This document shows positions 1 through 64,000 of a DNA stretch of 64,000 nt, piece by piece. Position 1 is the first letter of the stretch, and every line of letters begins with the position of its first letter. The stretch spans positions 3,453,752 through 3,517,751 of the forward strand of contig OZ246006.1 in the NCBI GenBank assembly GCA_965230505.1, read 5' to 3'. Below the pieces are notes generated by a model. It did not search any database and was not told the DNA's origin. It worked only from the letters and a program-made list of their open reading frames with translations. Source of the DNA: Kangiellaceae bacterium (GTDB taxonomy: Bacteria; Pseudomonadota; Gammaproteobacteria; Enterobacterales; Kangiellaceae). The position numbers and the translations under genes are program-made.

Positions 1-286
1 ATTTGGCTGGAGCCGAGACAAGGCGATTCAATATATGTTGGACAATACCGGGCTTGGACAAAAAGCGGTAGAAGCACAAATCGATCGTTATATTACTTGG
101 CCAGCTCAAGCATTGTCTTACAAAATTGGTGAGTTGAAAATTAGAGCGATTAGAAAAAAAGCTGAGACTATTTTGGGTAATCAATTTGATGTGCGCTCTT
201 TTCACGATACCGTAATTGGCAATGGGTCGGTTCCTATTGCGGTGTTGGAAGAGTTAGTTGATGAGTGGGTTGAGAATCAGCGATGA
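1..286 (+). CDS. C-terminal fragment of DUF885-family protein (gene starts upstream of window)
   Basis: ORF runs from window edge. C-terminal motifs (ITWPAQALSYKIGE...SFHDTVIGNGSVPIAVLEE) typical of DUF885. Confidence 0.5.
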   Translation, partial: FGWSRDKAIQYMLDNTGLGQKAVEAQIDRYITWPAQALSYKIGELKIRAIRKKAETILGNQFDVRSFHDTVIGNGSVPIAVLEELVDEWVENQR

Positions 287-292
287 TAAAAT

Positions 293-342
293 GGAGCTGG
301 GAGCTGGGAGCTGGGAGCTGGGAGCTGGGAGCTGGGAGCTGG
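293..342. repeat. Heptanucleotide tandem repeat (GGAGCTG)x7
   Basis: Seven perfect head-to-tail copies read directly, intergenic, ~50 bp upstream of the chaC start. Confidence 0.95.
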
Positions 343-391
343 AATAAAAAAGTTTCTAGTTGCTAGATAAGAGTGAAGAATTAAAAAAAGT

Positions 392-970
392 ATGTCTCAC
401 AATACTATTGACCAAAACAAAGAACGCCAAATCTTAAGTCATTATGATGAGATTTGGTTGTTTGGTTATGGGTCATTAATTTATAAAGTTGATTTTCCTA
501 TTCTTGATAGTCAACCCGCTTTAATTAAAGGCTGGAAGCGCCGATTCTGGCAGGGTAGCCATGATCATCGTGGAACTCCAGATAAGCCGGGAAGAGTGGC
601 GACCTTAATTGAAGCCGCCGGAGAGCATTGTTTTGGCATGGCTTACCAAGTCACAGAAGAAGAGTTTGAGCATCTCGATCATCGTGAGAAAAATGGTTAT
701 TTACGCTATGAGGTTGATATTTATTTTACTGATTCCAGTCCCTCTCAATCAAAAAAGGGGCTGGTCTACATTGCGCCCACTGACAATGAAGCGTTTCTTG
801 GGGCTGCGTCGGAGTTAGAAATCGCCCAACACATCAGTCAGTCTGCTGGCCCAAGTGGAGATAATTCGGAATATGTTTTTTTACTGGCAAAGGCGTTGAA
901 GGAAATGGAGGTTGAAGACCCTCATTTGTATTCTATTGAAAGTTATCTTAGAGAGTTGGAAAACTCGTAA
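392..970 (+). CDS. chaC: ChaC-family gamma-glutamylcyclotransferase
   Basis: 192 aa. N-terminal YGSL motif and the GxKRxF-like region (LFGYGSLIYK...GWKRRFWQGSHDHRG...PGRVATLIE) characteristic of the ChaC/GGCT fold. Confidence 0.75.
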   Translation: MSHNTIDQNKERQILSHYDEIWLFGYGSLIYKVDFPILDSQPALIKGWKRRFWQGSHDHRGTPDKPGRVATLIEAAGEHCFGMAYQVTEEEFEHLDHREKNGYLRYEVDIYFTDSSPSQSKKGLVYIAPTDNEAFLGAASELEIAQHISQSAGPSGDNSEYVFLLAKALKEMEVEDPHLYSIESYLRELENS

Positions 971-1288
971 GTCAGGTTATCTATAGGCCTGCGTAGAGCC
1001 TTTAGCGAATACCCACAACGCTACGCGGGGCACGCTGACCGGACAATGAACTATCATGCCAAAACGATTACTATTGATTCTGCTATCGCGTCGGGTTTCC
1101 TTCGTCTACCCGACCTACCTGAGTCAAGAACCTTCGCCAAAGAGAAGTAGACAAACTTGCAGATTTTTGAATGTTAAATTTAGTCCGCTTTAGGCCGAAA
1201 GCAAGCACGCTATTTATGGCTGTAAGTATAACAAATATGTCGGAACGATAGCTCTGTTCCGAGCTTCCAATAGGAACTTAATTAAACA

Positions 1289-3160
1289 TCAATTAATAAT
1301 CTTTTCTAGCTTAAAAAAAGCTGTGAATGAATCACAAATCTTATTAATATCTACATCCGGCGCTACAGCCACTCTCACAATATAATCTTTATCCGCTTCT
1401 TTGGTGGTTCCTTGAGTAGAAGTTGCAGGGATAGTCCAATAGGTCCCTTTTAGCTGTCCATAGCTCACACAGTATTTACAATCCTTCGGATGCTGAGTGA
1501 TCATATAATTGATTAGTTTTAAATTAAGATCTCTTTTATATTCCTCACGCTCCACTGAGGTATTTCCAACAGTCGGTAAATCTAAAGAAAATACAGAAGG
1601 GGTAAAGCCTTGTTCTGCTAACTCATTAGAAACAAAATTGATTTTAGATTCAGGTAACGTTTCTTGGATATGATTGACAAAAGTGAGGGTGTTTTCATAA
1701 GCCCTTGCAATCCTAGCTGGCATTGATGGCATGTTCTCAGCTAAAGTATTTAATTGATGATTGACCGCTCGGTTATCCGATAAATCTAGATGTTTTTCTA
1801 TTAGCTTCTGAATATTCTCCGCTTGTTGATTAGCGGCGCAATAACCCGCAATACAGCGTCCACCGCTTGGAAATTTTGAGCCACTTGAAAACGAGATCAC
1901 TTTAACGCCAGCCAAGGTACTTTCGTTATGTAATAACTTAACATTGGGACAAAATGTTTGGTCTACCATAAAAGTTGGAGCGATCGCAGCGGTATTGTTT
2001 GGGGTCAATCGATGCTTGGCTAAAGCCTTTCCTAAGTCTTGCATATCAGGGACTTCAACTCGCGGATTAGTGGGAATTTCTGCTAAAACCAATGGCACGC
2101 CATCGAGTTCTGCGACTTGCTCTAGTGCGACTTCAAGACTAGCAACCAGCTCTTGACCACCGTCGACCAGTAAATCAATGATATCGGCTGAGGGAATAAG
2201 TTCTGCTACTCGGCGCGCTTGATCGTTAGTGCCGCCATAGCAATTTGGTGGCAGTATGATTTTTAATGGCTTGCCGGGATGATTGACTAAGGCATTTTCA
2301 ACTAAACCCATCATAATGGCGTATTGAATCGAGAGCCCGCTGGAGGCTATTAACGGCGCGAGATCTGTTCCGGTATTTTCTCTTATACTAGTCTCAATTT
2401 TTTGCATTGCGCCAGCTGTCAAACTTTCAGCTTCAATATGTTCCTGCTTGGTTATTTCTCGTAGAAGATTTAGCGCGTTTGGTGGCGTCATCGCTATCGA
2501 CTCTCGGCGCCTGACATGTTGAACGCCTTTGACTAGGTCTTCAACCACTGATTGATCGGCTGAGTTGTGGATTACAATGGCACTGCCGAATTCTGCATGT
2601 AAGTTAATACTCGCATCGACTGAGTCATTAATGGTGATGGCCGAATCGAATGGTAAATCAGTGACTAACAAGTTGATATTATTTGGTTTGCTTGCAATCT
2701 CAGCGATTTCATTAATAGCCACTAGATCAAAATCATAACCATAGATACTCTCTAAGCGTTGGACATCAACTAGCGGGGAGTTTTTGCTCAGATGATAAAT
2801 AGTCGTTTGCTTGCCAGTGAGCTTATTCATTCTCAAAATAGCTAGGATCGGCATTGTTTTTGAGGAAAAGGTAATCACTTGTTCAGCACTAACTTGATTG
2901 ATCTCCGCTAACAGCCACTCCAAGACGCTAGAAAGCTGATGGCCTAAGCGAATATAGTCATAGGCTGTTGGAAGCTCTGACAATTCGTTTGCAGAGGTAA
3001 TTGATTCTAGCGAGAGCTCTTGTAATTGTTCTAGAAACTGAGATTTAGCTTTTGATTCGTCATAAATGTCTAGTCTGTGAGTAGTAAGCTCTAGCCAATC
3101 TGATGGCAGGTGATCGAGCAAATTGTTTATCGCTTTAAAGCTTTGCTGAGATGACGTCAT
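1289..3160 (-). CDS. Hypothetical 623-aa protein, possible PLP-fold enzyme
   Basis: Long uninterrupted ORF. The SFSSGSKFPSGGRCIAG segment weakly resembles the lysine-PLP site of Cys/Met-metabolism enzymes. No firm family call. Confidence 0.4.
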   Translation of the reverse strand: MTSSQQSFKAINNLLDHLPSDWLELTTHRLDIYDESKAKSQFLEQLQELSLESITSANELSELPTAYDYIRLGHQLSSVLEWLLAEINQVSAEQVITFSSKTMPILAILRMNKLTGKQTTIYHLSKNSPLVDVQRLESIYGYDFDLVAINEIAEIASKPNNINLLVTDLPFDSAITINDSVDASINLHAEFGSAIVIHNSADQSVVEDLVKGVQHVRRRESIAMTPPNALNLLREITKQEHIEAESLTAGAMQKIETSIRENTGTDLAPLIASSGLSIQYAIMMGLVENALVNHPGKPLKIILPPNCYGGTNDQARRVAELIPSADIIDLLVDGGQELVASLEVALEQVAELDGVPLVLAEIPTNPRVEVPDMQDLGKALAKHRLTPNNTAAIAPTFMVDQTFCPNVKLLHNESTLAGVKVISFSSGSKFPSGGRCIAGYCAANQQAENIQKLIEKHLDLSDNRAVNHQLNTLAENMPSMPARIARAYENTLTFVNHIQETLPESKINFVSNELAEQGFTPSVFSLDLPTVGNTSVEREEYKRDLNLKLINYMITQHPKDCKYCVSYGQLKGTYWTIPATSTQGTTKEADKDYIVRVAVAPDVDINKICDSFTAFFKLEKIIN

Positions 3161-3614
3161 CTCTATACCTCAAAATATGAATGTTTCTAATGGTTTATAC
3201 GAAAAGATCATGGACTTGTTTTAATGGCAAATCAAGCACAGATGACTCTATATGGGGACATTTAGTGACAAACTCAAACCAAAGTATGCCGCAATTTTAA
3301 TATCGACTACACATACTTGCTTCTAAAGGTTATTTAGCGAAGCTTGCATAATTGAGCCCGCGAAATTAGAATGTGCTTGAAATTAACTAATGGTATCAAA
3401 AAAATTGTTCAATAACTCGACTAACCAACAGCGTATTTATCTGCAAACAGAGAATCTCTCTGAAGGGATAGTCGTGTCGATCCGTTCTTGGAAGAGTGAA
3501 GGGAACAGTTTAAGTACAGGTAGTCATTTATTGTAGAAACACTTCTAACTTTGGAAGTGTTAGCTTCTAAAGTTTAAAATTATAAGATTGGATTAAACAA
3601 TCAAATTTATTTGA

Positions 3615-3649
3615 AACGCCGGAAGCTGAAGAGCCCCGGCGTTTTTTTA
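3615..3649 (+). terminator. Rho-independent terminator-like hairpin
   Basis: AACGCCGG / CCGGCGTT stem followed by a 7-T run. Confidence 0.7.
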
Positions 3650-4125
3650 TGTCCAAGGATGGACGGTATTAAGAAAATGCAGGAGCAATTTTCTGTTATG
3701 TCCAAGGATGGACGGTATTAAGAAAATGCAGGAGCAATTTTCTGTTATGTCCAAGGATGGACGGTATTAAGAAAATGCAGGAGCAATTTTCTGTTATGTC
3801 CAAGGATGGACGGGCAGTTTCCAAGGATGGACGGGCAGTTTTTTGTTCCAGACAAAAACTGCACTTCCTACATCCATGTAGGTCGTATTCGGAAAATGCA
3901 GGAGCAATTTTCTGTTATGTCCAAGGATGGACGGGCAGTTTTTTGTTCCAGACAAAAACTGCACTTCCTACATCCATGTAGGTCGTATTCGGAAAATGCA
4001 GGAGCAATTTTCTGTTATGTCCAAGGATGGGTGGGCAGTTTATTGTTCCAGACAAAAACTGCACTTCCTACATCCGTGTAGGTCGTATTCGGAAAATGCA
4101 GGAGCAATCTTTTGCTTTGTCCATT
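3650..4125. repeat. Tandem repeat array: 3 x 49-bp units then 3 x ~121-bp units
   Basis: The unit GTCCAAGGATGGACGG..AAAATGCAGGAGCAATTTTCTGTTAT repeats with period 49. The long units are the same unit carrying an embedded ~65-nt double-hairpin (REP-like) element. The predicted ORFs here are repeat artefacts. Confidence 0.9.
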
Positions 4126-4177
4126 GACTAACAAATTTACAAAAATAAAATCAAATATAGTAATTAAAGGAAAAAAT

Positions 4178-4290
4178 ATTGACGACTAAACATCAAATAT
4201 TAGCGTAGTAGGTTTGGAATTGAATGGGTCTGTTTCAAATAATATTAAGGGAATTCACTGAATACTAGGTGAAGGAATAGACTCAATTTG
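4178..4290. repeat. ~110-bp dispersed direct repeat, copy 1
   Basis: ATTGACGACTAAACA.CAAATATT.GCGTAGTAGGTTTGGAATTGAATGGGTCTGTTTCAAAT.ATATT.AGGGAATTCACTGAAT occurs again at 5392-5505 at roughly 90% identity. Confidence 0.85.
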
Positions 4291-4627
4291 AAATTCTGTA
4301 ACCTATTGAAAAAATAATGAAAATAATTGATATTTGCTGTTGACAGAGTGGCGTTTAAAAGTATTTAATACTCGGCAAATCGGAAACACGAATTAATATA
4401 CAAAAACTTGAGAAGAGAAATTGAAGCGATGAAATATCAAATAGAGACACAATTTAAAGACGCAAGAGAACAACAGTTCTCTCGCCAGTCTTTGCTCTGT
4501 TTATTGAGTAGTCCGCTAGACGGATCAAAGAATGGCAAACAACATTCTATATTAAATTAACTCGCTTCCTTATTTGGAAGCGCAGGCTTCCGGATAAGAA
4601 GAATTCAACTCACACCTGCATTCTCTA

Positions 4628-4660
4628 AAGCCGCAAGCCTAAAAACTTGCGGCTTTTTTA
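4628..4660 (+). terminator. Rho-independent terminator
   Basis: AAGCCGCAAG-loop-CTTGCGGCTT followed by TTTTTT. It is followed by a fragment (TGTCCATGGATGGACGGTATT) of the 49-bp repeat unit. Confidence 0.75.
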
Positions 4661-4755
4661 TGTCCATGGATGGACGGTATTCCGCAAGGAGCCATGGATG
4701 GCGGTGGGGTATTTTCGAACAATCAAATCTGCAAGAAGAATAATAGTCGTTATTG

Positions 4756-4832
4756 GGGTAACCATAGCTTAATGGTAAAGCTTCGGATTGTGGGTCCGAA
4801 TGATACGGGTTCGAATCCGGTTGGTTACCCCA
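4756..4832 (+). tRNA. tRNA-His (GTG)
   Basis: Manual cloverleaf. 8-bp acceptor stem with an extra 5' G pairing to C73 (His hallmark). D arm AGCT/AGCT. Anticodon stem TCGGA/TCCGA with loop TTGTGGG. T-loop TTCGAAT (one G-G mismatch in the T-stem). Confidence 0.7.
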
Positions 4833-4859
4833 ATGATGATTAATGAGAAAAAGATTAAC

Positions 4860-5032
4860 GCCCAGGTGGTGCTCAACTCTTTATAGAGAACCGAGCATAC
4901 GCGGCGGATTTAGAATCCGTTTATTGAGAGTTCGACGAGCTATGTAGGAACATCGCCGAACATCGGAAGAATGACGATGGCACGAAAGTGTGAAGACCAA
5001 GGATGGTCTGAATAATCTCTCCTTGGGCACCA
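4860..5032 (+). ncRNA. tRNA-like RNA with a conserved ~80-nt insertion in the T-loop (copy 1)
   Basis: Acceptor GCCCAGG/CTTGGGC with discriminator A and CCA. T-stem GAGAG/CTCTC. The T-loop starts TTCGA, then holds an 80-nt conserved element before closing. The D and anticodon region is non-canonical. Confidence 0.6.
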
Positions 5033-5052
5033 AATTTAGAAAGTTGAAGCTT

Positions 5053-5116
5053 TGAGTAGGTCAAAGTCCTGGTCTTGAAAATCAGTGGAACCTTAGTTGG
5101 TTTGGGCTCTACTCAT
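5053..5116 (+). ncRNA. Truncated tRNA-Ser(TGA)-like element
   Basis: 7-bp acceptor TGAGTAG/CTACTCA. Anticodon arm CTGGT-CTTGAAA-ATCAG. No T-arm. 64 nt. Confidence 0.35.
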
Positions 5117-5151
5117 TTTTATCTGGGGGCCTCCGGCTTCCACAGTTTAAC

Positions 5152-5240
5152 TGGAGAGTAATCCGTGATGGTGATCGGCGTCGTTTGCTAAACGAATGGA
5201 AGGCAATGTCTTTAAGGTTCAATTCCTTTTCTCTCCGCCA
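5152..5240 (+). ncRNA. Degenerate tRNA-like element (acceptor, T-arm and CCA present; anticodon arm non-canonical)
   Basis: GGAGAG/CTCTCC acceptor, TTCAATT T-loop, G discriminator and CCA. The central hairpin TCGTT-TGCTA-AACGA has a 5-nt loop. Confidence 0.4.
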
Positions 5241-5391
5241 ATTTAATGCGCCGGTGATGGCGATAAATATTACGAGCGAGGCATACATGCAATTTTAAAA
5301 GCAGGTTTTGACTTGCTCTTAGAAACTGTATCGAATCTCCCTCGGCGTAACAAATTTAGTATAGGTAATTGTAAAACTAAAAAGGAAAATA

Positions 5392-5505
5392 ATTGACGAC
5401 TAAACAACAAATATTTGCGTAGTAGGTTTGGAATTGAATGGGTCTGTTTCAAATTATATTGAGGGAATTCACTGAATTTTGGGTGAAGGACCAGTCTCAA
5501 CTCTG
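5392..5505. repeat. ~110-bp dispersed direct repeat, copy 2
   Basis: Matches 4178-4290. Confidence 0.85.
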
Positions 5506-5552
5506 ATGTTTGTAAGTTGTTGAAATAAAAGAATAAAAATAAAAATAAACTG

Positions 5553-5581
5553 TTGACGTACTGAAATTCCGATGGTTAAAT
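5553..5581 (+). promoter_or_regulatory. Sigma-70-like promoter (TTGACG-N17-TTAAAT)
   Basis: Good -35 hexamer, 17-nt spacer, AT-rich -10. No protein gene immediately downstream. Confidence 0.45.
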
Positions 5582-5693
5582 ACACAGCAAGAAATGAGTG
5601 ACATCCTTTGATATTAAAGATAAAAATTATTCTCGAGTCACAATATAGATTGTTTTTATTCAATCTTAGATAGATAGCTAAATAGAGTTAAAC

Positions 5694-5804
5694 ATGAAAA
5701 TGACAAACAACGATATACACGTGAAACAGCAAGGGCCTATATGGTCAGGTGTGTATTGTTACGCCAAATTTATGCGCAGAATTGAAGATACAAATATAGA
5801 TTAA
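5694..5804 (+). CDS. Possible 36-aa small ORF within a ~310-nt promoter-terminator unit
   Basis: ATG...TAA reads MKMTNNDIHVKQQGPIWSGVYCYAKFMRRIEDTNID. Weak RBS. Lies between the promoter at 5553 and the terminator at 5856. Confidence 0.2.
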   Translation: MKMTNNDIHVKQQGPIWSGVYCYAKFMRRIEDTNID

Positions 5805-5855
5805 GCTTCGAAGATAAATTTCGAGGCTAGTAATGAGTCTCGAAGGGAAATTAGA

Positions 5856-5891
5856 AACCTGGTTGAGACGATTCTTAACTAGGTTTTTTTA
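5856..5891 (+). terminator. Rho-independent terminator
   Basis: AACCTGGTT...AACTAGGTT stem followed by TTTTTTT. Confidence 0.6.
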
Positions 5892-6003
5892 TTTGGGATT
5901 TATAAAAATGTTTTTGAAAAAATTATTTGGAAAAGATGTTTTTGACATACAAGCGGCTTAACAGTCGCAATCAATTTAAAAATTGTCGCGGCTATAAATA
6001 ATA

Positions 6004-6094
6004 GCAGCGTAGTTTAAGGGTAAAACAGCGGGTTTATACTCCGTAGCAACAGATAATTGGCTGATCCGAGTTCGAGTCTCGGCGCTGCTACCAA
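6004..6094 (+). tRNA. Type-II-like (long variable arm) tRNA with anticodon TAT
   Basis: Perfect 7-bp acceptor AGCAGCG/CGCTGCT, A discriminator, CCA. D-stem GTTT/AAAC. Anticodon stem GCGGG/TCCGT with loop TTTATAC. 21-nt variable region. T-arm CCGAG-TTCGAGT-CTCGG. Confidence 0.5.
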
Positions 6095-6350
6095 ATTAAA
6101 AATTAGTATTATTAGATCAGATAAACATGAAAACGATTGTTAAACAAAAACAGATTATCAAACCGACGAATTGTTGGTGCGGTGATGTGCGTCCCGAACA
6201 AGGGAGTTGTCTCTTAATAGGTACTGGTAATCGCATGTATAAGATTTTTAATAGTTATGACAAACAAGGTGCCAGAGGTGCACCTATGTAACTCTGCAAG
6301 TTTTTGCTTGCGAGTTACGAAAAGTTTCTCTCGAGTATAGTGAAGTCGAG

Positions 6351-6380
6351 CCCGAGAGATAAAATCCTCGGGTTTTTTTA
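6351..6380 (+). terminator. Rho-independent terminator
   Basis: CCCGAG...CTCGGG stem followed by TTTTTTT. Confidence 0.7.
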
Positions 6381-6570
6381 TGCCTCTATCGTGGGCAACG
6401 TTCTTTAACAAATTAGGTTTCGCAAAAGAGTAAGAGCAGTCTGTTTGATGCTCGCAAGATTTTTTAAAAAGGATGGCGGGAGATGTGGATCTCGATCGGA
6501 TTGTAACCCCGACGCGCAAGCATGGCTGCTGGGGGGGGCGCACGTCTTCGACTCCAGGGTCATCCACCAG

Positions 6571-6646
6571 AGCAGGTGTAGTGTTAACGGCAGCACGTTT
6601 GGCTTCCACCCAAAAAGTTCGAGTTCGAATCTCGAGATCTGCTCCA
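6571..6646 (+). tRNA. tRNA-Gly(TCC)-like, non-canonical D region
   Basis: Acceptor AGCAGGT/ATCTGCT (one G-U). Anticodon arm TTTGG-CTTCCAC-CCAAA is perfect. T-arm TCGAG-TTCGAAT-CTCGA. Spacing around the D-arm is irregular. Confidence 0.45.
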
Positions 6647-6654
6647 AATTTTAT

Positions 6655-6730
6655 AGCGGGTCGGTGTAGTGGTTAACATAGAGGATTCATATTCCTCTGA
6701 ACGACAGTTCGAATCTGTCACCCGAAACCA
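6655..6730 (+). pseudogene. tRNA-Met(CAT)-like, probable pseudo-tRNA
   Basis: Anticodon arm GAGGA-TTCATAT-TCCTC. T-arm GACAG-TTCGAAT-CTGTC. CCA encoded. Only 5 of 7 acceptor pairs form, and positions 8-9 are CG rather than the usual U8. Confidence 0.45.
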
Positions 6731-6738
6731 TTATTTGT

Positions 6739-6814
6739 AGCAATGTAGCTCAGTTGGTAGAGCACACCCTTCATACGGGTGAGAGCACTGGTTCGAATCC
6801 AGTCATTGCTACCA
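6739..6814 (+). tRNA. tRNA-Met (CAT) (elongator or Ile-lysidine type, not distinguished)
   Basis: Canonical cloverleaf. AGCAATG/CATTGCT acceptor. GCTC/GAGC D-stem. CACCC-TTCATAC-GGGTG anticodon arm. ACTGG-TTCGAAT-CCAGT T-arm. A discriminator and CCA. Confidence 0.85.
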
Positions 6815-6821
6815 AATTTAT

Positions 6822-6978
6822 CTGGGATTAGCTCAGTCTGGTCAGAGTCCTCCGTTTGGAACGGAGATGTCGAAGGTTCAACGAGCATCGTAGGAACGAT
6901 GCCGAATATCGGAAGAATGACGATGGCACGTATGTGTGAAGACCATGGACGGTCTGAATAATCCTTCATCCCAGACCA
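6822..6978 (+). ncRNA. tRNA-Pro(TGG)-like gene with a conserved ~85-nt insertion in the T-loop (copy 2)
   Basis: Acceptor CTGGGAT/ATCCCAG with discriminator A and CCA. D-arm GCTC..GAGT. Anticodon arm CTCCG-TTTGGAA-CGGAG. T-stem GAAGG/CCTTC encloses TTCAA, then the insert, then AATAAT. The insert is about 85% identical to the one at 4860-5032. Confidence 0.65.
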
Positions 6979-7001
6979 ATTAATTTGTGAATAATAAACA
7001 A

Positions 7002-7122
7002 GGGGAAGTAGCTCAATTGGGAGAGGCAAGTTTTTGCTCCTGCAAAACTTGCACTTCCTACGTCCATGTAGGTCGCCACGCTTGCAAGTTTTCGGTTGTG
7101 AGTTCGAGTCTCATCTTCTCCA
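7002..7122 (+). ncRNA. tRNA-like gene carrying a REP-like double-hairpin insertion in the anticodon region
   Basis: Acceptor GGGGAAG/CTTCTCC. T-arm GTGAG-TTCGAGT-CTCAT. The interior holds GCAAGTTTTTGC-TCCT-GCAAAACTTGC plus ACTTCCTACGTCCATGTAGGTCG. The same element sits in the 3650-4125 array. It is flanked by the direct repeat GCAAGTTTT. Confidence 0.55.
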
Positions 7123-7131
7123 CTACATTAA

Positions 7132-7207
7132 GGGTGTATAGCTCAAATGGTAGAGCGACTGCCTGTTAAGTAGTTGGTTGAAGGTTCAAATCCTTCTGCG
7201 CCCGCCA
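7132..7207 (+). tRNA. tRNA-Asn (GTT)
   Basis: GGGTGTA/TGCGCCC acceptor (two G-U pairs). GCTC/GAGC D-stem. ACTGC-CTGTTAA-GTAGT anticodon arm. GAAGG-TTCAAAT-CCTTC T-arm. G discriminator and CCA. Confidence 0.8.
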
Positions 7208-7293
7208 ATTTAATGAATCGCGATGGTGAAATACAACTGAGGTTTCACCCTACAGACCCGTCACGGTGAAAGCCCGACTCAGTTATCTTTAAA

Positions 7294-7369
7294 CCCCGGA
7301 TAGCTCATTTGGTAGAGCACATGCCTGATAAGCGTGAGGTGGCTGGATCGTAACCAGCTCTGGGGACCA
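7294..7369 (+). tRNA. tRNA-Ile (GAT)
   Basis: CCCCGGA/TCTGGGG acceptor. GCTC/GAGC D-stem. CATGC-CTGATAA-GCGTG anticodon arm. T-arm GCTGG/CCAGC with an atypical loop ATCGTAA. A discriminator and CCA. Confidence 0.7.
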
Positions 7370-7377
7370 AATTTATT

Positions 7378-7453
7378 AGCACTTTAGCTCAATTGGTAGA
7401 GCGCCTGTTTTACACACAGGAGGTCGACTGTTCGATTCAGTCAAGTGCTACCA
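7378..7453 (+). tRNA. tRNA-Val (TAC)
   Basis: AGCACTT/AAGTGCT acceptor. GCTC/GAGC D-stem. CCTGT-TTTACAC-ACAGG anticodon arm. GACTG-TTCGATT-CAGTC T-arm. A discriminator and CCA. Confidence 0.85.
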
Positions 7454-7459
7454 GTTTAT

Positions 7460-7536
7460 GGGTTGCTAGCTCAATTGGTAGCAGCATCCGGCTTTTAACC
7501 GGAAGGTTCCGAGTTCGAATCTCGGGCGGCCCACCA
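7460..7536 (+). tRNA. tRNA-Lys (TTT)
   Basis: GGGTTGC/GCGGCCC acceptor (two G-U pairs). Anticodon arm TCCGG-CTTTTAA-CCGGA. T-arm CCGAG-TTCGAAT-CTCGG. A discriminator and CCA. The D-stem has one C-C mismatch. Confidence 0.75.
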
Positions 7537-7605
7537 AACATTCCAACATCACGAACCGAGGTGTGATGATACTTTTTGACGGTGGAAGTCCGTACTCGGT
7601 ATAGG

Positions 7606-7692
7606 ACACGAGTATACAAGTGGTCAAAGTAACCAGACTTTCAATCTGGTCTTATGAATAGTTCGCGGGTTCGAATCCCGTCTCGTGTGCCA
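7606..7692 (+). tRNA. Type-II-like tRNA (15-nt variable arm) with anticodon TTC
   Basis: Perfect acceptor ACACGAG/CTCGTGT, G discriminator, CCA. 3-bp D-stem. Anticodon arm CCAGA-CTTTCAA-TCTGG. T-arm GCGGG-TTCGAAT-CCCGT. Anticodon and architecture do not match any standard isoacceptor. Confidence 0.5.
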
Positions 7693-7697
7693 TATTT

Positions 7698-8037
7698 AGC
7701 TCCGTGGTGTAGTTGGTAACACTCAAGATTTTGATTAGGTACTTGGTATGACTGGTTAACGTGATTTCAGAACAATGTTTTCAGGTTAGTGCGAGGCGTA
7801 TTGTGCAGGAAATGGTATTCCCTTTTCAAACGATACAACGAAGCAATAATTTGAAAAAAATTGTTCCCGAAGGGCGGTTCCAGAAATTGCAAGCTATGTT
7901 GTTGTACTCCCTTGAATTGGCTACGGCCAGTCCTGCGGTCGTACGCCTAATATCTTACAATTTCTTGATTCGCTGAAGTCACGTTAACCAGTCATACCAA
8001 GTACTTATCGTTGGTTCGAACCCAGCCAGAGCTGCCA
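7698..8037 (+). ncRNA. tRNA-like scaffold whose anticodon-arm position holds a ~270-nt insertion with 27-bp perfect terminal inverted repeats
   Basis: 5' part: acceptor AGCTCCG, D-arm GTGT-AGTTGGTA-ACAC, then CAAGA-TTTTGATTA. 3' part: T-arm GTTGG-TTCGAAC-CCAGC, acceptor CAGAGCT, G, CCA. Between them lie GGTACTTGGTATGACTGGTTAACGTGA and its exact reverse complement. Confidence 0.6.
7738..8007. mobile_element. MITE-like insertion (27-bp perfect TIRs, ~215-bp core, possible TTA duplication)
   Basis: TIRs at 7738-7764 and 7979-8005 are perfectly complementary. The 71-aa internal ORF has no recognisable features. Confidence 0.5.
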
Positions 8038-8077
8038 AATACTAAACTAAAACTTCATGCCTTAAGGAGGATAAATC

Positions 8078-8389
8078 ATGAAACTATATTTAGACGATGT
8101 TCGTCCTGCTCCAGCAGGATGGAAGTTAGTGCGCTGGCCACAGGAAATGATTGAGCTTTTGATGACTGGTGCAGTCACGGATGTCAGCTTAGATCACGAT
8201 CTAGGCGATGACAAACGAGGTACTGGGTACGATGTAATTACTTGGCTGGAAAAAGCAGTTGTCGATTATGGATTAGTACCGCCAAACATTAAAGTTCATT
8301 CTGCGAATGTTCCGGCAAGAAAACGAATGGAGCGAGGGATTAAATCAGTTAACCACCTTTACCAATTTAGAAGTCGGTACCATTCATAA
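8078..8389 (+). CDS. Cyclic-phosphate processing receiver (CPR) domain protein
   Basis: 103 aa. The N-terminus MKLYLDDVRPAPAGW and overall size match the CPR-domain small-protein family recurrently linked to RNA-repair loci. Strong AGGAGG RBS. Confidence 0.65.
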   Translation: MKLYLDDVRPAPAGWKLVRWPQEMIELLMTGAVTDVSLDHDLGDDKRGTGYDVITWLEKAVVDYGLVPPNIKVHSANVPARKRMERGIKSVNHLYQFRSRYHS

Positions 8390-8536
8390 TTTTACTTTCT
8401 AACGGAAGTTAGGATTTTTTGTGAATCCCGCAATGGGATTCTAATAGGGAAATCTGCCGTACACGGACGTTTCTTTTAGTACAAAACTCAGAGCGAAAAC
8501 TAATTTGCTATACTTAACATAACAAGGAGAACGATT

Positions 8537-9115
8537 ATGCAAGCTCAGATCTTGCGACTTAACAAAGCTGGTCAAGCAATGGAGTGGATTAACTTTGAAT
8601 CCGCGGCTTGTTTGTACTCTAAAGATCAAGTGTTGTGGACATTTGGTAAAACTGCTGCACGTCTTAATGGTGGCCATTCGAGACTAACTGGACAACGGTC
8701 TTTTCTTGATATCGCTTCGGTAATCGCTACCGATGGTCAAATCCATCAACGCCATAGCCGTGTACCAGCTTTAAGCAACTACGCGTTATTCCAGCGAGAT
8801 GAGCATTTGTGTATGTATTGCGGAAAGCCTTTTAGTCGTTCAGAGTTAACTCGTGATCATGTTATTCCGCAGGCTCGAGGTGGAAAAAATACTTGGACCA
8901 ATTGTGTCGCGGCATGTAAGCCTTGTAATAATTTTAAGGGGTGTCGTACACCGGAAGAAGCTCACATGAGCCTAATAGCCATTCCATTCCGACCTAATAT
9001 TTCTGAGTACTTAGCTTTAGCGAATAGAAATATACTGGCCGATCAAATGGAGTTTTTGGTGAAAGGATTTTCAAATAATATGCTAGAAAAAGTAAAGCGT
9101 GAGAACAAAAAATAA
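8537..9115 (+). CDS. HNH endonuclease
   Basis: CMYCG...LTRDHVIPQARGG..W.N.VAAC..CN..KG zinc-finger/HNH signature. Good RBS (AAGGAG). Confidence 0.85.
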   Translation: MQAQILRLNKAGQAMEWINFESAACLYSKDQVLWTFGKTAARLNGGHSRLTGQRSFLDIASVIATDGQIHQRHSRVPALSNYALFQRDEHLCMYCGKPFSRSELTRDHVIPQARGGKNTWTNCVAACKPCNNFKGCRTPEEAHMSLIAIPFRPNISEYLALANRNILADQMEFLVKGFSNNMLEKVKRENKK

Positions 9116-9194
9116 ATGGTTAACCTAGGTTAACCATTTCAATTGTTTTGCTAATTCAACAAAGCGTTTAAATAATTATTGAGCTTAAAATATT

Positions 9195-10111
9195 TTAGTT
9201 TTTTGGTCTAAGTTTTTCAATAACCTTCGCGTCTACCCAAAAGGTGTCTACGTTATCTTTATCAATATTTCGATTAAAGAATAGATATTTTCCATCTGGT
9301 GTTACCTGAGCTGCAAACTCCGACGCTGGTGTATTAATTTCACCACCCAGCTTAATTGCCTGCCCCCATGCTCCGTCTTTTTGTCTAAAGCTGATAAATA
9401 GATCAGCATTGCTATCCGAGCTATTCCTTTGTCCATCCCAGATAATGTAGCTTTCATCTTGAGCAATAAAAGGATGCGCATTATATCGACCAGTATTAAT
9501 TTCTTTAGGTAGTGGCTTAGAGGCTTGCCGCACACCATCGACTATTCGTGAAATTCGTAATACACTATTTTCTTGAGCTTCATCAATTACCAATGTACCT
9601 TTGTCCGAAGCTGTTACTCGCATAATTCGGATGTCTTCAAAGTCTGCGCCAAGTCTTTTAGGAACAGACCAACCGGATTTAGTGCGTTCTTTATAACTTC
9701 TGCCAAAATACATTTTTCTTCCATCAGTTGATAAAGTTGGGGTTCCTCTTCTCGGCCCCAAAATACGTTCCAGCCATCGATTATCCTTATTTTCGAGAAC
9801 CACAAATTCTTGTTTTGGTTTGGTTTGGTATCAAGGTCTACTTCCCTGACGAAATAAACCTCATTTAAACTAGGTGCAAATACCACACCGTATTCCCATC
9901 CCTTGGTTGAAATAATACCGGGAGCAAAAACTTCGGGAGTTAAACCAGGAGGCTTTTGCCCGAGGTAAGGGCCTGTGAGGTTTGTTAATTTGTTTTGACT
10001 AATAACCTTGCTACTCAAGGTTAGTGAACCAAGTAATAAAACGATTGAAACAAAAGATATTTTCATATTTCTCTCTCTATTTGGTAAAGACAGGTAGAAC
10101 GGCATTTTCAA
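9195..10111 (-). pseudogene. Periplasmic TolB-like beta-propeller protein, frameshifted (two overlapping ORFs)
   Basis: ORF 9614-10111 carries the signal peptide and the first propeller repeats. ORF 9195-9803 continues in another frame (PDGK-type repeats). The frames switch at a (CCAAA)3 tract near 9830-9850. Confidence 0.5.
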
Positions 10112-11294
10112 TCTGGGTCATGATTTGATCGTCTCTGTCATGGCCGGTGATTACGATAGTTAAGTTAAGCTCTGCGACGACAATCACACGTTGTCCACCT
10201 CCACCCCATGCGAATGTTGCGTCATAGCTTTTACCTTCAACCACCAGTGGTGCTTGATACCAAAAATAACCATAACGGTAACTATCCGGCATCCAGTCTT
10301 CCGTTGGATTAACCAAACCGCTGGTTGCCTTTTTAAGGTAGTCTGCAGAAATAAGCTGCTCGCCGTTCCACTGACCGTTGTTAAGAACCACGCTGCCTAA
10401 TTTGAGCATATCGCGCGAAGTCAAGCTGACCATCCATCCGGCTTGGGGGAGTCCGCTGATGTGTTTGTCCCAGCTGTAGTTAGTGATGCTCAATTTATTT
10501 AGAATTTCATTTTTGATGAACGCTTGAGCTGTACCGGGCACAACCGCGTCGATCACCGTCATCACTAGCATTGGGTTATAATTACCATACAAATAAGTTT
10601 GGGACTCAGCAGTAATCGGTTTACTTTTTTCGAGAAGGGTTTGAACGAGACCCTGGCCTTTTAAGATTTCGGGTGTTTCTTTCTCAAGCGCTTGCCACTC
10701 TTCGCGATTCACACTAAGCCCACCGTGCATTGTTAAGGCTTTATGCAAAGTGATATTTTCCGCTCCGCCGGTAAACTTGGTTGGATCTAAGTCTTTTAAA
10801 AAACTGACCAATGGTTTGTTTAAATCGGCCATGCTTAAATAGCCCAACTGAATAGCACGACCCACAGCTAAACTAGTGTAAGCCTTGACGGCCGACGCTT
10901 GTGGATGAGGTAAGTTGATACGGCCACGCAAGTAATAAGATTCAAATATTAGTTTGTCTTTGTGGGCAATTAGCAGACTGTCGTAGTTTCCATGTTTCTT
11001 GTCCGCGATTTCTTTTGCTAGCTTAATAATTGTTTTTGCTTTTCGGCCATCAGAAGATAATTTCCCCACCTGAATGTTGTCTTTTCGAACCGCTGGGCTA
11101 GGATCTATATAGGCCTTTTCAAGCACTGATGTATCCCGAAATGATAGCTTGGCTTCAGCCGCTGTCGCTTCAGGTGCTTTGTGGTTCTTTGCATTAGTAT
11201 CTGCCATCGCAAAATTGCTAAGGCTGACAGAGAGAAAGCTCGCGACGACATACTTATATATTGTTTTAAAAGGTAAACTGAAATTGATTCTCAT
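10077..11294 (-). CDS. Serine hydrolase, beta-lactamase/PBP family
   Basis: Signal peptide, then an SxxK motif (SAVK), in a 405-aa protein. Confidence 0.75.
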   Translation of the reverse strand: MRINFSLPFKTIYKYVVASFLSVSLSNFAMADTNAKNHKAPEATAAEAKLSFRDTSVLEKAYIDPSPAVRKDNIQVGKLSSDGRKAKTIIKLAKEIADKKHGNYDSLLIAHKDKLIFESYYLRGRINLPHPQASAVKAYTSLAVGRAIQLGYLSMADLNKPLVSFLKDLDPTKFTGGAENITLHKALTMHGGLSVNREEWQALEKETPEILKGQGLVQTLLEKSKPITAESQTYLYGNYNPMLVMTVIDAVVPGTAQAFIKNEILNKLSITNYSWDKHISGLPQAGWMVSLTSRDMLKLGSVVLNNGQWNGEQLISADYLKKATSGLVNPTEDWMPDSYRYGYFWYQAPLVVEGKSYDATFAWGGGGQRVIVVAELNLTIVITGHDRDDQIMTQIENAVLPVFTK

Positions 11295-11347
11295 AGTGAT
11301 CCCTATTGGCTAATTACGATATTAGTTAATTAAATTACTGGTTTTGT

Positions 11348-12229
11348 CTATTTAGACTTCTTTGATTGTAAGTTGGACAGCCATTTCACACTCTGCACAC
11401 CCATTAATGGGAACGAATCACTATGGCCAGATGCTTCGACAACCGTATGGGTTATCGAGGATATACCTTTATAATTTTTGATTTTTAGTTGGCTAATAAA
11501 ATCATCGACATAGGGGCTCAGTTCCTTTTCTAGTTCACCATATGAAATTAAGACGTTAATTCCTAACGGTTGACGGTTTAAAGCGGGATGGGGTTGTGCA
11601 AGGAGTTCTGGACCGCTACGCCAAATGCTTGGACTGCCGAGAATGTAGTTTTTAAATGTGGTGGGTTGTGTCATTAAAGCGTAGGTACCAAATACGCCAC
11701 CTGCAGAAAAGCCGAAATAAGTGCGATTGTCAGGTTCAGTACGATATGTGTTTTCTACAAACTTGAATACGTCATTACGAATAAAAGCGAGGTGATTAAT
11801 CGCTTGTCCAAATTTATACTTGGCCTGCCTTTCAGGGTTGCTCGATTTTCTGAATGAGTAATCACGCATTCGACTAACATGGGCACCACGCTCTTTCAAA
11901 AGTGCTTCTTCAACATCCTTTTGCCAGGATATACCAACTAGAATAACGTCTTCCATCATGAAGAACGTGGCAGAGGATAACAGTTCAATATGCCAGACAG
12001 CATCAGTAAAATAAATAACTGGGTATTGCTTGTCCTCATTTTCCTCATAGCTTTCTGGCAGCTTGATAAGAAGTTCGTATTGTTTGTTCGATTGTGTGTC
12101 CTTGATTGGGACAACCTGGATGCTAGGCATAATGTATGATTTGTGTTCACTTGCACTAGCACTGATAAAAGGCAACAAAAACAACAAAACTAAGACTAAA
12201 CACTTTTTTATATCCATTAATCTACTCAC
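11348..12229 (-). CDS. Alpha/beta-hydrolase esterase
   Basis: Signal peptide. GFSAGG nucleophile elbow (GxSxG). Enterochelin-esterase-like size. Confidence 0.7.
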   Translation of the reverse strand: MSRLMDIKKCLVLVLLFLLPFISASASEHKSYIMPSIQVVPIKDTQSNKQYELLIKLPESYEENEDKQYPVIYFTDAVWHIELLSSATFFMMEDVILVGISWQKDVEEALLKERGAHVSRMRDYSFRKSSNPERQAKYKFGQAINHLAFIRNDVFKFVENTYRTEPDNRTYFGFSAGGVFGTYALMTQPTTFKNYILGSPSIWRSGPELLAQPHPALNRQPLGINVLISYGELEKELSPYVDDFISQLKIKNYKGISSITHTVVEASGHSDSFPLMGVQSVKWLSNLQSKKSK

Positions 12230-12442
12230 CTATATGGTTAAAAAGCTCAAAAGAACTTGTTTGAAACTCAACAACAAATTCAATCTAAAGGATTGCATTA
12301 CGAAACACCTGACGTCTGGCTGATTTTTAAATGACGTTAGACTGAAAGGTCAATTAAGTGATAATTATCAAATAGTTACAATCTTAGGTTTAGGAGGTTT
12401 GAAAGTTTGTGCTAGTATGACTCAGCCGGTTGTCGGTGACTT

Positions 12443-14701
12443 ATGTCGCCAATTTATTACTTGGATAACAAAGCTATGGCTGCAAAATACTGGGTAGGTG
12501 ATTTTTTCGTCGATTTAACTCGAAATCAGATCACTCAAAAAATGGACTCCAAAACGATTCCACCGAAAGCATTGGCGGTTTTAACCTGCCTGGCTAAGAA
12601 TGCCAACAGCGTGGTTAGTCATGAGCAAATTTTGTCCGAAGTTTGGCCGGATACGGTAGTAACACCAAATACCCTGCAAAGAAGCATTGCTCAACTCAGA
12701 AAAGCGTTAGGTGAGGATAAGAAAAACCAATCTTATATTAAGACTCATGCTAAACAAGGTTATAGTTTAGAGGTTGAAGTGCGATGGCAAGAGAACGCAA
12801 GCCAAGAATCCACTAATGAAAATGAATCTCTCGATATTTCAGCGTCGCTTTTAAACCAAGAGTCGGTTTCCCCTGATAGTGAGAGTCAAGTAGACCCAAG
12901 TGTGCAGTCGCCGGATAGGAATAAAGACGTTGGCGTTCAAAACAAGAGTAGCTTCAAGCTAATTGGGATTTTCTTAGGTTTTGCTATTGTCGGACTAATA
13001 GCAACCATAGTTCTCTCATCCAAAAGCCCAGCAGGATTAACGGTTGGTGAAATTCGCTCTCTGACCAATACCGATAACAAAGAACTAGCGAGTATTTACT
13101 CACCTGATGGTCAATATGTGGTCTTCCATCGCTATTCAGAAGAGTTCTGTTTAAATAATATATGGGCAAAAAATCTCGAAACTCAGCAAGAAATAAAACT
13201 AACGAGTAGTTATGACTCTTATGGAAGTCATAGTTTTTCTAAAGACGGCAAGAAGCTAGTTTTCGTTCAATCTGGTAATTGTGATCAACCCGTTACTCAG
13301 AAAAAGTGTTACAAGTTGATGGTCTTAGACTTTCAAAAAGCACTGCAATCGCCTCAGACTGCACAAGAGTTACTTGAGTGTAAGAATTCAATTATTCGCA
13401 GCCCTAAGTGGTTAAACAACAACGATATTGCGTTATTGCAAAAGAAAAGCGATCGTTGGAAGCTTATTAAATATTCAATTAGCGACAATAAGACCCGATT
13501 GTTCTATGAAGTTGAGGATGGTGATTTATTAGACTATGAGTATTCGTCCAAAGATGATCTTCTTGCGTTAACGAGTATCCGTGAAGATGGCAAAACCTAT
13601 CTCGACGTACTTAATTCAGAAGGCAAGCTTTTATCAAGCCATCAACTCCAACGACCACCCGAGATTGCCAAGTTTAAATCGATATATCCTAATTTTATGC
13701 CGGACGGAGAACAATTAATTTTCAGCACCGGGAGACAGCTATTTACCTTGTCATTTGATGGAAAAATATCCAACATTAGTATCCCTTTGGATGAACCAAT
13801 GGGCTCCCCAAAGTTTCATCCCACAGAAAAACGAATGCTCGCAATTAAAGGGCATTACGATAGCGATATTGCGACCATTCCATTTTCAAGACTTGCAAAA
13901 ATGAGTATCAGTAATTCTGCTAGCTCGAGTAATGAAGTTAGTTCGAATCTTGATAATGCTTTAATCAAACTTTCTATTTTCGAAAGATCAAATCAAGGCG
14001 AAGATAACGCGCAGTTACAACCGAACGGTAAGTTAATTGCGTTTAAGTCAGAGCGCTCTGGTGAAGATCAACTTTGGATTTCTGATGGCTCCACGCCACG
14101 ACAAATTTCAAATTTCCCTGCGGATACTTTTATGTTTGGCATGGATTGGGCCGCAGACGGTAATAGTATTCTAGTCAATGTGGATAAAGAGCTTGTTAAG
14201 GTGTTTTTAGATTCGACTACCCACCCCATAAACTTTGACTTTCCAGTATTACAGCTTTATCAATGGAATAGCATAGACAATACAGCATTGCTTTCGGCTC
14301 GCATAAAGGGAGTTCGAAAACTGATAGAGCTCAATTTAATCGACTTAGAGTATACGGTTATCACAGATAAAGTGGTGGTTTGGGCTGGTACTACCGATAG
14401 CGGACAACTGATCTATACGGATAAAATGGATCGATTTTGGACTCCCGGTCCGGCAGAGGATCAAATAATTGAAAAGCTAGAGTTTCAAGGAAGTGCAAAA
14501 CGCTTTGTTGTTAACAATGAGACCATTTACGGAATTAACGATAAGCTACAGCTTTGGTCGTATAATTTGAAGAGTAAATTTTACAAAGTGCTCGGGAAGG
14601 TTTCTAATGATCTTGATTACATCACAGACGCAAACCATGAAAGTTTATTATTCTCAGTAAAAATTGCTGCCAGAAAAGAGGTGGTTGAGTTATCTTATTG
14701 A
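12443..14701 (+). CDS. CadC/ToxR-like membrane transcriptional regulator with periplasmic beta-propeller domain
   Basis: N-terminal OmpR/PhoB-type winged helix (ALAVLTCLAKNANSVVSHEQILSEVWPD...LRKALGED). One TM helix. C-terminal TolB-like repeats. Confidence 0.8.
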   Translation: MSPIYYLDNKAMAAKYWVGDFFVDLTRNQITQKMDSKTIPPKALAVLTCLAKNANSVVSHEQILSEVWPDTVVTPNTLQRSIAQLRKALGEDKKNQSYIKTHAKQGYSLEVEVRWQENASQESTNENESLDISASLLNQESVSPDSESQVDPSVQSPDRNKDVGVQNKSSFKLIGIFLGFAIVGLIATIVLSSKSPAGLTVGEIRSLTNTDNKELASIYSPDGQYVVFHRYSEEFCLNNIWAKNLETQQEIKLTSSYDSYGSHSFSKDGKKLVFVQSGNCDQPVTQKKCYKLMVLDFQKALQSPQTAQELLECKNSIIRSPKWLNNNDIALLQKKSDRWKLIKYSISDNKTRLFYEVEDGDLLDYEYSSKDDLLALTSIREDGKTYLDVLNSEGKLLSSHQLQRPPEIAKFKSIYPNFMPDGEQLIFSTGRQLFTLSFDGKISNISIPLDEPMGSPKFHPTEKRMLAIKGHYDSDIATIPFSRLAKMSISNSASSSNEVSSNLDNALIKLSIFERSNQGEDNAQLQPNGKLIAFKSERSGEDQLWISDGSTPRQISNFPADTFMFGMDWAADGNSILVNVDKELVKVFLDSTTHPINFDFPVLQLYQWNSIDNTALLSARIKGVRKLIELNLIDLEYTVITDKVVVWAGTTDSGQLIYTDKMDRFWTPGPAEDQIIEKLEFQGSAKRFVVNNETIYGINDKLQLWSYNLKSKFYKVLGKVSNDLDYITDANHESLLFSVKIAARKEVVELSY

Positions 14702-14818
14702 GAATAGTTTAATCTTAGCGAATTAATGTTGCCGGCTTTCTCTAAAGAACTTTCTAATCAACTATCGCTTTTAGGCGGCTTGAATAGCCGCCTGTTAATT
14801 ACAAACTTGAAGTGTAAT

Positions 14819-16438
14819 TTAATCTTGATACTGGTACCCGATCTGTTCGAGAAGGTCTAATAGTTTTGCATTAAACTCCAAGTGCGCTTCACTACTTGAT
14901 TGACCAAACCAAGCAATCGTACGGATTTCCAGTGGGTCAATATTGTATGCCGCCGATCCCCAAAAACCACCATGACCGGTATAGTGATAGGTTTTGCCAC
15001 TACTTGAAGCAATATCAACGAACCCTAAGCCCAAACCATAAAAATCTCCGCTATCGTCTATTTTCCAGTTCTTCCATTCGTTAACAAGTGTTTCATCTTG
15101 TATGATTTCTTCATTCTCTATTGCCGCGAAAAAACGGTTGAGATCTGCTAGAGTCGACACCAAGCCCCCGCCAGCCCACGCAAAGGATGTGTTCATTTCA
15201 ATTTGAAGGATGTTGTGATTCGCATAGTAGTTTTCAGGTAAATCAGAACCAAAAATTTCTTCCGTCACGAATATTAAATGATCAACGGGTGTTGAATCGT
15301 TTGCTTGATGAAACTCCATATAGGTATTAGACATTTCCAGAGGTGTGAATAGATGAGTGTTCATCAAATTATGCAGGTTTTCGCTGGCGATTTTTTCCAT
15401 GATAATGGCGAGTAGGTCGGTGTTGCTATTGCCATAATGATGTCTCTCTCCCGGAAGAAACTCTAAGTCTTGAGTAAGCCCTCGATTGAGTATATCGCTC
15501 AGGATTAATTCGGGGGTCCATAGATTAGGTAGAGTATTATTTGGGTCACCATTTAACGCAGCGTCAAAAGATAATGTATCAGGTGCTTGGGCGTCACTCA
15601 AATAAGAAATAAAATCATTGATTCCACTAGATTGGTCCATCAGTTGACGTATTGTTATCTGGTCGCCCCGTTTTACACCATCTTTTACATGCAAGTCTGC
15701 CACTGTCCAGTCACCGGGTAAATCACTGTCGCTTAACAGCTCACCAATGGGGGTATCCAATTCGAAATGGCCGATTTCGATGAGTTTAAGGGCTAAGGCT
15801 ACGGTGACTGTTTTACTAATACTGGCTATTCGAAAAGGGGAGTCGACCGTCATCGGAATTTGAGAATTCTGTTGCTCTAAACCGCGTGCCGATGCCCACT
15901 TAAAATCCAGTCCGTCAAATTCGAGTGAAAAGGCCATATTGGCGGTGAGCGATTGATTGGCACTAAAAACATCATCAAGGATCTGTTCGAGTTGCGGGGA
16001 AAGGAATTCTGCAAGGGGTTGAACATCTATTGTAACGTCAGCGGTATCAGATAATCCGCCACTATCGGTGGCGACTAATTGAAATTGATATTCGCCTGTC
16101 GTTTTCGGTGCTAAGAACAGAAGATTGGCTGAACCGACCGGATCAATTAATAAAGTAACGTTCTCGGGGCCGCTAACTTGAGTCCATTGTGTCCGAGCTA
16201 GGTTATCATTTGGATCGGTAACGCTTGCCGCTAAACTTACTTGCGTGTTCTGATATCCTACCTTATTTGTTTGCGAAAGGTTGATGACTGGTGCAACGTT
16301 CTCCTCACTACCACCACCTCCACCACAGGAAATTAGCCCAATTAAAGATAGAGGGATGATTAATAATGCAATCGATTTATTTGTTGATAGCGTATTTATA
16401 AACTGGCGGGGCGAGCAAATTCTCATTTCTTCTCTCAC
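14819..16438 (-). CDS. Lipoprotein serine hydrolase, beta-lactamase family
   Basis: Lipobox LISCGGGG. N-terminal Ig-like domain. SISK (SxxK) and YGN motifs. Confidence 0.75.
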   Translation of the reverse strand: MREEMRICSPRQFINTLSTNKSIALLIIPLSLIGLISCGGGGGSEENVAPVINLSQTNKVGYQNTQVSLAASVTDPNDNLARTQWTQVSGPENVTLLIDPVGSANLLFLAPKTTGEYQFQLVATDSGGLSDTADVTIDVQPLAEFLSPQLEQILDDVFSANQSLTANMAFSLEFDGLDFKWASARGLEQQNSQIPMTVDSPFRIASISKTVTVALALKLIEIGHFELDTPIGELLSDSDLPGDWTVADLHVKDGVKRGDQITIRQLMDQSSGINDFISYLSDAQAPDTLSFDAALNGDPNNTLPNLWTPELILSDILNRGLTQDLEFLPGERHHYGNSNTDLLAIIMEKIASENLHNLMNTHLFTPLEMSNTYMEFHQANDSTPVDHLIFVTEEIFGSDLPENYYANHNILQIEMNTSFAWAGGGLVSTLADLNRFFAAIENEEIIQDETLVNEWKNWKIDDSGDFYGLGLGFVDIASSSGKTYHYTGHGGFWGSAAYNIDPLEIRTIAWFGQSSSEAHLEFNAKLLDLLEQIGYQYQD

Positions 16439-16501
16439 TTAAGTTAATCATTAGTATTAAGTAAGAGTCTTAGTTTTGTGAAATTCCTTCGAAAATATTT
16501 T

Positions 16502-19282
16502 TCAAAAACTCCAAATAAAACCAAGAGATGGTATTAATGGGAAAGTAGAATTTCCATTAAGTTCAATTGACTGTATAGTACCTTGCTCGGTAAAAATGGG
16601 TTCGACATTATCAAAACCGGAAGAGTTACTTTGATTAAATAAATTCAATACTTCGAAAAAATACTCGAGTCTGCTATTGAGGAGTTTTTTCTGACAACCA
16701 TAACGTAAGTCCGTTCTAAAATAGCTGGGTGATTGTTTCAGATAATTCGATTCGGCGATTAAGTATGGGCGAGTCTGATCAAACGCTTGACCTTCTGGAT
16801 TGATTCTAATGCCAGTTGTTCGCCAGCCACTATGATAACTATTAATCCAGTTAACGCTGCAGCCTGAATCTGTCGAATAGCTACCGATAAAACTTAACGC
16901 GTGGCGTTGCTCCCAAGGACGAGAAACTGGTTGACCGTCTATACTATCCTTCGCTTCACTCAGCGCATAGTGAATGCTCCAATTGAATCGTCCATTTCCT
17001 GATTGCGCTAAGCTCATTTCTAACCCATTGGCTTTGGCACTCTCTGGCCAAACTTGGGCGCGAAGGTCATCCGCTTCATAAAATAGGTTATTTATTCCCA
17101 GTAAATTTTCATAACGGGGGCGTAGATTATTGTAAGACTTGCTATAAAGCCCCCAATCAAATCTTAATGAGTCGGAGAGCTTTTTTGTGTAAGAGAAGTT
17201 TACTTGACTGACTTTTTCAGCATTATTGAAAGCTGATTGGCCATCTTGAATTGCCAGTTGGTGAATCCCCTGTGATTGATGAAATATACCCCACGAAAAG
17301 CGAATATTTGAACCACTTTCGGTTAAGTATTGAAGATTAAGCCGTGGGCTTAATTGAGTATCATTGGTATAACTTTGTTTATCCCAACGAATCCCAGACT
17401 CAATAGATAAACCCTTAGTTAGCTTTAATAAGTGGGAGAGGTATGCGGCAGTTGTATTGCCCTTTGGAGTCAGGTTGTCACTTCTAATTATTAACTCAGG
17501 TTGAGAGTTTATCGGGGAGAAGTAATTGAATAATTGAAACGTAGAGTTGTAGAGGTATTCGGCTTCGAGTTGTTTATATTCCATTCCAGCTTTTAGCAAT
17601 TGGTTCTCCGCCAACTTTATTTGCCAGTCTTGCTTTAGGATATCGAATTTCCAGGTTAATCTATCGTCCACACTATAAAACTCTTCAGCTTGTTCTATTT
17701 GGGAATTTCCAAGAATAAACAGCTGATTTTGTTCAAACCCACTGCGATTATTTTCTAATTCTGCGGTTCCTATTAATAGCTTAGAGCTGATTGCGTCAGA
17801 CCAATCTGTTTTTAAATTTAACCAAAAGTGGCTAGCCAAAGAGTCGGAACTTAAAGCTGTTGCACAGCGGTTTATGCAGGTATCTTTATCAAGGTTAAGT
17901 AAGGTATGAATCGATAGTGTGTTGCTATCTGACAGAACAAATTCTGACTTAGCAAATAGGTCAATATATTCTGGTTGAATATCTTCAGCTTCAACTTCTG
18001 AGGTGGCGGTGACTAACTCAATATACCCTCGTCTAGCTGAAGCAAACCATCGATAGTCTTCATTAAGAAACGTACCGCTGCCTTTGACTTTTGCATCGAG
18101 AAAGTTAGCCCCGATAGCATAAGGTGAGATCGAGTCTCCATCAGCGGACTGAAGTTCGATGATTCCGCTTAAGTGCTCACCATAACTAACCGGCGCACCA
18201 CCAGTAATGATGTTTGCATCCTTGATAGCAAAGGAGTCAATTACTCCAAAGTAACTTCCTAGCCCTTGTAAATGGAACGGATTTTCTAATGGCATACCAT
18301 CCAAGAAATACTTGTTTTCATAGGGCGCGCCCCCGCGAATTCGTAATTCTGCCGACGCATCGCCGCCCGCTATTCCTGGAAAATGAACCGCGGCGCGATT
18401 AACATCATTCGCAAGATGCGAGAGCTCCTCTATCTTTCTTTGATTGAGATGATGATTTTGTGAAGAGTCGAAGTACTCAATGTCGTAACGGCTAGTTGAT
18501 ATCACGATTTCATTAATGGGGACTTGGTGAAGTTTAAATTTCTCCGTATTGCTAAACGTCGGGTTAGAGATTAGATTGGCTTTTGACTTAGCTGCCTGGT
18601 TGGCGTTTGACACCGAATCACGAGGAGTAACGATGAACGAGTCATTTTTATATCCCGGTGCTGAAATAAATAGGCGATATTGCGCGGCACTTAAATTATT
18701 TAAGATGAAGCTACCGTCATTGAAGCTTCGTGCCTTCAATGTGATTTCTAATCTATTTTGCTCGCTCTGGTCGAATATTGGCTTTGCTAAAATAGTAGCA
18801 TTGGGGATTGCGAGTTCAGTCTGTGAGTCAATGATTTTTCCGCGGTACTTATCAACAATAAGGTTTTTAATATCTGTTTTATTAAGTGAACGTATGACGA
18901 TATGTCCACTTTCTAATTGTTCAGGATAAAGTTTAAATTGAATTAACAGATCTTGAATTAGCGCAACACCTTGTTTGCGTTTCGGTTCCGATAGAATAGT
19001 CATAGAGTTTGTTATCAACTCACTGCTATAAATTAAGTTATACCCTTGACGTTTTAATTGTTTAAGGACTTCGTTTAAAGAACGTCCACTAAAAATTGTG
19101 GGTTCCACTCTAGCAGAGTCTGATTCTTCCGAAAGAGATACTGGCAGTTCAATTGGTGGCGTTTTATCTTCTGAGCGAACATGAAGCGTCGAGGAAGCTA
19201 ATAAAGCTGCTACATAAAGGACTATCCTTTTATTGGTCGGTACTCTGTCCATTTTGTTGGCATTCATTAAGAATCTAGGCAT
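16502..19282 (-). CDS. TonB-dependent outer-membrane transducer (FecA-type, with STN signalling domain)
   Basis: 926 aa. N-terminal STN-like domain. Plug and barrel. C-terminal aromatic residue (…IWSF). Confidence 0.75.
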   Translation of the reverse strand: MPRFLMNANKMDRVPTNKRIVLYVAALLASSTLHVRSEDKTPPIELPVSLSEESDSARVEPTIFSGRSLNEVLKQLKRQGYNLIYSSELITNSMTILSEPKRKQGVALIQDLLIQFKLYPEQLESGHIVIRSLNKTDIKNLIVDKYRGKIIDSQTELAIPNATILAKPIFDQSEQNRLEITLKARSFNDGSFILNNLSAAQYRLFISAPGYKNDSFIVTPRDSVSNANQAAKSKANLISNPTFSNTEKFKLHQVPINEIVISTSRYDIEYFDSSQNHHLNQRKIEELSHLANDVNRAAVHFPGIAGGDASAELRIRGGAPYENKYFLDGMPLENPFHLQGLGSYFGVIDSFAIKDANIITGGAPVSYGEHLSGIIELQSADGDSISPYAIGANFLDAKVKGSGTFLNEDYRWFASARRGYIELVTATSEVEAEDIQPEYIDLFAKSEFVLSDSNTLSIHTLLNLDKDTCINRCATALSSDSLASHFWLNLKTDWSDAISSKLLIGTAELENNRSGFEQNQLFILGNSQIEQAEEFYSVDDRLTWKFDILKQDWQIKLAENQLLKAGMEYKQLEAEYLYNSTFQLFNYFSPINSQPELIIRSDNLTPKGNTTAAYLSHLLKLTKGLSIESGIRWDKQSYTNDTQLSPRLNLQYLTESGSNIRFSWGIFHQSQGIHQLAIQDGQSAFNNAEKVSQVNFSYTKKLSDSLRFDWGLYSKSYNNLRPRYENLLGINNLFYEADDLRAQVWPESAKANGLEMSLAQSGNGRFNWSIHYALSEAKDSIDGQPVSRPWEQRHALSFIGSYSTDSGCSVNWINSYHSGWRTTGIRINPEGQAFDQTRPYLIAESNYLKQSPSYFRTDLRYGCQKKLLNSRLEYFFEVLNLFNQSNSSGFDNVEPIFTEQGTIQSIELNGNSTFPLIPSLGFIWSF

Positions 19283-19288
19283 GGATAA

Positions 19289-20344
19289 CTATTCAACTGA
19301 AGACGATTGGTTGACGTTTACAATCAAAGTCTTGCCGTTCAGTTCATACTTTAATCGAGTTGCAGAAAACACTACTTTAAGTGCTTGTTCGAGATCCAAT
19401 GATTCTATATCGCCATGCAGAAGGATGTTCCTGCTTTGTTGCTCCGTGTCCCGAGTAAATTCAATTTTTAATGCATATTCTCGACTGACCCAAAGTAAAT
19501 ATTGATGAAGTGACTTTCCCTCTAATTCAAACTGTGGTGCAAGTGCATGGATCCATTTCCAACTACTATCATTGGCATCTATGGTATTGGTTTGAGAGCT
19601 ACCTGATGGAAGTGTTGTTAATTGGTAACCTGATTGCAATGTTTGACTGCCATAATTGGAGTTGAAGTTAATACTACCTTCTCTAACTCGAATGCTAAGA
19701 GCATTAGATTGACTCTGCACTTCAAACTGGGTTCCGGTATTTTTTATAGTCCCATGTGCAGTGGTAATTTCTATTTGGCTGTGTTTGGCTTTCTTAGAGG
19801 ATTCGAAATAAATCCGACCCGACTGCAGCAATAAACGATTAGCATCGTTAAACGTTACTTGGCTATTACTATCAAGCCTAAGGTTACCAATTGTGGGAAG
19901 TAAAACAGTCGCACTTCCAGAGGCCGTTGTTGTAATACTGCTACCCGAAATCAGTCGCGAACCGGGCCGGGCTGCTATCTGTTCTTGCTGATTAGAAAAG
20001 AGCGCAATATCGCCGTGTACTTGCTCGAGTAGAATTGCTTGAGTTGTATTGTCATCGCTAAACAGTAATCCCCATAATGATAAAAACAAAATACTTGCAG
20101 CTAACGCCATTGGGGTTTTGTGATTCCAGATATTCGGTTGTTGTGTTGCAGTACTTTTCTTCCAGTGAGAATGTAGCTCTTTCCTAATCCGAGCTTTACT
20201 GGTTTCAGATGCCATTTCTCTGACATCTGCATGTTTAAGAATGTCATCAATAGCGATGTTTTTAGCCTTGTCGAGTTTGTCTGCCTCTGACTGAGGCCCG
20301 CTTGTCTCTGTCTCGAGCGTTGTTGGCTTTTTAGTCAAACTCAT
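19289..20344 (-). CDS. FecR-family anti-sigma/transmembrane sensor
   Basis: Position between the ECF sigma and the TonB transducer. Single TM. FecR-like periplasmic region. Confidence 0.7.
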   Translation of the reverse strand: MSLTKKPTTLETETSGPQSEADKLDKAKNIAIDDILKHADVREMASETSKARIRKELHSHWKKSTATQQPNIWNHKTPMALAASILFLSLWGLLFSDDNTTQAILLEQVHGDIALFSNQQEQIAARPGSRLISGSSITTTASGSATVLLPTIGNLRLDSNSQVTFNDANRLLLQSGRIYFESSKKAKHSQIEITTAHGTIKNTGTQFEVQSQSNALSIRVREGSINFNSNYGSQTLQSGYQLTTLPSGSSQTNTIDANDSSWKWIHALAPQFELEGKSLHQYLLWVSREYALKIEFTRDTEQQSRNILLHGDIESLDLEQALKVVFSATRLKYELNGKTLIVNVNQSSSVE

Positions 20345-20946
20345 TGTTGATCTGCCTCGGTTTGGTGAGCTTCAAAAAGACTAAGGAAAATATCTTCAAA
20401 TACCGGCCTAGCGCGAGAGAGCATTGATTCAATGCTTTTAGCACTGGTTTGCATATGTTGTGCAATCTCTTTCACGGATAACCCTTGTATATATTTTTTC
20501 TCGATGACAAATGCATACTTTGTCGGAATGCTATCGAGAGTCAGATGCACAAATTTATTTAGTTCTTGCTGCAAATAGCTATTTTCTGGCTCCTGTTGCA
20601 GCGAAATGCACAAAGATTCCATTTCCGCCTTGAATTGAGGATTATCATCAATTAAGACCGGCTGCCGATTAGATTTACGATAGAAGGCGCTAAGTTCATA
20701 GCGGCAGAATGTGCATAACCATGAGTAGAGTGGTGCCTCAGCGCGATAGCTGGTTAATTTGTCGATAGCTTTACATAACGCCGATTGCACAATATCTTCG
20801 GCTAAATCAGATTGTCCACTACAACGAACCAGCACAAACCGATAGAGCCGATCAAAATACTCTTGATAGAATTGATCGAAGGCTGCCTCGTCTCCTTTAA
20901 GAAGCTTCTTAACTAGCTGTTTGTCGTGATTTGGCTTGCCAAACAT
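20341..20946 (-). CDS. ECF RNA polymerase sigma factor (FecI-like)
   Basis: Sigma-70 regions 2 and 4. 4-bp overlap with the FecR-like gene. Confidence 0.85.
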   Translation of the reverse strand: MFGKPNHDKQLVKKLLKGDEAAFDQFYQEYFDRLYRFVLVRCSGQSDLAEDIVQSALCKAIDKLTSYRAEAPLYSWLCTFCRYELSAFYRKSNRQPVLIDDNPQFKAEMESLCISLQQEPENSYLQQELNKFVHLTLDSIPTKYAFVIEKKYIQGLSVKEIAQHMQTSAKSIESMLSRARPVFEDIFLSLFEAHQTEADQQ

Positions 20947-21297
20947 TACGTTTGTTCTCTATATCCTTGGCGATGGTTAACAGTAAGAGTCCTTCGTTTC
21001 TATAATCCTTCGAAAATAGTTAAATAATTAACCTGCAGTCACCGAAAGACTAAGTTAATCAATTTATGGGCATAAATATTACTTGAGAAATATGGCTTGA
21101 ACAAATGAGGCCAACGTTGATTTATTTGTCTGATGAGTAATTGATTAATGTGACAGATTAATTTAGGCTCTAACTGTTTGAGATTATGGAATATTATGGA
21201 TGTTAAAACGTTGTATTTTATCAGCATTCTCTGCTTGACTATCAACCGCTAAGAAAGCACATAATATTTACTATTGAATTAAAAAGGATATTAAATT

Positions 21298-21723
21298 ATG
21301 AATAAACCAAATGGTGCGGGTGGCACAAATGGCGGCATAGGACGCTATCTAATAGGATTAGCCTTAATGTGCGTTGGTGGATACTTATTTCTTAACAAAG
21401 TGATGGTGTCTACTGGGGCTTTTTCTCGTGGTTTTGGTATGGGGACTCACCTGTACAGTATGGGAGGTGGCTTTGCCGTTACCGGTGGAATGATTTTAAT
21501 CCCATTCTTTATTGGTATTTTTATGATTTTTTGGAATAGCAAGAATATTTTTGGTTGGTTGTTGAGTGGTCTAAGTGTACTGGCGCTAATTGCAGGAATT
21601 ATTGTAAATATAAGAATGACCATCATGCCTATGACGGCTTTTGATATCCTTGTCATAATTGTTCTGATGGCGGGTGGCGCCGGAATGTTCTTTAGTTCGT
21701 TACGTAATTTTGACTCGAACTAA
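21298..21723 (+). CDS. Small integral membrane protein
   Basis: Four hydrophobic helices, glycine-rich. Confidence 0.5.
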   Translation: MNKPNGAGGTNGGIGRYLIGLALMCVGGYLFLNKVMVSTGAFSRGFGMGTHLYSMGGGFAVTGGMILIPFFIGIFMIFWNSKNIFGWLLSGLSVLALIAGIIVNIRMTIMPMTAFDILVIIVLMAGGAGMFFSSLRNFDSN

Positions 21724-21748
21724 ATCTTAGAATCGGAAGAATTAATCC

Positions 21749-22429
21749 TTGAGTTTACGCACTTTTATTCGATCAAAGCGATTTTTTGATATATCAACAA
21801 CGATCCTAATTCTTTTAGCGGTATTTTTTTTATGGAATACCTTGGTGACTTATCCACTCAAAATTTTAGTGGTATTCTTCCATGAATCATCTCATGGATT
21901 AGCAACGCTGCTTACCGGTGGAAAAATACTGGCGTTTGAATTAGTTCCTCAAGCGGGAGGTCATGTCGTCTCTGCTGGCGGCAATCGATTTATAACACTG
22001 ACGGCTGGATATTTGGGTTCGCTGTTGTGGGGAGTCGCTATTTTTTATATTGCGGTTTCCTCCAATAAGGATCGCCTTATGATGGGGGGATTAGGGGTAT
22101 TGTTACTGGTTATCACTTTATTATTTGCCAGTAATTCATTTGCAATGTTATTCGGTGTTTCAACCGGTGTTGCAATGTTAGTCTCATCAAAATACTTATC
22201 AATTAAAGTTAATGATTTCTTACTCAGAGTAATCGGCTTAACAAGCATGATGTATGTACCGTTGGATATTTATAGTGATACTATTCAGCGTTCTTACTTG
22301 CCATCTGATGCGTTTATGTTGGCGCAGGAGTTTGGAGGCACCACTTTGTTATGGGGTGGCGTTTGGTTAATGTTGAGTATTTTTACGATATTCTATAGTT
22401 TAAGAAGATTGTTTCGAGCAAAGAAATAA
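21749..22429 (+). CDS. Integral membrane protein with HExxH motif (M50-like?)
   Basis: FHESSHG inside a TM segment. Polytopic. Confidence 0.45.
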   Translation: MSLRTFIRSKRFFDISTTILILLAVFFLWNTLVTYPLKILVVFFHESSHGLATLLTGGKILAFELVPQAGGHVVSAGGNRFITLTAGYLGSLLWGVAIFYIAVSSNKDRLMMGGLGVLLLVITLLFASNSFAMLFGVSTGVAMLVSSKYLSIKVNDFLLRVIGLTSMMYVPLDIYSDTIQRSYLPSDAFMLAQEFGGTTLLWGGVWLMLSIFTIFYSLRRLFRAKK

Positions 22430-23098
22430 GTGGTCATTGAAATCGCATTGGCTCCATCTAATTCTTTTTAGAAGAGCTTGATTTTCTTTGCTTTTGCAAT
22501 TAGACTTCTCGCGACTTACAAATATAGTCATCCATTCATCTAACGCAAAGGAGAAAAAACTATGTTTTATAATCAAATCTTTTGCTGGGTTTTCTTCGAG
22601 TCTTAACACTCTTCTTATTGGCTTGTGTATTAATCGAAAATAAGCCAGCAAAAAACACAACCGTAAGTCTTATAGCTAATAATTAGCCGTTATTGTATCG
22701 CTTTGAATTCATTGCGAGGCTTTGTGCTGTTTGAAAGCTATTCACTAGTTAATAAAAGATTCAATCTAACCTTGTAGGCCAAAGCCCAAAGGTTTGGAGG
22801 TGCATCATGCGTTTTAATAAATCAAATCAACATTTCTTTTTTCGAAAGGACTAGTAAACGTCGAAAAGGATTCCCTTCTGAAACTCAAGTTAAACGTGGC
22901 TATCGAGTGGTACACGGAAACAAAGAGCTATGTGAAAAACTAGGTAGGAATGATCCATGCCCATGTTTATCGGGTCGAAGATTTCAAGCAGTGTTGTTTG
23001 AGCTCTGGCCGATATGATGGTGCGGTTCGAGACTATTATTATAGGGAATAAACCAAGCTAACTAAAAAAACGCGGTACAAAAAGTACTGCGTGCCCGT

Positions 23099-23830
23099 TT
23101 GTGGAAAAAGGAAAATATTATGAGACCAACATACAATAGAAAAACCTCACCCAAGGTTATTGGTGGGCATGTACAAAGAAAGAATAACTATACTAAAACT
23201 GCAAGACTAGGCTATGTAATTGATAGAGTTCGGCCGAATAGAGGGTATATTCATGTCGTTAGCAAAAAAGAAATTCACGACTTTACGGATATTATTCCAG
23301 ATTGGGAAAAAGTTTCCGAAGGTATAGAGTCGATATTTCTAGATCAAGAGGACGAATATACTGATGGATATTATAGGCACTTTGAAAATGAAGGAACCGG
23401 TGTAATTTGGCTCTGCGCATGGCCGAAAGATCTTTGGGTAGAACATAGCGAGTCTTATTATCAGGAGCACAAATGGATCCTCGATATTCTAGGCGTAGTT
23501 TGCGAGAAGGGCGAAAAACAGCGAGAGATTGAAACCTCTAAAGAAAGAGGTGCTGAAGAAAGTAATACTGATGAAAGTAACATCGAAGAACATCAGATAG
23601 AGCCCGAATTTATTTGGACATGCTATTTTACTCTTCAGCAAGCAAAGGCATTTACCTTGATGCATATTTTTCTTCACGAACTTGGTCATCATGTTGATAA
23701 GCTAAGAAGTAAGAAGAAAAATATTATCAGAGGAGGGGAGCCGTTTGCGGAAAACTACGCTAATAGACGTTTTTATGAACTGTGGAGCAGTTACATCAAG
23801 TTATTTGGAAATCCTAATTTGTCCACATAA
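23099..23830 (+). CDS. Hypothetical protein with C-terminal HELGHH zinc-hydrolase-like motif
   Basis: 243 aa. No family recognised beyond the HExxH motif. Confidence 0.45.
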   Translation: MWKKENIMRPTYNRKTSPKVIGGHVQRKNNYTKTARLGYVIDRVRPNRGYIHVVSKKEIHDFTDIIPDWEKVSEGIESIFLDQEDEYTDGYYRHFENEGTGVIWLCAWPKDLWVEHSESYYQEHKWILDILGVVCEKGEKQREIETSKERGAEESNTDESNIEEHQIEPEFIWTCYFTLQQAKAFTLMHIFLHELGHHVDKLRSKKKNIIRGGEPFAENYANRRFYELWSSYIKLFGNPNLST

Positions 23831-24174
23831 GATCTGAGGAAGGTCTCTGAAAGCCTATCTTAATGGATAGGTTTTCAGAGTAATCAAAATTAATCTGTGC
23901 AAATTTTGCAGTTGCAATTATGTAATCGATTGATTAAACTTCGCGCCAACTTGACGTTAGTCATATTTTCTATCACACGTAAACAACCGCAAAGGAGATT
24001 AAAAAATGAATTTAAATAATATCTTTTGCAGGTCACTTCAAAAGTAATTTCGGTTTTAATCAAGCTTTTTCTGCTTACCCATAAAGCCTAAAATATTCTT
24101 ATAATTAGGCCTGCTCATTCCAATAATAGTTTTTAAACTATTAATTTTATAGCTATTAATTTAGGGATTGAACT

Positions 24175-25344
24175 ATGGGCAATCACAATGGATTTAATAT
24201 CCAAACATTGTCTGCGAGCGTTAATTTAATCGCCAATGCAGACACTTGGATCGAAGGTAAAGCGATCCAACAATTACAAAAAACAGCAGAGTTAGAAGGG
24301 GTTGTTAAGGCAGCAGGTATGCCGGATCTACATCCAGGAAGAGGTTATCCAATTGGCGCTGCTTTTTTAACGAAAAACAAAATTTACCCCGCTCTTATCG
24401 GGAATGATATAGGCTGCGGTATGACTTTATGGGCCACTGATATTAAAGTTAGAAAGGTGAACCTTGATAAATTTGAGAAGCGTCTTGAAAGTATTGATGA
24501 GCCGTTAACTGCAGACTGGCAAGACTATATCTCTGAAAGATATCGAAATAAAGCGTTATCTTCCAGCGGGTTTGAAAGAGCGCTCGGGACAATAGGAGGA
24601 GGGAATCATTTTGCTGAGCTACAGCGGCTTGATCAAGTCATTGATGAAGCGATTGTTAGTGAACTAGAAATTGATAAGAAGCATTTAGTCTTGTTAGTTC
24701 ACAGTGGCTCTAGAGGATTAGGCGAGCGTATTTTAAGAGCACATGTTGATAGTTTTGGTCATGCAGGCTTAGCGACTAATAGCGATGAATGTAATCAATA
24801 CATTGAACAGCACAACATGGCGATTAAGTTTGCGGAAATTAATCGTGAGTTAATCGCAAAGCGAATGCTTGATAATTTGCATGCCAAAGGAAAGGTGCTT
24901 TTGGATGTCAATCATAACTTAGTGACTGAAAAAATGATCGATAATCAATCGCACTGGATCCACCGCAAGGGAGCGACCCCTGCTGATTGTGGCTTAGTGA
25001 TGATGCCAGGTTCGAGAGGGGATTATAGTTACTTAGTGCACCCGAATGTTGATGCAGAGCTTGGATTTGAAAGTCTCTATTCGCTAGCGCATGGCGCAGG
25101 ACGTAAATGGATGCGGACTGAATGCAAAGATCGATTGTCAAAACGGTATCGACAATCGGACTTAGAAAGAACCGCACTAGGTAGTCGTGTTATTTGTAAG
25201 AATAAGGCACTGATTTTTGAAGAAGCACCTGAGGCTTACAAGCCAATATCATCAGTGATAGCGGCTATGCAGGAAGCGGGCTTGATTAAATTGGTGGCAC
25301 GATTTAAACCTGTTTTAACGTATAAAACAAGCGGAGGCTGCTAA
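24175..25344 (+). CDS. rtcB: RtcB-family RNA ligase, release-factor-H-coupled type (RtcB2)
   Basis: Metal/GTP-site motifs DLHPGRG, GCGM, GGGNHF, HSGSRGLG, HGAGR. Stop overlaps the prfH start. Confidence 0.9.
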   Translation: MGNHNGFNIQTLSASVNLIANADTWIEGKAIQQLQKTAELEGVVKAAGMPDLHPGRGYPIGAAFLTKNKIYPALIGNDIGCGMTLWATDIKVRKVNLDKFEKRLESIDEPLTADWQDYISERYRNKALSSSGFERALGTIGGGNHFAELQRLDQVIDEAIVSELEIDKKHLVLLVHSGSRGLGERILRAHVDSFGHAGLATNSDECNQYIEQHNMAIKFAEINRELIAKRMLDNLHAKGKVLLDVNHNLVTEKMIDNQSHWIHRKGATPADCGLVMMPGSRGDYSYLVHPNVDAELGFESLYSLAHGAGRKWMRTECKDRLSKRYRQSDLERTALGSRVICKNKALIFEEAPEAYKPISSVIAAMQEAGLIKLVARFKPVLTYKTSGGC

Positions 25345-25988
25345 TGATTTTATTACAACTATCCGCTGGGCAAGGTCCTGCTGAGTGTTGCCTAGCAGTT
25401 GCCAAAGCCATGGTTTTATTAGAGAAAGAAGCAAAGAAGTTGGATGTTATTCTTAGTCTGGTAGAAGAGGTTAATGGCCTCGAACGAAGGACTACTAAGT
25501 CGGCATTATATCGCTTAGAGGGAAAGGCATCATCAGAGCTAGCGCAAAAATGGAGTGGAACAATGCAATGGGTTTGTCAAAGTCCTTATAGGCCAAAACA
25601 TAAAAGAAAGAACTGGTTCTTTACGGGTAGTTATAGTGAACATGCCGAGATGAATTTCTCTAAAGCGATCACCTATGAAGCTTGTCGCTCTTCTGGACCG
25701 GGTGGGCAACATGCTAACAAGACAAGTTCAGCTGTGCGAGCGACTCATCTTGATTCGGGTATTTCTGTCAAAGTTCAATCAGAACGCAGTCAGCATATGA
25801 ACAAGCGATTGGCGAAAGCTTTGATTGAAGTGAAATTGGCTGAAAGCCAAAGAGATTCGGAACAGATAGAAAAAGGCAATAGACATAAGTCTCATCATTC
25901 GATTGAGAGAGGAAATGCAATTAGAGTCTTTAAAGGACCCGATTTTCTAACTGTAGTCACTGATGAGGAACAACGAAATGAGGTATAG
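25344..25988 (+). CDS. prfH: Peptide chain release factor H
   Basis: MILLQLSAGQGPAECC N-terminus and SGPGGQHANKTSSAVRATHL GGQ motif. Close to E. coli PrfH. Confidence 0.9.
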   Translation: MILLQLSAGQGPAECCLAVAKAMVLLEKEAKKLDVILSLVEEVNGLERRTTKSALYRLEGKASSELAQKWSGTMQWVCQSPYRPKHKRKNWFFTGSYSEHAEMNFSKAITYEACRSSGPGGQHANKTSSAVRATHLDSGISVKVQSERSQHMNKRLAKALIEVKLAESQRDSEQIEKGNRHKSHHSIERGNAIRVFKGPDFLTVVTDEEQRNEV

Positions 25989-26358
25989 AAGAGTGACTCC
26001 TCAAGAAAAAAAGATTAGGGATTACCTATACCAAACGACTAATTGTTATGGGTATAACGACAAAAACTCTAGAATTGCTATTCGAAAGAATAAAGCATCG
26101 AACTCGCGTACTTATCGAAGAAAGGTTCAAGGTGAGTTAGGGAGAGTTTTTGATGATCTTGACATGGTCGAACATCAAATAGCATGTATTAGGAGGGGGA
26201 ATTGGAAAAAATTTCCTGACGAGTGTTTATTAAAGTCATTTGAACATAAGTGGTCTGATAACAGTCGTACTTGTCATCTTGAAGATGATAAACGAACACT
26301 ACAAAATGAAGCGTTAAAACGGCTTAATAAGATTAAGACTCGTGAGTATTGGTATTAA
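25963..26358 (+). CDS. Hypothetical basic 131-aa protein
   Basis: ORF overlaps the prfH 3' end by 26 nt. Lys/Arg-rich. No family recognised. Confidence 0.35.
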   Translation: MRNNEMRYRRVTPQEKKIRDYLYQTTNCYGYNDKNSRIAIRKNKASNSRTYRRKVQGELGRVFDDLDMVEHQIACIRRGNWKKFPDECLLKSFEHKWSDNSRTCHLEDDKRTLQNEALKRLNKIKTREYWY

Positions 26359-26528
26359 TTTTTTAAACTACTGTTATAGCTTTTTGGATAACGAATAAAA
26401 CAGGAGAATGAAAGTAGTACTTTCAGCAATGAGTATGTAATACCTAGCAAAACAACAATAAGGAAGTATAAGGGACTCTACTTCAATTAAGAAGAGTCTG
26501 TCACAATGCATTTAAAAGGAGTAGGACT

Positions 26529-27242
26529 ATGAATACTCAAGTGAAAAATAGGCGATTTAAATATCCGAGGACCATGCATTTACCATGGTCTCCGGGATTT
26601 ACAGACGATGATGTAAAAGGAGCAAGTTCAGAAATCTTTAATGGTCGAGAGGTTGTCATCACGGAAAAAATGGACGGTGAGAATACGACGTTATATAACG
26701 ATCATACTCATGCTCGTTCAATCGATAGTCGTCATCACCCATCTAGAGATTGGCTAAAGCGATGGCATGCAGAGTTCGCACATGAAATTCCATCCGGTTG
26801 GAGAATTTGCGGAGAGAATCTTTATGCGCAGCATTCAATTGTTTATGACAAGTTAGAAAGTTATTTTTATGGCTTCTCGATATGGAATGACAAAAATTAT
26901 TGCCTTAGTTGGGATGAAACCTTGGATTGGTTTCGTTTGCTCGAAATTACAACGCCAAAGGTGATCTATCGAGGGCTTTGGGATGAAAAACTTGTCCGTA
27001 GCATCAAGTTAGATACAGATGTCGTAGAAGGTTATGTTGTGCGGCTAGCCGAGCAATTTGATTTTGATAGTTTTAACTCTAGCGTTGCCAAATGGGTAAG
27101 AAAAGGACATGTACAAACGGATAAACACTGGATGCATGCAGAGCTGAAGCTAAATGGTTTAGCTGAAGTTAAATTCGAACACCAACTTGAGCCGTATAAA
27201 GCGACAATAGAAAATAAGGAGGTATCGAATGAAACCAAATAA
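26529..27242 (+). CDS. ATP-dependent RNA ligase (RNA_ligase/Rnl-type nucleotidyltransferase)
   Basis: YPRTMHLPWSPG N-terminal motif and KMDGEN (KxDG lysine-adenylylation motif I). Confidence 0.7.
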   Translation: MNTQVKNRRFKYPRTMHLPWSPGFTDDDVKGASSEIFNGREVVITEKMDGENTTLYNDHTHARSIDSRHHPSRDWLKRWHAEFAHEIPSGWRICGENLYAQHSIVYDKLESYFYGFSIWNDKNYCLSWDETLDWFRLLEITTPKVIYRGLWDEKLVRSIKLDTDVVEGYVVRLAEQFDFDSFNSSVAKWVRKGHVQTDKHWMHAELKLNGLAEVKFEHQLEPYKATIENKEVSNETK

Positions 27243-28497
27243 AAACAAAAAAGTAAATGCTTGGTTAAACGAGTTAGCCTCCAAGGCTAAACCTGATGTT
27301 AACGAATGCATTGAATACTTGGGCGAGAACTTTGAGTGGCTATACGAACTCAAAAATACACCTCAAGATCCTGAGTGGCACGCTGAAGGAAACGTACACA
27401 TCCACACAGATATGGTGCTCGCAAAGCTTTACAATTTGCTGGATAACGAAGCTTCTCATCTTAACGGCAAGCAACGACAAGCATTGATACTGGGCGCGCT
27501 TTTCCATGATATAGCTAAACCTATGCGGACGAAGAAAATAGAGATTAACGACGTTTTGCGAGTGGTTAGCCCACAACATGAATCAGTTGGTCGCTCCTAT
27601 CTAGCCTTTAAGCTAATGGAGTTGGAGCTTGAATTTGATGTAGTTTGGAATGTCTTAGGTTTAGTTGGAGAGCACCATATGCCAAAGTTGTTGGCTGTTA
27701 GAAACAAGGCAAAGGGTGATTACCTTGCTCTATCTCGGCGAGCAAACCTCGAACTCTTGTATTGGTTAGAAACCGCGGATATGAAAGGCCGAAGTTGCCC
27801 CGATTTGCCTTTGCAGCTACAACATTTGGCGGAATTTAAAATGTTTGCTGAAGAATATGGTGTTTGGAATAAACCCCATGAACTTGAGCAGGATTTTCTC
27901 AAGCTAGTTGAAGCTGAGAGTGACTCCATGGCGAGCTATATTCAGGCGTATGCTGTGTCAGAGTTAGAAAGTGGTGTTATTTCTCTACCCATTGAGGCGG
28001 TCGCTCGCACATTTGAATATAGGGAAAGCTATTCGAACTTGGTAGTCATTTGTGGTCCGAGTGGTTCAGGAAAAACCACTTGGATAGGAAATAACTGTGC
28101 AGACCATGTGCTGATTTCTCTTGACGATATAAGAGAAGAAATCAACGGAGATCGTAGAAGCCAGAAAAACAAGGGAAAGGTCATTCACCTTGCTCGAGAC
28201 CGACTGAAGCAGGCCTTGCGGAATAAACAAGATGTCGTTTGGGATGCGACTAATCTGCGCTCAGATTTCAGAAAAATCATTTGTGATCTCGGGCGTGATT
28301 ATCATGCCTTAGTCACCATTGTTTTGTTTATGTTGCCGGAGTCAATTATTTACCAAAATAATCGAAATCGAGAGTATGCGGTTCCGGAAGATGTATTGCT
28401 TAAGCAGTTTGAAGATTTTCAGTTTCCGTTAGTCAATGAGGCGCATTATTTTCAGATTGTTGGTGAGAAGGGGGAACTGCTTTTTTCGAACGAATAA
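27229..28497 (+). CDS. HD-domain phosphohydrolase fused to P-loop polynucleotide kinase (Pnkp-like RNA end-healing enzyme)
   Basis: HD motif (H...LFHDIAKP) in the N-terminal half. GPSGSGKTT Walker A and kinase-like C-terminal half. Start overlaps the ligase gene. Confidence 0.7.
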   Translation: MKPNKNKKVNAWLNELASKAKPDVNECIEYLGENFEWLYELKNTPQDPEWHAEGNVHIHTDMVLAKLYNLLDNEASHLNGKQRQALILGALFHDIAKPMRTKKIEINDVLRVVSPQHESVGRSYLAFKLMELELEFDVVWNVLGLVGEHHMPKLLAVRNKAKGDYLALSRRANLELLYWLETADMKGRSCPDLPLQLQHLAEFKMFAEEYGVWNKPHELEQDFLKLVEAESDSMASYIQAYAVSELESGVISLPIEAVARTFEYRESYSNLVVICGPSGSGKTTWIGNNCADHVLISLDDIREEINGDRRSQKNKGKVIHLARDRLKQALRNKQDVVWDATNLRSDFRKIICDLGRDYHALVTIVLFMLPESIIYQNNRNREYAVPEDVLLKQFEDFQFPLVNEAHYFQIVGEKGELLFSNE

Positions 28498-28593
28498 AGA
28501 CTATTACAAGGATTAGACCATGAGATATCGTTTAATTTTAAAAGAAAAGGGATTTGTTATCCATTAGTTAAATTCAACTAATGGAGAACAAAA

Positions 28594-28797
28594 ATGAAAT
28601 GTAATTATTTTCGCTACCCCAATAGCACCAATGAAATGCGACAGTTCTATGCGTCTAATGACAATGAACTAGGAATCCGTATTAAAGTTCGAGGAAGAAG
28701 AAGGCCTAAAAGGTTACCGAATTCTTGGGATGATATTAATTCAGAGAATCAACGGTGCTGGAAGACTCGGCGCAAAAATCAATGGAAAGTCACTTAG
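28594..28797 (+). CDS. Small basic hypothetical protein (67 aa)
   Basis: GGAG RBS 8 nt upstream. No similarity recognised. Confidence 0.3.
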   Translation: MKCNYFRYPNSTNEMRQFYASNDNELGIRIKVRGRRRPKRLPNSWDDINSENQRCWKTRRKNQWKVT

Positions 28798-28988
28798 AAC
28801 TAGTTCTGGTGACTTTCTATTAATTAAATCTCAGATGACGGACGATTCTAATTTATGGCAACCCGATACGGTGATTGAATCAAAGACCATTGTATCTGCT
28901 AGATAGTGCATTGTCGGGTATCGCTACAAGCTCAACACCGACCTACTTTGAGTCGACTTGTGTTTCTAGGATAATGGGCCGCCCAAAA

Positions 28989-29762
28989 TTAGAGCACCCG
29001 ATGAAATAACTCATTCAACTCCTCAAAGTCGAAACTTCTCCCCAATTCAGTGCCACTATAATCTTCAAGCCTTTCAAGCTGAGAGGTAATAAACTGATTA
29101 ATAACAGGTACCGCCGGCGCAATCTCTTTTTCCATGGCTTGCTTTTTTCGCTCGATCAAATCGGTAATTGCTAAATCAAGTTCGGAACCTGTCTCAAGCA
29201 TTTGCCTGAGAGTATCAAACTCAATGGGTGCTGGCGTACGATACTTCTCCATCCACAAGATCGAGAGCAACGGTCTTAAAACGTAAAAATATTTCTTAAG
29301 TGGAACCATTGGTTTACGCAAATATCCTCTATAGTTGGTTTTAGCCATACTTCGATAATGGTATATCCCTTTATTAATCGAGTAGCTCGACGCCAGCATT
29401 TTCCTAGCAGACTCAGCGAATACTCCGTCGTCTCGATAGACAATAGATGAGTGCAGCCATTCAACAAATGAAGGGTTGGATTTTTTGAACAGCCTTAATG
29501 CTTTGCGAACATCCCATCCGCTGATATCTATTTCATCGACAATCGGGTATTCGATAACGTCGCGTTTCTCCTCGAGATCAACAGCGACATACCAATCTTT
29601 GGGATGGGCATAGATAAACCTGACATCATAGTCACTGTTAGGTGAAGCAAACCCCCAGGCTCTACTGCCTGATTCGACAGCGTAGAGGACTTTTACATTG
29701 TGCTCTTGTTCTGCAGCATCGATTCTTCGTTGAATTTCTTGTTCTATTTCTTTTGGTATCAT
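28989..29762 (-). CDS. RlaP-type (pol-beta superfamily) nucleotidyltransferase
   Basis: GSRAWGFASPNSDYDVRFIY nucleotidyltransferase core, typical of the RNA-repair-associated PF10127-like family. Confidence 0.65.
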   Translation of the reverse strand: MIPKEIEQEIQRRIDAAEQEHNVKVLYAVESGSRAWGFASPNSDYDVRFIYAHPKDWYVAVDLEEKRDVIEYPIVDEIDISGWDVRKALRLFKKSNPSFVEWLHSSIVYRDDGVFAESARKMLASSYSINKGIYHYRSMAKTNYRGYLRKPMVPLKKYFYVLRPLLSILWMEKYRTPAPIEFDTLRQMLETGSELDLAITDLIERKKQAMEKEIAPAVPVINQFITSQLERLEDYSGTELGRSFDFEELNELFHRVL

Positions 29763-29795
29763 GGTAATACTTCTTTGTTATTCGTTCTATTCAGT

Positions 29796-30767
29796 TTATT
29801 CGTTTATTTGCTTGGTGACCAACCGGTTCTTATCCAAGTGATATCTATCAAGATCATTAGCCAACCAAAGGTTACCCCTAAAATATTGCTTAGCTTCGTT
29901 TTCAACCTCGTCAATAGAATCGGATTTATCACTGTCAGGCTGATAGCGCGCACTGAAGTGAGTAAGAATCAAATTCTTAATACCCGATTGCTCCGCAAAT
30001 TGAGCGACTCTCTTAGCGCAACTGTGTTGTGGTCCTGAACCTACTTTTTCTGAAACAGCGCTAGTGTAGGTCGACTCATGAACCAATAGGTCCGCTTCTT
30101 TTGCCGCTTGCGCTAAAAGGTCTGGGGTATCATTATCACCACCGATAACGATCTTTCTCGCTCTCTCTAATGGTAAATAGCAATCGGTGGCTTGGATTTC
30201 TTGTCCATTGTCTAGCGTAATTGACTGACCACTTTGAAGCTGACCCCATAAAGGTCCTCGTTCAATACTCAGTTTTTGTAACTTATCAACATCCAATCGA
30301 TTTGAGCGATTATTCTCAGTGAAGCTATAAGCAAAACTCGGCACTCGATGAGAGAGTTCAATCGCTTCGATTTTAAATTCCTTATCCTTATCATATAAAC
30401 CAAGTGATTCCGCAGAAACAAACACTATCGAGTAATTTAAGTATGTATCGGTTAGCTTAAACGTTGATGTAACGAATTCTTCGATACCTTTTGGCGCAAT
30501 AATAGTTAATGGCTCAGTGCGACCTGTCATTGCGGTAGTTGCTAGTAGTCCCGGTAATCCGTAACAATGGTCACCATGCACATGAGTAATGCATATTGTC
30601 TTTAAGTTTTTTAAAGACAGTTTTGTATGCAATAGTTGATGTTGCGTGCCTTCGCCACAATCGATTAGGGTCCATGATTTGCTGTCTTGTTTTTTTAATG
30701 CAAGACCGCTGACATTTCGGGATTTTGTTGGGACTCCGGAGGAGGTTCCTAAGAATGTGATTTCCAT
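29796..30767 (-). CDS. rnz: Ribonuclease Z / BN (tRNA 3' endonuclease, metallo-beta-lactamase fold)
   Basis: FLGTSSGVPT..RNV, DCGEGTQHQLLHT, HVHGDH..GLPGLL. Near-collinear with E. coli RNase BN. Confidence 0.85.
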   Translation of the reverse strand: MEITFLGTSSGVPTKSRNVSGLALKKQDSKSWTLIDCGEGTQHQLLHTKLSLKNLKTICITHVHGDHCYGLPGLLATTAMTGRTEPLTIIAPKGIEEFVTSTFKLTDTYLNYSIVFVSAESLGLYDKDKEFKIEAIELSHRVPSFAYSFTENNRSNRLDVDKLQKLSIERGPLWGQLQSGQSITLDNGQEIQATDCYLPLERARKIVIGGDNDTPDLLAQAAKEADLLVHESTYTSAVSEKVGSGPQHSCAKRVAQFAEQSGIKNLILTHFSARYQPDSDKSDSIDEVENEAKQYFRGNLWLANDLDRYHLDKNRLVTKQINE

Positions 30768-30948
30768 ATTGTTCTATCTTTTTGAGTTATAAATTAAATT
30801 TTAAGTTCAAAAGCGTTTCGCATCGCTTTGCTTGTATGCGACCTACTTTTGCCAAGAGCTGCAAAAATAGGCAAAAGAGCCCTCGTTTCAGCGAACTAGA
30901 ACAGTGCTTGTTGCAAGTTTTAACAAAATTTCCACATCTAGCTTGTTG

Positions 30949-31388
30949 TAAGCGAATCAAAGGGAAGAGAAAAACTCGCTGCGCTCAAACAATTCTCTTC
31001 CTATTCTTTGATTCATTCATTTCAGGTTGCCGTTCACAAGCACTAGGCAGAAAGGCATGATTTCCTAGCTCCCTTCGACTCTGCTCAGGACACCGCGCTT
31101 CGACTCCGCTCAGGGCAACGCCCAGCACATTTTTTAACTTTTGACCTTCGCCCAGTGCCTACGAACGAGACATTGAAACTCATGAATTCAAAGGTCAGAA
31201 GGAGAGTTGTTTGAGCACCGCGAGTTCTCTCCTTCCTTTGAATTCACTTTCAACAAGTTCCTAGACTGAAATCATGTTTTAGCTTTCAAAGTTCTCCAGA
31301 CTAGTTCGTTTAACGTGAAGCGCTTTTGCATACTTTTGGGGCTTAAGCCAAAAGTTTGTCGCAGTCAGAGCGCAGCGCTGCGAAACGC
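30949..31388. repeat. ~440-bp structured repeat, copy A
   Basis: About 80% identical to 34484-34888. Contains two mutually inverted long hairpins and a palindromic stem CTTTTGG..CCAAAAG. Confidence 0.85.
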
Positions 31389-31427
31389 CCTTAAAAAAGA
31401 AAGCGGGAAATCCCTTTCCCACTCCCA

Positions 31428-32573
31428 TCATCTCTCTGCAATCTTAACCATATCCTTCATAACTCCCTCCAATCCATTGTAAACAGTCATTTGGTCAATC
31501 TTACCAGTAATTCGTTCCAATACCTCTAATTCCTTTAGACGCATTAGAGTTGCATTGCCTTCCATTACCTTTGCCGTGTTATGCAATGAGCGTGTCGCCT
31601 GAGTTTCTTCGCGACGTTTAATTAAGTTAGCTTCGGCACATTTTTGTGCTTCAACCACTTGATTTAAAATGCTCTTCATATCACCTGGCAAGATAATGTC
31701 TTTCACACCGACATCCAATACTTGTAGTCCGTAGGTGAGGGCTTTTTCCTTGATCTGCTTTTCTACTACTTGATTCACAATATCCTTGTCTTGCAATATA
31801 GCATCAAGTGTTCGAGTACCAACTACTTCTCTTAATGCCAGTTGAAATTCTCGATACAAGAATTCAGAATGGTTCTTAAGCAAAGTAGCAACTTTTTCAG
31901 TTTCAGCAATTTTGTAACTTGCAGACAAGTTAACACGCAAACTAACTCGATCTTTGGTCAGTATTTCTTGACCGCTGACTTCCATGGTTTGCAAGCGACA
32001 ATCCAATCGAGTGACCTCGATATTTCGATTGAAACGCCAGTATCCATAGTTGCCTGGTTGCAAAAGGCTTTCAAGCTTTCCGTTAACTTTCAAAAGCCCA
32101 ACATGGTTATCTGGGACTTCGATGTAGTAGATTGCACTCACGCCGGCGCTATAAATGGTACTTACTTTATTGCGGACTAGTGCAGCAAGTAATTTTCCAT
32201 CAACTTGAAAGCGATCCTCTATATCAAGAATCTTAACTTCGACTTTGACTGCCAAATTCCAGTACATTTTAAACGTGTTTGGTGCAAGTATATCTACCAG
32301 CTTATCGTCAAAATAAACGACACCAACTTGATTTTCCTTAATATCAAAACTAATAACTTGCTCGCCTAAGTGCTCACCGTAAGCGGTTATCAAGAAGCGT
32401 CCCAAGTGGTGATTCAATTCCGCTTTAGTAATATCATAGCGAAACAGGGTCACCGCGCCGGATAAATCAAACACTCGATGTTGGCCTGGTTCGAGTATTT
32501 TTTCAAATCTGTTTTTTCTAAATGCCAATACACGTTCGTTATCAGCCACATTAATTATTTTCATTCCTAGCAT
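31428..32573 (-). CDS. SPFH/band-7 (slipin-like) domain protein
   Basis: C-terminal 200 aa show the SPFH pattern (TKDRVSLRVNLS...LREVVGTRTLDAIL...GLQVLDVGVKDIILP). Confidence 0.7.
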   Translation of the reverse strand: MLGMKIINVADNERVLAFRKNRFEKILEPGQHRVFDLSGAVTLFRYDITKAELNHHLGRFLITAYGEHLGEQVISFDIKENQVGVVYFDDKLVDILAPNTFKMYWNLAVKVEVKILDIEDRFQVDGKLLAALVRNKVSTIYSAGVSAIYYIEVPDNHVGLLKVNGKLESLLQPGNYGYWRFNRNIEVTRLDCRLQTMEVSGQEILTKDRVSLRVNLSASYKIAETEKVATLLKNHSEFLYREFQLALREVVGTRTLDAILQDKDIVNQVVEKQIKEKALTYGLQVLDVGVKDIILPGDMKSILNQVVEAQKCAEANLIKRREETQATRSLHNTAKVMEGNATLMRLKELEVLERITGKIDQMTVYNGLEGVMKDMVKIAER

Positions 32574-32969
32574 CTTCGTTCTCCTTATCTAATCTACAAC
32601 GATGCTTGTCTGTTGTTCTTCCTAATAAGTCGGCTTCCTGCAACTAGCTTGTAATGACTACTTAGGAATACTGGGAAATGAACTGAGAGGAGAGTAACTT
32701 AGTTGCATTAAGCATTAGTTTTATTTCCCCAACGAGGTTGTAAAAACTAAACGAATACAAGTCCGTTGCTCTCATCAGTTTACTTCGCGGCAAGCCAACC
32801 CATAGTGATTGGTCGATAGTTGCGGTGGAGCAATTTTTAGAGTTAAATCAATGTTGCTGATTAACTCCGCTACTCGCTGCACAGAAGCCTGGGTGTTTCT
32901 CTGAGGAGTCGAACCTCAACCTTTCGGTTTACCGGCTATTTTTTAAAAATAGAATCGATTTTCAGTCGA

Positions 32970-33046
32970 TGGTTACTTAGGTCGGAATCGAACCGACTAC
33001 CTATAGAGTAAATATCTATTGCTCTACCCAAATGAGCTACAAAGTA
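32970..33046 (-). ncRNA. tRNA-Lys(TTT)-like gene with A33 and one acceptor mismatch, located inside the rtc operon
   Basis: On the minus strand: TACTTTG acceptor, GCTC-ATTTGGGTA-GAGC D-arm, ATAGA-TATTTAC-TCTAT anticodon arm, GTCGG-TTCGATT-CCGAC T-arm, CTAAGTA-A-CCA. Confidence 0.5.
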
Positions 33047-33226
33047 GTGGTGTCTAGAATTAATAATCAAACTTGGTATACAGAAAGGTATGCCCGCTGC
33101 ACCAGACTGACCCGAGTGTTTATCCTCAGCAATCAGAGCTGCTAAATTTGTCATTATTTCCTAAACGCTTTTGGAAAAGCAGAATGACTATTCTGACTTT
33201 TCGCATTCTTTTTTAAATTTGTGATC

Positions 33227-34264
33227 TCAAGATTTTAGTCCCGTGATTACCACTTTCACTGTGTCTTCATCTATTTCGGTCACGCTAATGGCGTTGTCAA
33301 TAAATCGATTGATCACATCTATATTCGTTGTTACATGCTCGCTCATAGAATGAGTAATAAAGCTTCCGCCTTTACTTAAGACCATTGGCAACAATAGCTG
33401 ATCGGCTAAATGTTCACCAACCACAGCTTTTGAATTAAGAAATCGATTCAATTTTTTAATCGCTTTACCAGCGACTCGCTCAGCAGTGACTCCTTTTTGT
33501 GCCACTTCATCAAATAATTCTGTCGTATTCTCAAACTCTAAGCTCAATGAAATTAAGTTGCCGGGACCAAATGCCTCGACTTCTTTTTCAAGTAGCTCTT
33601 CAGAACTCCAATTCAATTTTTGAACAACTTTTTTCAACTCTCTTTGACTCACCGACATTGGGATCTTTGAAGTAAAAGTTGTGGCGTTCCTTGCCACTAG
33701 ATCACCTCTATCTAACATTTTTAACCTTCTTGTTTCTTTTTTCGGCTTAATGATTGCTGTCCACTGACCACCACCATTAGGGTAGAAACCATATCTGTCT
33801 AGCTTGCAGTCAACCCTATGTCCAATCTTACTAATCGCTTTATTAAAGCTCTTAGTAATAAACTCATAACTAGGCGCTTGCATATTGTGAGTACCGCCTT
33901 CCAAACTCACAGATGATTCTCCTTCAGCTTGAAGTAATGCTGGTAAGATGGTTTGGAAAACCAAACTAGTACTACCTGCCGTACCGATAGCAAATCGATA
34001 CTCCCCACATTTTATTTTCCCTGGAGCGAAGTCGATATAACTTGATTTAAGTTCATCACCCTCGACCTGAGCATCACAGATTGTTTTAGCTGCTCGAACG
34101 CAGGTTAAGTGCTGGCGGAGTAGCCCTGGTTTTTTTCTTCCTGCTCGAATGTTTTCAATTCGAATGGGAGTTTGTAAACACATTGATAGAGAGAGGGAAG
34201 TGCGGAGGATTTGTCCACCGCCTTCGCCTTGGCTGCCATCAATAGTGATTTTTTGCTTATTCAT
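33227..34264 (-). CDS. rtcA: RNA 3'-terminal phosphate cyclase
   Basis: IDGSQGEGGGQILRTSLSLS and near-collinearity with E. coli RtcA. Confidence 0.9.
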   Translation of the reverse strand: MNKQKITIDGSQGEGGGQILRTSLSLSMCLQTPIRIENIRAGRKKPGLLRQHLTCVRAAKTICDAQVEGDELKSSYIDFAPGKIKCGEYRFAIGTAGSTSLVFQTILPALLQAEGESSVSLEGGTHNMQAPSYEFITKSFNKAISKIGHRVDCKLDRYGFYPNGGGQWTAIIKPKKETRRLKMLDRGDLVARNATTFTSKIPMSVSQRELKKVVQKLNWSSEELLEKEVEAFGPGNLISLSLEFENTTELFDEVAQKGVTAERVAGKAIKKLNRFLNSKAVVGEHLADQLLLPMVLSKGGSFITHSMSEHVTTNIDVINRFIDNAISVTEIDEDTVKVVITGLKS

Positions 34265-34483
34265 TTCATTCTCGTCAATTTTTATTTAAGTGCCTATTTC
34301 GCAGCGCTGCGCTCCGACTGCGGCAGTTTTTTGCTCCTGCAAAAACTGCATACCGGTCATCCGTGACCATAACTTACTTTTGCCCAAAGCGGCGAAAGTA
34401 ACCAAAAGCGCTTTCCGTTTCAGCGAACTAGTTATTTACTTGTTGTTAGTTCACCTATTATTTTTACGGCTTTACTTGCTGTG

Positions 34484-34888
34484 AGCGAATCTAAGGGAAG
34501 AAAAAAACTCGCTGCGCTCAAACAATTCTCTTCCTATTCTTTGATTCGTTCATTCCACATTGCCGTTCACAAGCACTCGGCAGGAATGCGATACCTCCTA
34601 TCTCCTATCTCCTATCTCCTAGCTCCATCTGTTCTTTTATCTTCCGCCCAGTGCCTACGAACGACACATTGAAACTCATGAATTCAAAGAACAGAAGGAG
34701 AGCTGCCTGAGCACCGCGAGTTCTCTCCTTCCTTTGAATTCACTTACAGCAAGTTCCGTCACGGAAATTGGGTATGTACTCTAAGCAAATTCGAATCAAG
34801 TTCGTTTTAACGTGAAGCGTTTTTGGCTACTTTTGCCGCTTAGGGCAAAAGTGACTCGCATGCAAGCGCAGCGATGCGAAACGCCTTT
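34484..34888. repeat. ~440-bp structured repeat, copy B (contains a (CTCCTAT)x4 microsatellite at 34596-34623)
   Basis: Homologous to 30949-31388. The palindromic stem shows a compensatory change (CTTTTGC..GCAAAAG versus CTTTTGG..CCAAAAG). Confidence 0.85.
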
Positions 34889-34930
34889 GATCTTCAAAGC
34901 TGTTTAAATCAGCTAAAAAGCTGACCCAAA

Positions 34931-36181
34931 CTACCCCTTAACACATACAACCTGCTTCAAAGTATGTACTACTTCAACCAAATCACTCTGTGCTTCCATG
35001 ACCTTATCAATATCCTTATAAGCTGATGGTGTCTCGTCAATCACATCCTTATCTTTTCGACATTCAACACCTTTGGTTGCTTGCAAATGTTCTTCCATTG
35101 AAACCACTTTTTTAGCTTGGGTTCTTGACATCACTCGCCCTGCGCCATGACTACAACTACAAAAGCTATCTTGGTTTCCGAGTCCCCTAACTATGAAGGA
35201 TCTTGCTCCCATACTTCCGGGAATAATCCCCATCTCACCCTCCCTGGCTCTCACTGCTCCTTTCCTCGTCACAATGACATTCTTACCAAAGTGATGCTCC
35301 CTTGAGATGTAGTTATGATGACAGTTCACCGCTTCTAAACTTGCCTCAAACTCAAAGCTCAAACTTGATTTAACTGCGGCAATCACTCTTTGCATCATCA
35401 CCTCTCTGTTAGTTCTTGCGAAGTTTTGAGCCCACTCAACAGCTTCTACATAATCGTTAAAGTGGTCGCTTCCTTCAGGCAAATAGGCCAAATCTTTATC
35501 CGGCAAGTTGATATGCCAACGTTGCATATCTTTTTTAGCCTGTTCGATAAAGTGAGTTCCAATTCTGTTTCCCACACCTCTCGAACCGCTATGTAACATA
35601 AACCAAACTTGATTTTTTTGGTCTAAGCAGACTTCGATAAAATGGTTTCCAGTTCCCAATGTTCCTAAGTGTGCTACGTTGTTAGTGTTCTTTAACACAG
35701 CGTGTTTTTCACATAATCGATCAAAATCTGGCGACAGGTTTTTCCATGCTCCAATAACATCAGCCGGTAAATCATTCCATGAGCCTTTATCTCTTCCTCG
35801 TCTCGCTCGAGCTGAACGTCCATGTGGTACTGCTGCCTCAATGGCGGTTCTAATCGCAAACAAATTGTCAGGTAGTTGACTAGCATTCATCGACGTTTTA
35901 ACGGCCATCATTCCGCAGCCGATATCAACACCAACCGCCGCTGGAATAACCGCACCTAATGTTGGCACTACGCTTCCAATCGTCGCACCTTTACCAAGGT
36001 GAACGTCCGGCATAGCAGCGACCCATTTATGGATAAAAGGCAGAGAAGCAATATTCTTCAACTGTTGTCTGGCTTTATCTTCAAACGGTACACCTTTGGT
36101 CCAAGACTTAATCGGTACACCGGTTGATTGCATGACTTCGTAGTTTGCCGGAGTTGCTTTTGTTTCAGTATTAATTTCCAT
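34931..36181 (-). CDS. rtcB: RtcB RNA ligase (canonical)
   Basis: HLGKGATIGSV, GVDIGCGM, GTGNHFIE, HSGSRGVGN, CSHGAGR. 416 aa. Confidence 0.95.
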   Translation of the reverse strand: MEINTETKATPANYEVMQSTGVPIKSWTKGVPFEDKARQQLKNIASLPFIHKWVAAMPDVHLGKGATIGSVVPTLGAVIPAAVGVDIGCGMMAVKTSMNASQLPDNLFAIRTAIEAAVPHGRSARARRGRDKGSWNDLPADVIGAWKNLSPDFDRLCEKHAVLKNTNNVAHLGTLGTGNHFIEVCLDQKNQVWFMLHSGSRGVGNRIGTHFIEQAKKDMQRWHINLPDKDLAYLPEGSDHFNDYVEAVEWAQNFARTNREVMMQRVIAAVKSSLSFEFEASLEAVNCHHNYISREHHFGKNVIVTRKGAVRAREGEMGIIPGSMGARSFIVRGLGNQDSFCSCSHGAGRVMSRTQAKKVVSMEEHLQATKGVECRKDKDVIDETPSAYKDIDKVMEAQSDLVEVVHTLKQVVCVKG

Positions 36182-36240
36182 TTTGTTCTCTTTTCTTATC
36201 TTCTAAAGCTAATAACTCGATTTAATTGACAACCTAACAT

Positions 36241-36258
36241 AGCGAGCAGCGTGCCAAC
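36241..36258 (-). promoter_or_regulatory. Sigma-54 promoter for rtcB (TGGCAC-N5-TCGCT on minus strand)
   Basis: The reverse complement of 36241-36257 reads TTGGCACGCTGCTCGCT. The GG and GC elements sit at consensus spacing, about 60 nt upstream of the rtcB ATG. Confidence 0.6.
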
Positions 36259-36363
36259 TTTTTTAATTTTAAAATAAAATCCTCTAACTTGCTGTTATAT
36301 AAAGGTTTTAAATCTTTTGCAGAAATTCGATAGTCTCAAAAGTGATATCAGTTTATTTTGATA

Positions 36364-36400
36364 AATATCGAAAAAGATAATAAAATATCGTAAAAGATAT
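36364..36400. promoter_or_regulatory. Two 17-bp direct repeats (AAATATCG[A/T]AAAAGATA), candidate RtcR binding sites
   Basis: Tandem near-identical repeats 3 bp apart. They sit between the sigma-54 promoter and the divergent rtcR start. Confidence 0.35.
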
Positions 36401-36421
36401 CAGGTTGCCGGTAGGAATAAA

Positions 36422-38017
36422 ATGAAAACCACTGTAATTAGTATTTTAGGGACTAATTTAGATAGAAGAGGGCGTAATGCAATACGTTGGGACAAGTGGC
36501 GACCCAATATCGCCTTGTGTCAGCAGGAAGATTTGATTGTCGACAAATTGGTGTTATTACATGAGCCAAATTTTGAAAAATTAGCGGTTCAAGTTAAGGA
36601 TGATATTAAGGTAGTCTCGCCGGAAACAGAAGTGGTGTTTTATTCGGTGGATTTTTCCAGTCCTTGGGATTTTGAGTCGGTTTATAGTCAGCTTTATGAT
36701 TTTAGTCAGAAGCATCAATTTAATACAGAGCAAGAAGAGCTCTTGATCCATATCACTACCGGCACTCATGTTGCTCAAATTTGTTTGTATCTGCTTACTG
36801 AAACTCATTACCTGCCAGGTAAGCTTTTTCAAACATCGCCTGGTAATAAAGACAATCCGACCGCAGGTAATTATCAAATCATTGATTTGGACTTATCTAA
36901 ATATGATCAAATTGCATCGCGCTTCAACCAAGAAAGATTGACTGGCGCTGACTTTTTGAAATCTGGAATTGAAACAAGAAATATCAAGTTCAACAAGATG
37001 ATACAGCAAATCGAAAAGGTTTCTCTACTCTCTAAAGAGCCGATGTTAATTACCGGTGAAACCGGCGCGGGTAAAACTCGACTGGTAAAACGTATTTATG
37101 AATTAAAACAAAAACGAGGACAAGTCACGGGTAAGTTTGTGGTAGTCAATTGCGCCACTTTAATCGGCGATAAAGCAATGTCAGCATTATTTGGGCATAG
37201 TAAAGGTGCTTTTACTGGCGCATTAAATGCTAGGAATGGCTTATTAAAGGAAGCGGATGGTGGTTTATTATTTCTGGATGAAATTGCAGAGTTAGGTCTT
37301 GATGAGCAAGCAATGTTGTTAAAGGCTATAGAGGAAAAAAGCTATCTGCCCTTGGGAGCTGACAGTGAAGTAAAAAGTAACTTTCAATTGATCGCCGGAA
37401 CCAACCACAATATCAATGAGACCGTTGCCAAAGGAGGGTTTAGAGAGGATTTATTAGCTAGAATTAACCTTTGGAGCTATCAGTTACCATCACTCAAAGA
37501 CCGAATAGAAGACTTAGAACCTAACTTAGACTTTGAACTTAGACAGTTTGCCAAAAAAGCCGGTCACATGGTTAGCTTCAACAAAGCTGCACGAACTCTT
37601 TATTTGAACTTCGCCAAATCACCAGAAGCACTTTGGAGTGCAAATTTTAGAGATTTAAACTCCAGTGTGACTCGAATGGCGACCTTATCGGAAGGAGGGA
37701 GAATTTCGGAAAACGAAGTTAAAGAGGAAATTATTAGATTAAAACAGCAATGGCTAGGGCAGGTTAGAATTGCCGAGGAACCCGAGCAAACTGCAATTGA
37801 TATACTTGGGGCTAACCGAGCCAAAGAGTTAGACAATTTGGAAAAATATACTTTAGTAGGGGTTCAAAGCATTTGTCGCCAATCCAACTCAATGGCAGAA
37901 GCCGGTAGAAAGTTATTCAATGTTTCTCGTTTAGAAAAGAAGTCGAAAAATGATTCTCATCGTTTGAAGCAGTTGTTGACCAAGTACGGTTTGACTTTTG
38001 AAGAGCTGAAGAGCTGA
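36422..38017 (+). CDS. rtcR: Sigma-54-dependent transcriptional regulator RtcR
   Basis: N-terminal CARF-like domain (LVLLHEP...ITTGTHVAQIC). AAA+ sigma-54 activator core (GETGAGKT, GAFTGA). C-terminal HTH. Collinear with E. coli RtcR. Confidence 0.9.
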   Translation: MKTTVISILGTNLDRRGRNAIRWDKWRPNIALCQQEDLIVDKLVLLHEPNFEKLAVQVKDDIKVVSPETEVVFYSVDFSSPWDFESVYSQLYDFSQKHQFNTEQEELLIHITTGTHVAQICLYLLTETHYLPGKLFQTSPGNKDNPTAGNYQIIDLDLSKYDQIASRFNQERLTGADFLKSGIETRNIKFNKMIQQIEKVSLLSKEPMLITGETGAGKTRLVKRIYELKQKRGQVTGKFVVVNCATLIGDKAMSALFGHSKGAFTGALNARNGLLKEADGGLLFLDEIAELGLDEQAMLLKAIEEKSYLPLGADSEVKSNFQLIAGTNHNINETVAKGGFREDLLARINLWSYQLPSLKDRIEDLEPNLDFELRQFAKKAGHMVSFNKAARTLYLNFAKSPEALWSANFRDLNSSVTRMATLSEGGRISENEVKEEIIRLKQQWLGQVRIAEEPEQTAIDILGANRAKELDNLEKYTLVGVQSICRQSNSMAEAGRKLFNVSRLEKKSKNDSHRLKQLLTKYGLTFEELKS

Positions 38018-38028
38018 AGAGCTGAAGA
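38000..38028. repeat. Octanucleotide tandem repeat (GAAGAGCT)x3.6 spanning the rtcR stop codon
   Basis: Read directly. The stop TGA at 38015-38017 lies inside the tract. Confidence 0.9.
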
Positions 38029-38148
38029 ATTTGGAAATTTAATGGGCGTTTAAAAAGAAGACATTACTTGAAACTATAAATTTTGTAGGCAAAAAAATGC
38101 CCGCTCTGCAGCGGGCTAACATCACACAGTAGGAGGAATTAAGTGATT

Positions 38149-38409
38149 CTATTTGGCTTTAAGAATTTTTTTCATCTTGTCGTAAAATTCTGCCAGTGTT
38201 TTCTTTTCCTGATAATCCAGCGACAGCTTTCCATGAAATAACAGAGTAAGGGTTAAATCTTTATAACCGATATAACAAGTGTATCCGTCGTAATCGTGCC
38301 AGGCTTTAACGCCATTGAGTTGATACTCTGAGTCAATACGTTTGCCTTTAGTGAGTATTTCATTGAACGCTGACAAATTGTCCATTAAGGTGATTTGGTG
38401 CTCATTCAT
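38149..38409 (-). CDS. Hypothetical small protein (86 aa)
   Basis: Begins MNEHQ. Paired with the next gene, 21 bp apart. A terminator hairpin at 38100-38122 lies downstream. Confidence 0.4.
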   Translation of the reverse strand: MNEHQITLMDNLSAFNEILTKGKRIDSEYQLNGVKAWHDYDGYTCYIGYKDLTLTLLFHGKLSLDYQEKKTLAEFYDKMKKILKAK

Positions 38410-38430
38410 CTCTATACTCGTCGTTCATTA

Positions 38431-38706
38431 TCAAAAATAAATCGTTTGTCCGGTTAGTTTTTGGCTCTCAGCACCACACATTTCGTCATAGGCGGATTGA
38501 AACTCAAGACACGCAGAAGAGTAGTTAATACTTTTTAAATACTCTTTTGCTAGAGTTAATGAGCGGAACTTTGTAACACCAGTTGTTTCAGACAATGCTA
38601 CGAAGTCATCTTTATCAGTCATTGCCCCAACTAGGTAGTGGGGGGAATCTGCCAAACCGAGAATTGTTGGCTTTACGCTATTAACCTTAGCTTGTTGCTC
38701 ATTCAT
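38431..38706 (-). CDS. Hypothetical small protein (91 aa)
   Basis: Begins MNEQQ. Adjacent to the previous small gene. Confidence 0.4.
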   Translation of the reverse strand: MNEQQAKVNSVKPTILGLADSPHYLVGAMTDKDDFVALSETTGVTKFRSLTLAKEYLKSINYSSACLEFQSAYDEMCGAESQKLTGQTIYF

Positions 38707-39022
38707 TATTAAAACCCGCTGATTAAACTTATTAGTAGTTACGCTTGTAGTCTAGAGTTGGATCATCTTTTTAGAGGTTTTCAGGAAATTGACCTAATTA
38801 ATGCTTTTGCGATGTAAATGTTAGAAGCTTTATCCTGAAGTGGAGAGCAAGTGGATGAACTGCTCAGCCGAGGCTCCGCAAGAGGTTGGAAATAGCGAAA
38901 TGTAAGCTTGCGAAACAGCTGTCTATATGTTGTTGATTAGACGGGGGAAGGAACCCTTTGAAGGTAAGCTTTGAGGATTGATGGGACAACGACTGCAGGC
39001 TTGTCCCAGCTATCTTAGGCGG

Positions 39023-39541
39023 TTATTTGCTCTTATTTAAAACCTCAAAGGTCTCTAGCAACTCTTTAGAATGAGTATCCGGATCAACCGATTCAAAGTG
39101 CTTCACTATGGTTCCTTCCGGATTCACTATAAATGTTTGTCGGCTAGGATGTGGCCAGGGCAAAATTCTATCAACGTCCATGGCTTTTGAAAGCGTCTTA
39201 TCGACATCGGCTAACAGAGTAAACGGCATTTCATAGGTGTCGGCAAAGTCTTTGTGGGACTCAACATCATCATAGCTCACGCCAATAATTTCTATATTGT
39301 TGGCTTGGTATTTAGCATAGTCATCCACAAAATTTTGGGCTTCTACGGTACAGCCTGGGGTTTTGTCTTTTGGATAAAAGTAGACAACTTTCCATTTGCC
39401 CGCAAAATCGGAGTTTTTCTTTAAGTTACCATTTTGGTCGGCGAGCTCAAACTGGGCGAATGGCTGCCCTTCCCACCGGTTACTGTTGGCTTGCGCCTGC
39501 ACGCTGAATATAAAAACTAAAAGTGTAACAAGTGTTTTCAT
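39023..39541 (-). CDS. Secreted redoxin/peroxiredoxin (AhpC/TSA-Bcp family)
   Basis: Signal peptide. YPKDKTPGCT active-site context. Confidence 0.75.
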   Translation of the reverse strand: MKTLVTLLVFIFSVQAQANSNRWEGQPFAQFELADQNGNLKKNSDFAGKWKVVYFYPKDKTPGCTVEAQNFVDDYAKYQANNIEIIGVSYDDVESHKDFADTYEMPFTLLADVDKTLSKAMDVDRILPWPHPSRQTFIVNPEGTIVKHFESVDPDTHSKELLETFEVLNKSK

Positions 39542-39892
39542 TATTTTAACTCTCTGTTTTATCTGTGATATCTAGACTATGTATAGCAATTAGTGCCGAA
39601 TCACATTGATTTAAAAGGTAAATTTAACAAATTTTTTAGCTAAAGTCGCTGTTTATTAAAACCGTTTAACTTCTCTAGTATCTAACAAGTTAGCTTGTTA
39701 TGAGGTAATACTATTAGGAAAAACTAGTCAATCGACTAAACTTTACTATTAGGAGTTTTAGCCGCTCGGTAAATAAAAACTTGGCAAAAGTCTAACAATG
39801 TCGGTCCAGCGTTAGTGTCTACGAGGAGCGAGACTAAATAGATCGCTAGATAGCCTATTGCCAAGTGGGATTTCGAGCAAATGGACTAAGGA

Positions 39893-41830
39893 GTGAAGGT
39901 TATGATAAAACGAAATATCATTCACATTGTCACTAGTGTTGGCCTTGCCTTTTTGGTCGTTCTCTTCTTTGTCGATTGGTCTGTAAAAGATATCTATCGG
40001 GAGAATAATCGACAGACACTTCAGCATTACGCTATATTGGTCTCTCAAGTCGAACGACTGATTGAACAGATTTCTCATGAACAAGTTGAACCGAGCTATC
40101 CGCAGTTGGAACAACTTAGTCTCATAGAGCAAGTGGTTGGATGGGAGCTAGCCAATCCTAATGGTCAGGTCATTGCGAGCTTTCAGCGTAATCAACTGAT
40201 TGAAATGAGCAGCGGCGTATCGCGCGTTTTTTATTTACCCGATGCTGATAATAATAAAATAATGCCTTTGGTCGTTCATTTTGATTTGACCACTTTAGCA
40301 GAAGACATCACTCTATTAACGGTTGAAAGCTTAAGCATTATTTTTGTTTTAATAACAATAATTGCTGTTATAACTTACCTTAGTTTACGATGGGTTATTC
40401 AATTAGAAGGCTTTTCGAAAGATGTATTGGTCAGTGGGAAACAAACGCCACACTCCGATTTGGTTGTGCATAACATCGTTGGCTTTACCCTTAGCCAGCT
40501 AATACTCAATAATCGCTTACTTTCAAAATCAAAATCAGAATTAACCAATCAGATAAGGCGTACCACTTATATCGATCAAGCTACGGAGTTAGGCAATCAT
40601 CTTTTTTTTAAAGCAGAGCTTCAAGTCAGATTACACAATCAAGATGAAATAGAGTCCGGATTAGTTGTGATTTTAGCTTTTGTGATAGAGGATGAACAGA
40701 ATCTAACGCTCGCGGAGCATCAACAAATCGCAATTGCTAACTGCTTAAAAAAAGCCATTGATTCAATTGACAGCGCAATAGTCGCTAAACTGAAAGAAAA
40801 TGAATTTGTGTTATTGTTACCCAACTTTACGGAGGCCAAAACTGATCAGTTTTGCAAAAAACTAGTCAGGGATTTATCTAACCAAGTCTATACCAAGCCG
40901 GAAGAGCTTCACCATTTTGTAGATATTGGCATTTCAACTTACAAGCAAGGGTTTGATTATTATCATGTGATGGCGGAGGCTGATCTTGCACTTAGAAATG
41001 CACAGTTACAAGGCGCCAATAATTGGTATGTATACGGTGAACCGTTACCCCAAACTAAATCAAAGGGGCGTCTAAAGTGGCAAAGTTTTCTTCGCAATGT
41101 ACTGGATAGAAGAAAGATTTCACTGTATTGCCAACAGCTTCATTATTTTAATCAATCGGACACCCACCATCATGAAGTACTTGCACGAATTCAAGATGGC
41201 GAGGAGTTACTTCATGCTGAGAGTTTTATAGCGATGGCTTATCAATGTGGCCTTTCGGTTGAGTTTGATCGGCAAATAGTTAATGCGGTAATCAATCATC
41301 TTTTATATGAACCTAATAATGCCAAACCAACCAATATTTCAATAAACATATTTGTTCCAAGTCTAATGAATCAGGCTTTTAGCGACTGGTTAATAACCAA
41401 GCTTTCAAACAATCCTAAAGTGGCTAGTAGGCTCATTTTTGAGGTATCGGAGAATTTGTTAAGTAAGCATATTCAGGATATCTCGCAAATAATGAAACAG
41501 TTGTCCGAGTTAGGTGCCAGATGGTGTATCGAGCATTTTGGTTCGATAGGCGAGGATCAACGTTATCTCGATATTACAAAAGTCGATTTTGTTAAAATTG
41601 ATCGCAGAATTATCAATAATATATCGGAGTCTTTATCACAACAGCTGTTATTCAACTCTATAATTGTTTCGTTAAAACCGAGAGGAATTACTCTGATTGC
41701 AGAAGGGGTAGAAAAATCAGAAGATGCGACCTACATTGAACAAACTGAAATTTCTGCGGCTCAAGGATATCTTTACTATCAGCCCCGTGAGATGAGTTTT
41801 GACCCGACCATTAAGTTAGCGAGCAATTGA
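39893..41830 (+). CDS. Membrane-anchored EAL-domain protein (c-di-GMP phosphodiesterase-like) with degenerate GGDEF-like middle domain
   Basis: EVLAR, DFVKIDR and AEGVE..GYLY EAL motifs. Two TM helices flank an N-terminal sensor region. Confidence 0.7.
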   Translation: MKVMIKRNIIHIVTSVGLAFLVVLFFVDWSVKDIYRENNRQTLQHYAILVSQVERLIEQISHEQVEPSYPQLEQLSLIEQVVGWELANPNGQVIASFQRNQLIEMSSGVSRVFYLPDADNNKIMPLVVHFDLTTLAEDITLLTVESLSIIFVLITIIAVITYLSLRWVIQLEGFSKDVLVSGKQTPHSDLVVHNIVGFTLSQLILNNRLLSKSKSELTNQIRRTTYIDQATELGNHLFFKAELQVRLHNQDEIESGLVVILAFVIEDEQNLTLAEHQQIAIANCLKKAIDSIDSAIVAKLKENEFVLLLPNFTEAKTDQFCKKLVRDLSNQVYTKPEELHHFVDIGISTYKQGFDYYHVMAEADLALRNAQLQGANNWYVYGEPLPQTKSKGRLKWQSFLRNVLDRRKISLYCQQLHYFNQSDTHHHEVLARIQDGEELLHAESFIAMAYQCGLSVEFDRQIVNAVINHLLYEPNNAKPTNISINIFVPSLMNQAFSDWLITKLSNNPKVASRLIFEVSENLLSKHIQDISQIMKQLSELGARWCIEHFGSIGEDQRYLDITKVDFVKIDRRIINNISESLSQQLLFNSIIVSLKPRGITLIAEGVEKSEDATYIEQTEISAAQGYLYYQPREMSFDPTIKLASN

Positions 41831-42227
41831 ATAAAAGGCCAATGCTCGCTGCAATATTATCTCAATAGCTAATAATATTTAGCACTATTTTCTTGGGTTA
41901 CCAGTTTATTTTTCAGCGAGTCCAATGATTATCTCACTTTTGGTATATTGCTATTGAATATATAAATTAGATCTTCTAAGAATCGTTATCAAATAAAATT
42001 AAAAAATACAAGTTAAATTAATATAGATTGAGAGCTTCATCTCTTAAAAATGTCCGAATGTCTATATTTACGTTGCTTTTTTAAACTAAACCGCTAGAAT
42101 TGTTTTAATTGAGGCAGTCATGCGGATTCGTTATTGGTTGCCCAGACTTTTTTAGATTTACTCTAGAGAAAGATTTTGGGTTCGACTTATTTAGAAACTT
42201 TATGACTGGTTATAAGAGGAAACGAAA

Positions 42228-42443
42228 GTGAAAAAGACCAACGAAAGCTCCAACTTTGAAGTGATTAATGGCGACATAGCTTATGTCGGACCGGAGCGCA
42301 GAGTTGATCGCCGCAGAGAGAAAGGGCACGAACGGGTAGAGCGTTTGTTGAAGAACTTTGGTTTGGACCGTCGCTTAAGTACCGATCGTCGGCGGAAAGA
42401 TAGTTCTTGGTTTCTAACTTCGAAAAAAGTTGTTAATCTTTAA
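42228..42443 (+). CDS. Arg-rich small hypothetical protein (71 aa)
   Basis: ORF followed by a strong terminator at 42467-42491. Confidence 0.35.
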   Translation: MKKTNESSNFEVINGDIAYVGPERRVDRRREKGHERVERLLKNFGLDRRLSTDRRRKDSSWFLTSKKVVNL

Positions 42444-42466
42444 AACTCGGTAAAACTCCTCTTAAG

Positions 42467-42491
42467 AAACCGACTCTTGTCGGTTTTTTTT
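42467..42491 (+). terminator. Rho-independent terminator
   Basis: AAACCGAC-TCTT-GTCGGTTT followed by a T run. Confidence 0.8.
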
Positions 42492-42508
42492 CGCCTAGTA
42501 AAAGGTAA

Positions 42509-43456
42509 ATGATTCTAAGAATGACCCAAGAACCCTTAAATAAAACCATTACAATCAATGAATTAGACAAAGAATTAAGTCGCTCCTCTATTCAAGAACT
42601 TGCTCTATCAACTAACTCGGCAACATCATATCGGTTAGATATAAAAAGAGATGATCTTATTCATGGCGTCATATCTGGCAATAAGTGGCGTAAGTTAAAG
42701 TACTTGTTGCAATCTGTTGAAAACAAAGGAATTCGACGTGTTGCTGCAATGGGAGGAAGGTATTCCAATTTTTTACACGCATTAGCTTATGTTTGCCATT
42801 TATTGGGTTGGGATTGCCAGTTATATGTGAGGGGCTATCAAGAGCAACCACTAACTCCAACACTTATAGATTGTGAAACTTGGGGAGCAAGGTTAAATTT
42901 TGTCAATCGAGCAGAATTCCAAACGCTTCGTTCGGTTCCTCCGAAACTAGATAACAACACATACTGGATTCCAGAGGGAGGCCTTCAATTCGAGTCTACT
43001 TTGGGAGTTGCGGAACTGATAGAAGAGCTTGTCGAACCTTATGATTATATCGTCATAGCCAGTGCCACCGGAACCAGTGTTGCCGGGCTGGTGAAAGGGT
43101 GTGACAAATCTCGTGACCAGCTTGCAGCCAAGCAAACTGAAGTGATTGGGATAGGGGTACTGAATAATCAAGAGCAGCAAATTGCTGATGTGAAAATGTT
43201 AATCGGCGAGGCGAAAACACCGTGGCAGATAAAATCAGGTTATGAATTTGGAGGCTTTGCTAAGAAATCCTCAATCATTCAGGACTTTTGTTTGTGGTTT
43301 AATCACCAATATTCAATCCCAATCGAACCGATTTATAGCGGGCGATCTTTCTTTGCGGTATTTGATTTAATGAAAAAGAATTATTTTAAGCAAGGCTCAC
43401 GAATTTTATTGATCCATTGTGGAGGTCTTCAGGGAGCTCGCGTTCTGGGCGATTAG
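42509..43456 (+). CDS. PLP-dependent ACC deaminase/D-cysteine desulfhydrase family enzyme
   Basis: SGNKWRKLKYLL signature. Confidence 0.75.
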   Translation: MILRMTQEPLNKTITINELDKELSRSSIQELALSTNSATSYRLDIKRDDLIHGVISGNKWRKLKYLLQSVENKGIRRVAAMGGRYSNFLHALAYVCHLLGWDCQLYVRGYQEQPLTPTLIDCETWGARLNFVNRAEFQTLRSVPPKLDNNTYWIPEGGLQFESTLGVAELIEELVEPYDYIVIASATGTSVAGLVKGCDKSRDQLAAKQTEVIGIGVLNNQEQQIADVKMLIGEAKTPWQIKSGYEFGGFAKKSSIIQDFCLWFNHQYSIPIEPIYSGRSFFAVFDLMKKNYFKQGSRILLIHCGGLQGARVLGD

Positions 43457-43509
43457 CCAGCAATTTTTAATTGCAAGATGATCATTGCTCTAATTAAAAA
43501 TTTGACTAA

Positions 43510-44586
43510 TCAAATGATCATCATTACTGAATAATCTAGATCTAATACCACGTCTGAATGATAGCGAGTTCTCGAGTTTTCAGTGGTGTACAAGGTTTCA
43601 ATTTTACTCGGTATATTATTTTTAATTCCCAGCATTCTAACTCGAACCAATCCCAAATCTTTTCTACCATTAATCGTCTGTTTATCCAATATTTCGCTTT
43701 GACAGTAAATGGTATCTCCAGCAAAACTCGGGTTACAGTGAGTTCCGCCATTGATTGCCGACAACCAGGTTGCATTTCCTAAACCGTTATAGCTAAGCGC
43801 CCGACAGATAGAAATAATGTGTCCACCGTAAACTAATCGCTTCCCGTGGGGAGAATGATCCATCATTGTTTGATCAAAGTGGACTCTCGCGTTGTTTTGA
43901 TAAAGGCGAGTTGCTAATGAATGATCAGAATCATTGATGGTCATACCGTCGCGATGGAATAAAACGTCACCGACCTGAAAATCATTAAACTTAGCTTGTG
44001 AATCACTGTAGTGTGCTTTCCAACTGGAGAAATTAATAGATGCTGGTAGGTTTTGCTGTTTGAAATCGACTTGTTGTTTTAATTCTGGTAGCTGATTGAA
44101 GGAATTTTCAGCCTTAGAGTTCTTTTCCTTCTTGTGTACCATTACCCATCGTTTCCAGCTAACCACCACTTCATCATGTTGATTTAATGCCGATGAATGG
44201 ACATAAACGACTCCTGTTTTGCCATTGGAATTTTCTTTCAAACCAATCACCTTACTAGTCACAGAAAGAGTGTCTCTAGCATAACAAGGGATATTAAAAC
44301 TTACTTCTGCATAGCCCAAATTTGCCACTGCATTCAGAGAAATATCATTCACGCTTTTTCCAAAGGCGATATGAAAAACTAATAAGTTGTCTAGGGGCGT
44401 ATTTTCAAAACCGACGCTGGCAGCAACTGTTTGAGCGCAAAATAAAGGATATCGGCTTCCTGTGAGAGCTAGGTAAAGTGAAGCATCGCCTTCAGTGATG
44501 GTTCTAGGCACACCATGGGTCAGTGTTTGTCCCAGCTCAAAATCTTCAAAGAAATTGCCTTCTGACAATAAAGTTTTTTTTGTCAT
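43510..44586 (-). CDS. Double-MaoC (hotdog) enoyl-CoA hydratase, mesaconyl-CoA hydratase-like
   Basis: About 350 aa with two hotdog halves. Overlaps the next gene by 4 bp. Confidence 0.6.
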   Translation of the reverse strand: MTKKTLLSEGNFFEDFELGQTLTHGVPRTITEGDASLYLALTGSRYPLFCAQTVAASVGFENTPLDNLLVFHIAFGKSVNDISLNAVANLGYAEVSFNIPCYARDTLSVTSKVIGLKENSNGKTGVVYVHSSALNQHDEVVVSWKRWVMVHKKEKNSKAENSFNQLPELKQQVDFKQQNLPASINFSSWKAHYSDSQAKFNDFQVGDVLFHRDGMTINDSDHSLATRLYQNNARVHFDQTMMDHSPHGKRLVYGGHIISICRALSYNGLGNATWLSAINGGTHCNPSFAGDTIYCQSEILDKQTINGRKDLGLVRVRMLGIKNNIPSKIETLYTTENSRTRYHSDVVLDLDYSVMMII

Positions 44587-45479
44587 TTTTCGGGACCGAT
44601 TAATTCGTTTTGGCCTAACTCTTTCACTTGGTTATACAAAGCGATAACTCGACGAGCCCAAAGCTCTAAACTCGGTTCAATTAACCGGTCATCAATCACG
44701 GCAACACTTTTACCCATTTCGTGAGCACTGGCAATCGCTTCAATTATTTTCTTGGCGCGTTTAATATCTTCACCTTTCGGGGTAAAAGCGTCATTGTTAT
44801 AAGCTAGTTGCACCGGATGAATGACGGCTTTGCCATCAAATCCTAAATCGCGTGCTTGGCGACAGGAAAATTCGCAGGCTTCTATATTTTTCAAATCAAA
44901 ATGTGGACCATCAATAATACATTTATCATGTGCCCTTGCACCTAATACCGTCATGGATAAACTGGTTAACAATCCCATACGATCGAGAGTCATATTGATT
45001 CTCAATGAGTTGGCTAAATCGGTTGTACCCAGTACGATTGCAGATAACCTATCACTTGCTCCGGCAATTTCTTCACTCCGTAAAACACCTTTTGGACTTT
45101 CTATATTTGCCATTACAGGCAGCCGCGACCCACCCATTTCATCCATAGTGGCAATGGCTGCTTTCATTTCACCACCACTTTCTACATGTGGAAAAAGAAC
45201 GCCATCTATTTCTAGTTTGACAGCCGCTCTTAAGTCGTCCATTCCCCAATCGGAATCTAGAGAGTTTATTCGAATGATCTTTTCGGAATATCCGAAATTC
45301 GGATTTTCAAATGCTTTAACTAAAAGCTCTCTAGCTTCGGTTTTTTTTGAAGGTGGCACTGATTCTTGTAAATCAAAAACAATGCAGTCCGCTGATAGCT
45401 GTCGAGATTTTTCAATATGCCGTGCTTCATGAGCAGAGACATAAAGAACGCTTCTGCGCGGTCGGTATTGATAACTCAT
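44583..45479 (-). CDS. CitE/HpcH-family CoA-ester lyase (malyl/citramalyl-CoA lyase-like)
   Basis: Size and CitE-like motifs. Confidence 0.7.
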   Translation of the reverse strand: MSYQYRPRRSVLYVSAHEARHIEKSRQLSADCIVFDLQESVPPSKKTEARELLVKAFENPNFGYSEKIIRINSLDSDWGMDDLRAAVKLEIDGVLFPHVESGGEMKAAIATMDEMGGSRLPVMANIESPKGVLRSEEIAGASDRLSAIVLGTTDLANSLRINMTLDRMGLLTSLSMTVLGARAHDKCIIDGPHFDLKNIEACEFSCRQARDLGFDGKAVIHPVQLAYNNDAFTPKGEDIKRAKKIIEAIASAHEMGKSVAVIDDRLIEPSLELWARRVIALYNQVKELGQNELIGPEK

Positions 45480-47167
45480 TGTGATTGACTCCTTTTGCTT
45501 TGAAGTTCCAAAAGCATTTGTTTTCTGAGTACTTTTCCATTTTTGGTACGAGGAAAATCTTGGTAAAAATGAACTAGTTTCGGCGCTTTATATTTCGCTA
45601 ATTTTTGCTTGCCGAAATCAAGTAATTCTTGTTCAGTTAAATGACTGTCTTTGTGAAGAATAACACAAGCACTTACCAACACTTTATCTGGTCCTAGCTC
45701 TTCTCCCAATGCAACGCAGTCTGCAATTGCAGGGTGAGTTTTTAGAACTCTCTCAATTTCGTGTGGAGAGACTCGGTAGCCGAATGTATTGATGATGTCA
45801 TCTTTACGACCTAAAAACCAAATGTATCCGTCTTCATCGGTTCTTGCGTAGTCCCCTGTGAAAAAGTAACCGTCATGCTTGGCCTTGTTAGTTTCGTCGG
45901 GCAGTTGCCAGTAATTTAAAAATAATCCAGGATCGTCCTCCGGAATAGCAATCATTCCTTCTTCATTAACCGCTGCCGGAGAGCCGTCACCAGATAAAAT
46001 TTGCACCTGATGCCCCGGTTGAGGGAAGCCGGCCGCACCTGGACGGATAGGACGATCAATTCGTTGCGAGATATAATAAGAAAACTCGCTCATGCCAATC
46101 GCTTCAAATACATCTTGCTCAAACCTTTCTCGCCATGCTGCTAACATTTCATCAGATAAATGTTCACCAGCACTCATGCAGTGCCTTAAGGATGGAACAT
46201 CTTTGGCAGCAAAATTAGTTTTTTGAATGATTTGTCGGTAAATGGTAGGCACACCAATAAAAATAGTACACTGATGTTTCTTAATGAGTTCCGGCCAAGT
46301 ACTGGCATCGTTTTTACCTTCATGCACGATAACAGTATGCCCATGAAATAATGGATCCATTAATGCTGAACCTAAAACATAAGTCCAGTTGAACTTGCCA
46401 GAGTGCATGATTCTGTCACCCGGCTTAAAGTCAAACCAATAACGGCTAGCAGGTAGTCGACCAATCAATGAACGATGAGCATGTAGCACACCTTTTGGAA
46501 ATCCGGTAGTTCCCGAGGTATAAACCAAGTAAGCTGGGTCATTGGCTTTACTGTTAACGATTTGTTGGCTGGCATCGGTGTTTTTTAATTTTTCAGTTAA
46601 ATCAATTAACTGTATGTCACTACCCGCTGAATCTATCGGCATAGGGCCTTCGCCAGCGAGTAAAATTGCTTTCAAGTCGGTCGACTCACTAACGATTGAA
46701 CTTAACTCTGACCACATTGATTTGGCAGCAATTAACACTTTTGCACCAGAGTCTTTTGCGAGATAAACAACTTCAGAGGCGGCCAATAACGTTGATGTTG
46801 GAACTGCGATAGCACCCTGTTTTAGACAGCCGAAAAAACTCTCGGGATAGTCTGTGGAGTTAGGCAGTCTAATCAGAACTCGATCGCCCACATCGACACC
46901 AAGCTCATTCAATAGGGTGACTATTTTGCCGCTTTTTTGATCGAGCAGAGAATAACTGAGCTCCTTAGTGCCTAGCTGATCATCTTCGACGACTAAAGCG
47001 GTATTCTCGGAATTTTCGCTGTTCGCATGGCGAGTAACACACTCTCTCGCAATGTTGAAATGCTCTGGAACATGCCACTGCGCGCTCAAATGACTGTGGC
47101 TGTCCGGTTCGGTTAAATATTGATTGAGTGGGTCCATATTAAATTCTTCCGTAGGGCCAGTTTTCAC
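45476..47167 (-). CDS. AMP-dependent synthetase/ligase (acyl-CoA synthetase)
   Basis: YTSGTTGFPKG AMP-binding motif. Confidence 0.85.
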   Translation of the reverse strand: MKTGPTEEFNMDPLNQYLTEPDSHSHLSAQWHVPEHFNIARECVTRHANSENSENTALVVEDDQLGTKELSYSLLDQKSGKIVTLLNELGVDVGDRVLIRLPNSTDYPESFFGCLKQGAIAVPTSTLLAASEVVYLAKDSGAKVLIAAKSMWSELSSIVSESTDLKAILLAGEGPMPIDSAGSDIQLIDLTEKLKNTDASQQIVNSKANDPAYLVYTSGTTGFPKGVLHAHRSLIGRLPASRYWFDFKPGDRIMHSGKFNWTYVLGSALMDPLFHGHTVIVHEGKNDASTWPELIKKHQCTIFIGVPTIYRQIIQKTNFAAKDVPSLRHCMSAGEHLSDEMLAAWRERFEQDVFEAIGMSEFSYYISQRIDRPIRPGAAGFPQPGHQVQILSGDGSPAAVNEEGMIAIPEDDPGLFLNYWQLPDETNKAKHDGYFFTGDYARTDEDGYIWFLGRKDDIINTFGYRVSPHEIERVLKTHPAIADCVALGEELGPDKVLVSACVILHKDSHLTEQELLDFGKQKLAKYKAPKLVHFYQDFPRTKNGKVLRKQMLLELQSKRSQSQ

Positions 47168-48335
47168 GAATCACATGTATCGGCAGAAGTTTAAGCACTT
47201 TCATTGCAAACTGTTTATCTTGCTCGGTTAATGACTTAAGTGCATAAGCTCGCAGTAAGGTTTGTAGTGCTTTACCGAACATTGGAGGATCTAGCATTTC
47301 ACCCTCGAACTTTATCGCACCACCCAGTAAAGCATCGGCTTCAATGGCTGCTTTTAGCATTTGTATGTTGCGCTTTATGATGAGTGGTGAAGGGGTAAAA
47401 GCGACTTTACATAAATGAATATGATAAGGATGAATGACCTGCTTTCCGGTGAGCCCCATCTGAGCTTCAACAGTGGCGTGTCGATGAACTACGTGGGATT
47501 CATGGTCGCCGTGAAGGTCTAACCAACGTCTAACATCATGTGGCTCAATATTCTGGTCGGGCATTGGGGTTTCATTGATTAACACTTCAACACCACCGAT
47601 AACACCTTTACCTGCTATTCGAGCTTCTAATAACAAGTTTCGCAAATAGGTTTTTAATTCATCGATCCAGCCTTCTGGTGTAAGGTGGATAGCCATTGCT
47701 TTTGAAAAGTCATGGATTCCAAAAACAACATGTTTGACCGTTGAAAACTGCATTAATTCTGGTGCCAATTTGAGCGATCGCGGATGTTCAATAATTGGCT
47801 GAATTTCTATCTCTGGATTAACACCTACGAGCCAAGCTGAAAGGTCCCTTATTTCTGCCGCACCATACATTTCGCCGGCCTTAGCCAGAACGATTACATC
47901 GACATGCTCACCAACCTCGCGAATTAACTCGAGATCTTTTTCATACTCTTCGGTTCGAAAAGGGTTGATCCGCAGGGCAATTTGAAATTTTCTTTCAGGA
48001 AAGTTCGGCAATTCGTTTCTTAATAACTCTCGACTCATTTCTTTTTGTCGACAGCCATCCTCTAGATCAAACAGTAAGGTGTGCGCAGGACATTTGTGGG
48101 CATGTTTACGAATACGAGCAACCGCCTGCTCCATCGTTTCATATTCGCTATCTTTAGGAGAGTACTTTACTGGTGGATAGTAAAGTTGAATGCCAGGCCA
48201 AAAGCCACCTAATACATCTTCTTCGTTTACGTGCTCGAGAAACTCGTTGTAGCTATTCATGGTATTTTCCCGTGAAGTTGTTATTACCGACTCTAGAGAG
48301 TTTTGTAGAAGTAGCGGAATTTCTACTTTACTCAA
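47139..48335 (-). CDS. HpcH/HpaI aldolase/citrate-lyase family protein
   Basis: LLFDLEDG motif. Confidence 0.6.
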   Translation of the reverse strand: MSKVEIPLLLQNSLESVITTSRENTMNSYNEFLEHVNEEDVLGGFWPGIQLYYPPVKYSPKDSEYETMEQAVARIRKHAHKCPAHTLLFDLEDGCRQKEMSRELLRNELPNFPERKFQIALRINPFRTEEYEKDLELIREVGEHVDVIVLAKAGEMYGAAEIRDLSAWLVGVNPEIEIQPIIEHPRSLKLAPELMQFSTVKHVVFGIHDFSKAMAIHLTPEGWIDELKTYLRNLLLEARIAGKGVIGGVEVLINETPMPDQNIEPHDVRRWLDLHGDHESHVVHRHATVEAQMGLTGKQVIHPYHIHLCKVAFTPSPLIIKRNIQMLKAAIEADALLGGAIKFEGEMLDPPMFGKALQTLLRAYALKSLTEQDKQFAMKVLKLLPIHVIRENWPYGRI

Positions 48336-48655
48336 CTGGTCGGATGTCTTAACCTGTTTGAATGAATCATACCTATTTCAATCGAAAATTCAAACAATTG
48401 TTTGAAAATGACTAAAAATCACACTTTATTTGTGGCTCTTAATCAATCGAGTGATTTGATTCTATCTCAAAAATATCTGCTTTTGTCCCTTTTATAGCGG
48501 CAATATGACTAAAGTCTAGTTAGGTTTTGTTGCAAGTAAACCAGATTATTGAGATAAATACCCTAAGCCAGTTTAACGATTATTTAAATGTACTTGCCAA
48601 ATATGATTAACTAATATTTTAGGCAAGGCAGCCAACGAGTTTTAAGGAGCACACC

Positions 48656-49648
48656 ATGTCTACACTTGTTCACCCAAATCAAGCTTTGTTTGAAGCTGAA
48701 AAGCCTTTTCCAGTGATCCCTAGTTGTGAGCATTTTGCTGGGAGCGAAAAATTAATGCTTAAAGCATTGGAAATGCAATCAAAGATTGGTCCAGTGTTTG
48801 ATATTACTTGTGATTGTGAAGATGGTGCTGCAGCAGGGCAAGAATCAGAGCATGCGGAAATGGTGGCTAGAGTTATTTCAAGTGAGCAGAATTTGCATAA
48901 TATGATGGGGGTACGAATTCATGACTTTAGTCACCCTCATTGGAAAGCCGATGTTGATATTTTAGTCCCAAAAATTGGAAATAAGGTAGCCTATATTACG
49001 CTGCCTAAATGCACTCAAGCTTTCCAAATTGAAGCAATGGTTGGTTACATAAAGAAGGTCGCAAAAGAAAATAATATAGAAAGAGAAATTCCAATTCATG
49101 TGCTGATAGAAACTCATGGTGCATTAAAGGATATTTGGAAAATTGCTGAAGTTGATTGGATTCAAGTCTTGGATTTCGGCATGATGGATTTTGTTAGTGG
49201 GCATTATGGTGCCATTCCTGCCGCTTGTATGCGTAGCCCCGGTCAATTCGAACACCCCTTATTGGCGAGAGCTAAAACCGAATTAGTGGCTGCAGCATTG
49301 GCCAATGGTATTGTGCCAGCGCATAACGTTACCCTCGATCTAAAGAATGTAGAGCAAACTAAAAGCGATGCTTCCATTGCGAGAAACCAATTTGGTTTTA
49401 TGCGGATGTGGAGTATCTACCCAACCCAAATAGAAGCCATTGTAGAAGCGATGCAACCGGATTATTCTGAAGTTGAGGACGCTCAAGGGATTTTGCTGGC
49501 TGCTCAGGATGCTGATTGGGGACCCATTCAATATAACGGTGAGTTACATGATAGAGCGACCTATCGATATTTTTGGCAACTACTTCAACGAGCATCCATT
49601 TCTGGTTTAACGCTAAGCGATGAAGTAAAATCGAGGTTCTTTTCCTAA
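48656..49648 (+). CDS. HpcH/HpaI aldolase/citrate-lyase family protein
   Basis: ITCDCEDGAAAG motif (DxEDG variant). Confidence 0.55.
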   Translation: MSTLVHPNQALFEAEKPFPVIPSCEHFAGSEKLMLKALEMQSKIGPVFDITCDCEDGAAAGQESEHAEMVARVISSEQNLHNMMGVRIHDFSHPHWKADVDILVPKIGNKVAYITLPKCTQAFQIEAMVGYIKKVAKENNIEREIPIHVLIETHGALKDIWKIAEVDWIQVLDFGMMDFVSGHYGAIPAACMRSPGQFEHPLLARAKTELVAAALANGIVPAHNVTLDLKNVEQTKSDASIARNQFGFMRMWSIYPTQIEAIVEAMQPDYSEVEDAQGILLAAQDADWGPIQYNGELHDRATYRYFWQLLQRASISGLTLSDEVKSRFFS

Positions 49649-49652
49649 TAAT

Positions 49653-50111
49653 TTGAGTATCCAAATGGACCCATTGGAACATTTCAAGCGGCTTGAAAAT
49701 ATGTATCAAGCCGCTCCCCTAAACGATTTTTATTCACCAGTGATGACTGTTTCAAAAGGGCAAGCAGAAATCTCGATCGAACTAGCCCCTAAACTTTTTC
49801 ATGCCGGGCAAGCCGTTCATGGTTCGGTTTATTTTAAGATGCTGGATGATGCTGCTTTCTTTGCTGCAAGTTCATTAGAGCCTGATTTTTTCGTGCTAAC
49901 CACGTCATTCACAACCTACTTAACAAAACCGATTTCTAAAGGCACAATGAAAGCTGTCGGAAAAATAGCCAATTACAATCGAACTCAATTTATTGCCGAA
50001 GCTATTGTTTACAACTCTCGAGAACAGGAAGTCGGCAGAGGTAATGGGATCTTTGTAAGAAGTAACAAAAAGTTAATGGATGTTGCTGGTTATCAGGACA
50101 GTATAGAGTAA
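49653..50111 (+). CDS. PaaI-type hotdog thioesterase
   Basis: HGSVYFKMLDDAAFFA core. Confidence 0.7.
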   Translation: MSIQMDPLEHFKRLENMYQAAPLNDFYSPVMTVSKGQAEISIELAPKLFHAGQAVHGSVYFKMLDDAAFFAASSLEPDFFVLTTSFTTYLTKPISKGTMKAVGKIANYNRTQFIAEAIVYNSREQEVGRGNGIFVRSNKKLMDVAGYQDSIE

Positions 50112-50289
50112 CAGTTCTTGCTTAGCTTACTACCTGTGGAGCTTTAAGTCTTATTGATTGTTTCAAGCAGTAATTCTTCCTCTTAATACAATAAATTTTC
50201 ATTCAGTTTGAATTCAGTTCAAAAAAATTAATATGCGCTCGTGGTTAATCGAACCACAAATATTCTAATTTAATTAAGGAATTGAAATA

Positions 50290-50841
50290 ATGAAAAAGAC
50301 AATAATCGCTAGCGCAGTATTATCTGTTATATCTTTTGGTGCAATGGCAGAAAGTCCATCGTTTGATAATGTTGAAGTTGGATATACGGAGTTCGATTTT
50401 GATGGGGCTGATGTCGACGGGTTCGAATTAAAAGGTAGCAAATTAATTGCAGATGATTTTTATCTTAAAGGTGATATCGCATCACTTTCAGAGTCGAGGC
50501 TTGACTGGAGACTAACCAAGATTGGTGTTGGCTACAAAAATGATTATTCCAGCACTTCATCATTCTTTAGTGAAGTCAGCTACGCTAGAGTCGATGTTGA
50601 TACGGACTTTGATGATGGGGACGAAGATGGTTTTGAAGTTGCCGCAGGTATTCGTAGCATGCTGTCAGATAAGCTAGAAGCAAAAGCTGCAATTGAGTAT
50701 ACCGATATTGATGGAGATGACATAACATCGCTGGTAATAGGCGGCGCGTATAATTTTACTAGCAATATGGCGGTTTATGCCGATTACTCTTATGATTCAG
50801 ACGTCAGTGCTTACGCTGTTGGGGTAAAGTTCAACTTCTAA
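50290..50841 (+). CDS. Small outer-membrane beta-barrel protein
   Basis: Signal peptide. Alternating hydrophobic strands. C-terminal F. Terminator after the stop. Confidence 0.55.
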
Positions 50842-50950
50842 TAGTTCACTCAATAGGTATAGAGAGCCCAGCTTAGCTGGGCTTTTTTGTGTTCGTTATA
50901 AAAGTGCGATACAGTGGTGGTTTATCGATTTAATAAGGGCATTATCACCT

Positions 50951-52240
50951 GTGAAAAGATTACTCTCTTTAACGCTAGTATTAGTGTTGACTATTTCTTG
51001 TTCATTGCAAGCCAAAGATTATTTATTGCACGTTGGAAAAATGATTGACGTGGAAAATCTGAAAGTAAAAAAGAATCAGTCTATTAGAATTTCAGGGAAT
51101 AAAATCACTTCGATTGAAAGTGGATTTAGCCAAGCCAAAGAAAATGAGACTCTACTTGATTTAAAAAACAAGACAATAATGCCAGGTTTAATGGATATGC
51201 ATGTGCATATATCCGGCCAAGGTTCTAAACAGTCTTATGCAGAGAAATTCTTTTTGTCTAGCGCCGATGTTGCTCTAAGAAGCACCTCATACGCTAAAAA
51301 GACCTTGCAAGCTGGATTTACTACTGTCAGAGATCTAGGTGATCATTCGCCCGGTGTCGTGGTATCACTGCGAAAAGCGATAGCTAATGGCTATGTAGCT
51401 GGACCGAGAATCTATGCAGCAGGAAAGAGTATTGCCACCACGGGTGGACATGCCGATCCTACTAACGGGGTGCGCCCAGACCTAATGTCAGATCCCGGGC
51501 CGAAACAAGGAGTCATTAACGGACCAGACGAGGCAATTAAAGCGGTAAGGCAAAGGTATAAAGAAGGTTCGGATGTTATTAAATTAACCGTGACCGGAGG
51601 CGTTCTAAGTCTTGCCAAGAGCGGTTCAAACCCACAATTTACCCAAGAAGAACTTAATGCAGTCGTTAAGGCTGCGAAAGATTATGACTTTGTTGTCGCT
51701 GTACACGCTCACGGCGCAGAAGGAATGAAACGCGCGGTAATCGCAGGAGTCGATTCCGTTGAACACGGTACTTATATGACTGACGAAGTGGCGCGACTAA
51801 TGACGAAAAAAGGTACTTATTATGTGCCTACAATTACTGCAGGAAAATGGGTAGCAGAAAAAGCAGCGATTGATGGTTATTATCCAGCGATAGTGCAACC
51901 TAAAGCCGCGGCTATTGGACCGCTAATTCAAGATACATTTGCTCGCGCATACCAAAAGGGTGTCAAAATAGCTTATGGAACAGATGCAGGCGTGTTTCCT
52001 CACGGCTTAAACGGTCGAGAGTTTAAGTATATGGTTGAGGCTGGAATGCCGGCGATTGAAACCATTCAGTCGGCTACTTTGAATACCGCTAAGTTGCTTC
52101 GAATCGAGGACAAGCTTGGTAGTATAAAGGTTGGAAAATTAGCTGATTTGGTGGCGGTTGATGGTGACCCCCTTAAGAACATTAGTTTGATGGAGAGTGT
52201 TTCTTTTGTGATGAAAGATGGGGTTGTTTATAAGCAGTAG
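50951..52240 (+). CDS. Periplasmic metal-dependent amidohydrolase
   Basis: MDMHVHI metal-binding motif. Signal peptide. Confidence 0.75.
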
Positions 52241-52385
52241 CAAGCAGAGCTTCTTCTTTCCTATTTTTTTTACGGATGTAATAACTAGTTTAGGGAGAGT
52301 TTTTGGTTGATGTGTTTTGGCTGCAATTTTTCGAAAAGCGGACATGCTTGTTGTTCTTTTTAAAGAAACAAATCTAAGTTCAATA

Positions 52386-52477
52386 CTTCGACTGCGCTCA
52401 GCAACCGTTTGTTTAGCGCTGCGAAACCGCCCGTAAAGAAATCAAGATACTAAATAGGTTGCTGAGCGCTGTCGAAG
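52386..52477. repeat. 21-bp-arm inverted repeat with a 50-nt spacer, related to the repeat A/B family
   Basis: CTTCGACTGCGCTCAGCAACC pairs with GGTTGCTGAGCGCTGTCGAAG. The spacer contains GCGCTGCGAAACCGCCC, also present in repeats A and B. Confidence 0.8.
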
Positions 52478-52557
52478 CATTGATTTTGATTTTCGTTTGG
52501 ATTTTAGCTCTTATCAAAGGATAATATGAAGTGTCTGATAAATTGCAATAACCTGAG

Positions 52558-53130
52558 ATGAGTCCTCAGTTTTCAAAGCAGACGTTGTGCTGTATTCTTA
52601 CATCAAATAATCTGCCCCTTATTGAATTACAAGGAATCTTTATGCAGAGTTTTATTTTTATATTTACCTTTCTTTTTGCTGGAAGTTCATTTGCTACTGA
52701 AGACTTAACTGAGCAAAATGAAACTGTTTTGAAAGTTGCGAGGAAATATTATGAAAGCAACTTTAATGGCATAGTTCTCAAGTTTTCAGATTACTACTCG
52801 AAACAATACCATTCATCAGGTTGGATTAAACTTCTTGGCTCCGAAAAAGAGTTTGCTAATAAGCATAGAGAATATGCAAGACAAAGAGGTGGAATCAAGA
52901 ATATCAGTATGAGCGTCAAGGGTTCGATACAGGGGCTAGTATCTATTGATACTACTGTACTTTTTGTTAATAAAGAGACAAAGGAGAATAATAGCTGCTG
53001 GCTACTCGAAGACGGTAGGTGGAAGATGCATAACTCTTGTTTAGACATAGCTTTACATGATAAACCATCGACATCAGAGGAAGAGAAGGAAATGGCAGGG
53101 GAGTTAAAAAAGCTGTTAGAAGGAAATTAA
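52558..53130 (+). CDS. Hypothetical secreted protein
   Basis: Signal-like hydrophobic N-terminus. No family recognised. Confidence 0.4.
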   Translation: MSPQFSKQTLCCILTSNNLPLIELQGIFMQSFIFIFTFLFAGSSFATEDLTEQNETVLKVARKYYESNFNGIVLKFSDYYSKQYHSSGWIKLLGSEKEFANKHREYARQRGGIKNISMSVKGSIQGLVSIDTTVLFVNKETKENNSCWLLEDGRWKMHNSCLDIALHDKPSTSEEEKEMAGELKKLLEGN

Positions 53131-53481
53131 GAATGTCACAGCATATGAAGTAATGTCAGCAAATGGCTGGCTCAAGACTAAAATGTCGAGTGAAATTTTG
53201 TGGTTTTTGATTAAGAACTAGCCTAAAGCTGATATTGGACTGCATTCATAAATCAAATAACCTTACCCCATTGAAGTTTTTATTTATATGCTTCGAATAT
53301 TGCGAGCTCATTTCGAGAGCAATCAATATACATCCATTTTTCAGTTGTTTAGTATTCTAGGGCTTTTATCTTCTAGTTTAAATAATTGTCGAGGAAGAGT
53401 TAAATGCGAATAGTATAAGCGCTTATATATGTTATAGTCCCACCTTATTCAAAATATACTAATAAACGGATAACACATACA

Positions 53482-54879
53482 ATGGAACACTACGCCCAGC
53501 TCATAATTAGCCATACCGATAAATCTAAGCAGAGCCAACTTAGAAATTTAATTGAAGAAATGCAGTCAGGGCTAAATTTTGACAAGCTAAATGATTTACT
53601 TGTGCCTTTTGGTCAATCTGTAAATGTTGATGAGTTTAGGGCGCTCACCGATATAGGCGATCAGCATTATTTACAGCCCGAGTCTATTGATAAAGTTGAT
53701 TCTTACGATATTTATAACTTCGTACATGGTTCAAGCTCTGTCGAGTTTACCGAAGCGTTCTTAGAAATAATCGACAAATTAATTCCCAATGTTGATGCTA
53801 GAGCTTACATTCAGGCAGATGAAGATCCATGGGAGCAATTTATAAGAATTAAAAGCGGTGAGCTTCTCAGTGAAGAACACGTTCCTTTTGAAGATGAAGA
53901 GTTAGATACTGAAGTTATCACTAGCGGGTGTTACGTTTGGTTCCATGAGTCATTACCTGAAAGCTTTGATTTCGGATATCTAGCAAAATCCAAGAACAGC
54001 AATATTGCGGCCGATTCAGAAACTTCAGAAGAAGGGGAGCCGCCACTGGGTGGAACTCTGGACAACGAATCAATTGAAGATTTTCTTTCTGAACTACAGA
54101 AAAAAGAAGATGACTTTGGATATGTCTCGGTAGATTTTAAACTTGCAAAAAAACCAGAAGCTAAAATAAAAAATCAAGTCAAAAAAATTGTTCGCGCTAC
54201 CTTTGAAGAGGGATCATGTAGCGGCAAAGTAAAAAGTGCAGACGATCGATTTTTATTCTATTTTGGTGGCTACGTTTATAATTGTTCCCACTCGATTGCA
54301 TTTAACAACGAGATGGTCGATGAAGTCTTTGACGTTCTCGAAAGCATAGGCGCCGAAGATATCATTATTCGCATACAGCTTGAAATTCGGGATGACGAGC
54401 CAGTGGGCTATTATATCTGCTTCAAAGTAGGAGAGAGTATTAAGATTCGATTCAAAGGTATAAATGGTTTTTGTAGAAAATTCGATGCAAGGGCTGTTCA
54501 ATTGCATAATGCGAACAACTACATAAATCGTTTACGTGCATCGTTTCCAATTAAAGAAGAAATATTTAACCAAACGAAATCTAGTCGACAAGAAAAAGTC
54601 GATAACTATATGCGCTTTTGCGAAGAAAACGATCTAGAAATACATGAAGGCTTCGATGAAGAATTTTTCTTTAGCCGATTTATTGTTTTCGATAGTGTGG
54701 CTAATAAAATAGTTGATACCGCTTATGGTGAAGTCGAAGACCTATGTATTAAGCTAGGCAACGTGATTGCCAAAAGTAGTAATGATTCTTTTAATACAGA
54801 AGGATACAAAATATATGATACCATCTTTGATAGAGTCTATAGCTTTGATGAAGCGCATCAATGGAAAAATGTAAATTAA
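53482..54879 (+). CDS. Hypothetical acidic protein (465 aa)
   Basis: Long ORF. No recognisable motifs. Confidence 0.5.
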   Translation: MEHYAQLIISHTDKSKQSQLRNLIEEMQSGLNFDKLNDLLVPFGQSVNVDEFRALTDIGDQHYLQPESIDKVDSYDIYNFVHGSSSVEFTEAFLEIIDKLIPNVDARAYIQADEDPWEQFIRIKSGELLSEEHVPFEDEELDTEVITSGCYVWFHESLPESFDFGYLAKSKNSNIAADSETSEEGEPPLGGTLDNESIEDFLSELQKKEDDFGYVSVDFKLAKKPEAKIKNQVKKIVRATFEEGSCSGKVKSADDRFLFYFGGYVYNCSHSIAFNNEMVDEVFDVLESIGAEDIIIRIQLEIRDDEPVGYYICFKVGESIKIRFKGINGFCRKFDARAVQLHNANNYINRLRASFPIKEEIFNQTKSSRQEKVDNYMRFCEENDLEIHEGFDEEFFFSRFIVFDSVANKIVDTAYGEVEDLCIKLGNVIAKSSNDSFNTEGYKIYDTIFDRVYSFDEAHQWKNVN

Positions 54880-54991
54880 ACAGGTAACGGGCTAAAAGCG
54901 ATCACAAAACATACCTAAACCGATACTTCAGCCTATCTGCAATTCAGACGCTTAAAATTGTGTTGACTTAGGTATTGTAGGAGGCGACTAA

Positions 54992-56297
54992 GAGACTATA
55001 AATAAATCTGTGTAATTGTCTATCATTAGAACCAGAAATGGTTAAGGATAGACATTATGAATAGAAAAGAACTCGAAGCCTTTGCGCGAGAAGCAGCGAA
55101 AGGCATGAAAACCGAACAAGATCTGAATGACTTCAGGAAGATCCTCACTAAAGTGACGGTCGAAGCAGCCCTCAACGCTGAACTCGATCACCATCTCGGT
55201 TATGGTAAGAATGAGCCCTCTCAATCAGACAATTATCGTAATGGTTCAATGAGTAAAACGCTGAGAACCGAAGATGGTCAGTTTGAAGTCGATACCCCTC
55301 GAGATAGAAACGGTGATTTTGAACCTCAACTGGTCAAGAAGAATCAGACTCGATTTACATCGATGGATGATAAGATTCTTTACCTCTATGCTAAGGGGAT
55401 GACCACTCGTGAAATCGTCGCAACGTTTAAAGAAATGTACGACGCAGAGATATCTCCTACGCTCATATCCAAGGTAACCAATGCCGTCATAGAAGAAGTC
55501 ATTGAGTGGCAATCTCGGCCGTTAGAGCCGGTTTACCCAATTGTTTACTTGGACTGTATAGTCGTCAAAATCCGACAAGATAAGCGAATCATTAATAAAT
55601 CATTTTACTTGGCACTCGGGGTTAACATGGATGGCCATAAGGATTTACTCGGCATATGGCTATCGGAGAACGAAGGAGCCAAGTTCTGGCTTAACGTCCT
55701 GACAGAGCTTCAAAATCGTGGTGTTAAAGACATATTAATCGCCTGTGTTGATGGCTTGAAAGGATTCCCTGATGCCATTAATTCGGTATTTCCTGAAACA
55801 CAAATTCAATTGTGTATTGTTCATATGGTTCGTAATTCGTTGAAGTATGTTGTCTGGAAAGACTATAAGGCCGTCACCAGAGATTTAAAGCGAATTTACC
55901 AATCCATTACAGAAGAAGAGGCTCTGCTTGCCCTAGACGAGTTCTCTGGACGTTGGGATGATAAATACCCTCAAATCAGTCGCTCCTGGAAAGCGCACTG
56001 GGATAACTTGAATACCTTGTTTATTTATCCTGAAGAAATACGCAAAGCGATTTACACAACCAATGCCATCGAATCACTTAACAGCGTGATCCGAAACGCA
56101 TTGAAAAAACGAAAACTATTTCCAACTGATGACTCTGCAAAGAAAGTGATTTATCTAGCGATTCAAGATGCTAGTAAGAAGTGGACAATGCCGATCAGAA
56201 ATTGGAAATTAGCCCTCAATCGATTTATGATTGAATTTGAAGCCCGCTTAGCGGACTATATTTAAAAATGACAATTACACAGAATCGTTTACAGGCT
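54992..56297 (+). mobile_element. IS256-family insertion sequence (1306 bp) with 9-bp target-site duplication GGCGACTAA
   Basis: Imperfect terminal IRs (GAGACTATAAATAAATCTGTGTAATTGTC and GAGCCTGTAAACGATTCTGTGTAATTGTC). Identical 9-mers at 54983-54991 and 56298-56306. Confidence 0.75.
55057..56265 (+). CDS. IS256-family (mutator-type) transposase
   Basis: 402 aa. The N-terminus and DDE region are typical of IS256. Confidence 0.9.
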   Translation: MNRKELEAFAREAAKGMKTEQDLNDFRKILTKVTVEAALNAELDHHLGYGKNEPSQSDNYRNGSMSKTLRTEDGQFEVDTPRDRNGDFEPQLVKKNQTRFTSMDDKILYLYAKGMTTREIVATFKEMYDAEISPTLISKVTNAVIEEVIEWQSRPLEPVYPIVYLDCIVVKIRQDKRIINKSFYLALGVNMDGHKDLLGIWLSENEGAKFWLNVLTELQNRGVKDILIACVDGLKGFPDAINSVFPETQIQLCIVHMVRNSLKYVVWKDYKAVTRDLKRIYQSITEEEALLALDEFSGRWDDKYPQISRSWKAHWDNLNTLFIYPEEIRKAIYTTNAIESLNSVIRNALKKRKLFPTDDSAKKVIYLAIQDASKKWTMPIRNWKLALNRFMIEFEARLADYI

Positions 56298-56790
56298 CGG
56301 CGACTAATGGCATTAGTTGTCTCACATAAATCGTTATCTTTTCAGTTCTCAGTGACCGCTATGAAAAACAACTGAGTGACAGCTTTAGAAGTGGTCTTTT
56401 TAGAGTATACCCAAATAGAACAAGCCTAAATCGGTCTGTTTTAGAATTGCAACACCACCTATAATAGATCGATATTATAGTACCACTTAAAACAGACTAG
56501 AATTTCAAGTCAAAATAGCAAATGGATGGTTACTTAAAAGTATCAACAGCAGTAGATATTTTATGTTTCGAGGCAATTGGCTAATGTCCGCTTCTGGCCG
56601 AATCCTGAATAACTCACGATTTGTGATAAATGTCTGCTTTATAGTATGTTCCTGCCGTAGTGTCAGATCAAATAGAGACTTGATTAAAAATTTGTAAGCT
56701 CGAGTCTCAACTTTCTCAGATAAAGATAAATCGCAGTAAATATCATTCTGCTCAAAGCCAAGCTACGACAACCAGTTTATAAAAACAAAA

Positions 56791-56812
56791 ATGCCCGCTA
56801 AAAAGCGGGCAA
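56791..56812. terminator. Bidirectional terminator hairpin
   Basis: GCCCGCT-AAAA-AGCGGGC with A/T tracts on both sides. Confidence 0.6.
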
Positions 56813-56836
56813 TTTAATTGCTCAAAAACAGCTCGA

Positions 56837-57787
56837 CTAAAGTTGATAGGCCACTGCGTTTTTCAAAAGCTTATCCTTCGAAGAACAATCACTAACATCA
56901 TCGTAATCAAAAACATAAACTTGATCTTTATTATTTTCAAAGTTTGAAAATATAAGTGTGACATGTTCATTTTTTTCAAGAGCCCTTAGCGTCGAACCAT
57001 AATCACAAAGTGTACTGATTATTAGATTGGCTTTTTTGTTGTTTTTTTCTCTAACCTTTTGGTATTTTTTTTCTTTGTACTCTTTCATTGTTTTCTTGTA
57101 AAGAGCTTGCTCTTCGCTCAATTTTGCCATTTGCTTTTCTAGCTCAGCTCGGCGCTTATTAAGCTCGGAAGATTCTTCACTATTGTGTTTAGCTTCTCTT
57201 TCCAGTTCTCGAATAGCGCGTTGCATATCTCTAATTTCCCTGCGACTTTCTCTTTGCTGATCTCTTAGCTCTTCCATTGCATTTCTGTATTCTTCATAGG
57301 CTTCCATTTTTTCTTCCCAAGCATCGACTTCATCTACTGGGCGTGGAGAGCGGGGGGCTCTTGGTGTATCATTAAACTCACTATCTATTTCGGCGAAAGC
57401 TTCTGAGACCTCACTGGCAATGGAGCCAACCAGTCGACCAACACCTTGACCAAAGGCTTGCCAATCATCGGCACTACCAAATTCAGAGCTACTAAAACTA
57501 AAGGTAAAAACCATGCCTTGTTTAGCTAAATAAGTCGCTTGAGTCGTGCCAGAACGACCTGGAAAAACAGAGTTGGAATTGCTTAGCTTGGCATCCGCTA
57601 AAGAAGTATCAAATATCTTGCTCATTATTCTTAATTCTTTTTGCGCTCGGTCATAGTCATTGGCTGAGGCCACCAAGCTAGAACATGCTAGGGCACTGGA
57701 TAAGCCAACCAAAGCAATTTTTTTAAATTGGCGTGTTAAAAGATTGTTGCTTAGTTTTGGTAATACTTTATGGGTAAGTTGCTTCAT
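56837..57787 (-). CDS. Periplasmic coiled-coil protein
   Basis: Signal peptide. Long E/R/K-rich heptad region. Confidence 0.5.
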   Translation of the reverse strand: MKQLTHKVLPKLSNNLLTRQFKKIALVGLSSALACSSLVASANDYDRAQKELRIMSKIFDTSLADAKLSNSNSVFPGRSGTTQATYLAKQGMVFTFSFSSSEFGSADDWQAFGQGVGRLVGSIASEVSEAFAEIDSEFNDTPRAPRSPRPVDEVDAWEEKMEAYEEYRNAMEELRDQQRESRREIRDMQRAIRELEREAKHNSEESSELNKRRAELEKQMAKLSEEQALYKKTMKEYKEKKYQKVREKNNKKANLIISTLCDYGSTLRALEKNEHVTLIFSNFENNKDQVYVFDYDDVSDCSSKDKLLKNAVAYQL

Positions 57788-57840
57788 AATTCGTTACTCA
57801 CTTTAAATAGTTAAATTCACAGATACGGTTAACGGATAAC

Positions 57841-58530
57841 CTACAGTTCATTGGCTTGCTGCACGCTTCCTTCATCACCTACTGATTGGATCAATTGATT
57901 AATCGCCTGATTGTTCTCAATTTGATTATCGGCTAGGTATGCGAATTGTTGGTCAACGTTTTTTAGGTCTTCATATCGTTGTGATTGCCAGCCTGTCATA
58001 ACAAATTTAATATCTTGCTGTCTTTCATCTCGATTCTTTTCTAGCCAAGTAGCTAGTCTCAATTTGGTTCGATTGTCTTGTTGCTCTAAAGCTGTTTTTA
58101 GTTTCACTTCAAATAACTTTTCTTGGGTTTGTTTATAGCTAGCTAATTGTTCGTCGACCATTTTTTCGATTTTTGATTCTGCCTGATTACCACCAAAGCT
58201 AATGGTTAGCCCTTGCTCGCCTGTATTGATTTCTAATTGAAACACCACCATCAAAACAGCGAGCGTGGATGTCGCCATCGATGCCCAATTAAGCCAATTG
58301 TTTTGTTTCACTGGTGGTCGCACGGCATAGCGAGTACGATGCCATTCAGGCACTTCCTGTTGTTGCCACTCATGAGACATTTGATAAAGCTGCAAACATT
58401 GGCGGTAAGTCGCCTGGCAGTCTTCACACTGTTCGATACAGCTTTGAACTTGCTGTTTTAATTCGATTGATAATTTGTCTTCGATAAAGTCATTGATGTG
58501 GTCAATAACTAACTGATGATCACATAACAT
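57841..58530 (-). CDS. Anti-sigma factor (zinc-finger, single TM)
   Basis: CxxC...C cluster near the N-terminus. TM helix. 11-bp overlap with the ECF sigma gene. Confidence 0.55.
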   Translation of the reverse strand: MLCDHQLVIDHINDFIEDKLSIELKQQVQSCIEQCEDCQATYRQCLQLYQMSHEWQQQEVPEWHRTRYAVRPPVKQNNWLNWASMATSTLAVLMVVFQLEINTGEQGLTISFGGNQAESKIEKMVDEQLASYKQTQEKLFEVKLKTALEQQDNRTKLRLATWLEKNRDERQQDIKFVMTGWQSQRYEDLKNVDQQFAYLADNQIENNQAINQLIQSVGDEGSVQQANEL

Positions 58531-59104
58531 TTTGAATCTCCGAGTAACCTTTTAATTTTGTTAATGCTGCGTAGAGGCGCGTTTTAACGGTGTTAATTGA
58601 CGTGCCGGTTTGATGACTAATTTCATCAAAAGTAAAGTGTTGAAAGAATTTGAGTTCAACCACCAACTTCTGTTCCTCTGGTAATTTTTCCAGCACTTGT
58701 TTTATATGCTGATTATTCTTCGCCATTTTATACTCTTCTGCCGGATCTTGATGATGAGAACCCGCATGGTGCTGCTCTGGTGAGTGGTAGCTTTCTTCAG
58801 TGACTTCTCCCGCGTGGTGTAGCGGATTGCGACCGCGAGAGCGTAAAAAATCGGTAGTTTTATTGGCAGCAATTCGCATCATCCAACCTTTAAATTGGTT
58901 TTGACCACGATAACTAGGTAGGTTGCGATAAGTTGCCAAAAATACCTCCTGCATCAAATCCATTGCGTCTGAACGGTTAAATGTCATTCTTAAGCAATAG
59001 TTATAAACTAACCCTTCATATCGTTTAACCAAACTCACCCAGCTACGCTGAGAACCGGCCAAGGCCTTTTCTATTAGTTTTTCGTCTTTATTTAGTTGAA
59101 ACAT
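58520..59104 (-). CDS. ECF RNA polymerase sigma factor
   Basis: Regions 2 and 4. Confidence 0.85.
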   Translation of the reverse strand: MFQLNKDEKLIEKALAGSQRSWVSLVKRYEGLVYNYCLRMTFNRSDAMDLMQEVFLATYRNLPSYRGQNQFKGWMMRIAANKTTDFLRSRGRNPLHHAGEVTEESYHSPEQHHAGSHHQDPAEEYKMAKNNQHIKQVLEKLPEEQKLVVELKFFQHFTFDEISHQTGTSINTVKTRLYAALTKLKGYSEIQNVM

Positions 59105-59367
59105 GTGGTTTCCATGCTATTCCCGTCCTAAGAATCTTCGCTTAGCCGTGTGGCTAGTTCAAGTAGAATTATTGGTTAAGTCGTTCGAGGAAGGCAAATA
59201 GTTTGAAGGAGGCGTTAATTTATTTGAAATTTAATGATATCTGTGGACTACCCTGGGCTGCTTAGCGGTTCCCAGATGGAGTTAAGTTCCAATCGCTTGT
59301 CCAATCCTATCGTTTGATAAACGGATGATTGGTTTAGATTGATTAAACGCTGATCAGAAAACGCCGA

Positions 59368-60543
59368 TCAATGAATTAGAGCTGCTTTTCTTAGCTCTCC
59401 ATCTATCAATTGAGTTAACAATAACGATGTAAATGCTAAACCAGCTCCGAGATAAAAAACAAGTGAAGGGCTATAAAGCCACAAAATGCCAAAACTAGCA
59501 GGGATCACCACCGCTGCAATGTGGTTGATAGTAAAGCTAACCCCAGACGACGCTGCAATATCTTTGGGATCAGCTATTTTTTGAAAGAAGGTTTTTAACG
59601 CAATGGCTAAGGCAAAAAACAAATGATCGACAACATAAAGTCCTGCAGCGATATTTGGATCTTCCACCAAAGCATAACCAACAAACACAAAAATCAGTCC
59701 AATATATTCAACAGTAAGTGCTTTACGTTCGCCGATATGACCAATCCAACGTCCGATTTTTGGCGCTATGTAGAGGTTCATTAAATGGTTAATAATAAAA
59801 AGCAATGCGATATCAGAGGCCAGGTATTGGAATTTTTCAACCATCATAAAGCCAGCAAATACCATAAAGATTTGGCGCCTTGCTCCACTAAAAAAGGTCA
59901 GCAAGTAGTAAAGCCAATAACGTTTTCGAACAATTAATTTTTTATGTTGTTCAACGGGTGAATCGAAACTGGGAAAGGAAAACCACAACCACACAAAAAG
60001 TAACAGTCCTGCACCGCCGAAAATAAAGTAGGCGGTAGAGAATTCCACCGAAAGTAAACTAAACAATACCCAAATTGCCGCGTAAGTAATCAACGCGGCA
60101 AATGCCTTTACTGAAATGAGTTGGCCTAACACCGCCGGCGCTTCTTGTTTGCTTAACCATTGGAGTGATAAAGAATTATTAATAGTTTCAAAATAATGAA
60201 AACCGATCGACATTAAAACCGTCGTGGCATACAGGCCAATTTCAAATGGAAATAATCCGGTGATAGTCACGCCGATGGATAGTACGCACAAGGAAAGTAG
60301 GGCGAAGGTTTGTTCCTTAAGGACTAACAACACAAAGATGGCGGTAAATGCCAAAAAGCCTGGTACTTCTCTTAAGCTTTGCAGCATGCCGATTTCAGCG
60401 CCGGTAAAGTTCGCTTTTTCCACCGCAAAATTGTTCAGCAGTGCGGCCCAAGCTGAAAAAGTTAAGGTCATTAAGATTGACGTTATGATTAAAAAAGCTT
60501 TTTTGGTTTGCCAAGGCTTCACTTGCACTGTCTGAGCTCTCAT
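59368..60543 (-). CDS. MFS-type transporter
   Basis: Twelve predicted TM helices. Confidence 0.6.
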   Translation of the reverse strand: MRAQTVQVKPWQTKKAFLIITSILMTLTFSAWAALLNNFAVEKANFTGAEIGMLQSLREVPGFLAFTAIFVLLVLKEQTFALLSLCVLSIGVTITGLFPFEIGLYATTVLMSIGFHYFETINNSLSLQWLSKQEAPAVLGQLISVKAFAALITYAAIWVLFSLLSVEFSTAYFIFGGAGLLLFVWLWFSFPSFDSPVEQHKKLIVRKRYWLYYLLTFFSGARRQIFMVFAGFMMVEKFQYLASDIALLFIINHLMNLYIAPKIGRWIGHIGERKALTVEYIGLIFVFVGYALVEDPNIAAGLYVVDHLFFALAIALKTFFQKIADPKDIAASSGVSFTINHIAAVVIPASFGILWLYSPSLVFYLGAGLAFTSLLLTQLIDGELRKAALIH

Positions 60544-60598
60544 CGGTTGAAGTTGGTAAGTTGTAATTTGAAGAAAATCAATTATAGCGATAGAATTA

Positions 60599-61471
60599 AT
60601 GGCATTCTATCGCCAAAAAGACGAATTATTTATCAAATCGGACACAGTTTGGACCCACGGTCAGTCAGGTTTTCAGGCCAAATCTTTAGCTCGCCCCGTG
60701 GTTGCGAGAGTGTCTGAGATGCCAGAGAACTATCTAGTCGAACAACATCAACACCCATGGGGCCAGTTGGCCTATTGCTCTAGAGGAATAATGAAAGTTG
60801 AAGTACCGGGGGCTAGTTTTATCATTCCGCCTAAAAGAGCTTTGTGGTTGCCAAAATTTACTCCGCACACAGTTTCGACCAAATTCGGTTTAAGCTTTCG
60901 TTCACTCTACATTGACAATAGCTTGTCTGGCGCACTTCCAGAAAAGACTGAAGCGCTTACCGTGAATAACTTACTGCGAGAATTAATTTTGAGTGTTGCT
61001 GAGTGGCAAGAAGACTACGAGCTGACTGAACAAAAGCAACGGCATATTGAATTTTTACTTGATCAGCTCGACCAAGCGCAAAAAGCACCGCTTTCCTTAA
61101 ACATGCCAGGGGACAAGCGATTAGTAAAAATCACAAACTATATTTCTGAGCATCCTGGCGATAATACCTCGCTGCAAACTTGGTCAGAAACTGTCGGTGC
61201 AACCCCAAGAACGATTAATCGGTTGTTTCAAAAAGAGACTAATATGGGGTTCATTGAATGGAGACAAAGATTACGCATTCTTTTTTCATTAGAGCGCATT
61301 GAAAAAGGCGATAAAATTTCTAATGTCGCATTGGATTTAGGTTATGAATCTGATTCAGCATTTATTAGTATGTTTAAAAAGCATATGGCGGTGTCACCAA
61401 AGCAATACTTTAAATCAAATTCTCTGGTTTATTCAAACGCCAAGGGCTGGACGCCAGAGAACTCGATTTAA
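60599..61471 (+). CDS. AraC-family transcriptional regulator
   Basis: Cupin-like N-terminus and AraC HTH C-terminus. Confidence 0.85.
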   Translation: MAFYRQKDELFIKSDTVWTHGQSGFQAKSLARPVVARVSEMPENYLVEQHQHPWGQLAYCSRGIMKVEVPGASFIIPPKRALWLPKFTPHTVSTKFGLSFRSLYIDNSLSGALPEKTEALTVNNLLRELILSVAEWQEDYELTEQKQRHIEFLLDQLDQAQKAPLSLNMPGDKRLVKITNYISEHPGDNTSLQTWSETVGATPRTINRLFQKETNMGFIEWRQRLRILFSLERIEKGDKISNVALDLGYESDSAFISMFKKHMAVSPKQYFKSNSLVYSNAKGWTPENSI

Positions 61472-61485
61472 GCCTGTAAAAATAG

Positions 61486-62715
61486 CTATATTTGACCAAT
61501 TTCATGTAGGTGATAAAGATAAAATCCTCCACCAATAACCGCCAGTGTCCCTAATACTGCAAATGTAATTTTCACCCAACTCCAAGGTCGTTCTCCTTGA
61601 ACTTCTCCGGTTCTTGCATTGACTAAAAAGCGATAAATTTTTTCTTTGTAACGGTAAGCACTTAACCAAACGGGTAGTAGAATATGCTTAAACGATATAT
61701 TGTTATGTTGAGTTTTGACGGTAAAAATTCGTTGCTCATCGCCACCGATATGACGCCTGATGGTCTCTCGAATGGTTTTGTCCATTACGTCTTTGGCAAG
61801 TTCAAATCCTTGCTCCAAATCCACTTGATAACTTTCCGCTTTAAAGCCACTTAAATAGTCGTCTTTGTAGCTGACTAGATTATTTAGGTCCCACGGCTCT
61901 AATTCTCTTGTATACTTTTCAGGCAATGATTTACTCGCCACTATAAGCACATCGTCGAAATCATCGGTGACAGTTCCTGAGGCTGGGTACCAACGAGTTT
62001 TTCTGACCTGGACTGTGTAAGTTTCTGTTTTTCCATCGGAATTAGTTCGAGTTCGAGTTTCGGTGACATAATAATAAACTCCACGCTGACCAGTATAATA
62101 AGTGAGAGTGTCAGCATCGTAAGTCCAGTGAGGTACGTAAACACCTTTTACTGCTACCTCAAGCTTGGCTTTTTTCTTCAGAGCGTTTGGTGCAAACCAC
62201 AAACTATTCAGCCATTTTTTATAGCTTTCTTTTGCGGCTCGCTTTTTAATTTTAAAGGGCAACAAAGAGCGGGGTTTGAGCTGTTTTTTTGATTTCGCGG
62301 TAGTCACAATTTCGGTATCGCAAAAAGGGCAGTTTTGCGAGGTGACATTGGCTTCTGAAGTAGACTCTGCCCCGCAAGAGGTACACTTAATAAACAGCTT
62401 TTCTTCGGTGACTTCATTGTCTTGCATTTGCGCTAAATGCTGATGAAAGTCTAGCTCAACAATTTCTTCTTCACATTTTGGAATTGCATTTTCAAAATCA
62501 CAGTATGAGCACTTCAGTACGCTGGTTCCAGGTGCATAAGTTAGTTTGGCACCACATTGTTTACATTTAAATTCGCTTGATTGTGTTTCAACCGCAGCTT
62601 GAGCTTCGTCGGCGTCAAAATGGTTCGCTGATTCACTTTCAGATTGGTTTAAAGGAGGAGGAGTCGAGGGCATAGAAAATCCTGTTCTAAAATACTTAAC
62701 TAGAAAACCGGCCAC
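61486..62715 (-). CDS. Zinc-ribbon protein with C-terminal TM anchor
   Basis: Three CxxC..CxxC pairs. C-terminal hydrophobic helix. Confidence 0.5.
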   Translation of the reverse strand: MAGFLVKYFRTGFSMPSTPPPLNQSESESANHFDADEAQAAVETQSSEFKCKQCGAKLTYAPGTSVLKCSYCDFENAIPKCEEEIVELDFHQHLAQMQDNEVTEEKLFIKCTSCGAESTSEANVTSQNCPFCDTEIVTTAKSKKQLKPRSLLPFKIKKRAAKESYKKWLNSLWFAPNALKKKAKLEVAVKGVYVPHWTYDADTLTYYTGQRGVYYYVTETRTRTNSDGKTETYTVQVRKTRWYPASGTVTDDFDDVLIVASKSLPEKYTRELEPWDLNNLVSYKDDYLSGFKAESYQVDLEQGFELAKDVMDKTIRETIRRHIGGDEQRIFTVKTQHNNISFKHILLPVWLSAYRYKEKIYRFLVNARTGEVQGERPWSWVKITFAVLGTLAVIGGGFYLYHLHEIGQI

Positions 62716-62743
62716 CTGGAAATGACCGGGTTGAATAACTCAA

Positions 62744-63856
62744 TTACTGTGGTGGAAGCGGTGGAGGAACTGCCGAAAATAACCCTTTGGTTTCTTCAAC
62801 TTCAGAGGCTTTGCTCCAGTTTGCCATTCCTTCAGTCCAGACTAGGCTATCTCGATTGACTGAGCCATCTTTCACCAATGATTGCATCTGTGCGATAGAC
62901 ATAGGTCCTTTTGATTCACCGTTAACCGCCACGTGAAATTGTTTTTCTTGAGGTAGAGGTGGGGGAGCGGAAACATTGGGATTGCTATTGTTGGCCTGGT
63001 TAGCCTGATTGCTGGTTTGACCCATTTGGTTGGCCATGGCAAAACCCATTCCCATGCCCATTCCGCCGCCTGCCATACCATCATTTTCAGCCGCTTTTTC
63101 CATCGCGGTGGCCGCTTGAAATTGAGTATATTGATTGAGGTTTCCAACGATCCCCATGCTGGTTCGTTTATCTAAAACTTCTTCCACCGCTGGTGGTAGA
63201 GAAATATTTTCGACCAACATTTTGGTAATATCAATACCATATGCGAGGAAGTCGTCATGGATTTTACCCGTGATAAATTCGCCGAGTTCGTCATAGTTAG
63301 CAGCCATATCGAGTACGGGAATTTTTGCTTCACCAACAATATCGGCAAAACGCGAAACAATTAAGTTACGCAGTTGGTCAGTTATTTCGTCAGTTGTAAA
63401 TCGTCCATCAGTACCGACTATTTCTTTGATAAAAGCTTCTGGGTTGCTGACTTTAATGGCGTAAGTACCAAATGCTCGAATTCTTAACGGACCAAACTCA
63501 GGATCTCTCAAAGTGATTGGGTTTTTGGTTCCCCATCTAAGATCGGTAAACCGCCTAGTATTAATAAAATAAACTTCTGCTTTGAAGGGGCTATGAAATC
63601 CGTGTTTCCAACCTTGCAGGGTCGAAAGTATCGGTAAGTTGTCAGTTTCTAGGGTATAGTCACCCGGCTCAAAAATATCAGCCAGCTTACCTTTATTGAT
63701 AAACACTGCGACTTGCGATTCCCGTACAATCAGTTTTGCGCCCATTTTGATTTCATTTTCATGACGCTCGAATCGATAAACCATAGTGTCGCGACTGTCA
63801 TCAGTCCATTCGATGATATCGATAAATTCGCCGCGTAACTTGTCAAAAAATCCCAT
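62744..63856 (-). CDS. SPFH-domain protein with C-terminal DUF4339/GYF-like domain
   Basis: SPFH-like N-terminal half. GM-rich linker. FHVAVNG...WTEGMANW C-terminal module. Confidence 0.65.
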   Translation of the reverse strand: MGFFDKLRGEFIDIIEWTDDSRDTMVYRFERHENEIKMGAKLIVRESQVAVFINKGKLADIFEPGDYTLETDNLPILSTLQGWKHGFHSPFKAEVYFINTRRFTDLRWGTKNPITLRDPEFGPLRIRAFGTYAIKVSNPEAFIKEIVGTDGRFTTDEITDQLRNLIVSRFADIVGEAKIPVLDMAANYDELGEFITGKIHDDFLAYGIDITKMLVENISLPPAVEEVLDKRTSMGIVGNLNQYTQFQAATAMEKAAENDGMAGGGMGMGMGFAMANQMGQTSNQANQANNSNPNVSAPPPLPQEKQFHVAVNGESKGPMSIAQMQSLVKDGSVNRDSLVWTEGMANWSKASEVEETKGLFSAVPPPLPPQ

Positions 63857-64000
63857 AACCCGTTTCCTCTTTAATCACTTATTAATAAGCTCAAGCCTCC
63901 AATGTTGGCTTAGTGTAGCAAACTGCTAACGACTCAACTATTGGAAAATTCCCAGAAATAGCCAAATTGACAAAGTGATATCATAATGATATCTTTATGT

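Follow-up and report, generated by a model that had tools for sequence, protein, structure and literature searches.

The region is best explained as an RNA-repair gene cluster of a Kangiellaceae-like gammaproteobacterium composed of two convergent gene sets that would cooperate, an explanation which, taken as a whole (two sets plus cooperation), is considered reasonably probable. In the window, i.e., the whole stretch of 64,000 nucleotides that was analysed, one set lies on the plus strand and comprises a leader ORF, rtcB2, prfH, orf131, rnl, hd-pnk, and orf67, while the other is a minus-strand operon of the RtcR/sigma-54 type with the order rtcB-rtcA-b7a-tRNA-band7-rnz-rlaP; the ends of the two sets are about 500 bp apart. 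The sequence-only reading had taken positions 24175-30767 as one cassette, an interval that instead cuts across both sets; the ORFs lie exactly where that reading placed them, and all seven domain assignments (RtcB2, PrfH, RNA_ligase-family ligase, HD and kinase fusion, RlaP, and RNase Z) were confirmed in HMM searches by strong, full-length matches that rule out chance. The likely function is to repair, by several routes, rRNA and tRNA that toxins have cleaved. The plus-strand set contains the following features:

24006..24047, plus strand: leader ORF of 13 codons, MNLNNIFCRSLQK, with the SD AAGGAG
24175..25344, plus strand: RtcB2, PrfH-associated 3'-phosphate RNA ligase (PF01139 at 2e-79)
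25344..25988, plus strand: PrfH, release-factor homologue (TIGR03072, 272 bits vs a cut-off of 167; GGQ motif)
25963..26358, plus strand: orf131, basic protein, between prfH and rnl
26409..26446, plus strand: inverted repeat TGAAAG-N5-CTTTCA and motif ATGTAATACCTA upstream of rnl, candidate regulatory region
26529..27242, plus strand: Rnl, minimal ATP-dependent RNA-ligase-family adenylyltransferase (PF09414 at 2.9e-30)
27229..28497, plus strand: HD-Pnk (HD at residues 59-156, 25.5 bits, cut-off 22; AAA_33 at residues 271-398, 1.7e-25)
28594..28797, plus strand: orf67, small basic protein, 73% identical in L001

RtcB2 and PrfH share with the pair of E. coli ATCC25922 the gene order and the overlap of the prfH start codon with the rtcB2 stop codon. 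In particular, RtcB2 passes the models of PrfH-associated RtcB (TIGR03073 release_rtcB, 563 bits, cut-off 272; NF007153, 565 bits, cut-off 407), and PrfH, which carries the GGQ motif, aligns over its full length with E. coli PrfH (PDB 7sa4_8, 2.6e-65, residues 1-202) and, lacking a long C-terminal tail, belongs to the E. coli type. If the two proteins act like their E. coli homologues, whose activities have already been demonstrated (PMC9304027, PMC9223846, PMC13166195), PrfH would rescue ribosomes whose decoding centre is damaged, freeing the peptide when a colicin-E3-type cut of 16S rRNA has stalled the ribosome, and RtcB2 would reseal the 2',3'-cyclic-P/5'-OH nick. An equivalent ORF of 13-15 codons with a strong SD precedes rtcB2 in 14 related loci and in E. 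coli K-12; within the leader ORF lies a conserved RNA motif, TTTGCAGGTC, preserved at the nucleotide level despite a frame change, for which GGCCTGC at 24108-24114 is a candidate pairing partner. The covariation of this partner is suggestive only, and the leader ORF may have a sensing role. Unlike in E. coli, orf131 and the Rnl-HD-Pnk module follow co-directionally downstream and an rtc operon lies opposite; the genes published as joining RFH-RtcB are those for a TPR protein, a non-RlaP Pol-beta enzyme, ZnR, and charged-helix proteins, a list from which Rnl and HD-Pnk are absent (PMC6514570).

Rnl covers PF09414 from position 1 to 171 of 171, its KxDG, EG, and K motifs are invariant, and its AF2 model (pLDDT 87) is matched in Foldseek by the NTase domains of Rnl5, Rnl3, and Rnl2; a 5'-P/3'-OH chemistry is predicted. 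The rnl ORF overlaps that of hd-pnk by 14 nt, and Rnl is encoded directly upstream of HD-Pnk in 75 of 80 loci from many phyla. HD-Pnk is predicted to combine an N-terminal HD 2',3'-phosphoesterase domain with a C-terminal P-loop 5'-OH polynucleotide kinase domain; the H, HD, H, and D residues and GxxGxGK(S/T) are invariant in 20 homologues, and the kinase part matches the Pnkp kinase domain of C. thermocellum (PDB 4gp6, 5.6e-13). The name Pnkp previously given to this healing enzyme has to be replaced by HD-Pnk, the score with TIGR04075 being 55.8 bits vs a cut-off of 750; the claim that two ligation chemistries are encoded, 3'-P/5'-OH by RtcB and 3'-OH/5'-P by Rnl with HD-Pnk, is borne out. 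By homology to the HD-Pnk of Runella slithyformis, the HD domain would strip 2',3'-cyclic, 3', or 2' phosphates, the kinase would phosphorylate 5'-OH, and Rnl would then seal the 3'-OH/5'-P ends. Compared by description, the Runella cluster has the same N-terminal HD and C-terminal P-loop kinase and an immediately upstream, overlapping ligase ORF (PMC6097658); however, it adds Tpt1 and an MTase-HIT protein, neither found here, where the partners are RtcB2-PrfH and RlaP. As in phage T4 Pnkp plus Rnl1 and in bacterial Pnkp/Hen1, a phosphoesterase and a 5' kinase ready the ends for an ATP-dependent ligase, but here the phosphoesterase has the HD fold instead of a HAD or calcineurin-like one, the ligase is a minimal enzyme encoded separately, and the Hen1 methylase is absent.

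The second rtc operon that had been proposed was found, with RtcA, RtcB, and RtcR:

28989..29762, minus strand: RlaP, Pol-beta nucleotidyltransferase (PF10127, 3.2e-84, 283 bits, covering 1-248 of 249)
29796..30767, minus strand: RNase Z (TIGR02651, 310.6 bits vs a cut-off of 293; HxHxDH motif)
31428..32573, minus strand: Band-7/SPFH protein (PF01145 at 3.3e-29)
[quoted passage not shown]
33227..34264, minus strand: RtcA, RNA 3'-phosphate cyclase (PF01137 at 2.9e-77)
34931..36181, minus strand: RtcB, canonical enzyme (PF01139 at 3.5e-133)
36241..36256, minus strand: sigma-54-like promoter TGGCACgctgcTCGCT, about 60 nt upstream of rtcB, called only by pattern match to the consensus (2 mismatches) in the rtcR-rtcB intergenic region
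36422..38017, plus strand: RtcR, CARF-type sigma-54 activator, divergent from rtcB (PF06956, 2.5e-78; Sigma54_activat, 1.3e-46)

RlaP and RNase Z are indeed convergent neighbours of RtcB2, as the sequence-only reading held, but by operon structure they are not its partners: rlaP is the last gene of the minus-strand operon and rnz is immediately upstream of it. RlaP would extend RNA 3'-OH ends by one or two nucleotides, and its products are reported to be incompatible with RtcB and compatible with 5'-P ligases (preprint, PMC12776372). The b7a-tRNA, compared among 10 orthologues, has a cloverleaf 95% paired with compensatory change at 12 of 21 pairs and a hypervariable anticodon loop; its position next to Band-7 recalls the Band-7/b7a-tRNA system of Burroughs & Aravind 2016 (PMC13086221, bioRxiv 10.1101/312249), and Band-7 co-occurs with rtc genes in L001, L003, L022, L024, L029, L046, L048, and L081-L083. 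The Pseudomonas-type locus (rtcR, band-7, rtcB, rlaP, rtcA; PMC12776372) likewise unites RtcR, RtcB, RtcA, Band-7, and RlaP; in contrast, the order is changed here, with rlaP last and RNase Z inserted before it, relatives carry insertions of HEAT, HNH, cREC, and a tRNA array, and the Rnl-HD-Pnk unit lies opposite.

The tRNA array, which had been described as tightly linked, belongs to a distal block:

4758..9115, plus strand: tRNA array 4758-8040, cREC 8078-8389 (cREC_REC, 3.9e-28), and HNH 8537-9115 (HNH_5, 1e-18)

This linkage did not hold, the array being about 16 kb from rtcB2 with unrelated genes between. In one relative, L082, a homologous array, collinear with that of the window, lies inside the rtc cluster between band7 and HNH-rnz-rlaP, and HNH homologues occur within the rtc clusters of L083 and L048. 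In Anabaena, translational stress is known to induce long tRNA gene arrays that have HNH and rtcB as conserved neighbours (PMC8421152); the case described here shares the adjacent HNH gene and the link to RtcB, but is gammaproteobacterial, with the array 16-22 kb away in the window and, in L082, inside an RtcR-type operon with cREC, RNase Z, and RlaP.

As a tRNA 3'-end nuclease, RNase Z would trim tRNA 3' ends or process operon-encoded tRNAs, a repair role that we infer. That it is instead a housekeeping tRNA 3'-processing gene, syntenic with the Kangiellaceae rtc operon by chance, is a possible but doubtful alternative: the protein scores above the equivalog cut-off, the Hahella, Thalassomonas, and Marinicella orthologues, which are about 55% identical, are found in unrelated neighbourhoods rather than in the rtc operon, the Pseudoalteromonas clusters are without RNase Z, and there is no obvious special need for it because all array tRNAs of the window encode CCA. 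However, five Kangiellaceae loci, with an RNase Z 58 to 68% identical to that of the window, have RNase Z-RlaP behind rtcB-rtcA-band7, the pair being conserved in L003, L081, L082, and L083, and the adjacency to rlaP persists over RNase Z identities of 58 to 95% while the flanking HEAT, HNH, and array come and go; in L082 rnz overlaps rlaP by 4 nt and is directly downstream of the array and HNH. In addition, Pseudoalteromonas has at the corresponding position a CCA-adding-type enzyme and a SpoU methylase, likewise tRNA-end enzymes.

The proposal of an RNA-damage-response cluster gains from its recurrence: the module set is together in the Kangiellaceae loci L001, L003, and L081 and rearranged in Pseudoalteromonas L024, L029, and L046. 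Of 80 HD-Pnk loci, 10 have RtcB2-PrfH immediately upstream of Rnl-HD-Pnk, and on the HD-Pnk tree these belong to two distinct clades (Kangiellaceae and Pseudoalteromonas); the metagenome loci L081, L087, L089, and L108 show this arrangement too. The 3' end of hd-pnk is bordered by the rtc, Band-7, and RlaP genes in the window, L003, L081, L024, L029, L046, and L089. Independent mobile modules might also have gathered as in defence islands, each serving its own lesion without cooperation, which is judged unlikely. In favour of this alternative, every module occurs alone in most sampled genomes; since about 85% of the sampled Rnl-HD-Pnk pairs and most PrfH-RtcB2 pairs stand alone, neither module needs the other. 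Moreover, the prfH-rnl slot has four alternative contents: it is occupied by orf131 here (kept in L001, 79%, and L014, 60%; no match in Pfam, NCBIfam, PHROG, or PADLOC), by SF0329 in L003/L081, and by an LMWPc-like phosphatase in Pseudoalteromonas, and it is empty in L087/L089. The repeat and ATGTAATACCTA motif at 26409..26446 also precede stand-alone rnl-hdpnk in L002, L004, and L005 and are candidates for belonging to the rnl-hdpnk unit itself; because this unit keeps the upstream elements of stand-alone copies, rtcB2-prfH and rnl-hdpnk look like two juxtaposed units and are at most a putative single operon. RlaP is lost or replaced in L001, the closest relative, where all else is kept, and close phage relatives are known for Rnl, RlaP, cREC, and orf67, the last matching the C-terminal part of phrog_12793 (2.7e-11). 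Against mere co-location, the juxtaposition recurs in two separate HD-Pnk clades with differing accessory genes and gene orders, and the end chemistry of RlaP fits Rnl/HD-Pnk and not RtcB.

The Runella HD-Pnk is reported to heal DNA as well as RNA ends (Munir and Shuman 2017). Action of Rnl/HD-Pnk on DNA ends or another substrate is nevertheless very improbable: the Runella-associated ligase self-adenylylates and sealed none of the tested 3'-OH/5'-P substrates (PMC6097658), but the Rnl described here belongs to PF09414, its modelled fold matches RNA ligase NTase domains best, and the only recurrent neighbours of Rnl/HD-Pnk are RNA-repair genes.

In the favoured explanation of two cooperating sets, which may be co-regulated, directly sealable breaks would go through RtcB or RtcB2, while those missing a phosphate or a nucleotide would pass to HD-Pnk for healing, to RlaP for refilling, and to Rnl for sealing. 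By analogy with homologues, for which the activities of HD-Pnk and RlaP have been shown elsewhere, these three enzymes would together provide a 3'-OH/5'-phosphate chemistry, which RlaP requires and which RtcB is unable to use. The points counted for this explanation include the recurrent juxtaposition, the RlaP end chemistry, the sigma-54-like promoter with RtcR, and the leader ORF conserved between E. coli and this clade; those counted against it are the stand-alone modules, the upstream motif that rnl-hdpnk keeps for itself, the retention of RlaP in the Pseudomonas rtc operon without Rnl-HD-Pnk (PMC12776372), the RlaP loss in L001, the sealing failure of the Runella ligase, and an RNase Z that passes the housekeeping equivalog model and has orthologues in unrelated contexts.

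The combination had been called unusual, which is true of the combination only: each module is already published, and so are the Band-7/tRNA-like pair and the presence of RlaP in rtc operons. The arrangement is uncommon and its parts are known: the RtcB2-PrfH of E. coli, the ligase/HD-Pnk of Runella, the Pseudomonas-type rtc locus with Band-7 and RlaP, and the b7a-tRNA. Three features are uncommon, i.e., RtcB2-PrfH upstream of Rnl-HD-Pnk, an RNase Z-RlaP pair kept within the rtc operon throughout the Kangiellaceae, and the tRNA array inside the rtc cluster of one relative. Since the same two sets adjoin in two marine bacterial groups, this uncommon arrangement of known parts is a good site to test cooperation, and the locus is suited to testing how RNA-repair modules work together.

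The six domain assignments made in the sequence-only reading (RtcB2, PrfH, ligase, HD-kinase, RlaP, and RNase Z) are all confirmed by the ORF coordinates and by Pfam and NCBIfam searches, and every part is of a known kind. The interval 24175–30767, which had been described as one cassette, spans two convergent gene sets comprising the following features.

24006–24047, plus strand: leader ORF of 13 codons with a strong Shine-Dalgarno sequence, 128 nt 5' of rtcB2
24175–25344, plus strand: RtcB2 (TIGR03073, 563 bits against a cut-off of 271.8; NF007153, 565 against 407)
25344–25988, plus strand: PrfH, 214 aa (TIGR03072, 272 bits against 166.65), with its GGQ in SSGPGGQHANKT
26529–27242, plus strand: RNA ligase, Rnl (PF09414, 106 bits against a cut-off of 27, the whole model being matched)
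27229–28497, plus strand: HD-Pnk, with an N-terminal HD domain (residues 59–156) and a C-terminal P-loop kinase (AAA_33, residues 271–398)
28989–29762, minus strand: RlaP (PF10127, 283 bits, positions 1–248 of 249), with the Pol-beta motif GSRAWGF...SDYDV
29796–30767, minus strand: RNase Z (TIGR02651, 310.6 bits against 292.95), whose HxHxDH motif is HVHGDH
32970–33046, minus strand: b7a-tRNA (band-7-associated tRNA), next to band7 in the RtcB cluster

The rtcB2 gene directly precedes prfH, and translation of the two is coupled, base 25344 being common to the stop and start codons. PrfH is devoid of RF domain 1 and matches end to end residues 1–202 of the E. coli protein (EcPrfH, 7sa4; 2.6e-65). 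PrfH frees peptides from ribosomes with colicin E3-cut 16S rRNA and RtcB2 rejoins the cut rRNA (PMC9304027, PMC9223846); the E. coli RtcB2 seals 16S rRNA cut at A1493/G1494, an activity known for the E. coli enzyme only (PMC9304027). The prfH ORF overlaps that of orf131, a basic protein, which is separated from rnl by a 170-nt gap. In the loci compared, the slot between prfH and rnl contains orf131, SF0329, an LMW-phosphatase-like protein, or nothing; a kinship of orf131 to SF0329 or to orf67, the small basic protein encoded after hd-pnk, was ruled out, no relation being found on comparison.

Leader ORFs of 13–15 codons with a strong Shine-Dalgarno sequence occupy the equivalent position 5' of rtcB2 in 14 related loci, and one also precedes what remains of rtcB2 in E. 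coli K-12 (locus L167, NC_000913.3, 2741–2788), where it is unannotated; the conservation extends from E. coli to marine Gammaproteobacteria. The nucleotides of the motif TTTGCAGGTC in the leader ORF, which across loci reads TTTGCAG(G/A), are kept though the reading frame differs between Kangiellaceae and Pseudoalteromonas. A candidate partner downstream, GGCCTGC, is complementary to this motif and possibly covaries with it, with co-changes in a related locus (L090) and in E. coli; the motif–partner helix, each sequence taken singly, is not significant in comparison to shuffles, and minimum free energy folds give z-scores of only -1.5 to -2. Ribosome-mediated attenuation at the leader ORF, which would sense damaged ribosomes, is an attractive hypothesis. 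The leader ORF is not described in the literature searched, and the RtcB2-PrfH papers among it make no mention of a leader upstream of rtcB2. Promoter and terminator scans yielded no more hits than expected from shuffled sequence, or fewer, and were left unused. Further upstream, orf243 (23099–23830) matches no family and contains HELGHH, an HExxH motif; it is directly upstream of rtcB2 also in L014 (61% identity), is lacking in other relatives, and is itself preceded by a degraded SEC-C-like motif (~22940–23020).

The AlphaFold model of Rnl is confident (pLDDT 87), and the residues K47, D49, G50, E167, G168, and K188, corresponding to KxDG, the EG of motif IV, and the lysine of motif V, are invariant (26 and 30 homologues). 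Sequence and profile searches found no sequence-level relative in the PDB, and Foldseek matched the model only to the nucleotidyltransferase domain shared by Rnl5, Rnl3, and Rnl2 (TM 0.44–0.53, 13–19% identity); therefore, Rnl is considered to be a minimal, free-standing protein within the RNA ligase superfamily. Membership of one of the named families (Rnl1–Rnl5) was rejected, given the lack of an appended domain and of a close relative in sequence or structure.

The rnl ORF lies directly upstream of hd-pnk and overlaps it by 14 nt, and orf67 follows. In HD-Pnk, H59, H93-D94, H117, H149, D184, G276-K282, D299, and R302 are invariant among homologues, and the nearest solved relative of the kinase part is the kinase domain of C. 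thermocellum Pnkp (4gp6, 5.6e-13). The bacterial Pnkp of the Pnkp/Hen1 type was discarded as an identity for this protein, since its TIGR04075 score of 55.8 bits falls short of the cut-off of 750 and the model is matched only at kinase positions 9–134 of 851. HD-Pnk was reportedly found by Munir and Shuman in 2017 to strip 2',3'-cyclic, 3', and 2' phosphates and to phosphorylate 5'-OH ends. [quoted passage not shown] The Runella ligase adenylylates itself and joined none of the substrates tried (PMC6097658). In a variant of the module seen at several stand-alone loci (L004, L015, L016, L018, L031, L041, L063, and L069), a divergent second ligase paralogue is encoded 3' of hd-pnk.

The neighbourhood comparison was based on an HD-Pnk alignment scan with one genome per species; the best 80 of 303 HD-Pnk loci were used and the window proteins were mapped onto them, the HD-Pnk of the closest relative (L001, MAG OZ246008.1) showing 91% identity. 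In these best 80 of 303 loci, Rnl is directly upstream of HD-Pnk in 75, spread over Proteobacteria, Cyanobacteria, Deinococcota, Verrucomicrobiota, Planctomycetota, and Chlamydiae, and all-against-all clustering of the HD-Pnk neighbours revealed no other widely shared gene; thus, Rnl-HD-Pnk is a free-standing module. RtcB2-PrfH is directly 5' of it in 10 of the same 80 (3 Kangiellaceae and 7 Pseudoalteromonas), so that the juxtaposition, for which the sequence-only reading had proposed a gene-neighbourhood check, does recur. In a rough HD-Pnk tree, the composite loci of the two groups form separate clades with many non-composite lineages between them. When a metagenome scan was started from PrfH, Rnl followed PrfH only in the closest relatives (L087, L089, and L108), and the majority of PrfH-RtcB2 pairs had no Rnl neighbour. 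The region upstream of rnl-hdpnk contains an inverted repeat and the motif ATGTAATACCTA, and identical elements precede stand-alone copies; since rnl-hdpnk has its own upstream motif, the two pairs are described here as juxtaposed units and not as one established operon. At the 3' end of hd-pnk, the rtc/Band-7/RlaP set abuts the module in the window, in L003, L081, and L089, and in the Pseudoalteromonas loci L024, L029, and L046; in P. prydzensis the minus-strand order is b7a-tRNA, band7, rtcB, rtcA, a CCA-adding-type nucleotidyltransferase, rlaP, and a SpoU methylase. From this placement it follows that the entire cluster recurs, rearranged, in two lineages.

On the minus strand, rtcB is divergent from the gene of RtcR, which has clear CARF and sigma-54 AAA+ domains, and a -24/-12 sigma-54-like site, a consensus match only and with 2 mismatches, is located ~60 nt upstream of rtcB. 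The order downstream of this site is rtcB, rtcA, the tRNA-like gene, band7, rnz, and rlaP, because of which RlaP, for which sequence and profile searches of the PDB found nothing, and RNase Z are assigned to the tail of the rtc operon, outside the RtcB2 unit. In Kangiellaceae, the position of rnz directly upstream of rlaP and behind rtcB-rtcA-band7 is shared by the window with L003, L081, L082, and L083 (Aliikangiella), whose RNase Z proteins are 58–68% identical to that of the window, while the genes in between (HEAT, HNH, tRNA array) come and go. This family-level conservation suggests a role for RNase Z in the rtc operon. That RNase Z is instead a housekeeping gene with no part in repair seems less likely: the protein passes the housekeeping model and its orthologues in Hahella, Thalassomonas, and Marinicella (~55% identity) sit in unrelated neighbourhoods, but the rnz-rlaP adjacency is held across Kangiellaceae and the two ORFs overlap by 4 nt in L082. 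L001 keeps rnz and the remaining cluster with rlaP replaced; the ORF in its place (11881–12774) encodes an unrelated protein of 297 aa with no family match.

The b7a-tRNA has a cloverleaf that is 95% paired among ten orthologous loci, with compensatory changes in 12 of the 21 pairs and a hypervariable anticodon loop. In the comparison of anticodons (window, L001, L003, L081–L083, L022, L048, L024, and L046), position 33 is A, not U, in Kangiellaceae; close relatives in this family, all with A33, have UUU, GUU, UUG, and UAU, and the genes of Agarilytica and Marinibactrum have CAU and U33. These anticodons are those of tRNAs that anticodon nucleases typically attack, and the b7a-tRNA would fit a decoy, a sensor, or a nuclease-resistant spare. 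This family, a prediction of Burroughs and Aravind, is described with that attribution in a preprint (bioRxiv 10.1101/312249). A genomic-island integration site at the tRNA-Lys-like gene was considered and dropped, because this gene is the conserved b7a-tRNA inside the operon. Rfam searches of the rtc region and of the tRNA array detected no family besides tRNA, the search for a Y-RNA-like element gave only a weak YrlA match (24.6 bits against 69), and PADLOC made no defence-system assignment. The rtc intergenic gaps (34265–34930 and ~30780–31060) are repeat-like, with short GC-rich palindromes such as TTTTGCC...GGCAAAAG and a GATAGGA-type tandem repeat that is expanded in L001 (18174–18468).

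The tight linkage to a tRNA array that the sequence-only reading had proposed does not hold in this genome, since the array is 16 kb from rtcB2 with unrelated genes between; however, the associated idea of an island finds support in relatives. The array of the window is followed by genes for cREC ('cyclic-phosphate processing receiver') and HNH, and this block as a whole is collinear with that of L082, which is embedded in the rtc cluster, ordered rtcB, rtcA, b7a-tRNA, band7, 14 tRNAs, cREC, HNH, rnz, rlaP. Aliikangiella and Marinibactrum likewise have HNH homologues in their rtc clusters, and in L014 an array remnant adjoins orf243-rtcB2; the window genome has split the block off. In cyanobacteria, long tRNA arrays with conserved HNH and rtcB neighbours are induced by translational stress (PMC8421152). 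The proposal that RNase Z is present because the array tRNAs have no CCA was rejected, as every array tRNA examined encodes CCA.

Two array genes, Leu-UAG (4858–5036) and Pro-UGG (6822–6990), carry a 79-nt T-loop insertion between positions 58 and 59 (about 4936–5014 and 6882–6960); the copies share ~90% identity, and their fold consists of four small hairpins in which some differences are compensatory. The L082 orthologues have no insertion, and the Pro exons there differ from those of the window at one position; the insertion has no Rfam match and is absent from the viral contigs and other loci examined. The insertion may represent either a small mobile element by which the tRNA genes were inactivated, or an intron dependent on a nuclease and a ligase, e.g., RtcB. 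Odd array members (7002–7122, 5152–5237, and 7693–8040) include a tRNA-like gene of 121 nt whose extra arm is long and which is also present in L082, a tRNA-Sec-like match that stays below threshold (40.5 bits against 47), and a tRNA gene split by ~290 nt with a 25-bp inverted repeat on both sides.

RlaP adds one or two nucleotides onto RNA 3'-OH ends, with a preference for damaged RNA, and its 3'-OH product is unusable by RtcB and suits 5'-phosphate ligases (PMC12776372). The enzymes for a 3'-OH/5'-phosphate route adjoin rlaP in the window, and RlaP, a 5'-phosphate ligase, a healing enzyme, both RtcB types, and PrfH are encoded within 12 kb, as in the Pseudoalteromonas counterparts. The modules probably cooperate in repair: HD-Pnk would clear the phosphate and phosphorylate the 5' end, RlaP would refill the missing nucleotide, and Rnl would seal the ends so healed and refilled, while breaks still bearing a 3'-phosphate would be left to RtcB and RtcB2; tRNA 3' ends or operon-encoded tRNAs would be handled by RNase Z here and by the CCA-adding enzyme in Pseudoalteromonas. 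Plain co-location of repair modules that do not cooperate is possible, with clearly lower probability. Each module is usually found alone, Pseudomonas has RlaP without Rnl, rlaP is lost in L001, and the failure of the Runella ligase to join any substrate is in line with such independence; in contrast, the end chemistry of the RlaP product, which fits 5'-phosphate ligases and not RtcB (PMC12776372), argues for cooperation.

It is improbable that the cluster and the distal tRNA block constitute one integrated translation-rescue programme. In such a programme, the leader ORF would sense the state of the ribosome and switch on RtcB2-PrfH; HD-Pnk, RlaP, and Rnl would constitute a gap-filling route resolving the incompatibility between RlaP and RtcB; the natural substrate of the orphan HD-Pnk ligase would be toxin-cut tRNA or the rRNA of PrfH-released subunits; and the linked array would supply replacement tRNAs, its 79-nt inserts being excised and rejoined by the nuclease/ligase set of the island. 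If true, the excision of these inserts would amount to protein-dependent splicing of bacterial tRNA.

RlaP and the b7a-tRNA were reportedly defined in the 2016 survey by Burroughs and Aravind. The literature searched does not describe RtcB2-PrfH beside Rnl-HD-Pnk, an rtc operon with a conserved pairing of RNase Z and RlaP, or an rtc cluster that encloses a tRNA array together with cREC and HNH; some of these neighbourhoods may be listed in the 2016 survey. A specialist would not be astonished by the locus, and if the modules act independently it is a tidy case of repair-gene clustering only; its value is that two open questions become directly testable, namely the substrate of the ligase encoded beside HD-Pnk and the ligation of RlaP 3'-OH products, given that RtcB needs a 3'-phosphate (PMC12776372). 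Together with its Pseudoalteromonas counterparts, the locus points to the substrates (nicked tRNA or 16S rRNA) and to the enzyme combinations, and the leader ORF, E. coli included, suggests a testable way in which the ribosome-repair pair might be turned on, a point that the RtcB2-PrfH papers searched do not address.

Follow-up and report, generated by a model that had tools for sequence, protein, structure and literature searches.

A Kangiellaceae gammaproteobacterium carries, within a 14-kb RNA-repair island, an rtc operon that is accompanied by a tRNA-like element and by two large non-coding repeats. Judged by its comparison across loci, the tRNA-like element is non-decoding, and is the core of a larger conserved and covariation-supported RNA of ~540 nt. 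With somewhat more confidence than doubt, we read the locus as an RtcR-controlled RtcB/RtcA operon of the Band-7/b7a-tRNA type, the gene gaps of which have received MITE-like foldback insertions.

Gene content of the rtc locus

The rtc genes of this bacterium encode RtcR, RtcB, RtcA, a soluble SPFH/Band-7 protein and RNase Z, with rtcR transcribed divergently from rtcB. All of the rtc gene assignments of a first-pass annotation were borne out by Pfam and NCBIfam matches. In the window (the whole 64,000-nt stretch of DNA analysed) the genes and candidate signals are:

36422-38017, + strand: rtcR, sigma-54 activator whose N-terminal domain is of the RtcR (CARF-like) type (Pfam RtcR 2.5e-78; Sigma54_activat 1.3e-46)
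36241-36256, - strand: candidate sigma-54-like promoter TGGCACGCTGCTCGCT, 60 nt upstream of rtcB
34931-36181, - strand: rtcB, RNA ligase (Pfam RtcB 3.5e-133)
33227-34264, - strand: rtcA, RNA 3'-phosphate cyclase (Pfam RTC 2.9e-77)
31428-32573, - strand: SPFH/Band-7 (slipin-family) gene (Pfam Band_7 3.3e-29; PDB stomatin matches)
31399-31426, - strand: intrinsic-terminator-like hairpin and T-run directly 3' of the SPFH stop codon (from a consensus scan only)
29796-30767, - strand: rnz, RNase Z (NCBIfam TIGR02651, 310.6 bits; cut-off 292.95)
28989-29762, - strand: RlaP nucleotidyltransferase of RNA-repair systems (Pfam RlaP 3.2e-84)
24175-28497, + strand: further repair genes near the rtc locus (Pfam/NCBIfam-type family matches), as follows
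27229-28497, + strand: HD and P-loop kinase protein
26529-27242, + strand: RNA_ligase-family protein
25344-25988, + strand: PrfH
24175-25344, + strand: RtcB2

The SPFH domain occupies residues 152-323 of the SPFH/Band-7 protein, and the N-terminal 150 residues match no Pfam family. The protein has no hydrophobic segment, its maximum Kyte-Doolittle 19-residue mean being 1.04. The candidate promoter TGGCACGCTGCTCGCT has one mismatch to the consensus TGGCAC-N5-TTGCW; matches to this consensus number 3 across the window, with 1.9 expected, and the one argument for this site is its position.

The tRNA-like module and the RNA around it

The SPFH gene is directly preceded by the following elements:

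32632-33174, - strand: large structured RNA of ~540 nt (extended b7a RNA), with conserved blocks in 17 loci and covariation
33052-33166, - strand: 5' domain of this RNA, in which the long-range helix GUUUAGG/UCUAGAC closes four inner helices
32970-33046, - strand: tRNA-like module (b7a-tRNA), called by ARAGORN and by the Rfam tRNA model (56.7 bits)
32936-33154: 72-aa ORF overlapping the tRNA-like gene
32902-32929, - strand: short hairpin AACCGAAAGGUU, then a second T-arm-like hairpin UGAGG-UUCGACU-CCUCA (helices 11 and 12)
32632-32889, - strand: 3' domain, with GGCUUCU/AGGAAGCC as closing helix and its end ~58 nt short of the SPFH start codon

A structured RNA is paired with an SPFH gene in every one of the 17 loci examined, and in most of them RtcB and RtcA adjoin. 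In each of the 17 the SPFH gene is preceded by an ORF-free gap holding a same-strand tRNA-like gene, the gap spanning 580-830 nt in the 11 loci where it was measured. The partners of the pair vary by locus, and include rtcB/rtcA, RlaP, HNH genes or tRNA arrays. The ~540-nt RNA is also found in Microbulbifer, Marinobacterium and metagenomic loci.

Covariation supports the predicted structure throughout the RNA. In its 5' 300 nt, pairing stands at 94.6% over 64 pairs, as compared with 29-43% when the partners are slid, and compensatory changes occur in 33 pairs compared with 8-12 in the slid controls; none of 500 shuffles reached the observed values of pairing and compensation. Within the 5' domain, helices 1-5 are 83-98% paired, with compensatory changes in 19 of 31 pairs, and in the 3' domain 16 of the 42 predicted pairs are compensatory among 10 Kangiellaceae sequences. 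Helices 11 and 12 are kept across families with covariation; the T-arm-like hairpin at 32902-32918, which the first-pass annotation had already pointed out, is present in most relatives. The pairs that the comparative alignment predicts do not include a long terminal stem proposed in that annotation (TGCAACTA...TAGTTGCA), and the suggested likeness to Y RNA found no backing, as the Rfam Y-RNA and YrlA models give no match at E <= 5. The 72-aa ORF has no family match in a Pfam search.

The tRNA-like module reads as tRNA-Lys(UUU) with A33, as had been noticed earlier and as ARAGORN and Rfam agree. It has an encoded ACCA end and an AU-rich acceptor stem with one U-U mismatch. Its acceptor, D and T arms remain constant across loci, while the identity implied by the anticodon is, depending on the locus, Lys, Met, Asn, Ile, stop, Leu, Gln, Thr, Ser or Phe, or cannot be assigned. 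Since almost every relative has a different anticodon and the module frequently lacks U33, the element appears to be non-decoding. That it is an ordinary decoding tRNA-Lys gene lying in the operon by chance is scarcely credible: the calls by both tRNA models and the encoded CCA end would fit such a gene, but position 33 is A, the orthologous position shows ten further readings of the anticodon (among them a stop-codon reader and a loop that cannot be assigned), the mismatched acceptor pair departs from standard pairing in half of the relatives, and a canonical tRNA-Lys(UUU) that differs in sequence is found at 7460-7536 (ARAGORN). A fast-changing anticodon loop on a fixed tRNA body might instead mark a decoy or sentinel for anticodon nucleases rather than a passive scaffold, in which a cut in the loop would release a 5' half with a cyclic phosphate that activates RtcR, or the toxin would be soaked up. 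The linkage of the same island to tRNA arrays and HNH genes, and the sponge role proposed for array tRNAs (PMC8421152), agree with this idea, which is compatible with our preferred reading for the remainder of the locus. We nevertheless regard it as rather unlikely, as it is purely inferential, the loop sequence is unchanged among the three closest relatives, and a simple decoy leaves unexplained the large conserved domains that flank the module within the 540-nt RNA.

Two foldback repeats between the genes

Two of the intergenic gaps are filled almost entirely by copies of a repeat of ~585-590 nt:

about 34296-34886, - strand: foldback repeat copy B, between rtcB and rtcA, with a GGAGAT microsatellite centre
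34323-34371, - strand: 49-nt two-hairpin mini-element in the right terminal repeat of copy B
about 30809-31392, - strand: foldback repeat copy A, between the SPFH gene and rnz

The two direct repeats described in the first-pass annotation are real, matching at 30942-31072 and 34475-34605 (87%), at 31138-31272 and 34634-34768 (88%), and at 31309-31392 and 34806-34888, but the limits of ~440 bp given to them were too narrow. Each repeat is a quasi-palindrome with terminal inverted repeats of ~90 nt, which aligns to its own reverse complement over ~590 nt. Each also contains two features reported before, a pair of 21-bp hairpins inverted relative to each other and a small palindrome whose substitutions between copies are compensatory. 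As RNA, copy A is predicted to fold into a single rod (-255.8 kcal/mol, z = -14.4 relative to shuffles). Compensatory changes affect 13 of 180 repeat pairs, and G-U mismatches on the sense strand are in weak excess over A-C (131 vs 93, five related repeat copies). The 49-nt mini-element resembles, at lower identity and inverted, tandem units at 3642-3813; in locus L067 it is inverted at the mirror-image site in the left terminal repeat of copy B, and the element entered copy B independently in two lineages. No Rfam family match or ribozyme motif was found in the repeats, and no target-site duplication was identified at them.

The repeats occur only in the present lineage and one sister species, and the two species keep both copies with position and orientation unchanged. 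Copy A is 90.5% identical to its L067 ortholog by BLAST (89.6% by global alignment), and orthologous copies of B are found in L067 and L007. Six more distant relatives with the same genes (L004, L069, L071, L072, L073 and L076) lack the repeats and have rtcB-rtcA gaps of 113-343 nt, which in L071 and L073 hold a different tRNA-like RNA. In this lineage the repeats look low-copy and unlike ordinary genome-wide MITEs: searches with profiles across 318 kb of related DNA recovered copies at the rtc locus only, and the sister-species genome in the collection has a single match to a 20-mer of the hairpin loop. This 20-mer, part of the 24-nt loop of the hairpin module, is present in 62 loci of other phyla, where it sits on stems of different sequence in multi-copy units with sharp borders. 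These units show no bias towards either strand with respect to the genes; 26 of the 62 are found at locus ends, and an RNA-repair gene adjoins none of them.

Orthologous repeats differ by K = 0.11 and 0.19, compared with 0.19-0.75 at flanking four-fold sites, and between L007 and L067 by 0.04 compared with 0.09-0.13. In two independent comparisons the divergence of the repeats is thus 0.25-0.6 of that at synonymous sites, and they are better conserved than the structured b7a gap (K = 0.28), which points to constraint rather than neutral decay. The comparison rests on two species, and the four-fold rate changes six-fold along the locus, suggesting recombination and making the neutral yardstick uncertain.

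Like foldback MITEs, REP/BIME, ERIC and Correia elements, the repeats are non-coding, hairpin-forming sequences with terminal inverted repeats that lie between operon genes, are missing at orthologous sites in relatives, and are modular and invaded by smaller palindromic units. They differ from these elements in their very large size, in the detection of two copies only, both in one operon, in having no recognised target-site duplication and in diverging more slowly than synonymous sites.

Since they appear low-copy, do not look like genome-wide MITEs in this lineage and diverge slowly, the repeats may have a cis-acting role. Along this line, a foldback origin followed by co-option as cis-acting RNA or DNA structures under purifying selection, setting transcript boundaries, stability or the relative expression of rtcB, rtcA-SPFH and rnz-rlaP, is a tentative alternative. 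It gains from the slow divergence, the retention of both copies, their apparent low copy number, their very stable fold and the compensatory changes, but six relatives have the same gene set and no repeats, a clear sense-strand G-U bias is absent, and the two-species sample and uncertain yardstick weaken the case for selection. A reading of the repeats as stand-alone structured ncRNAs, which would serve the Rtc/SPFH machinery as its partners, substrates or baits, follows the proposal of the first-pass annotation, and we find it quite improbable. Their restriction to the rtc locus in the available data, their conservation beyond the synonymous rate and the use of the rtcB-rtcA slot by another tRNA-like RNA in two relatives would suit it; against it stand the absence of repeats from most relatives, the lack of an Rfam family or ribozyme motif, their appearance as foldback insertions, and the hairpin module, which in other phyla is strand-indifferent dispersed DNA unlinked to repair genes. 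Copy A, moreover, may be left out of the operon transcript, as the terminator-like hairpin separates it from the SPFH gene.

A proposed mechanism and its relation to known systems

In such operons activated RtcR drives a sigma-54 promoter ahead of rtcB; RtcA converts 3'-phosphate ends to cyclic phosphates, and RtcB ligates cyclic-phosphate or 3'-phosphate ends to 5'-OH ends. The activating signals of RtcR are 5' tRNA halves ending in a 2',3'-cyclic phosphate (PMC7790460). In our preferred reading, the ~540-nt RNA would be produced as the leader of the SPFH message, and together with a soluble SPFH oligomer could fill the role of Ro60 and YrlA in Salmonella, as a scaffold or tRNA-shaped adaptor holding broken tRNAs for end-healing and ligation. 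The two ~590-nt repeats would lie outside this core system, as paralogous foldback (MITE-like) insertions assembled from palindromic modules, which probably entered the rtcB-rtcA and SPFH-rnz gaps in the common ancestor with one sister species. If transcribed, they would form long imperfect hairpins whose effect would at most be one of punctuation, by offering targets to RNase III or barriers to exonucleases in the manner of REP/BIME, ERIC and Correia elements; the insertions were possibly co-opted for such RNA punctuation between genes.

With the Salmonella rsr-yrlBA-rtcBA operon the locus shares RtcR-controlled RtcBA, a presumed scaffold protein that would bind RNA and form rings or cages, and an ncRNA that mimics tRNA. 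It differs in having no Ro60/TROVE gene within the locus and no YrlA model match, in the position of the RNA after rtcA rather than ahead of rtcB, and in a tRNA mimic that is a full cloverleaf. The variant Rtc system suggested in the first-pass annotation holds up in its core, an SPFH protein and a tRNA-like RNA in place of Ro60 and YrlA/YrlB (RNA and SPFH gene are paired in 17 of 17 loci, with strong covariation in the RNA), whereas large repeats as RNA partners are unsupported. OLE, ROOL and GOLLD RNAs are comparable in size and helix count and have tRNA-related contexts, but the analogy is of scale only, with no sequence or model match in an Rfam search. As for the tRNA arrays described in 2021 (PMC8421152), the window contains such an array with an HNH gene; it lies 25 kb from the rtc locus, whereas in relatives the array is inside or beside the rtc-SPFH island. 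Several tRNA genes of the window's array carry structured insertions.

The closest likeness of layout is to the Band-7/b7a-tRNA modules: a soluble SPFH protein beside RtcR-controlled RtcB/RtcA, a near-canonical tRNA-like gene immediately upstream of the SPFH gene, and RlaP and other repair enzymes nearby. RtcB encoded beside a Band-7 protein and a predicted b7a-tRNA is described in bioRxiv 10.1101/312249, which cites Burroughs and Aravind 2016 (Nucleic Acids Res) for the prediction of the system, and PaFlo8 of P. aeruginosa PA14, an SPFH gene inside the rtc locus (PMC13086221), belongs with these modules. The layout of SPFH and tRNA-like RNA is thus already predicted and not new. The Kangiellaceae locus differs in the two foldback repeats that fill two of its intergenic gaps, and perhaps in a tRNA-like gene that is the core of a multi-domain RNA. 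What our comparison adds to the predicted system is that its tRNA-like element appears to be non-decoding, and that a covarying RNA of ~540 nt is built around this tRNA-like core.

The RNA-repair island and its predicted transcription units

Together, the rtc locus and the genes at 24175-28497 make up an RNA-repair island that spans about 14 kb and encodes three ligases.

Genes of the RNA-repair island (window positions; Pfam E-values where given)
24175-25988, plus strand: RtcB2-PrfH pair (second RtcB)
26529-27242, plus strand: RNA_ligase-family protein
27229-28497, plus strand: HD plus P-loop kinase
28989-29762, minus strand: RlaP nucleotidyltransferase gene, last in the minus-strand order rtcB, rtcA, SPFH, rnz, RlaP
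29796-30767, minus strand: rnz (RNase Z), exceeding the NCBIfam cut-off
31428-32573, minus strand: SPFH/Band_7 gene, between rtcA and rnz (Band_7, 3.3e-29)
33227-34264, minus strand: rtcA (RTC, 2.9e-77)
34931-36181, minus strand: rtcB (RtcB, 3.5e-133)
36422-38017, plus strand, divergent: rtcR (RtcR, 2.5e-78, CARF-like; Sigma54_activat, 1.3e-46, AAA+)

The two genes rtcB and rtcA share the minus strand and are predicted to form a single RtcBA transcription unit, and the divergent rtcR, with its CARF-like and sigma-54 AAA+ domains, gives the locus the arrangement of an RtcR-regulated operon. A sigma-54-like motif (TGGCACGCTGCTCGCT, 36241-36256) with one mismatch is located 60 nt upstream of rtcB, although matches of equal quality are no rarer in the window than expected by chance. 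The minus-strand genes are separated by large gaps, of 666 nt (rtcB-rtcA), 653 nt (rtcA-SPFH) and 660 nt (SPFH-rnz). Across 28989-38017, four-fold divergence from L067, a locus of a sister lineage, falls from 1.21 in rtcR and 0.75 in rtcB down to 0.19 in rnz, and then climbs to 0.57 in RlaP; this pattern suggests recombination between the two lineages inside the island.

A large structured RNA coupled to the SPFH gene

The first-pass annotation had reported a tRNA-Lys-like gene with A33 in the ORF-free gap ahead of the SPFH gene. Both ARAGORN and the Rfam tRNA model (56.7 bits, 32973-33046) recover this gene, as tRNA-Lys(UUU)-like at 32970-33046, and position 33 is indeed A. We compared 17 SPFH neighbourhoods, drawn from Aliikangiella and metagenomic Kangiellaceae (L001-L004, L067-L076), Microbulbifer (L080), Marinobacterium (L081) and four further gammaproteobacterial contigs (L079, L082-L084). 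All 17 carry a same-strand tRNA-like gene in an ORF-free gap before the SPFH gene (580-830 nt where measured), called by ARAGORN in 14 of the 14 loci scanned and by alignment in the remaining three. The neighbours of this pair vary, including rtcB-rtcA, rtcB alone, HNH, RlaP and tRNA arrays, and so only the RNA together with the SPFH gene makes up an invariant unit.

The acceptor, D and T arms are constant across loci. The anticodon, in contrast, reads as Lys, Met, Asn (GUU, AUU), Ile, stop (UUA), Leu, Gln, Thr (AGU), Ser (ACU) or Phe (AAA), and is unassignable in one locus; U33 is frequently missing in the relatives. A decoding tRNA-Lys was rejected, given A33 in the window, a different anticodon in most relatives and a U33 that is not kept. 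Judged from these sequences, the tRNA-like gene is non-decoding.

Conserved blocks extend well beyond the cloverleaf, from about 33174 to 32632, and delimit a predicted RNA of roughly 540 nt, which we call the b7a RNA. The consensus of its 5' 300 nt, built from 16 sequences, contains 12 helices and 64 pairs: a long-range helix (GUUUAGG/UCUAGAC) encloses four inner helices and is followed by the cloverleaf and a hairpin. After the cloverleaf region come a short hairpin and then a second T-arm-like hairpin, GGGGUUCGACUCCCC, which is the element TGAGG-TTCGACT-CCTCA singled out in the first-pass annotation. The long terminal stem that the same annotation drew between TGCAACTA and TAGTTGCA is absent from the pairs predicted by comparative alignment, and we do not include it in the conserved structure.

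Support for the 64 pairs of the 5' consensus (observed; with partners slid by 1-3 columns)
Standard-pair cells: 94.6%; 29-43%
Pairs with compensatory changes: 33; 8-12
Covariation score: 0.389; at most 0.097

None of 500 shuffles matched any of the observed pairing or covariation measures. The 3' half folds as a second closed domain, in which GGCUUCU pairs with AGGAAGCC. Of its 42 predicted pairs, 16 show compensatory changes among 10 Kangiellaceae sequences, and the domain ends about 58 nt ahead of the SPFH start codon. The tRNA family is the sole Rfam match to this RNA.

The nearest homologues of the SPFH protein, which has more than 7000 relatives, are "slipin family" proteins of Kangiellaceae, mainly Aliikangiella. 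The protein has no hydrophobic segment, and its SPFH domain is similar to those of stomatin and HflK, proteins that assemble into large cage-like oligomers. The SPFH gene also neighbours a repair-system RNA ligase in L004, L067, L069, L071, L072, L076, L080, L081 and L083.

A repair module of this kind, Band-7 with b7a-tRNA, was predicted by Burroughs and Aravind in 2016, as related in a later preprint (bioRxiv 10.1101/312249); in that account b7a-tRNA is proposed to be functionally redundant with YrlA and had no experimental validation as of 2018. In P. aeruginosa PA14 an SPFH gene is embedded in the rtc locus (PMC13086221). In the window, a Band-7 gene accompanies the RNA ligase of a repair system, and a predicted RNA resembling tRNA adjoins the Band-7 gene. 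The window system is a further member of this computationally predicted kind, and its pairing of SPFH with a tRNA-like RNA was already known. What is added here is the definition of a large, covariation-supported predicted RNA around the b7a-tRNA.

The locus had been likened to the Salmonella rsr-yrlBA-rtcBA operon, which encodes the Ro60/Rsr protein and the Y RNAs YrlA and YrlB. This analogy is sound, but the literature had it already. As that comparison had noted, Ro60/Rsr is missing: no Ro60/TROVE gene is found among the scanned ORFs of 24175-38017, all of which fall into other families or none. The YrlA and Y_RNA covariance models likewise gave no match at E ≤ 5 in 30700-35000; the sole YrlA match within the window is a sub-threshold one of 24.6 bits inside the tRNA array. 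We therefore rejected a Y RNA or YrlA identity for the RNAs of the locus, which, unlike the Salmonella module, has neither a Ro60/TROVE gene nor an RNA fitting the YrlA model.

Foldback repeats in the operon gaps

The other two large gaps are filled by direct repeats, which align as three collinear blocks of 82-92% identity. The first-pass annotation had recognized two structured repeats, at 30949-31388 and 34484-34888; their existence stands, but full alignment gives wider limits.

Foldback repeats
About 30809-31392: copy A, filling the SPFH-rnz gap
About 34296-34886: copy B, filling the rtcB-rtcA gap

The termini are inverted repeats of roughly 80-90 nt, each with a small hairpin, and the centre is a variable microsatellite. 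Every repeat contains two 21-bp hairpins, seen already at first pass as mutually inverted, whose 20-nt loops are mutually complementary. Each copy can be aligned to its reverse complement along about 590 nt, with self-complementarity of 65-67% over 486-607 nt. As RNA, copy A would fold into one rod (-255.8 kcal/mol, z = -14.4), and RNAalifold predicts 180 pairs from the five available copies. We found no ORF with a family match in the repeats. No Rfam 15 covariance model matched either repeat at E ≤ 5, nor did any match in 16 loci with the shared hairpin loop, and a ribozyme or other Rfam family was rejected for want of such matches. A terminator-like hairpin lies immediately 3' of the SPFH stop codon, and copy A may therefore be outside the rtcB-to-SPFH transcript.

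Comparison of related rtc loci separates the two features that the first-pass annotation had joined: the pairing of SPFH and RNA recurs, but the repeats occur only in the window, L067 and L007. L067, whose SPFH protein is 95% identical to that of the window, has both copies at the same sites; L007 has copy B, and its contig ends inside rtcA, short of the copy A site. L067 and L007 are 97.7% identical and thus probably represent one species. The genes are retained and the repeats absent in L004, L069, L071, L072, L073 and L076, with rtcB-rtcA gaps of 113-343 nt. In two of these loci (L071 3890-4165; L073 about 190-480) that gap contains another conserved RNA, about 280 nt long. Its 3' end consists of a T-arm, an acceptor strand and CCA, and it shows a weak tmRNA-3'-end match (E = 2.6e-4) that falls short of the gathering score.

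The repeats were examined both as possible mobile DNA and as sequence that selection may keep. They are small and non-coding, have terminal inverted repeats and show presence/absence polymorphism at orthologous sites, as expected of MITE or foldback elements. No target-site duplication is obvious at their borders; the orthologous gaps of relatives hold unrelated sequence, and there is thus no clean empty site to compare. Four repeat-module profiles run against 318 kb of related DNA found the rtc-locus copies only, and the MAG of the sister species gave a single loop-motif match. A search of plasmids for the repeat gave no match. By eye, the terminal repeats recall Tn3-family inverted repeats (ACGTTAA motif), but this likeness was dropped because the two arms are not consistent in this motif. 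Copy B has also received a 49-nt two-hairpin unit, by separate insertions in the window and L067 that lie at mirror-image positions in the two terminal repeats; the unit is about 74% similar to tandem-array units at 3642-4119.

Divergence (K) of gap sequences and of four-fold sites in flanking genes
Copy A, window and L067: 0.11; SPFH 0.30, rnz 0.19
Copy B, window and L067: 0.19; rtcB 0.75, rtcA 0.41
Structured b7a gap, window and L067: 0.28; rtcA 0.41, SPFH 0.30
Copy B, L007 and L067: 0.04; flanking genes 0.09-0.13

Orthologous repeats thus diverge more slowly than the four-fold sites of flanking genes, but across the locus that four-fold rate spans a six-fold range, which suggests recombination and makes it a weaker yardstick. 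Selection on the rods as RNA was also sought in their mismatches: sense-strand G-U exceeds A-C only mildly (131 vs 93, in five non-independent copies), and we did not retain this argument. That the two repeats are conserved, apparently low-copy foldback elements is the second addition made here, next to the definition of the b7a RNA. They would be foldback insertions whose effect goes no further than punctuating the transcript, in the manner of REP/BIME, ERIC or Correia elements. They are the less important part of the locus: either a textbook mobile palindrome settled in an operon, or a small case of co-option.

The hairpin loop is more widely distributed. A scan for the loop 20-mer in one genome per species found 62 loci (L005-L066), where about one was expected by chance. 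Many belong to a small, recurring set of Desulfobacula and Desulfobacteraceae genomes and several to individual Clostridia genomes, with single matches in Neisseria, an Ectothiorhodospiraceae MAG and Bacteroides; the only match in Kangiellaceae is L007, the orthologous copy B locus of the sister species. In most of the 62 loci the 24-nt AATTGTTTGAGCGCAGCGAGTTTT sits on stems unrelated in sequence, and the hairpins are multi-copy in several genomes. This sequence forms the conserved loop of long hairpins, whose stems are completely different in Desulfobacterota, Neisseria and Kangiellaceae; the motif of Clostridia and Bacteroides has another ending (GTAAC) and is itself flanked by short tandem repeats. 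In Desulfobacula it is part of sharply bordered units of about 240 nt.

These units occupy intergenic regions of every kind and favour neither strand (11 and 8 co-directional, 9 divergent, 4 convergent; 26 of the 62 at locus ends). Clustering of neighbouring ORFs revealed no recurrent gene in the 62 loci, only sigma-54/response-regulator-type genes common in the taxa and spurious ORFs over the repeat, and tblastn with seven repair proteins placed none beside a loop repeat; a protein partner for this family was accordingly rejected. With no strand preference, recurrent neighbour or repair genes, the loop units behave as dispersed DNA repeats. Our literature search met the motif in cloning-vector sequence only, and an IHF site, a partial match by eye, was dropped as its identity.

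tRNA arrays and possible roles of the locus RNAs

A long tRNA gene array lies at 4758-8037, followed by an HNH endonuclease gene (8537-9115). In relatives (L001, L070, L072, L073, L074, L076, L077, L079) such an array is found either in the SPFH-rnz interval or, accompanied by HNH, immediately ahead of the b7a RNA, and the array is therefore part of the same island. L-arrays, HNH and rtcB are reported to be linked in cyanobacteria (PMC8421152). A conserved promoter-like sequence is found ahead of the tRNA arrays, along with a small ORF and the motif CGCTTCCTTATTTGGAAGC, at about 4330-4620 and, downstream of the SPFH gene, in L072, L073, L074, L076 and L077; together they look like a shared array leader.

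The array tRNA-Leu(UAG) and tRNA-Pro(UGG) genes (4860-5032, 6822-6978) each contain an insertion of about 80 nt that forms four hairpins and enters both T-loops at one shared position, after TTCGA/TTCAA, the cloverleaves being otherwise intact. The orthologous tRNA-Leu(UAG) of L073 (3982-4149) has the same insertion with compensatory changes, and L003 has a hybrid gene at about 14890-15050. We found no earlier report of T-loop insertions in array tRNA genes; those described here share an island with RtcB, RNase Z and RlaP. Upstream of the tRNA array, two-hairpin units of 49 and 100 nt are arranged in tandem (3642-4119), and one at 7026-7078 interrupts a tRNA-like gene (7002-7122). Others lie in copy B, at 34323-34371 and, inverted at the mirror-image site, at about 3720-3770 of L067; in the DNA examined these units are confined to tRNA-array regions and copy B. 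A further tRNA-like gene (7699-8037) has an insertion of about 270 nt near the anticodon arm, bounded by 35-nt inverted repeats (94% complementary), which no group I intron model matches.

RtcB joins cyclic-phosphate ends to 5'-OH. RtcR is activated by 5' tRNA halves with a 2',3'-cyclic phosphate end, and RtcA makes cyclic ends (PMC7790460). We propose that the b7a RNA would be made as the SPFH leader and that, with the SPFH oligomer, it may form a tRNA-shaped scaffold parallel to Ro60-YrlA. Its variable anticodon loop may instead mark the b7a RNA as a decoy or sentinel for anticodon nucleases. A far broader reading has the three large structured RNAs of the locus (the ornate RNA of about 540 nt and the two rods) and the wider processed modules all working with the repair proteins. 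It combines a Ro- or vault-like tRNA-repair particle of the 540-nt RNA and a soluble SPFH oligomer, a new class of ornate non-coding RNA represented by that RNA, rods of about 590 nt that are selected, excised from the operon transcript and used as Rtc substrates, baits or regulators, and a cut-and-ligate RNA biology shared by the structured insertions of array tRNAs and copy B. Taken jointly, we consider this combination quite improbable.

The scaffold, decoy and sentinel readings concern an RNA of about 540 nt, in which comparison supports about a hundred base pairs, arranged around a predicted non-decoding tRNA mimic and always coupled to a soluble SPFH protein. The Band-7/b7a-tRNA branch has been predicted since 2016, and we found no test of it in the literature searched. 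The window locus and its relatives offer a concrete and unusually well-supported target for this branch, and make directly testable the question of what job tRNA-like RNAs perform in Rtc operons, as scaffolds, decoys or sensors.
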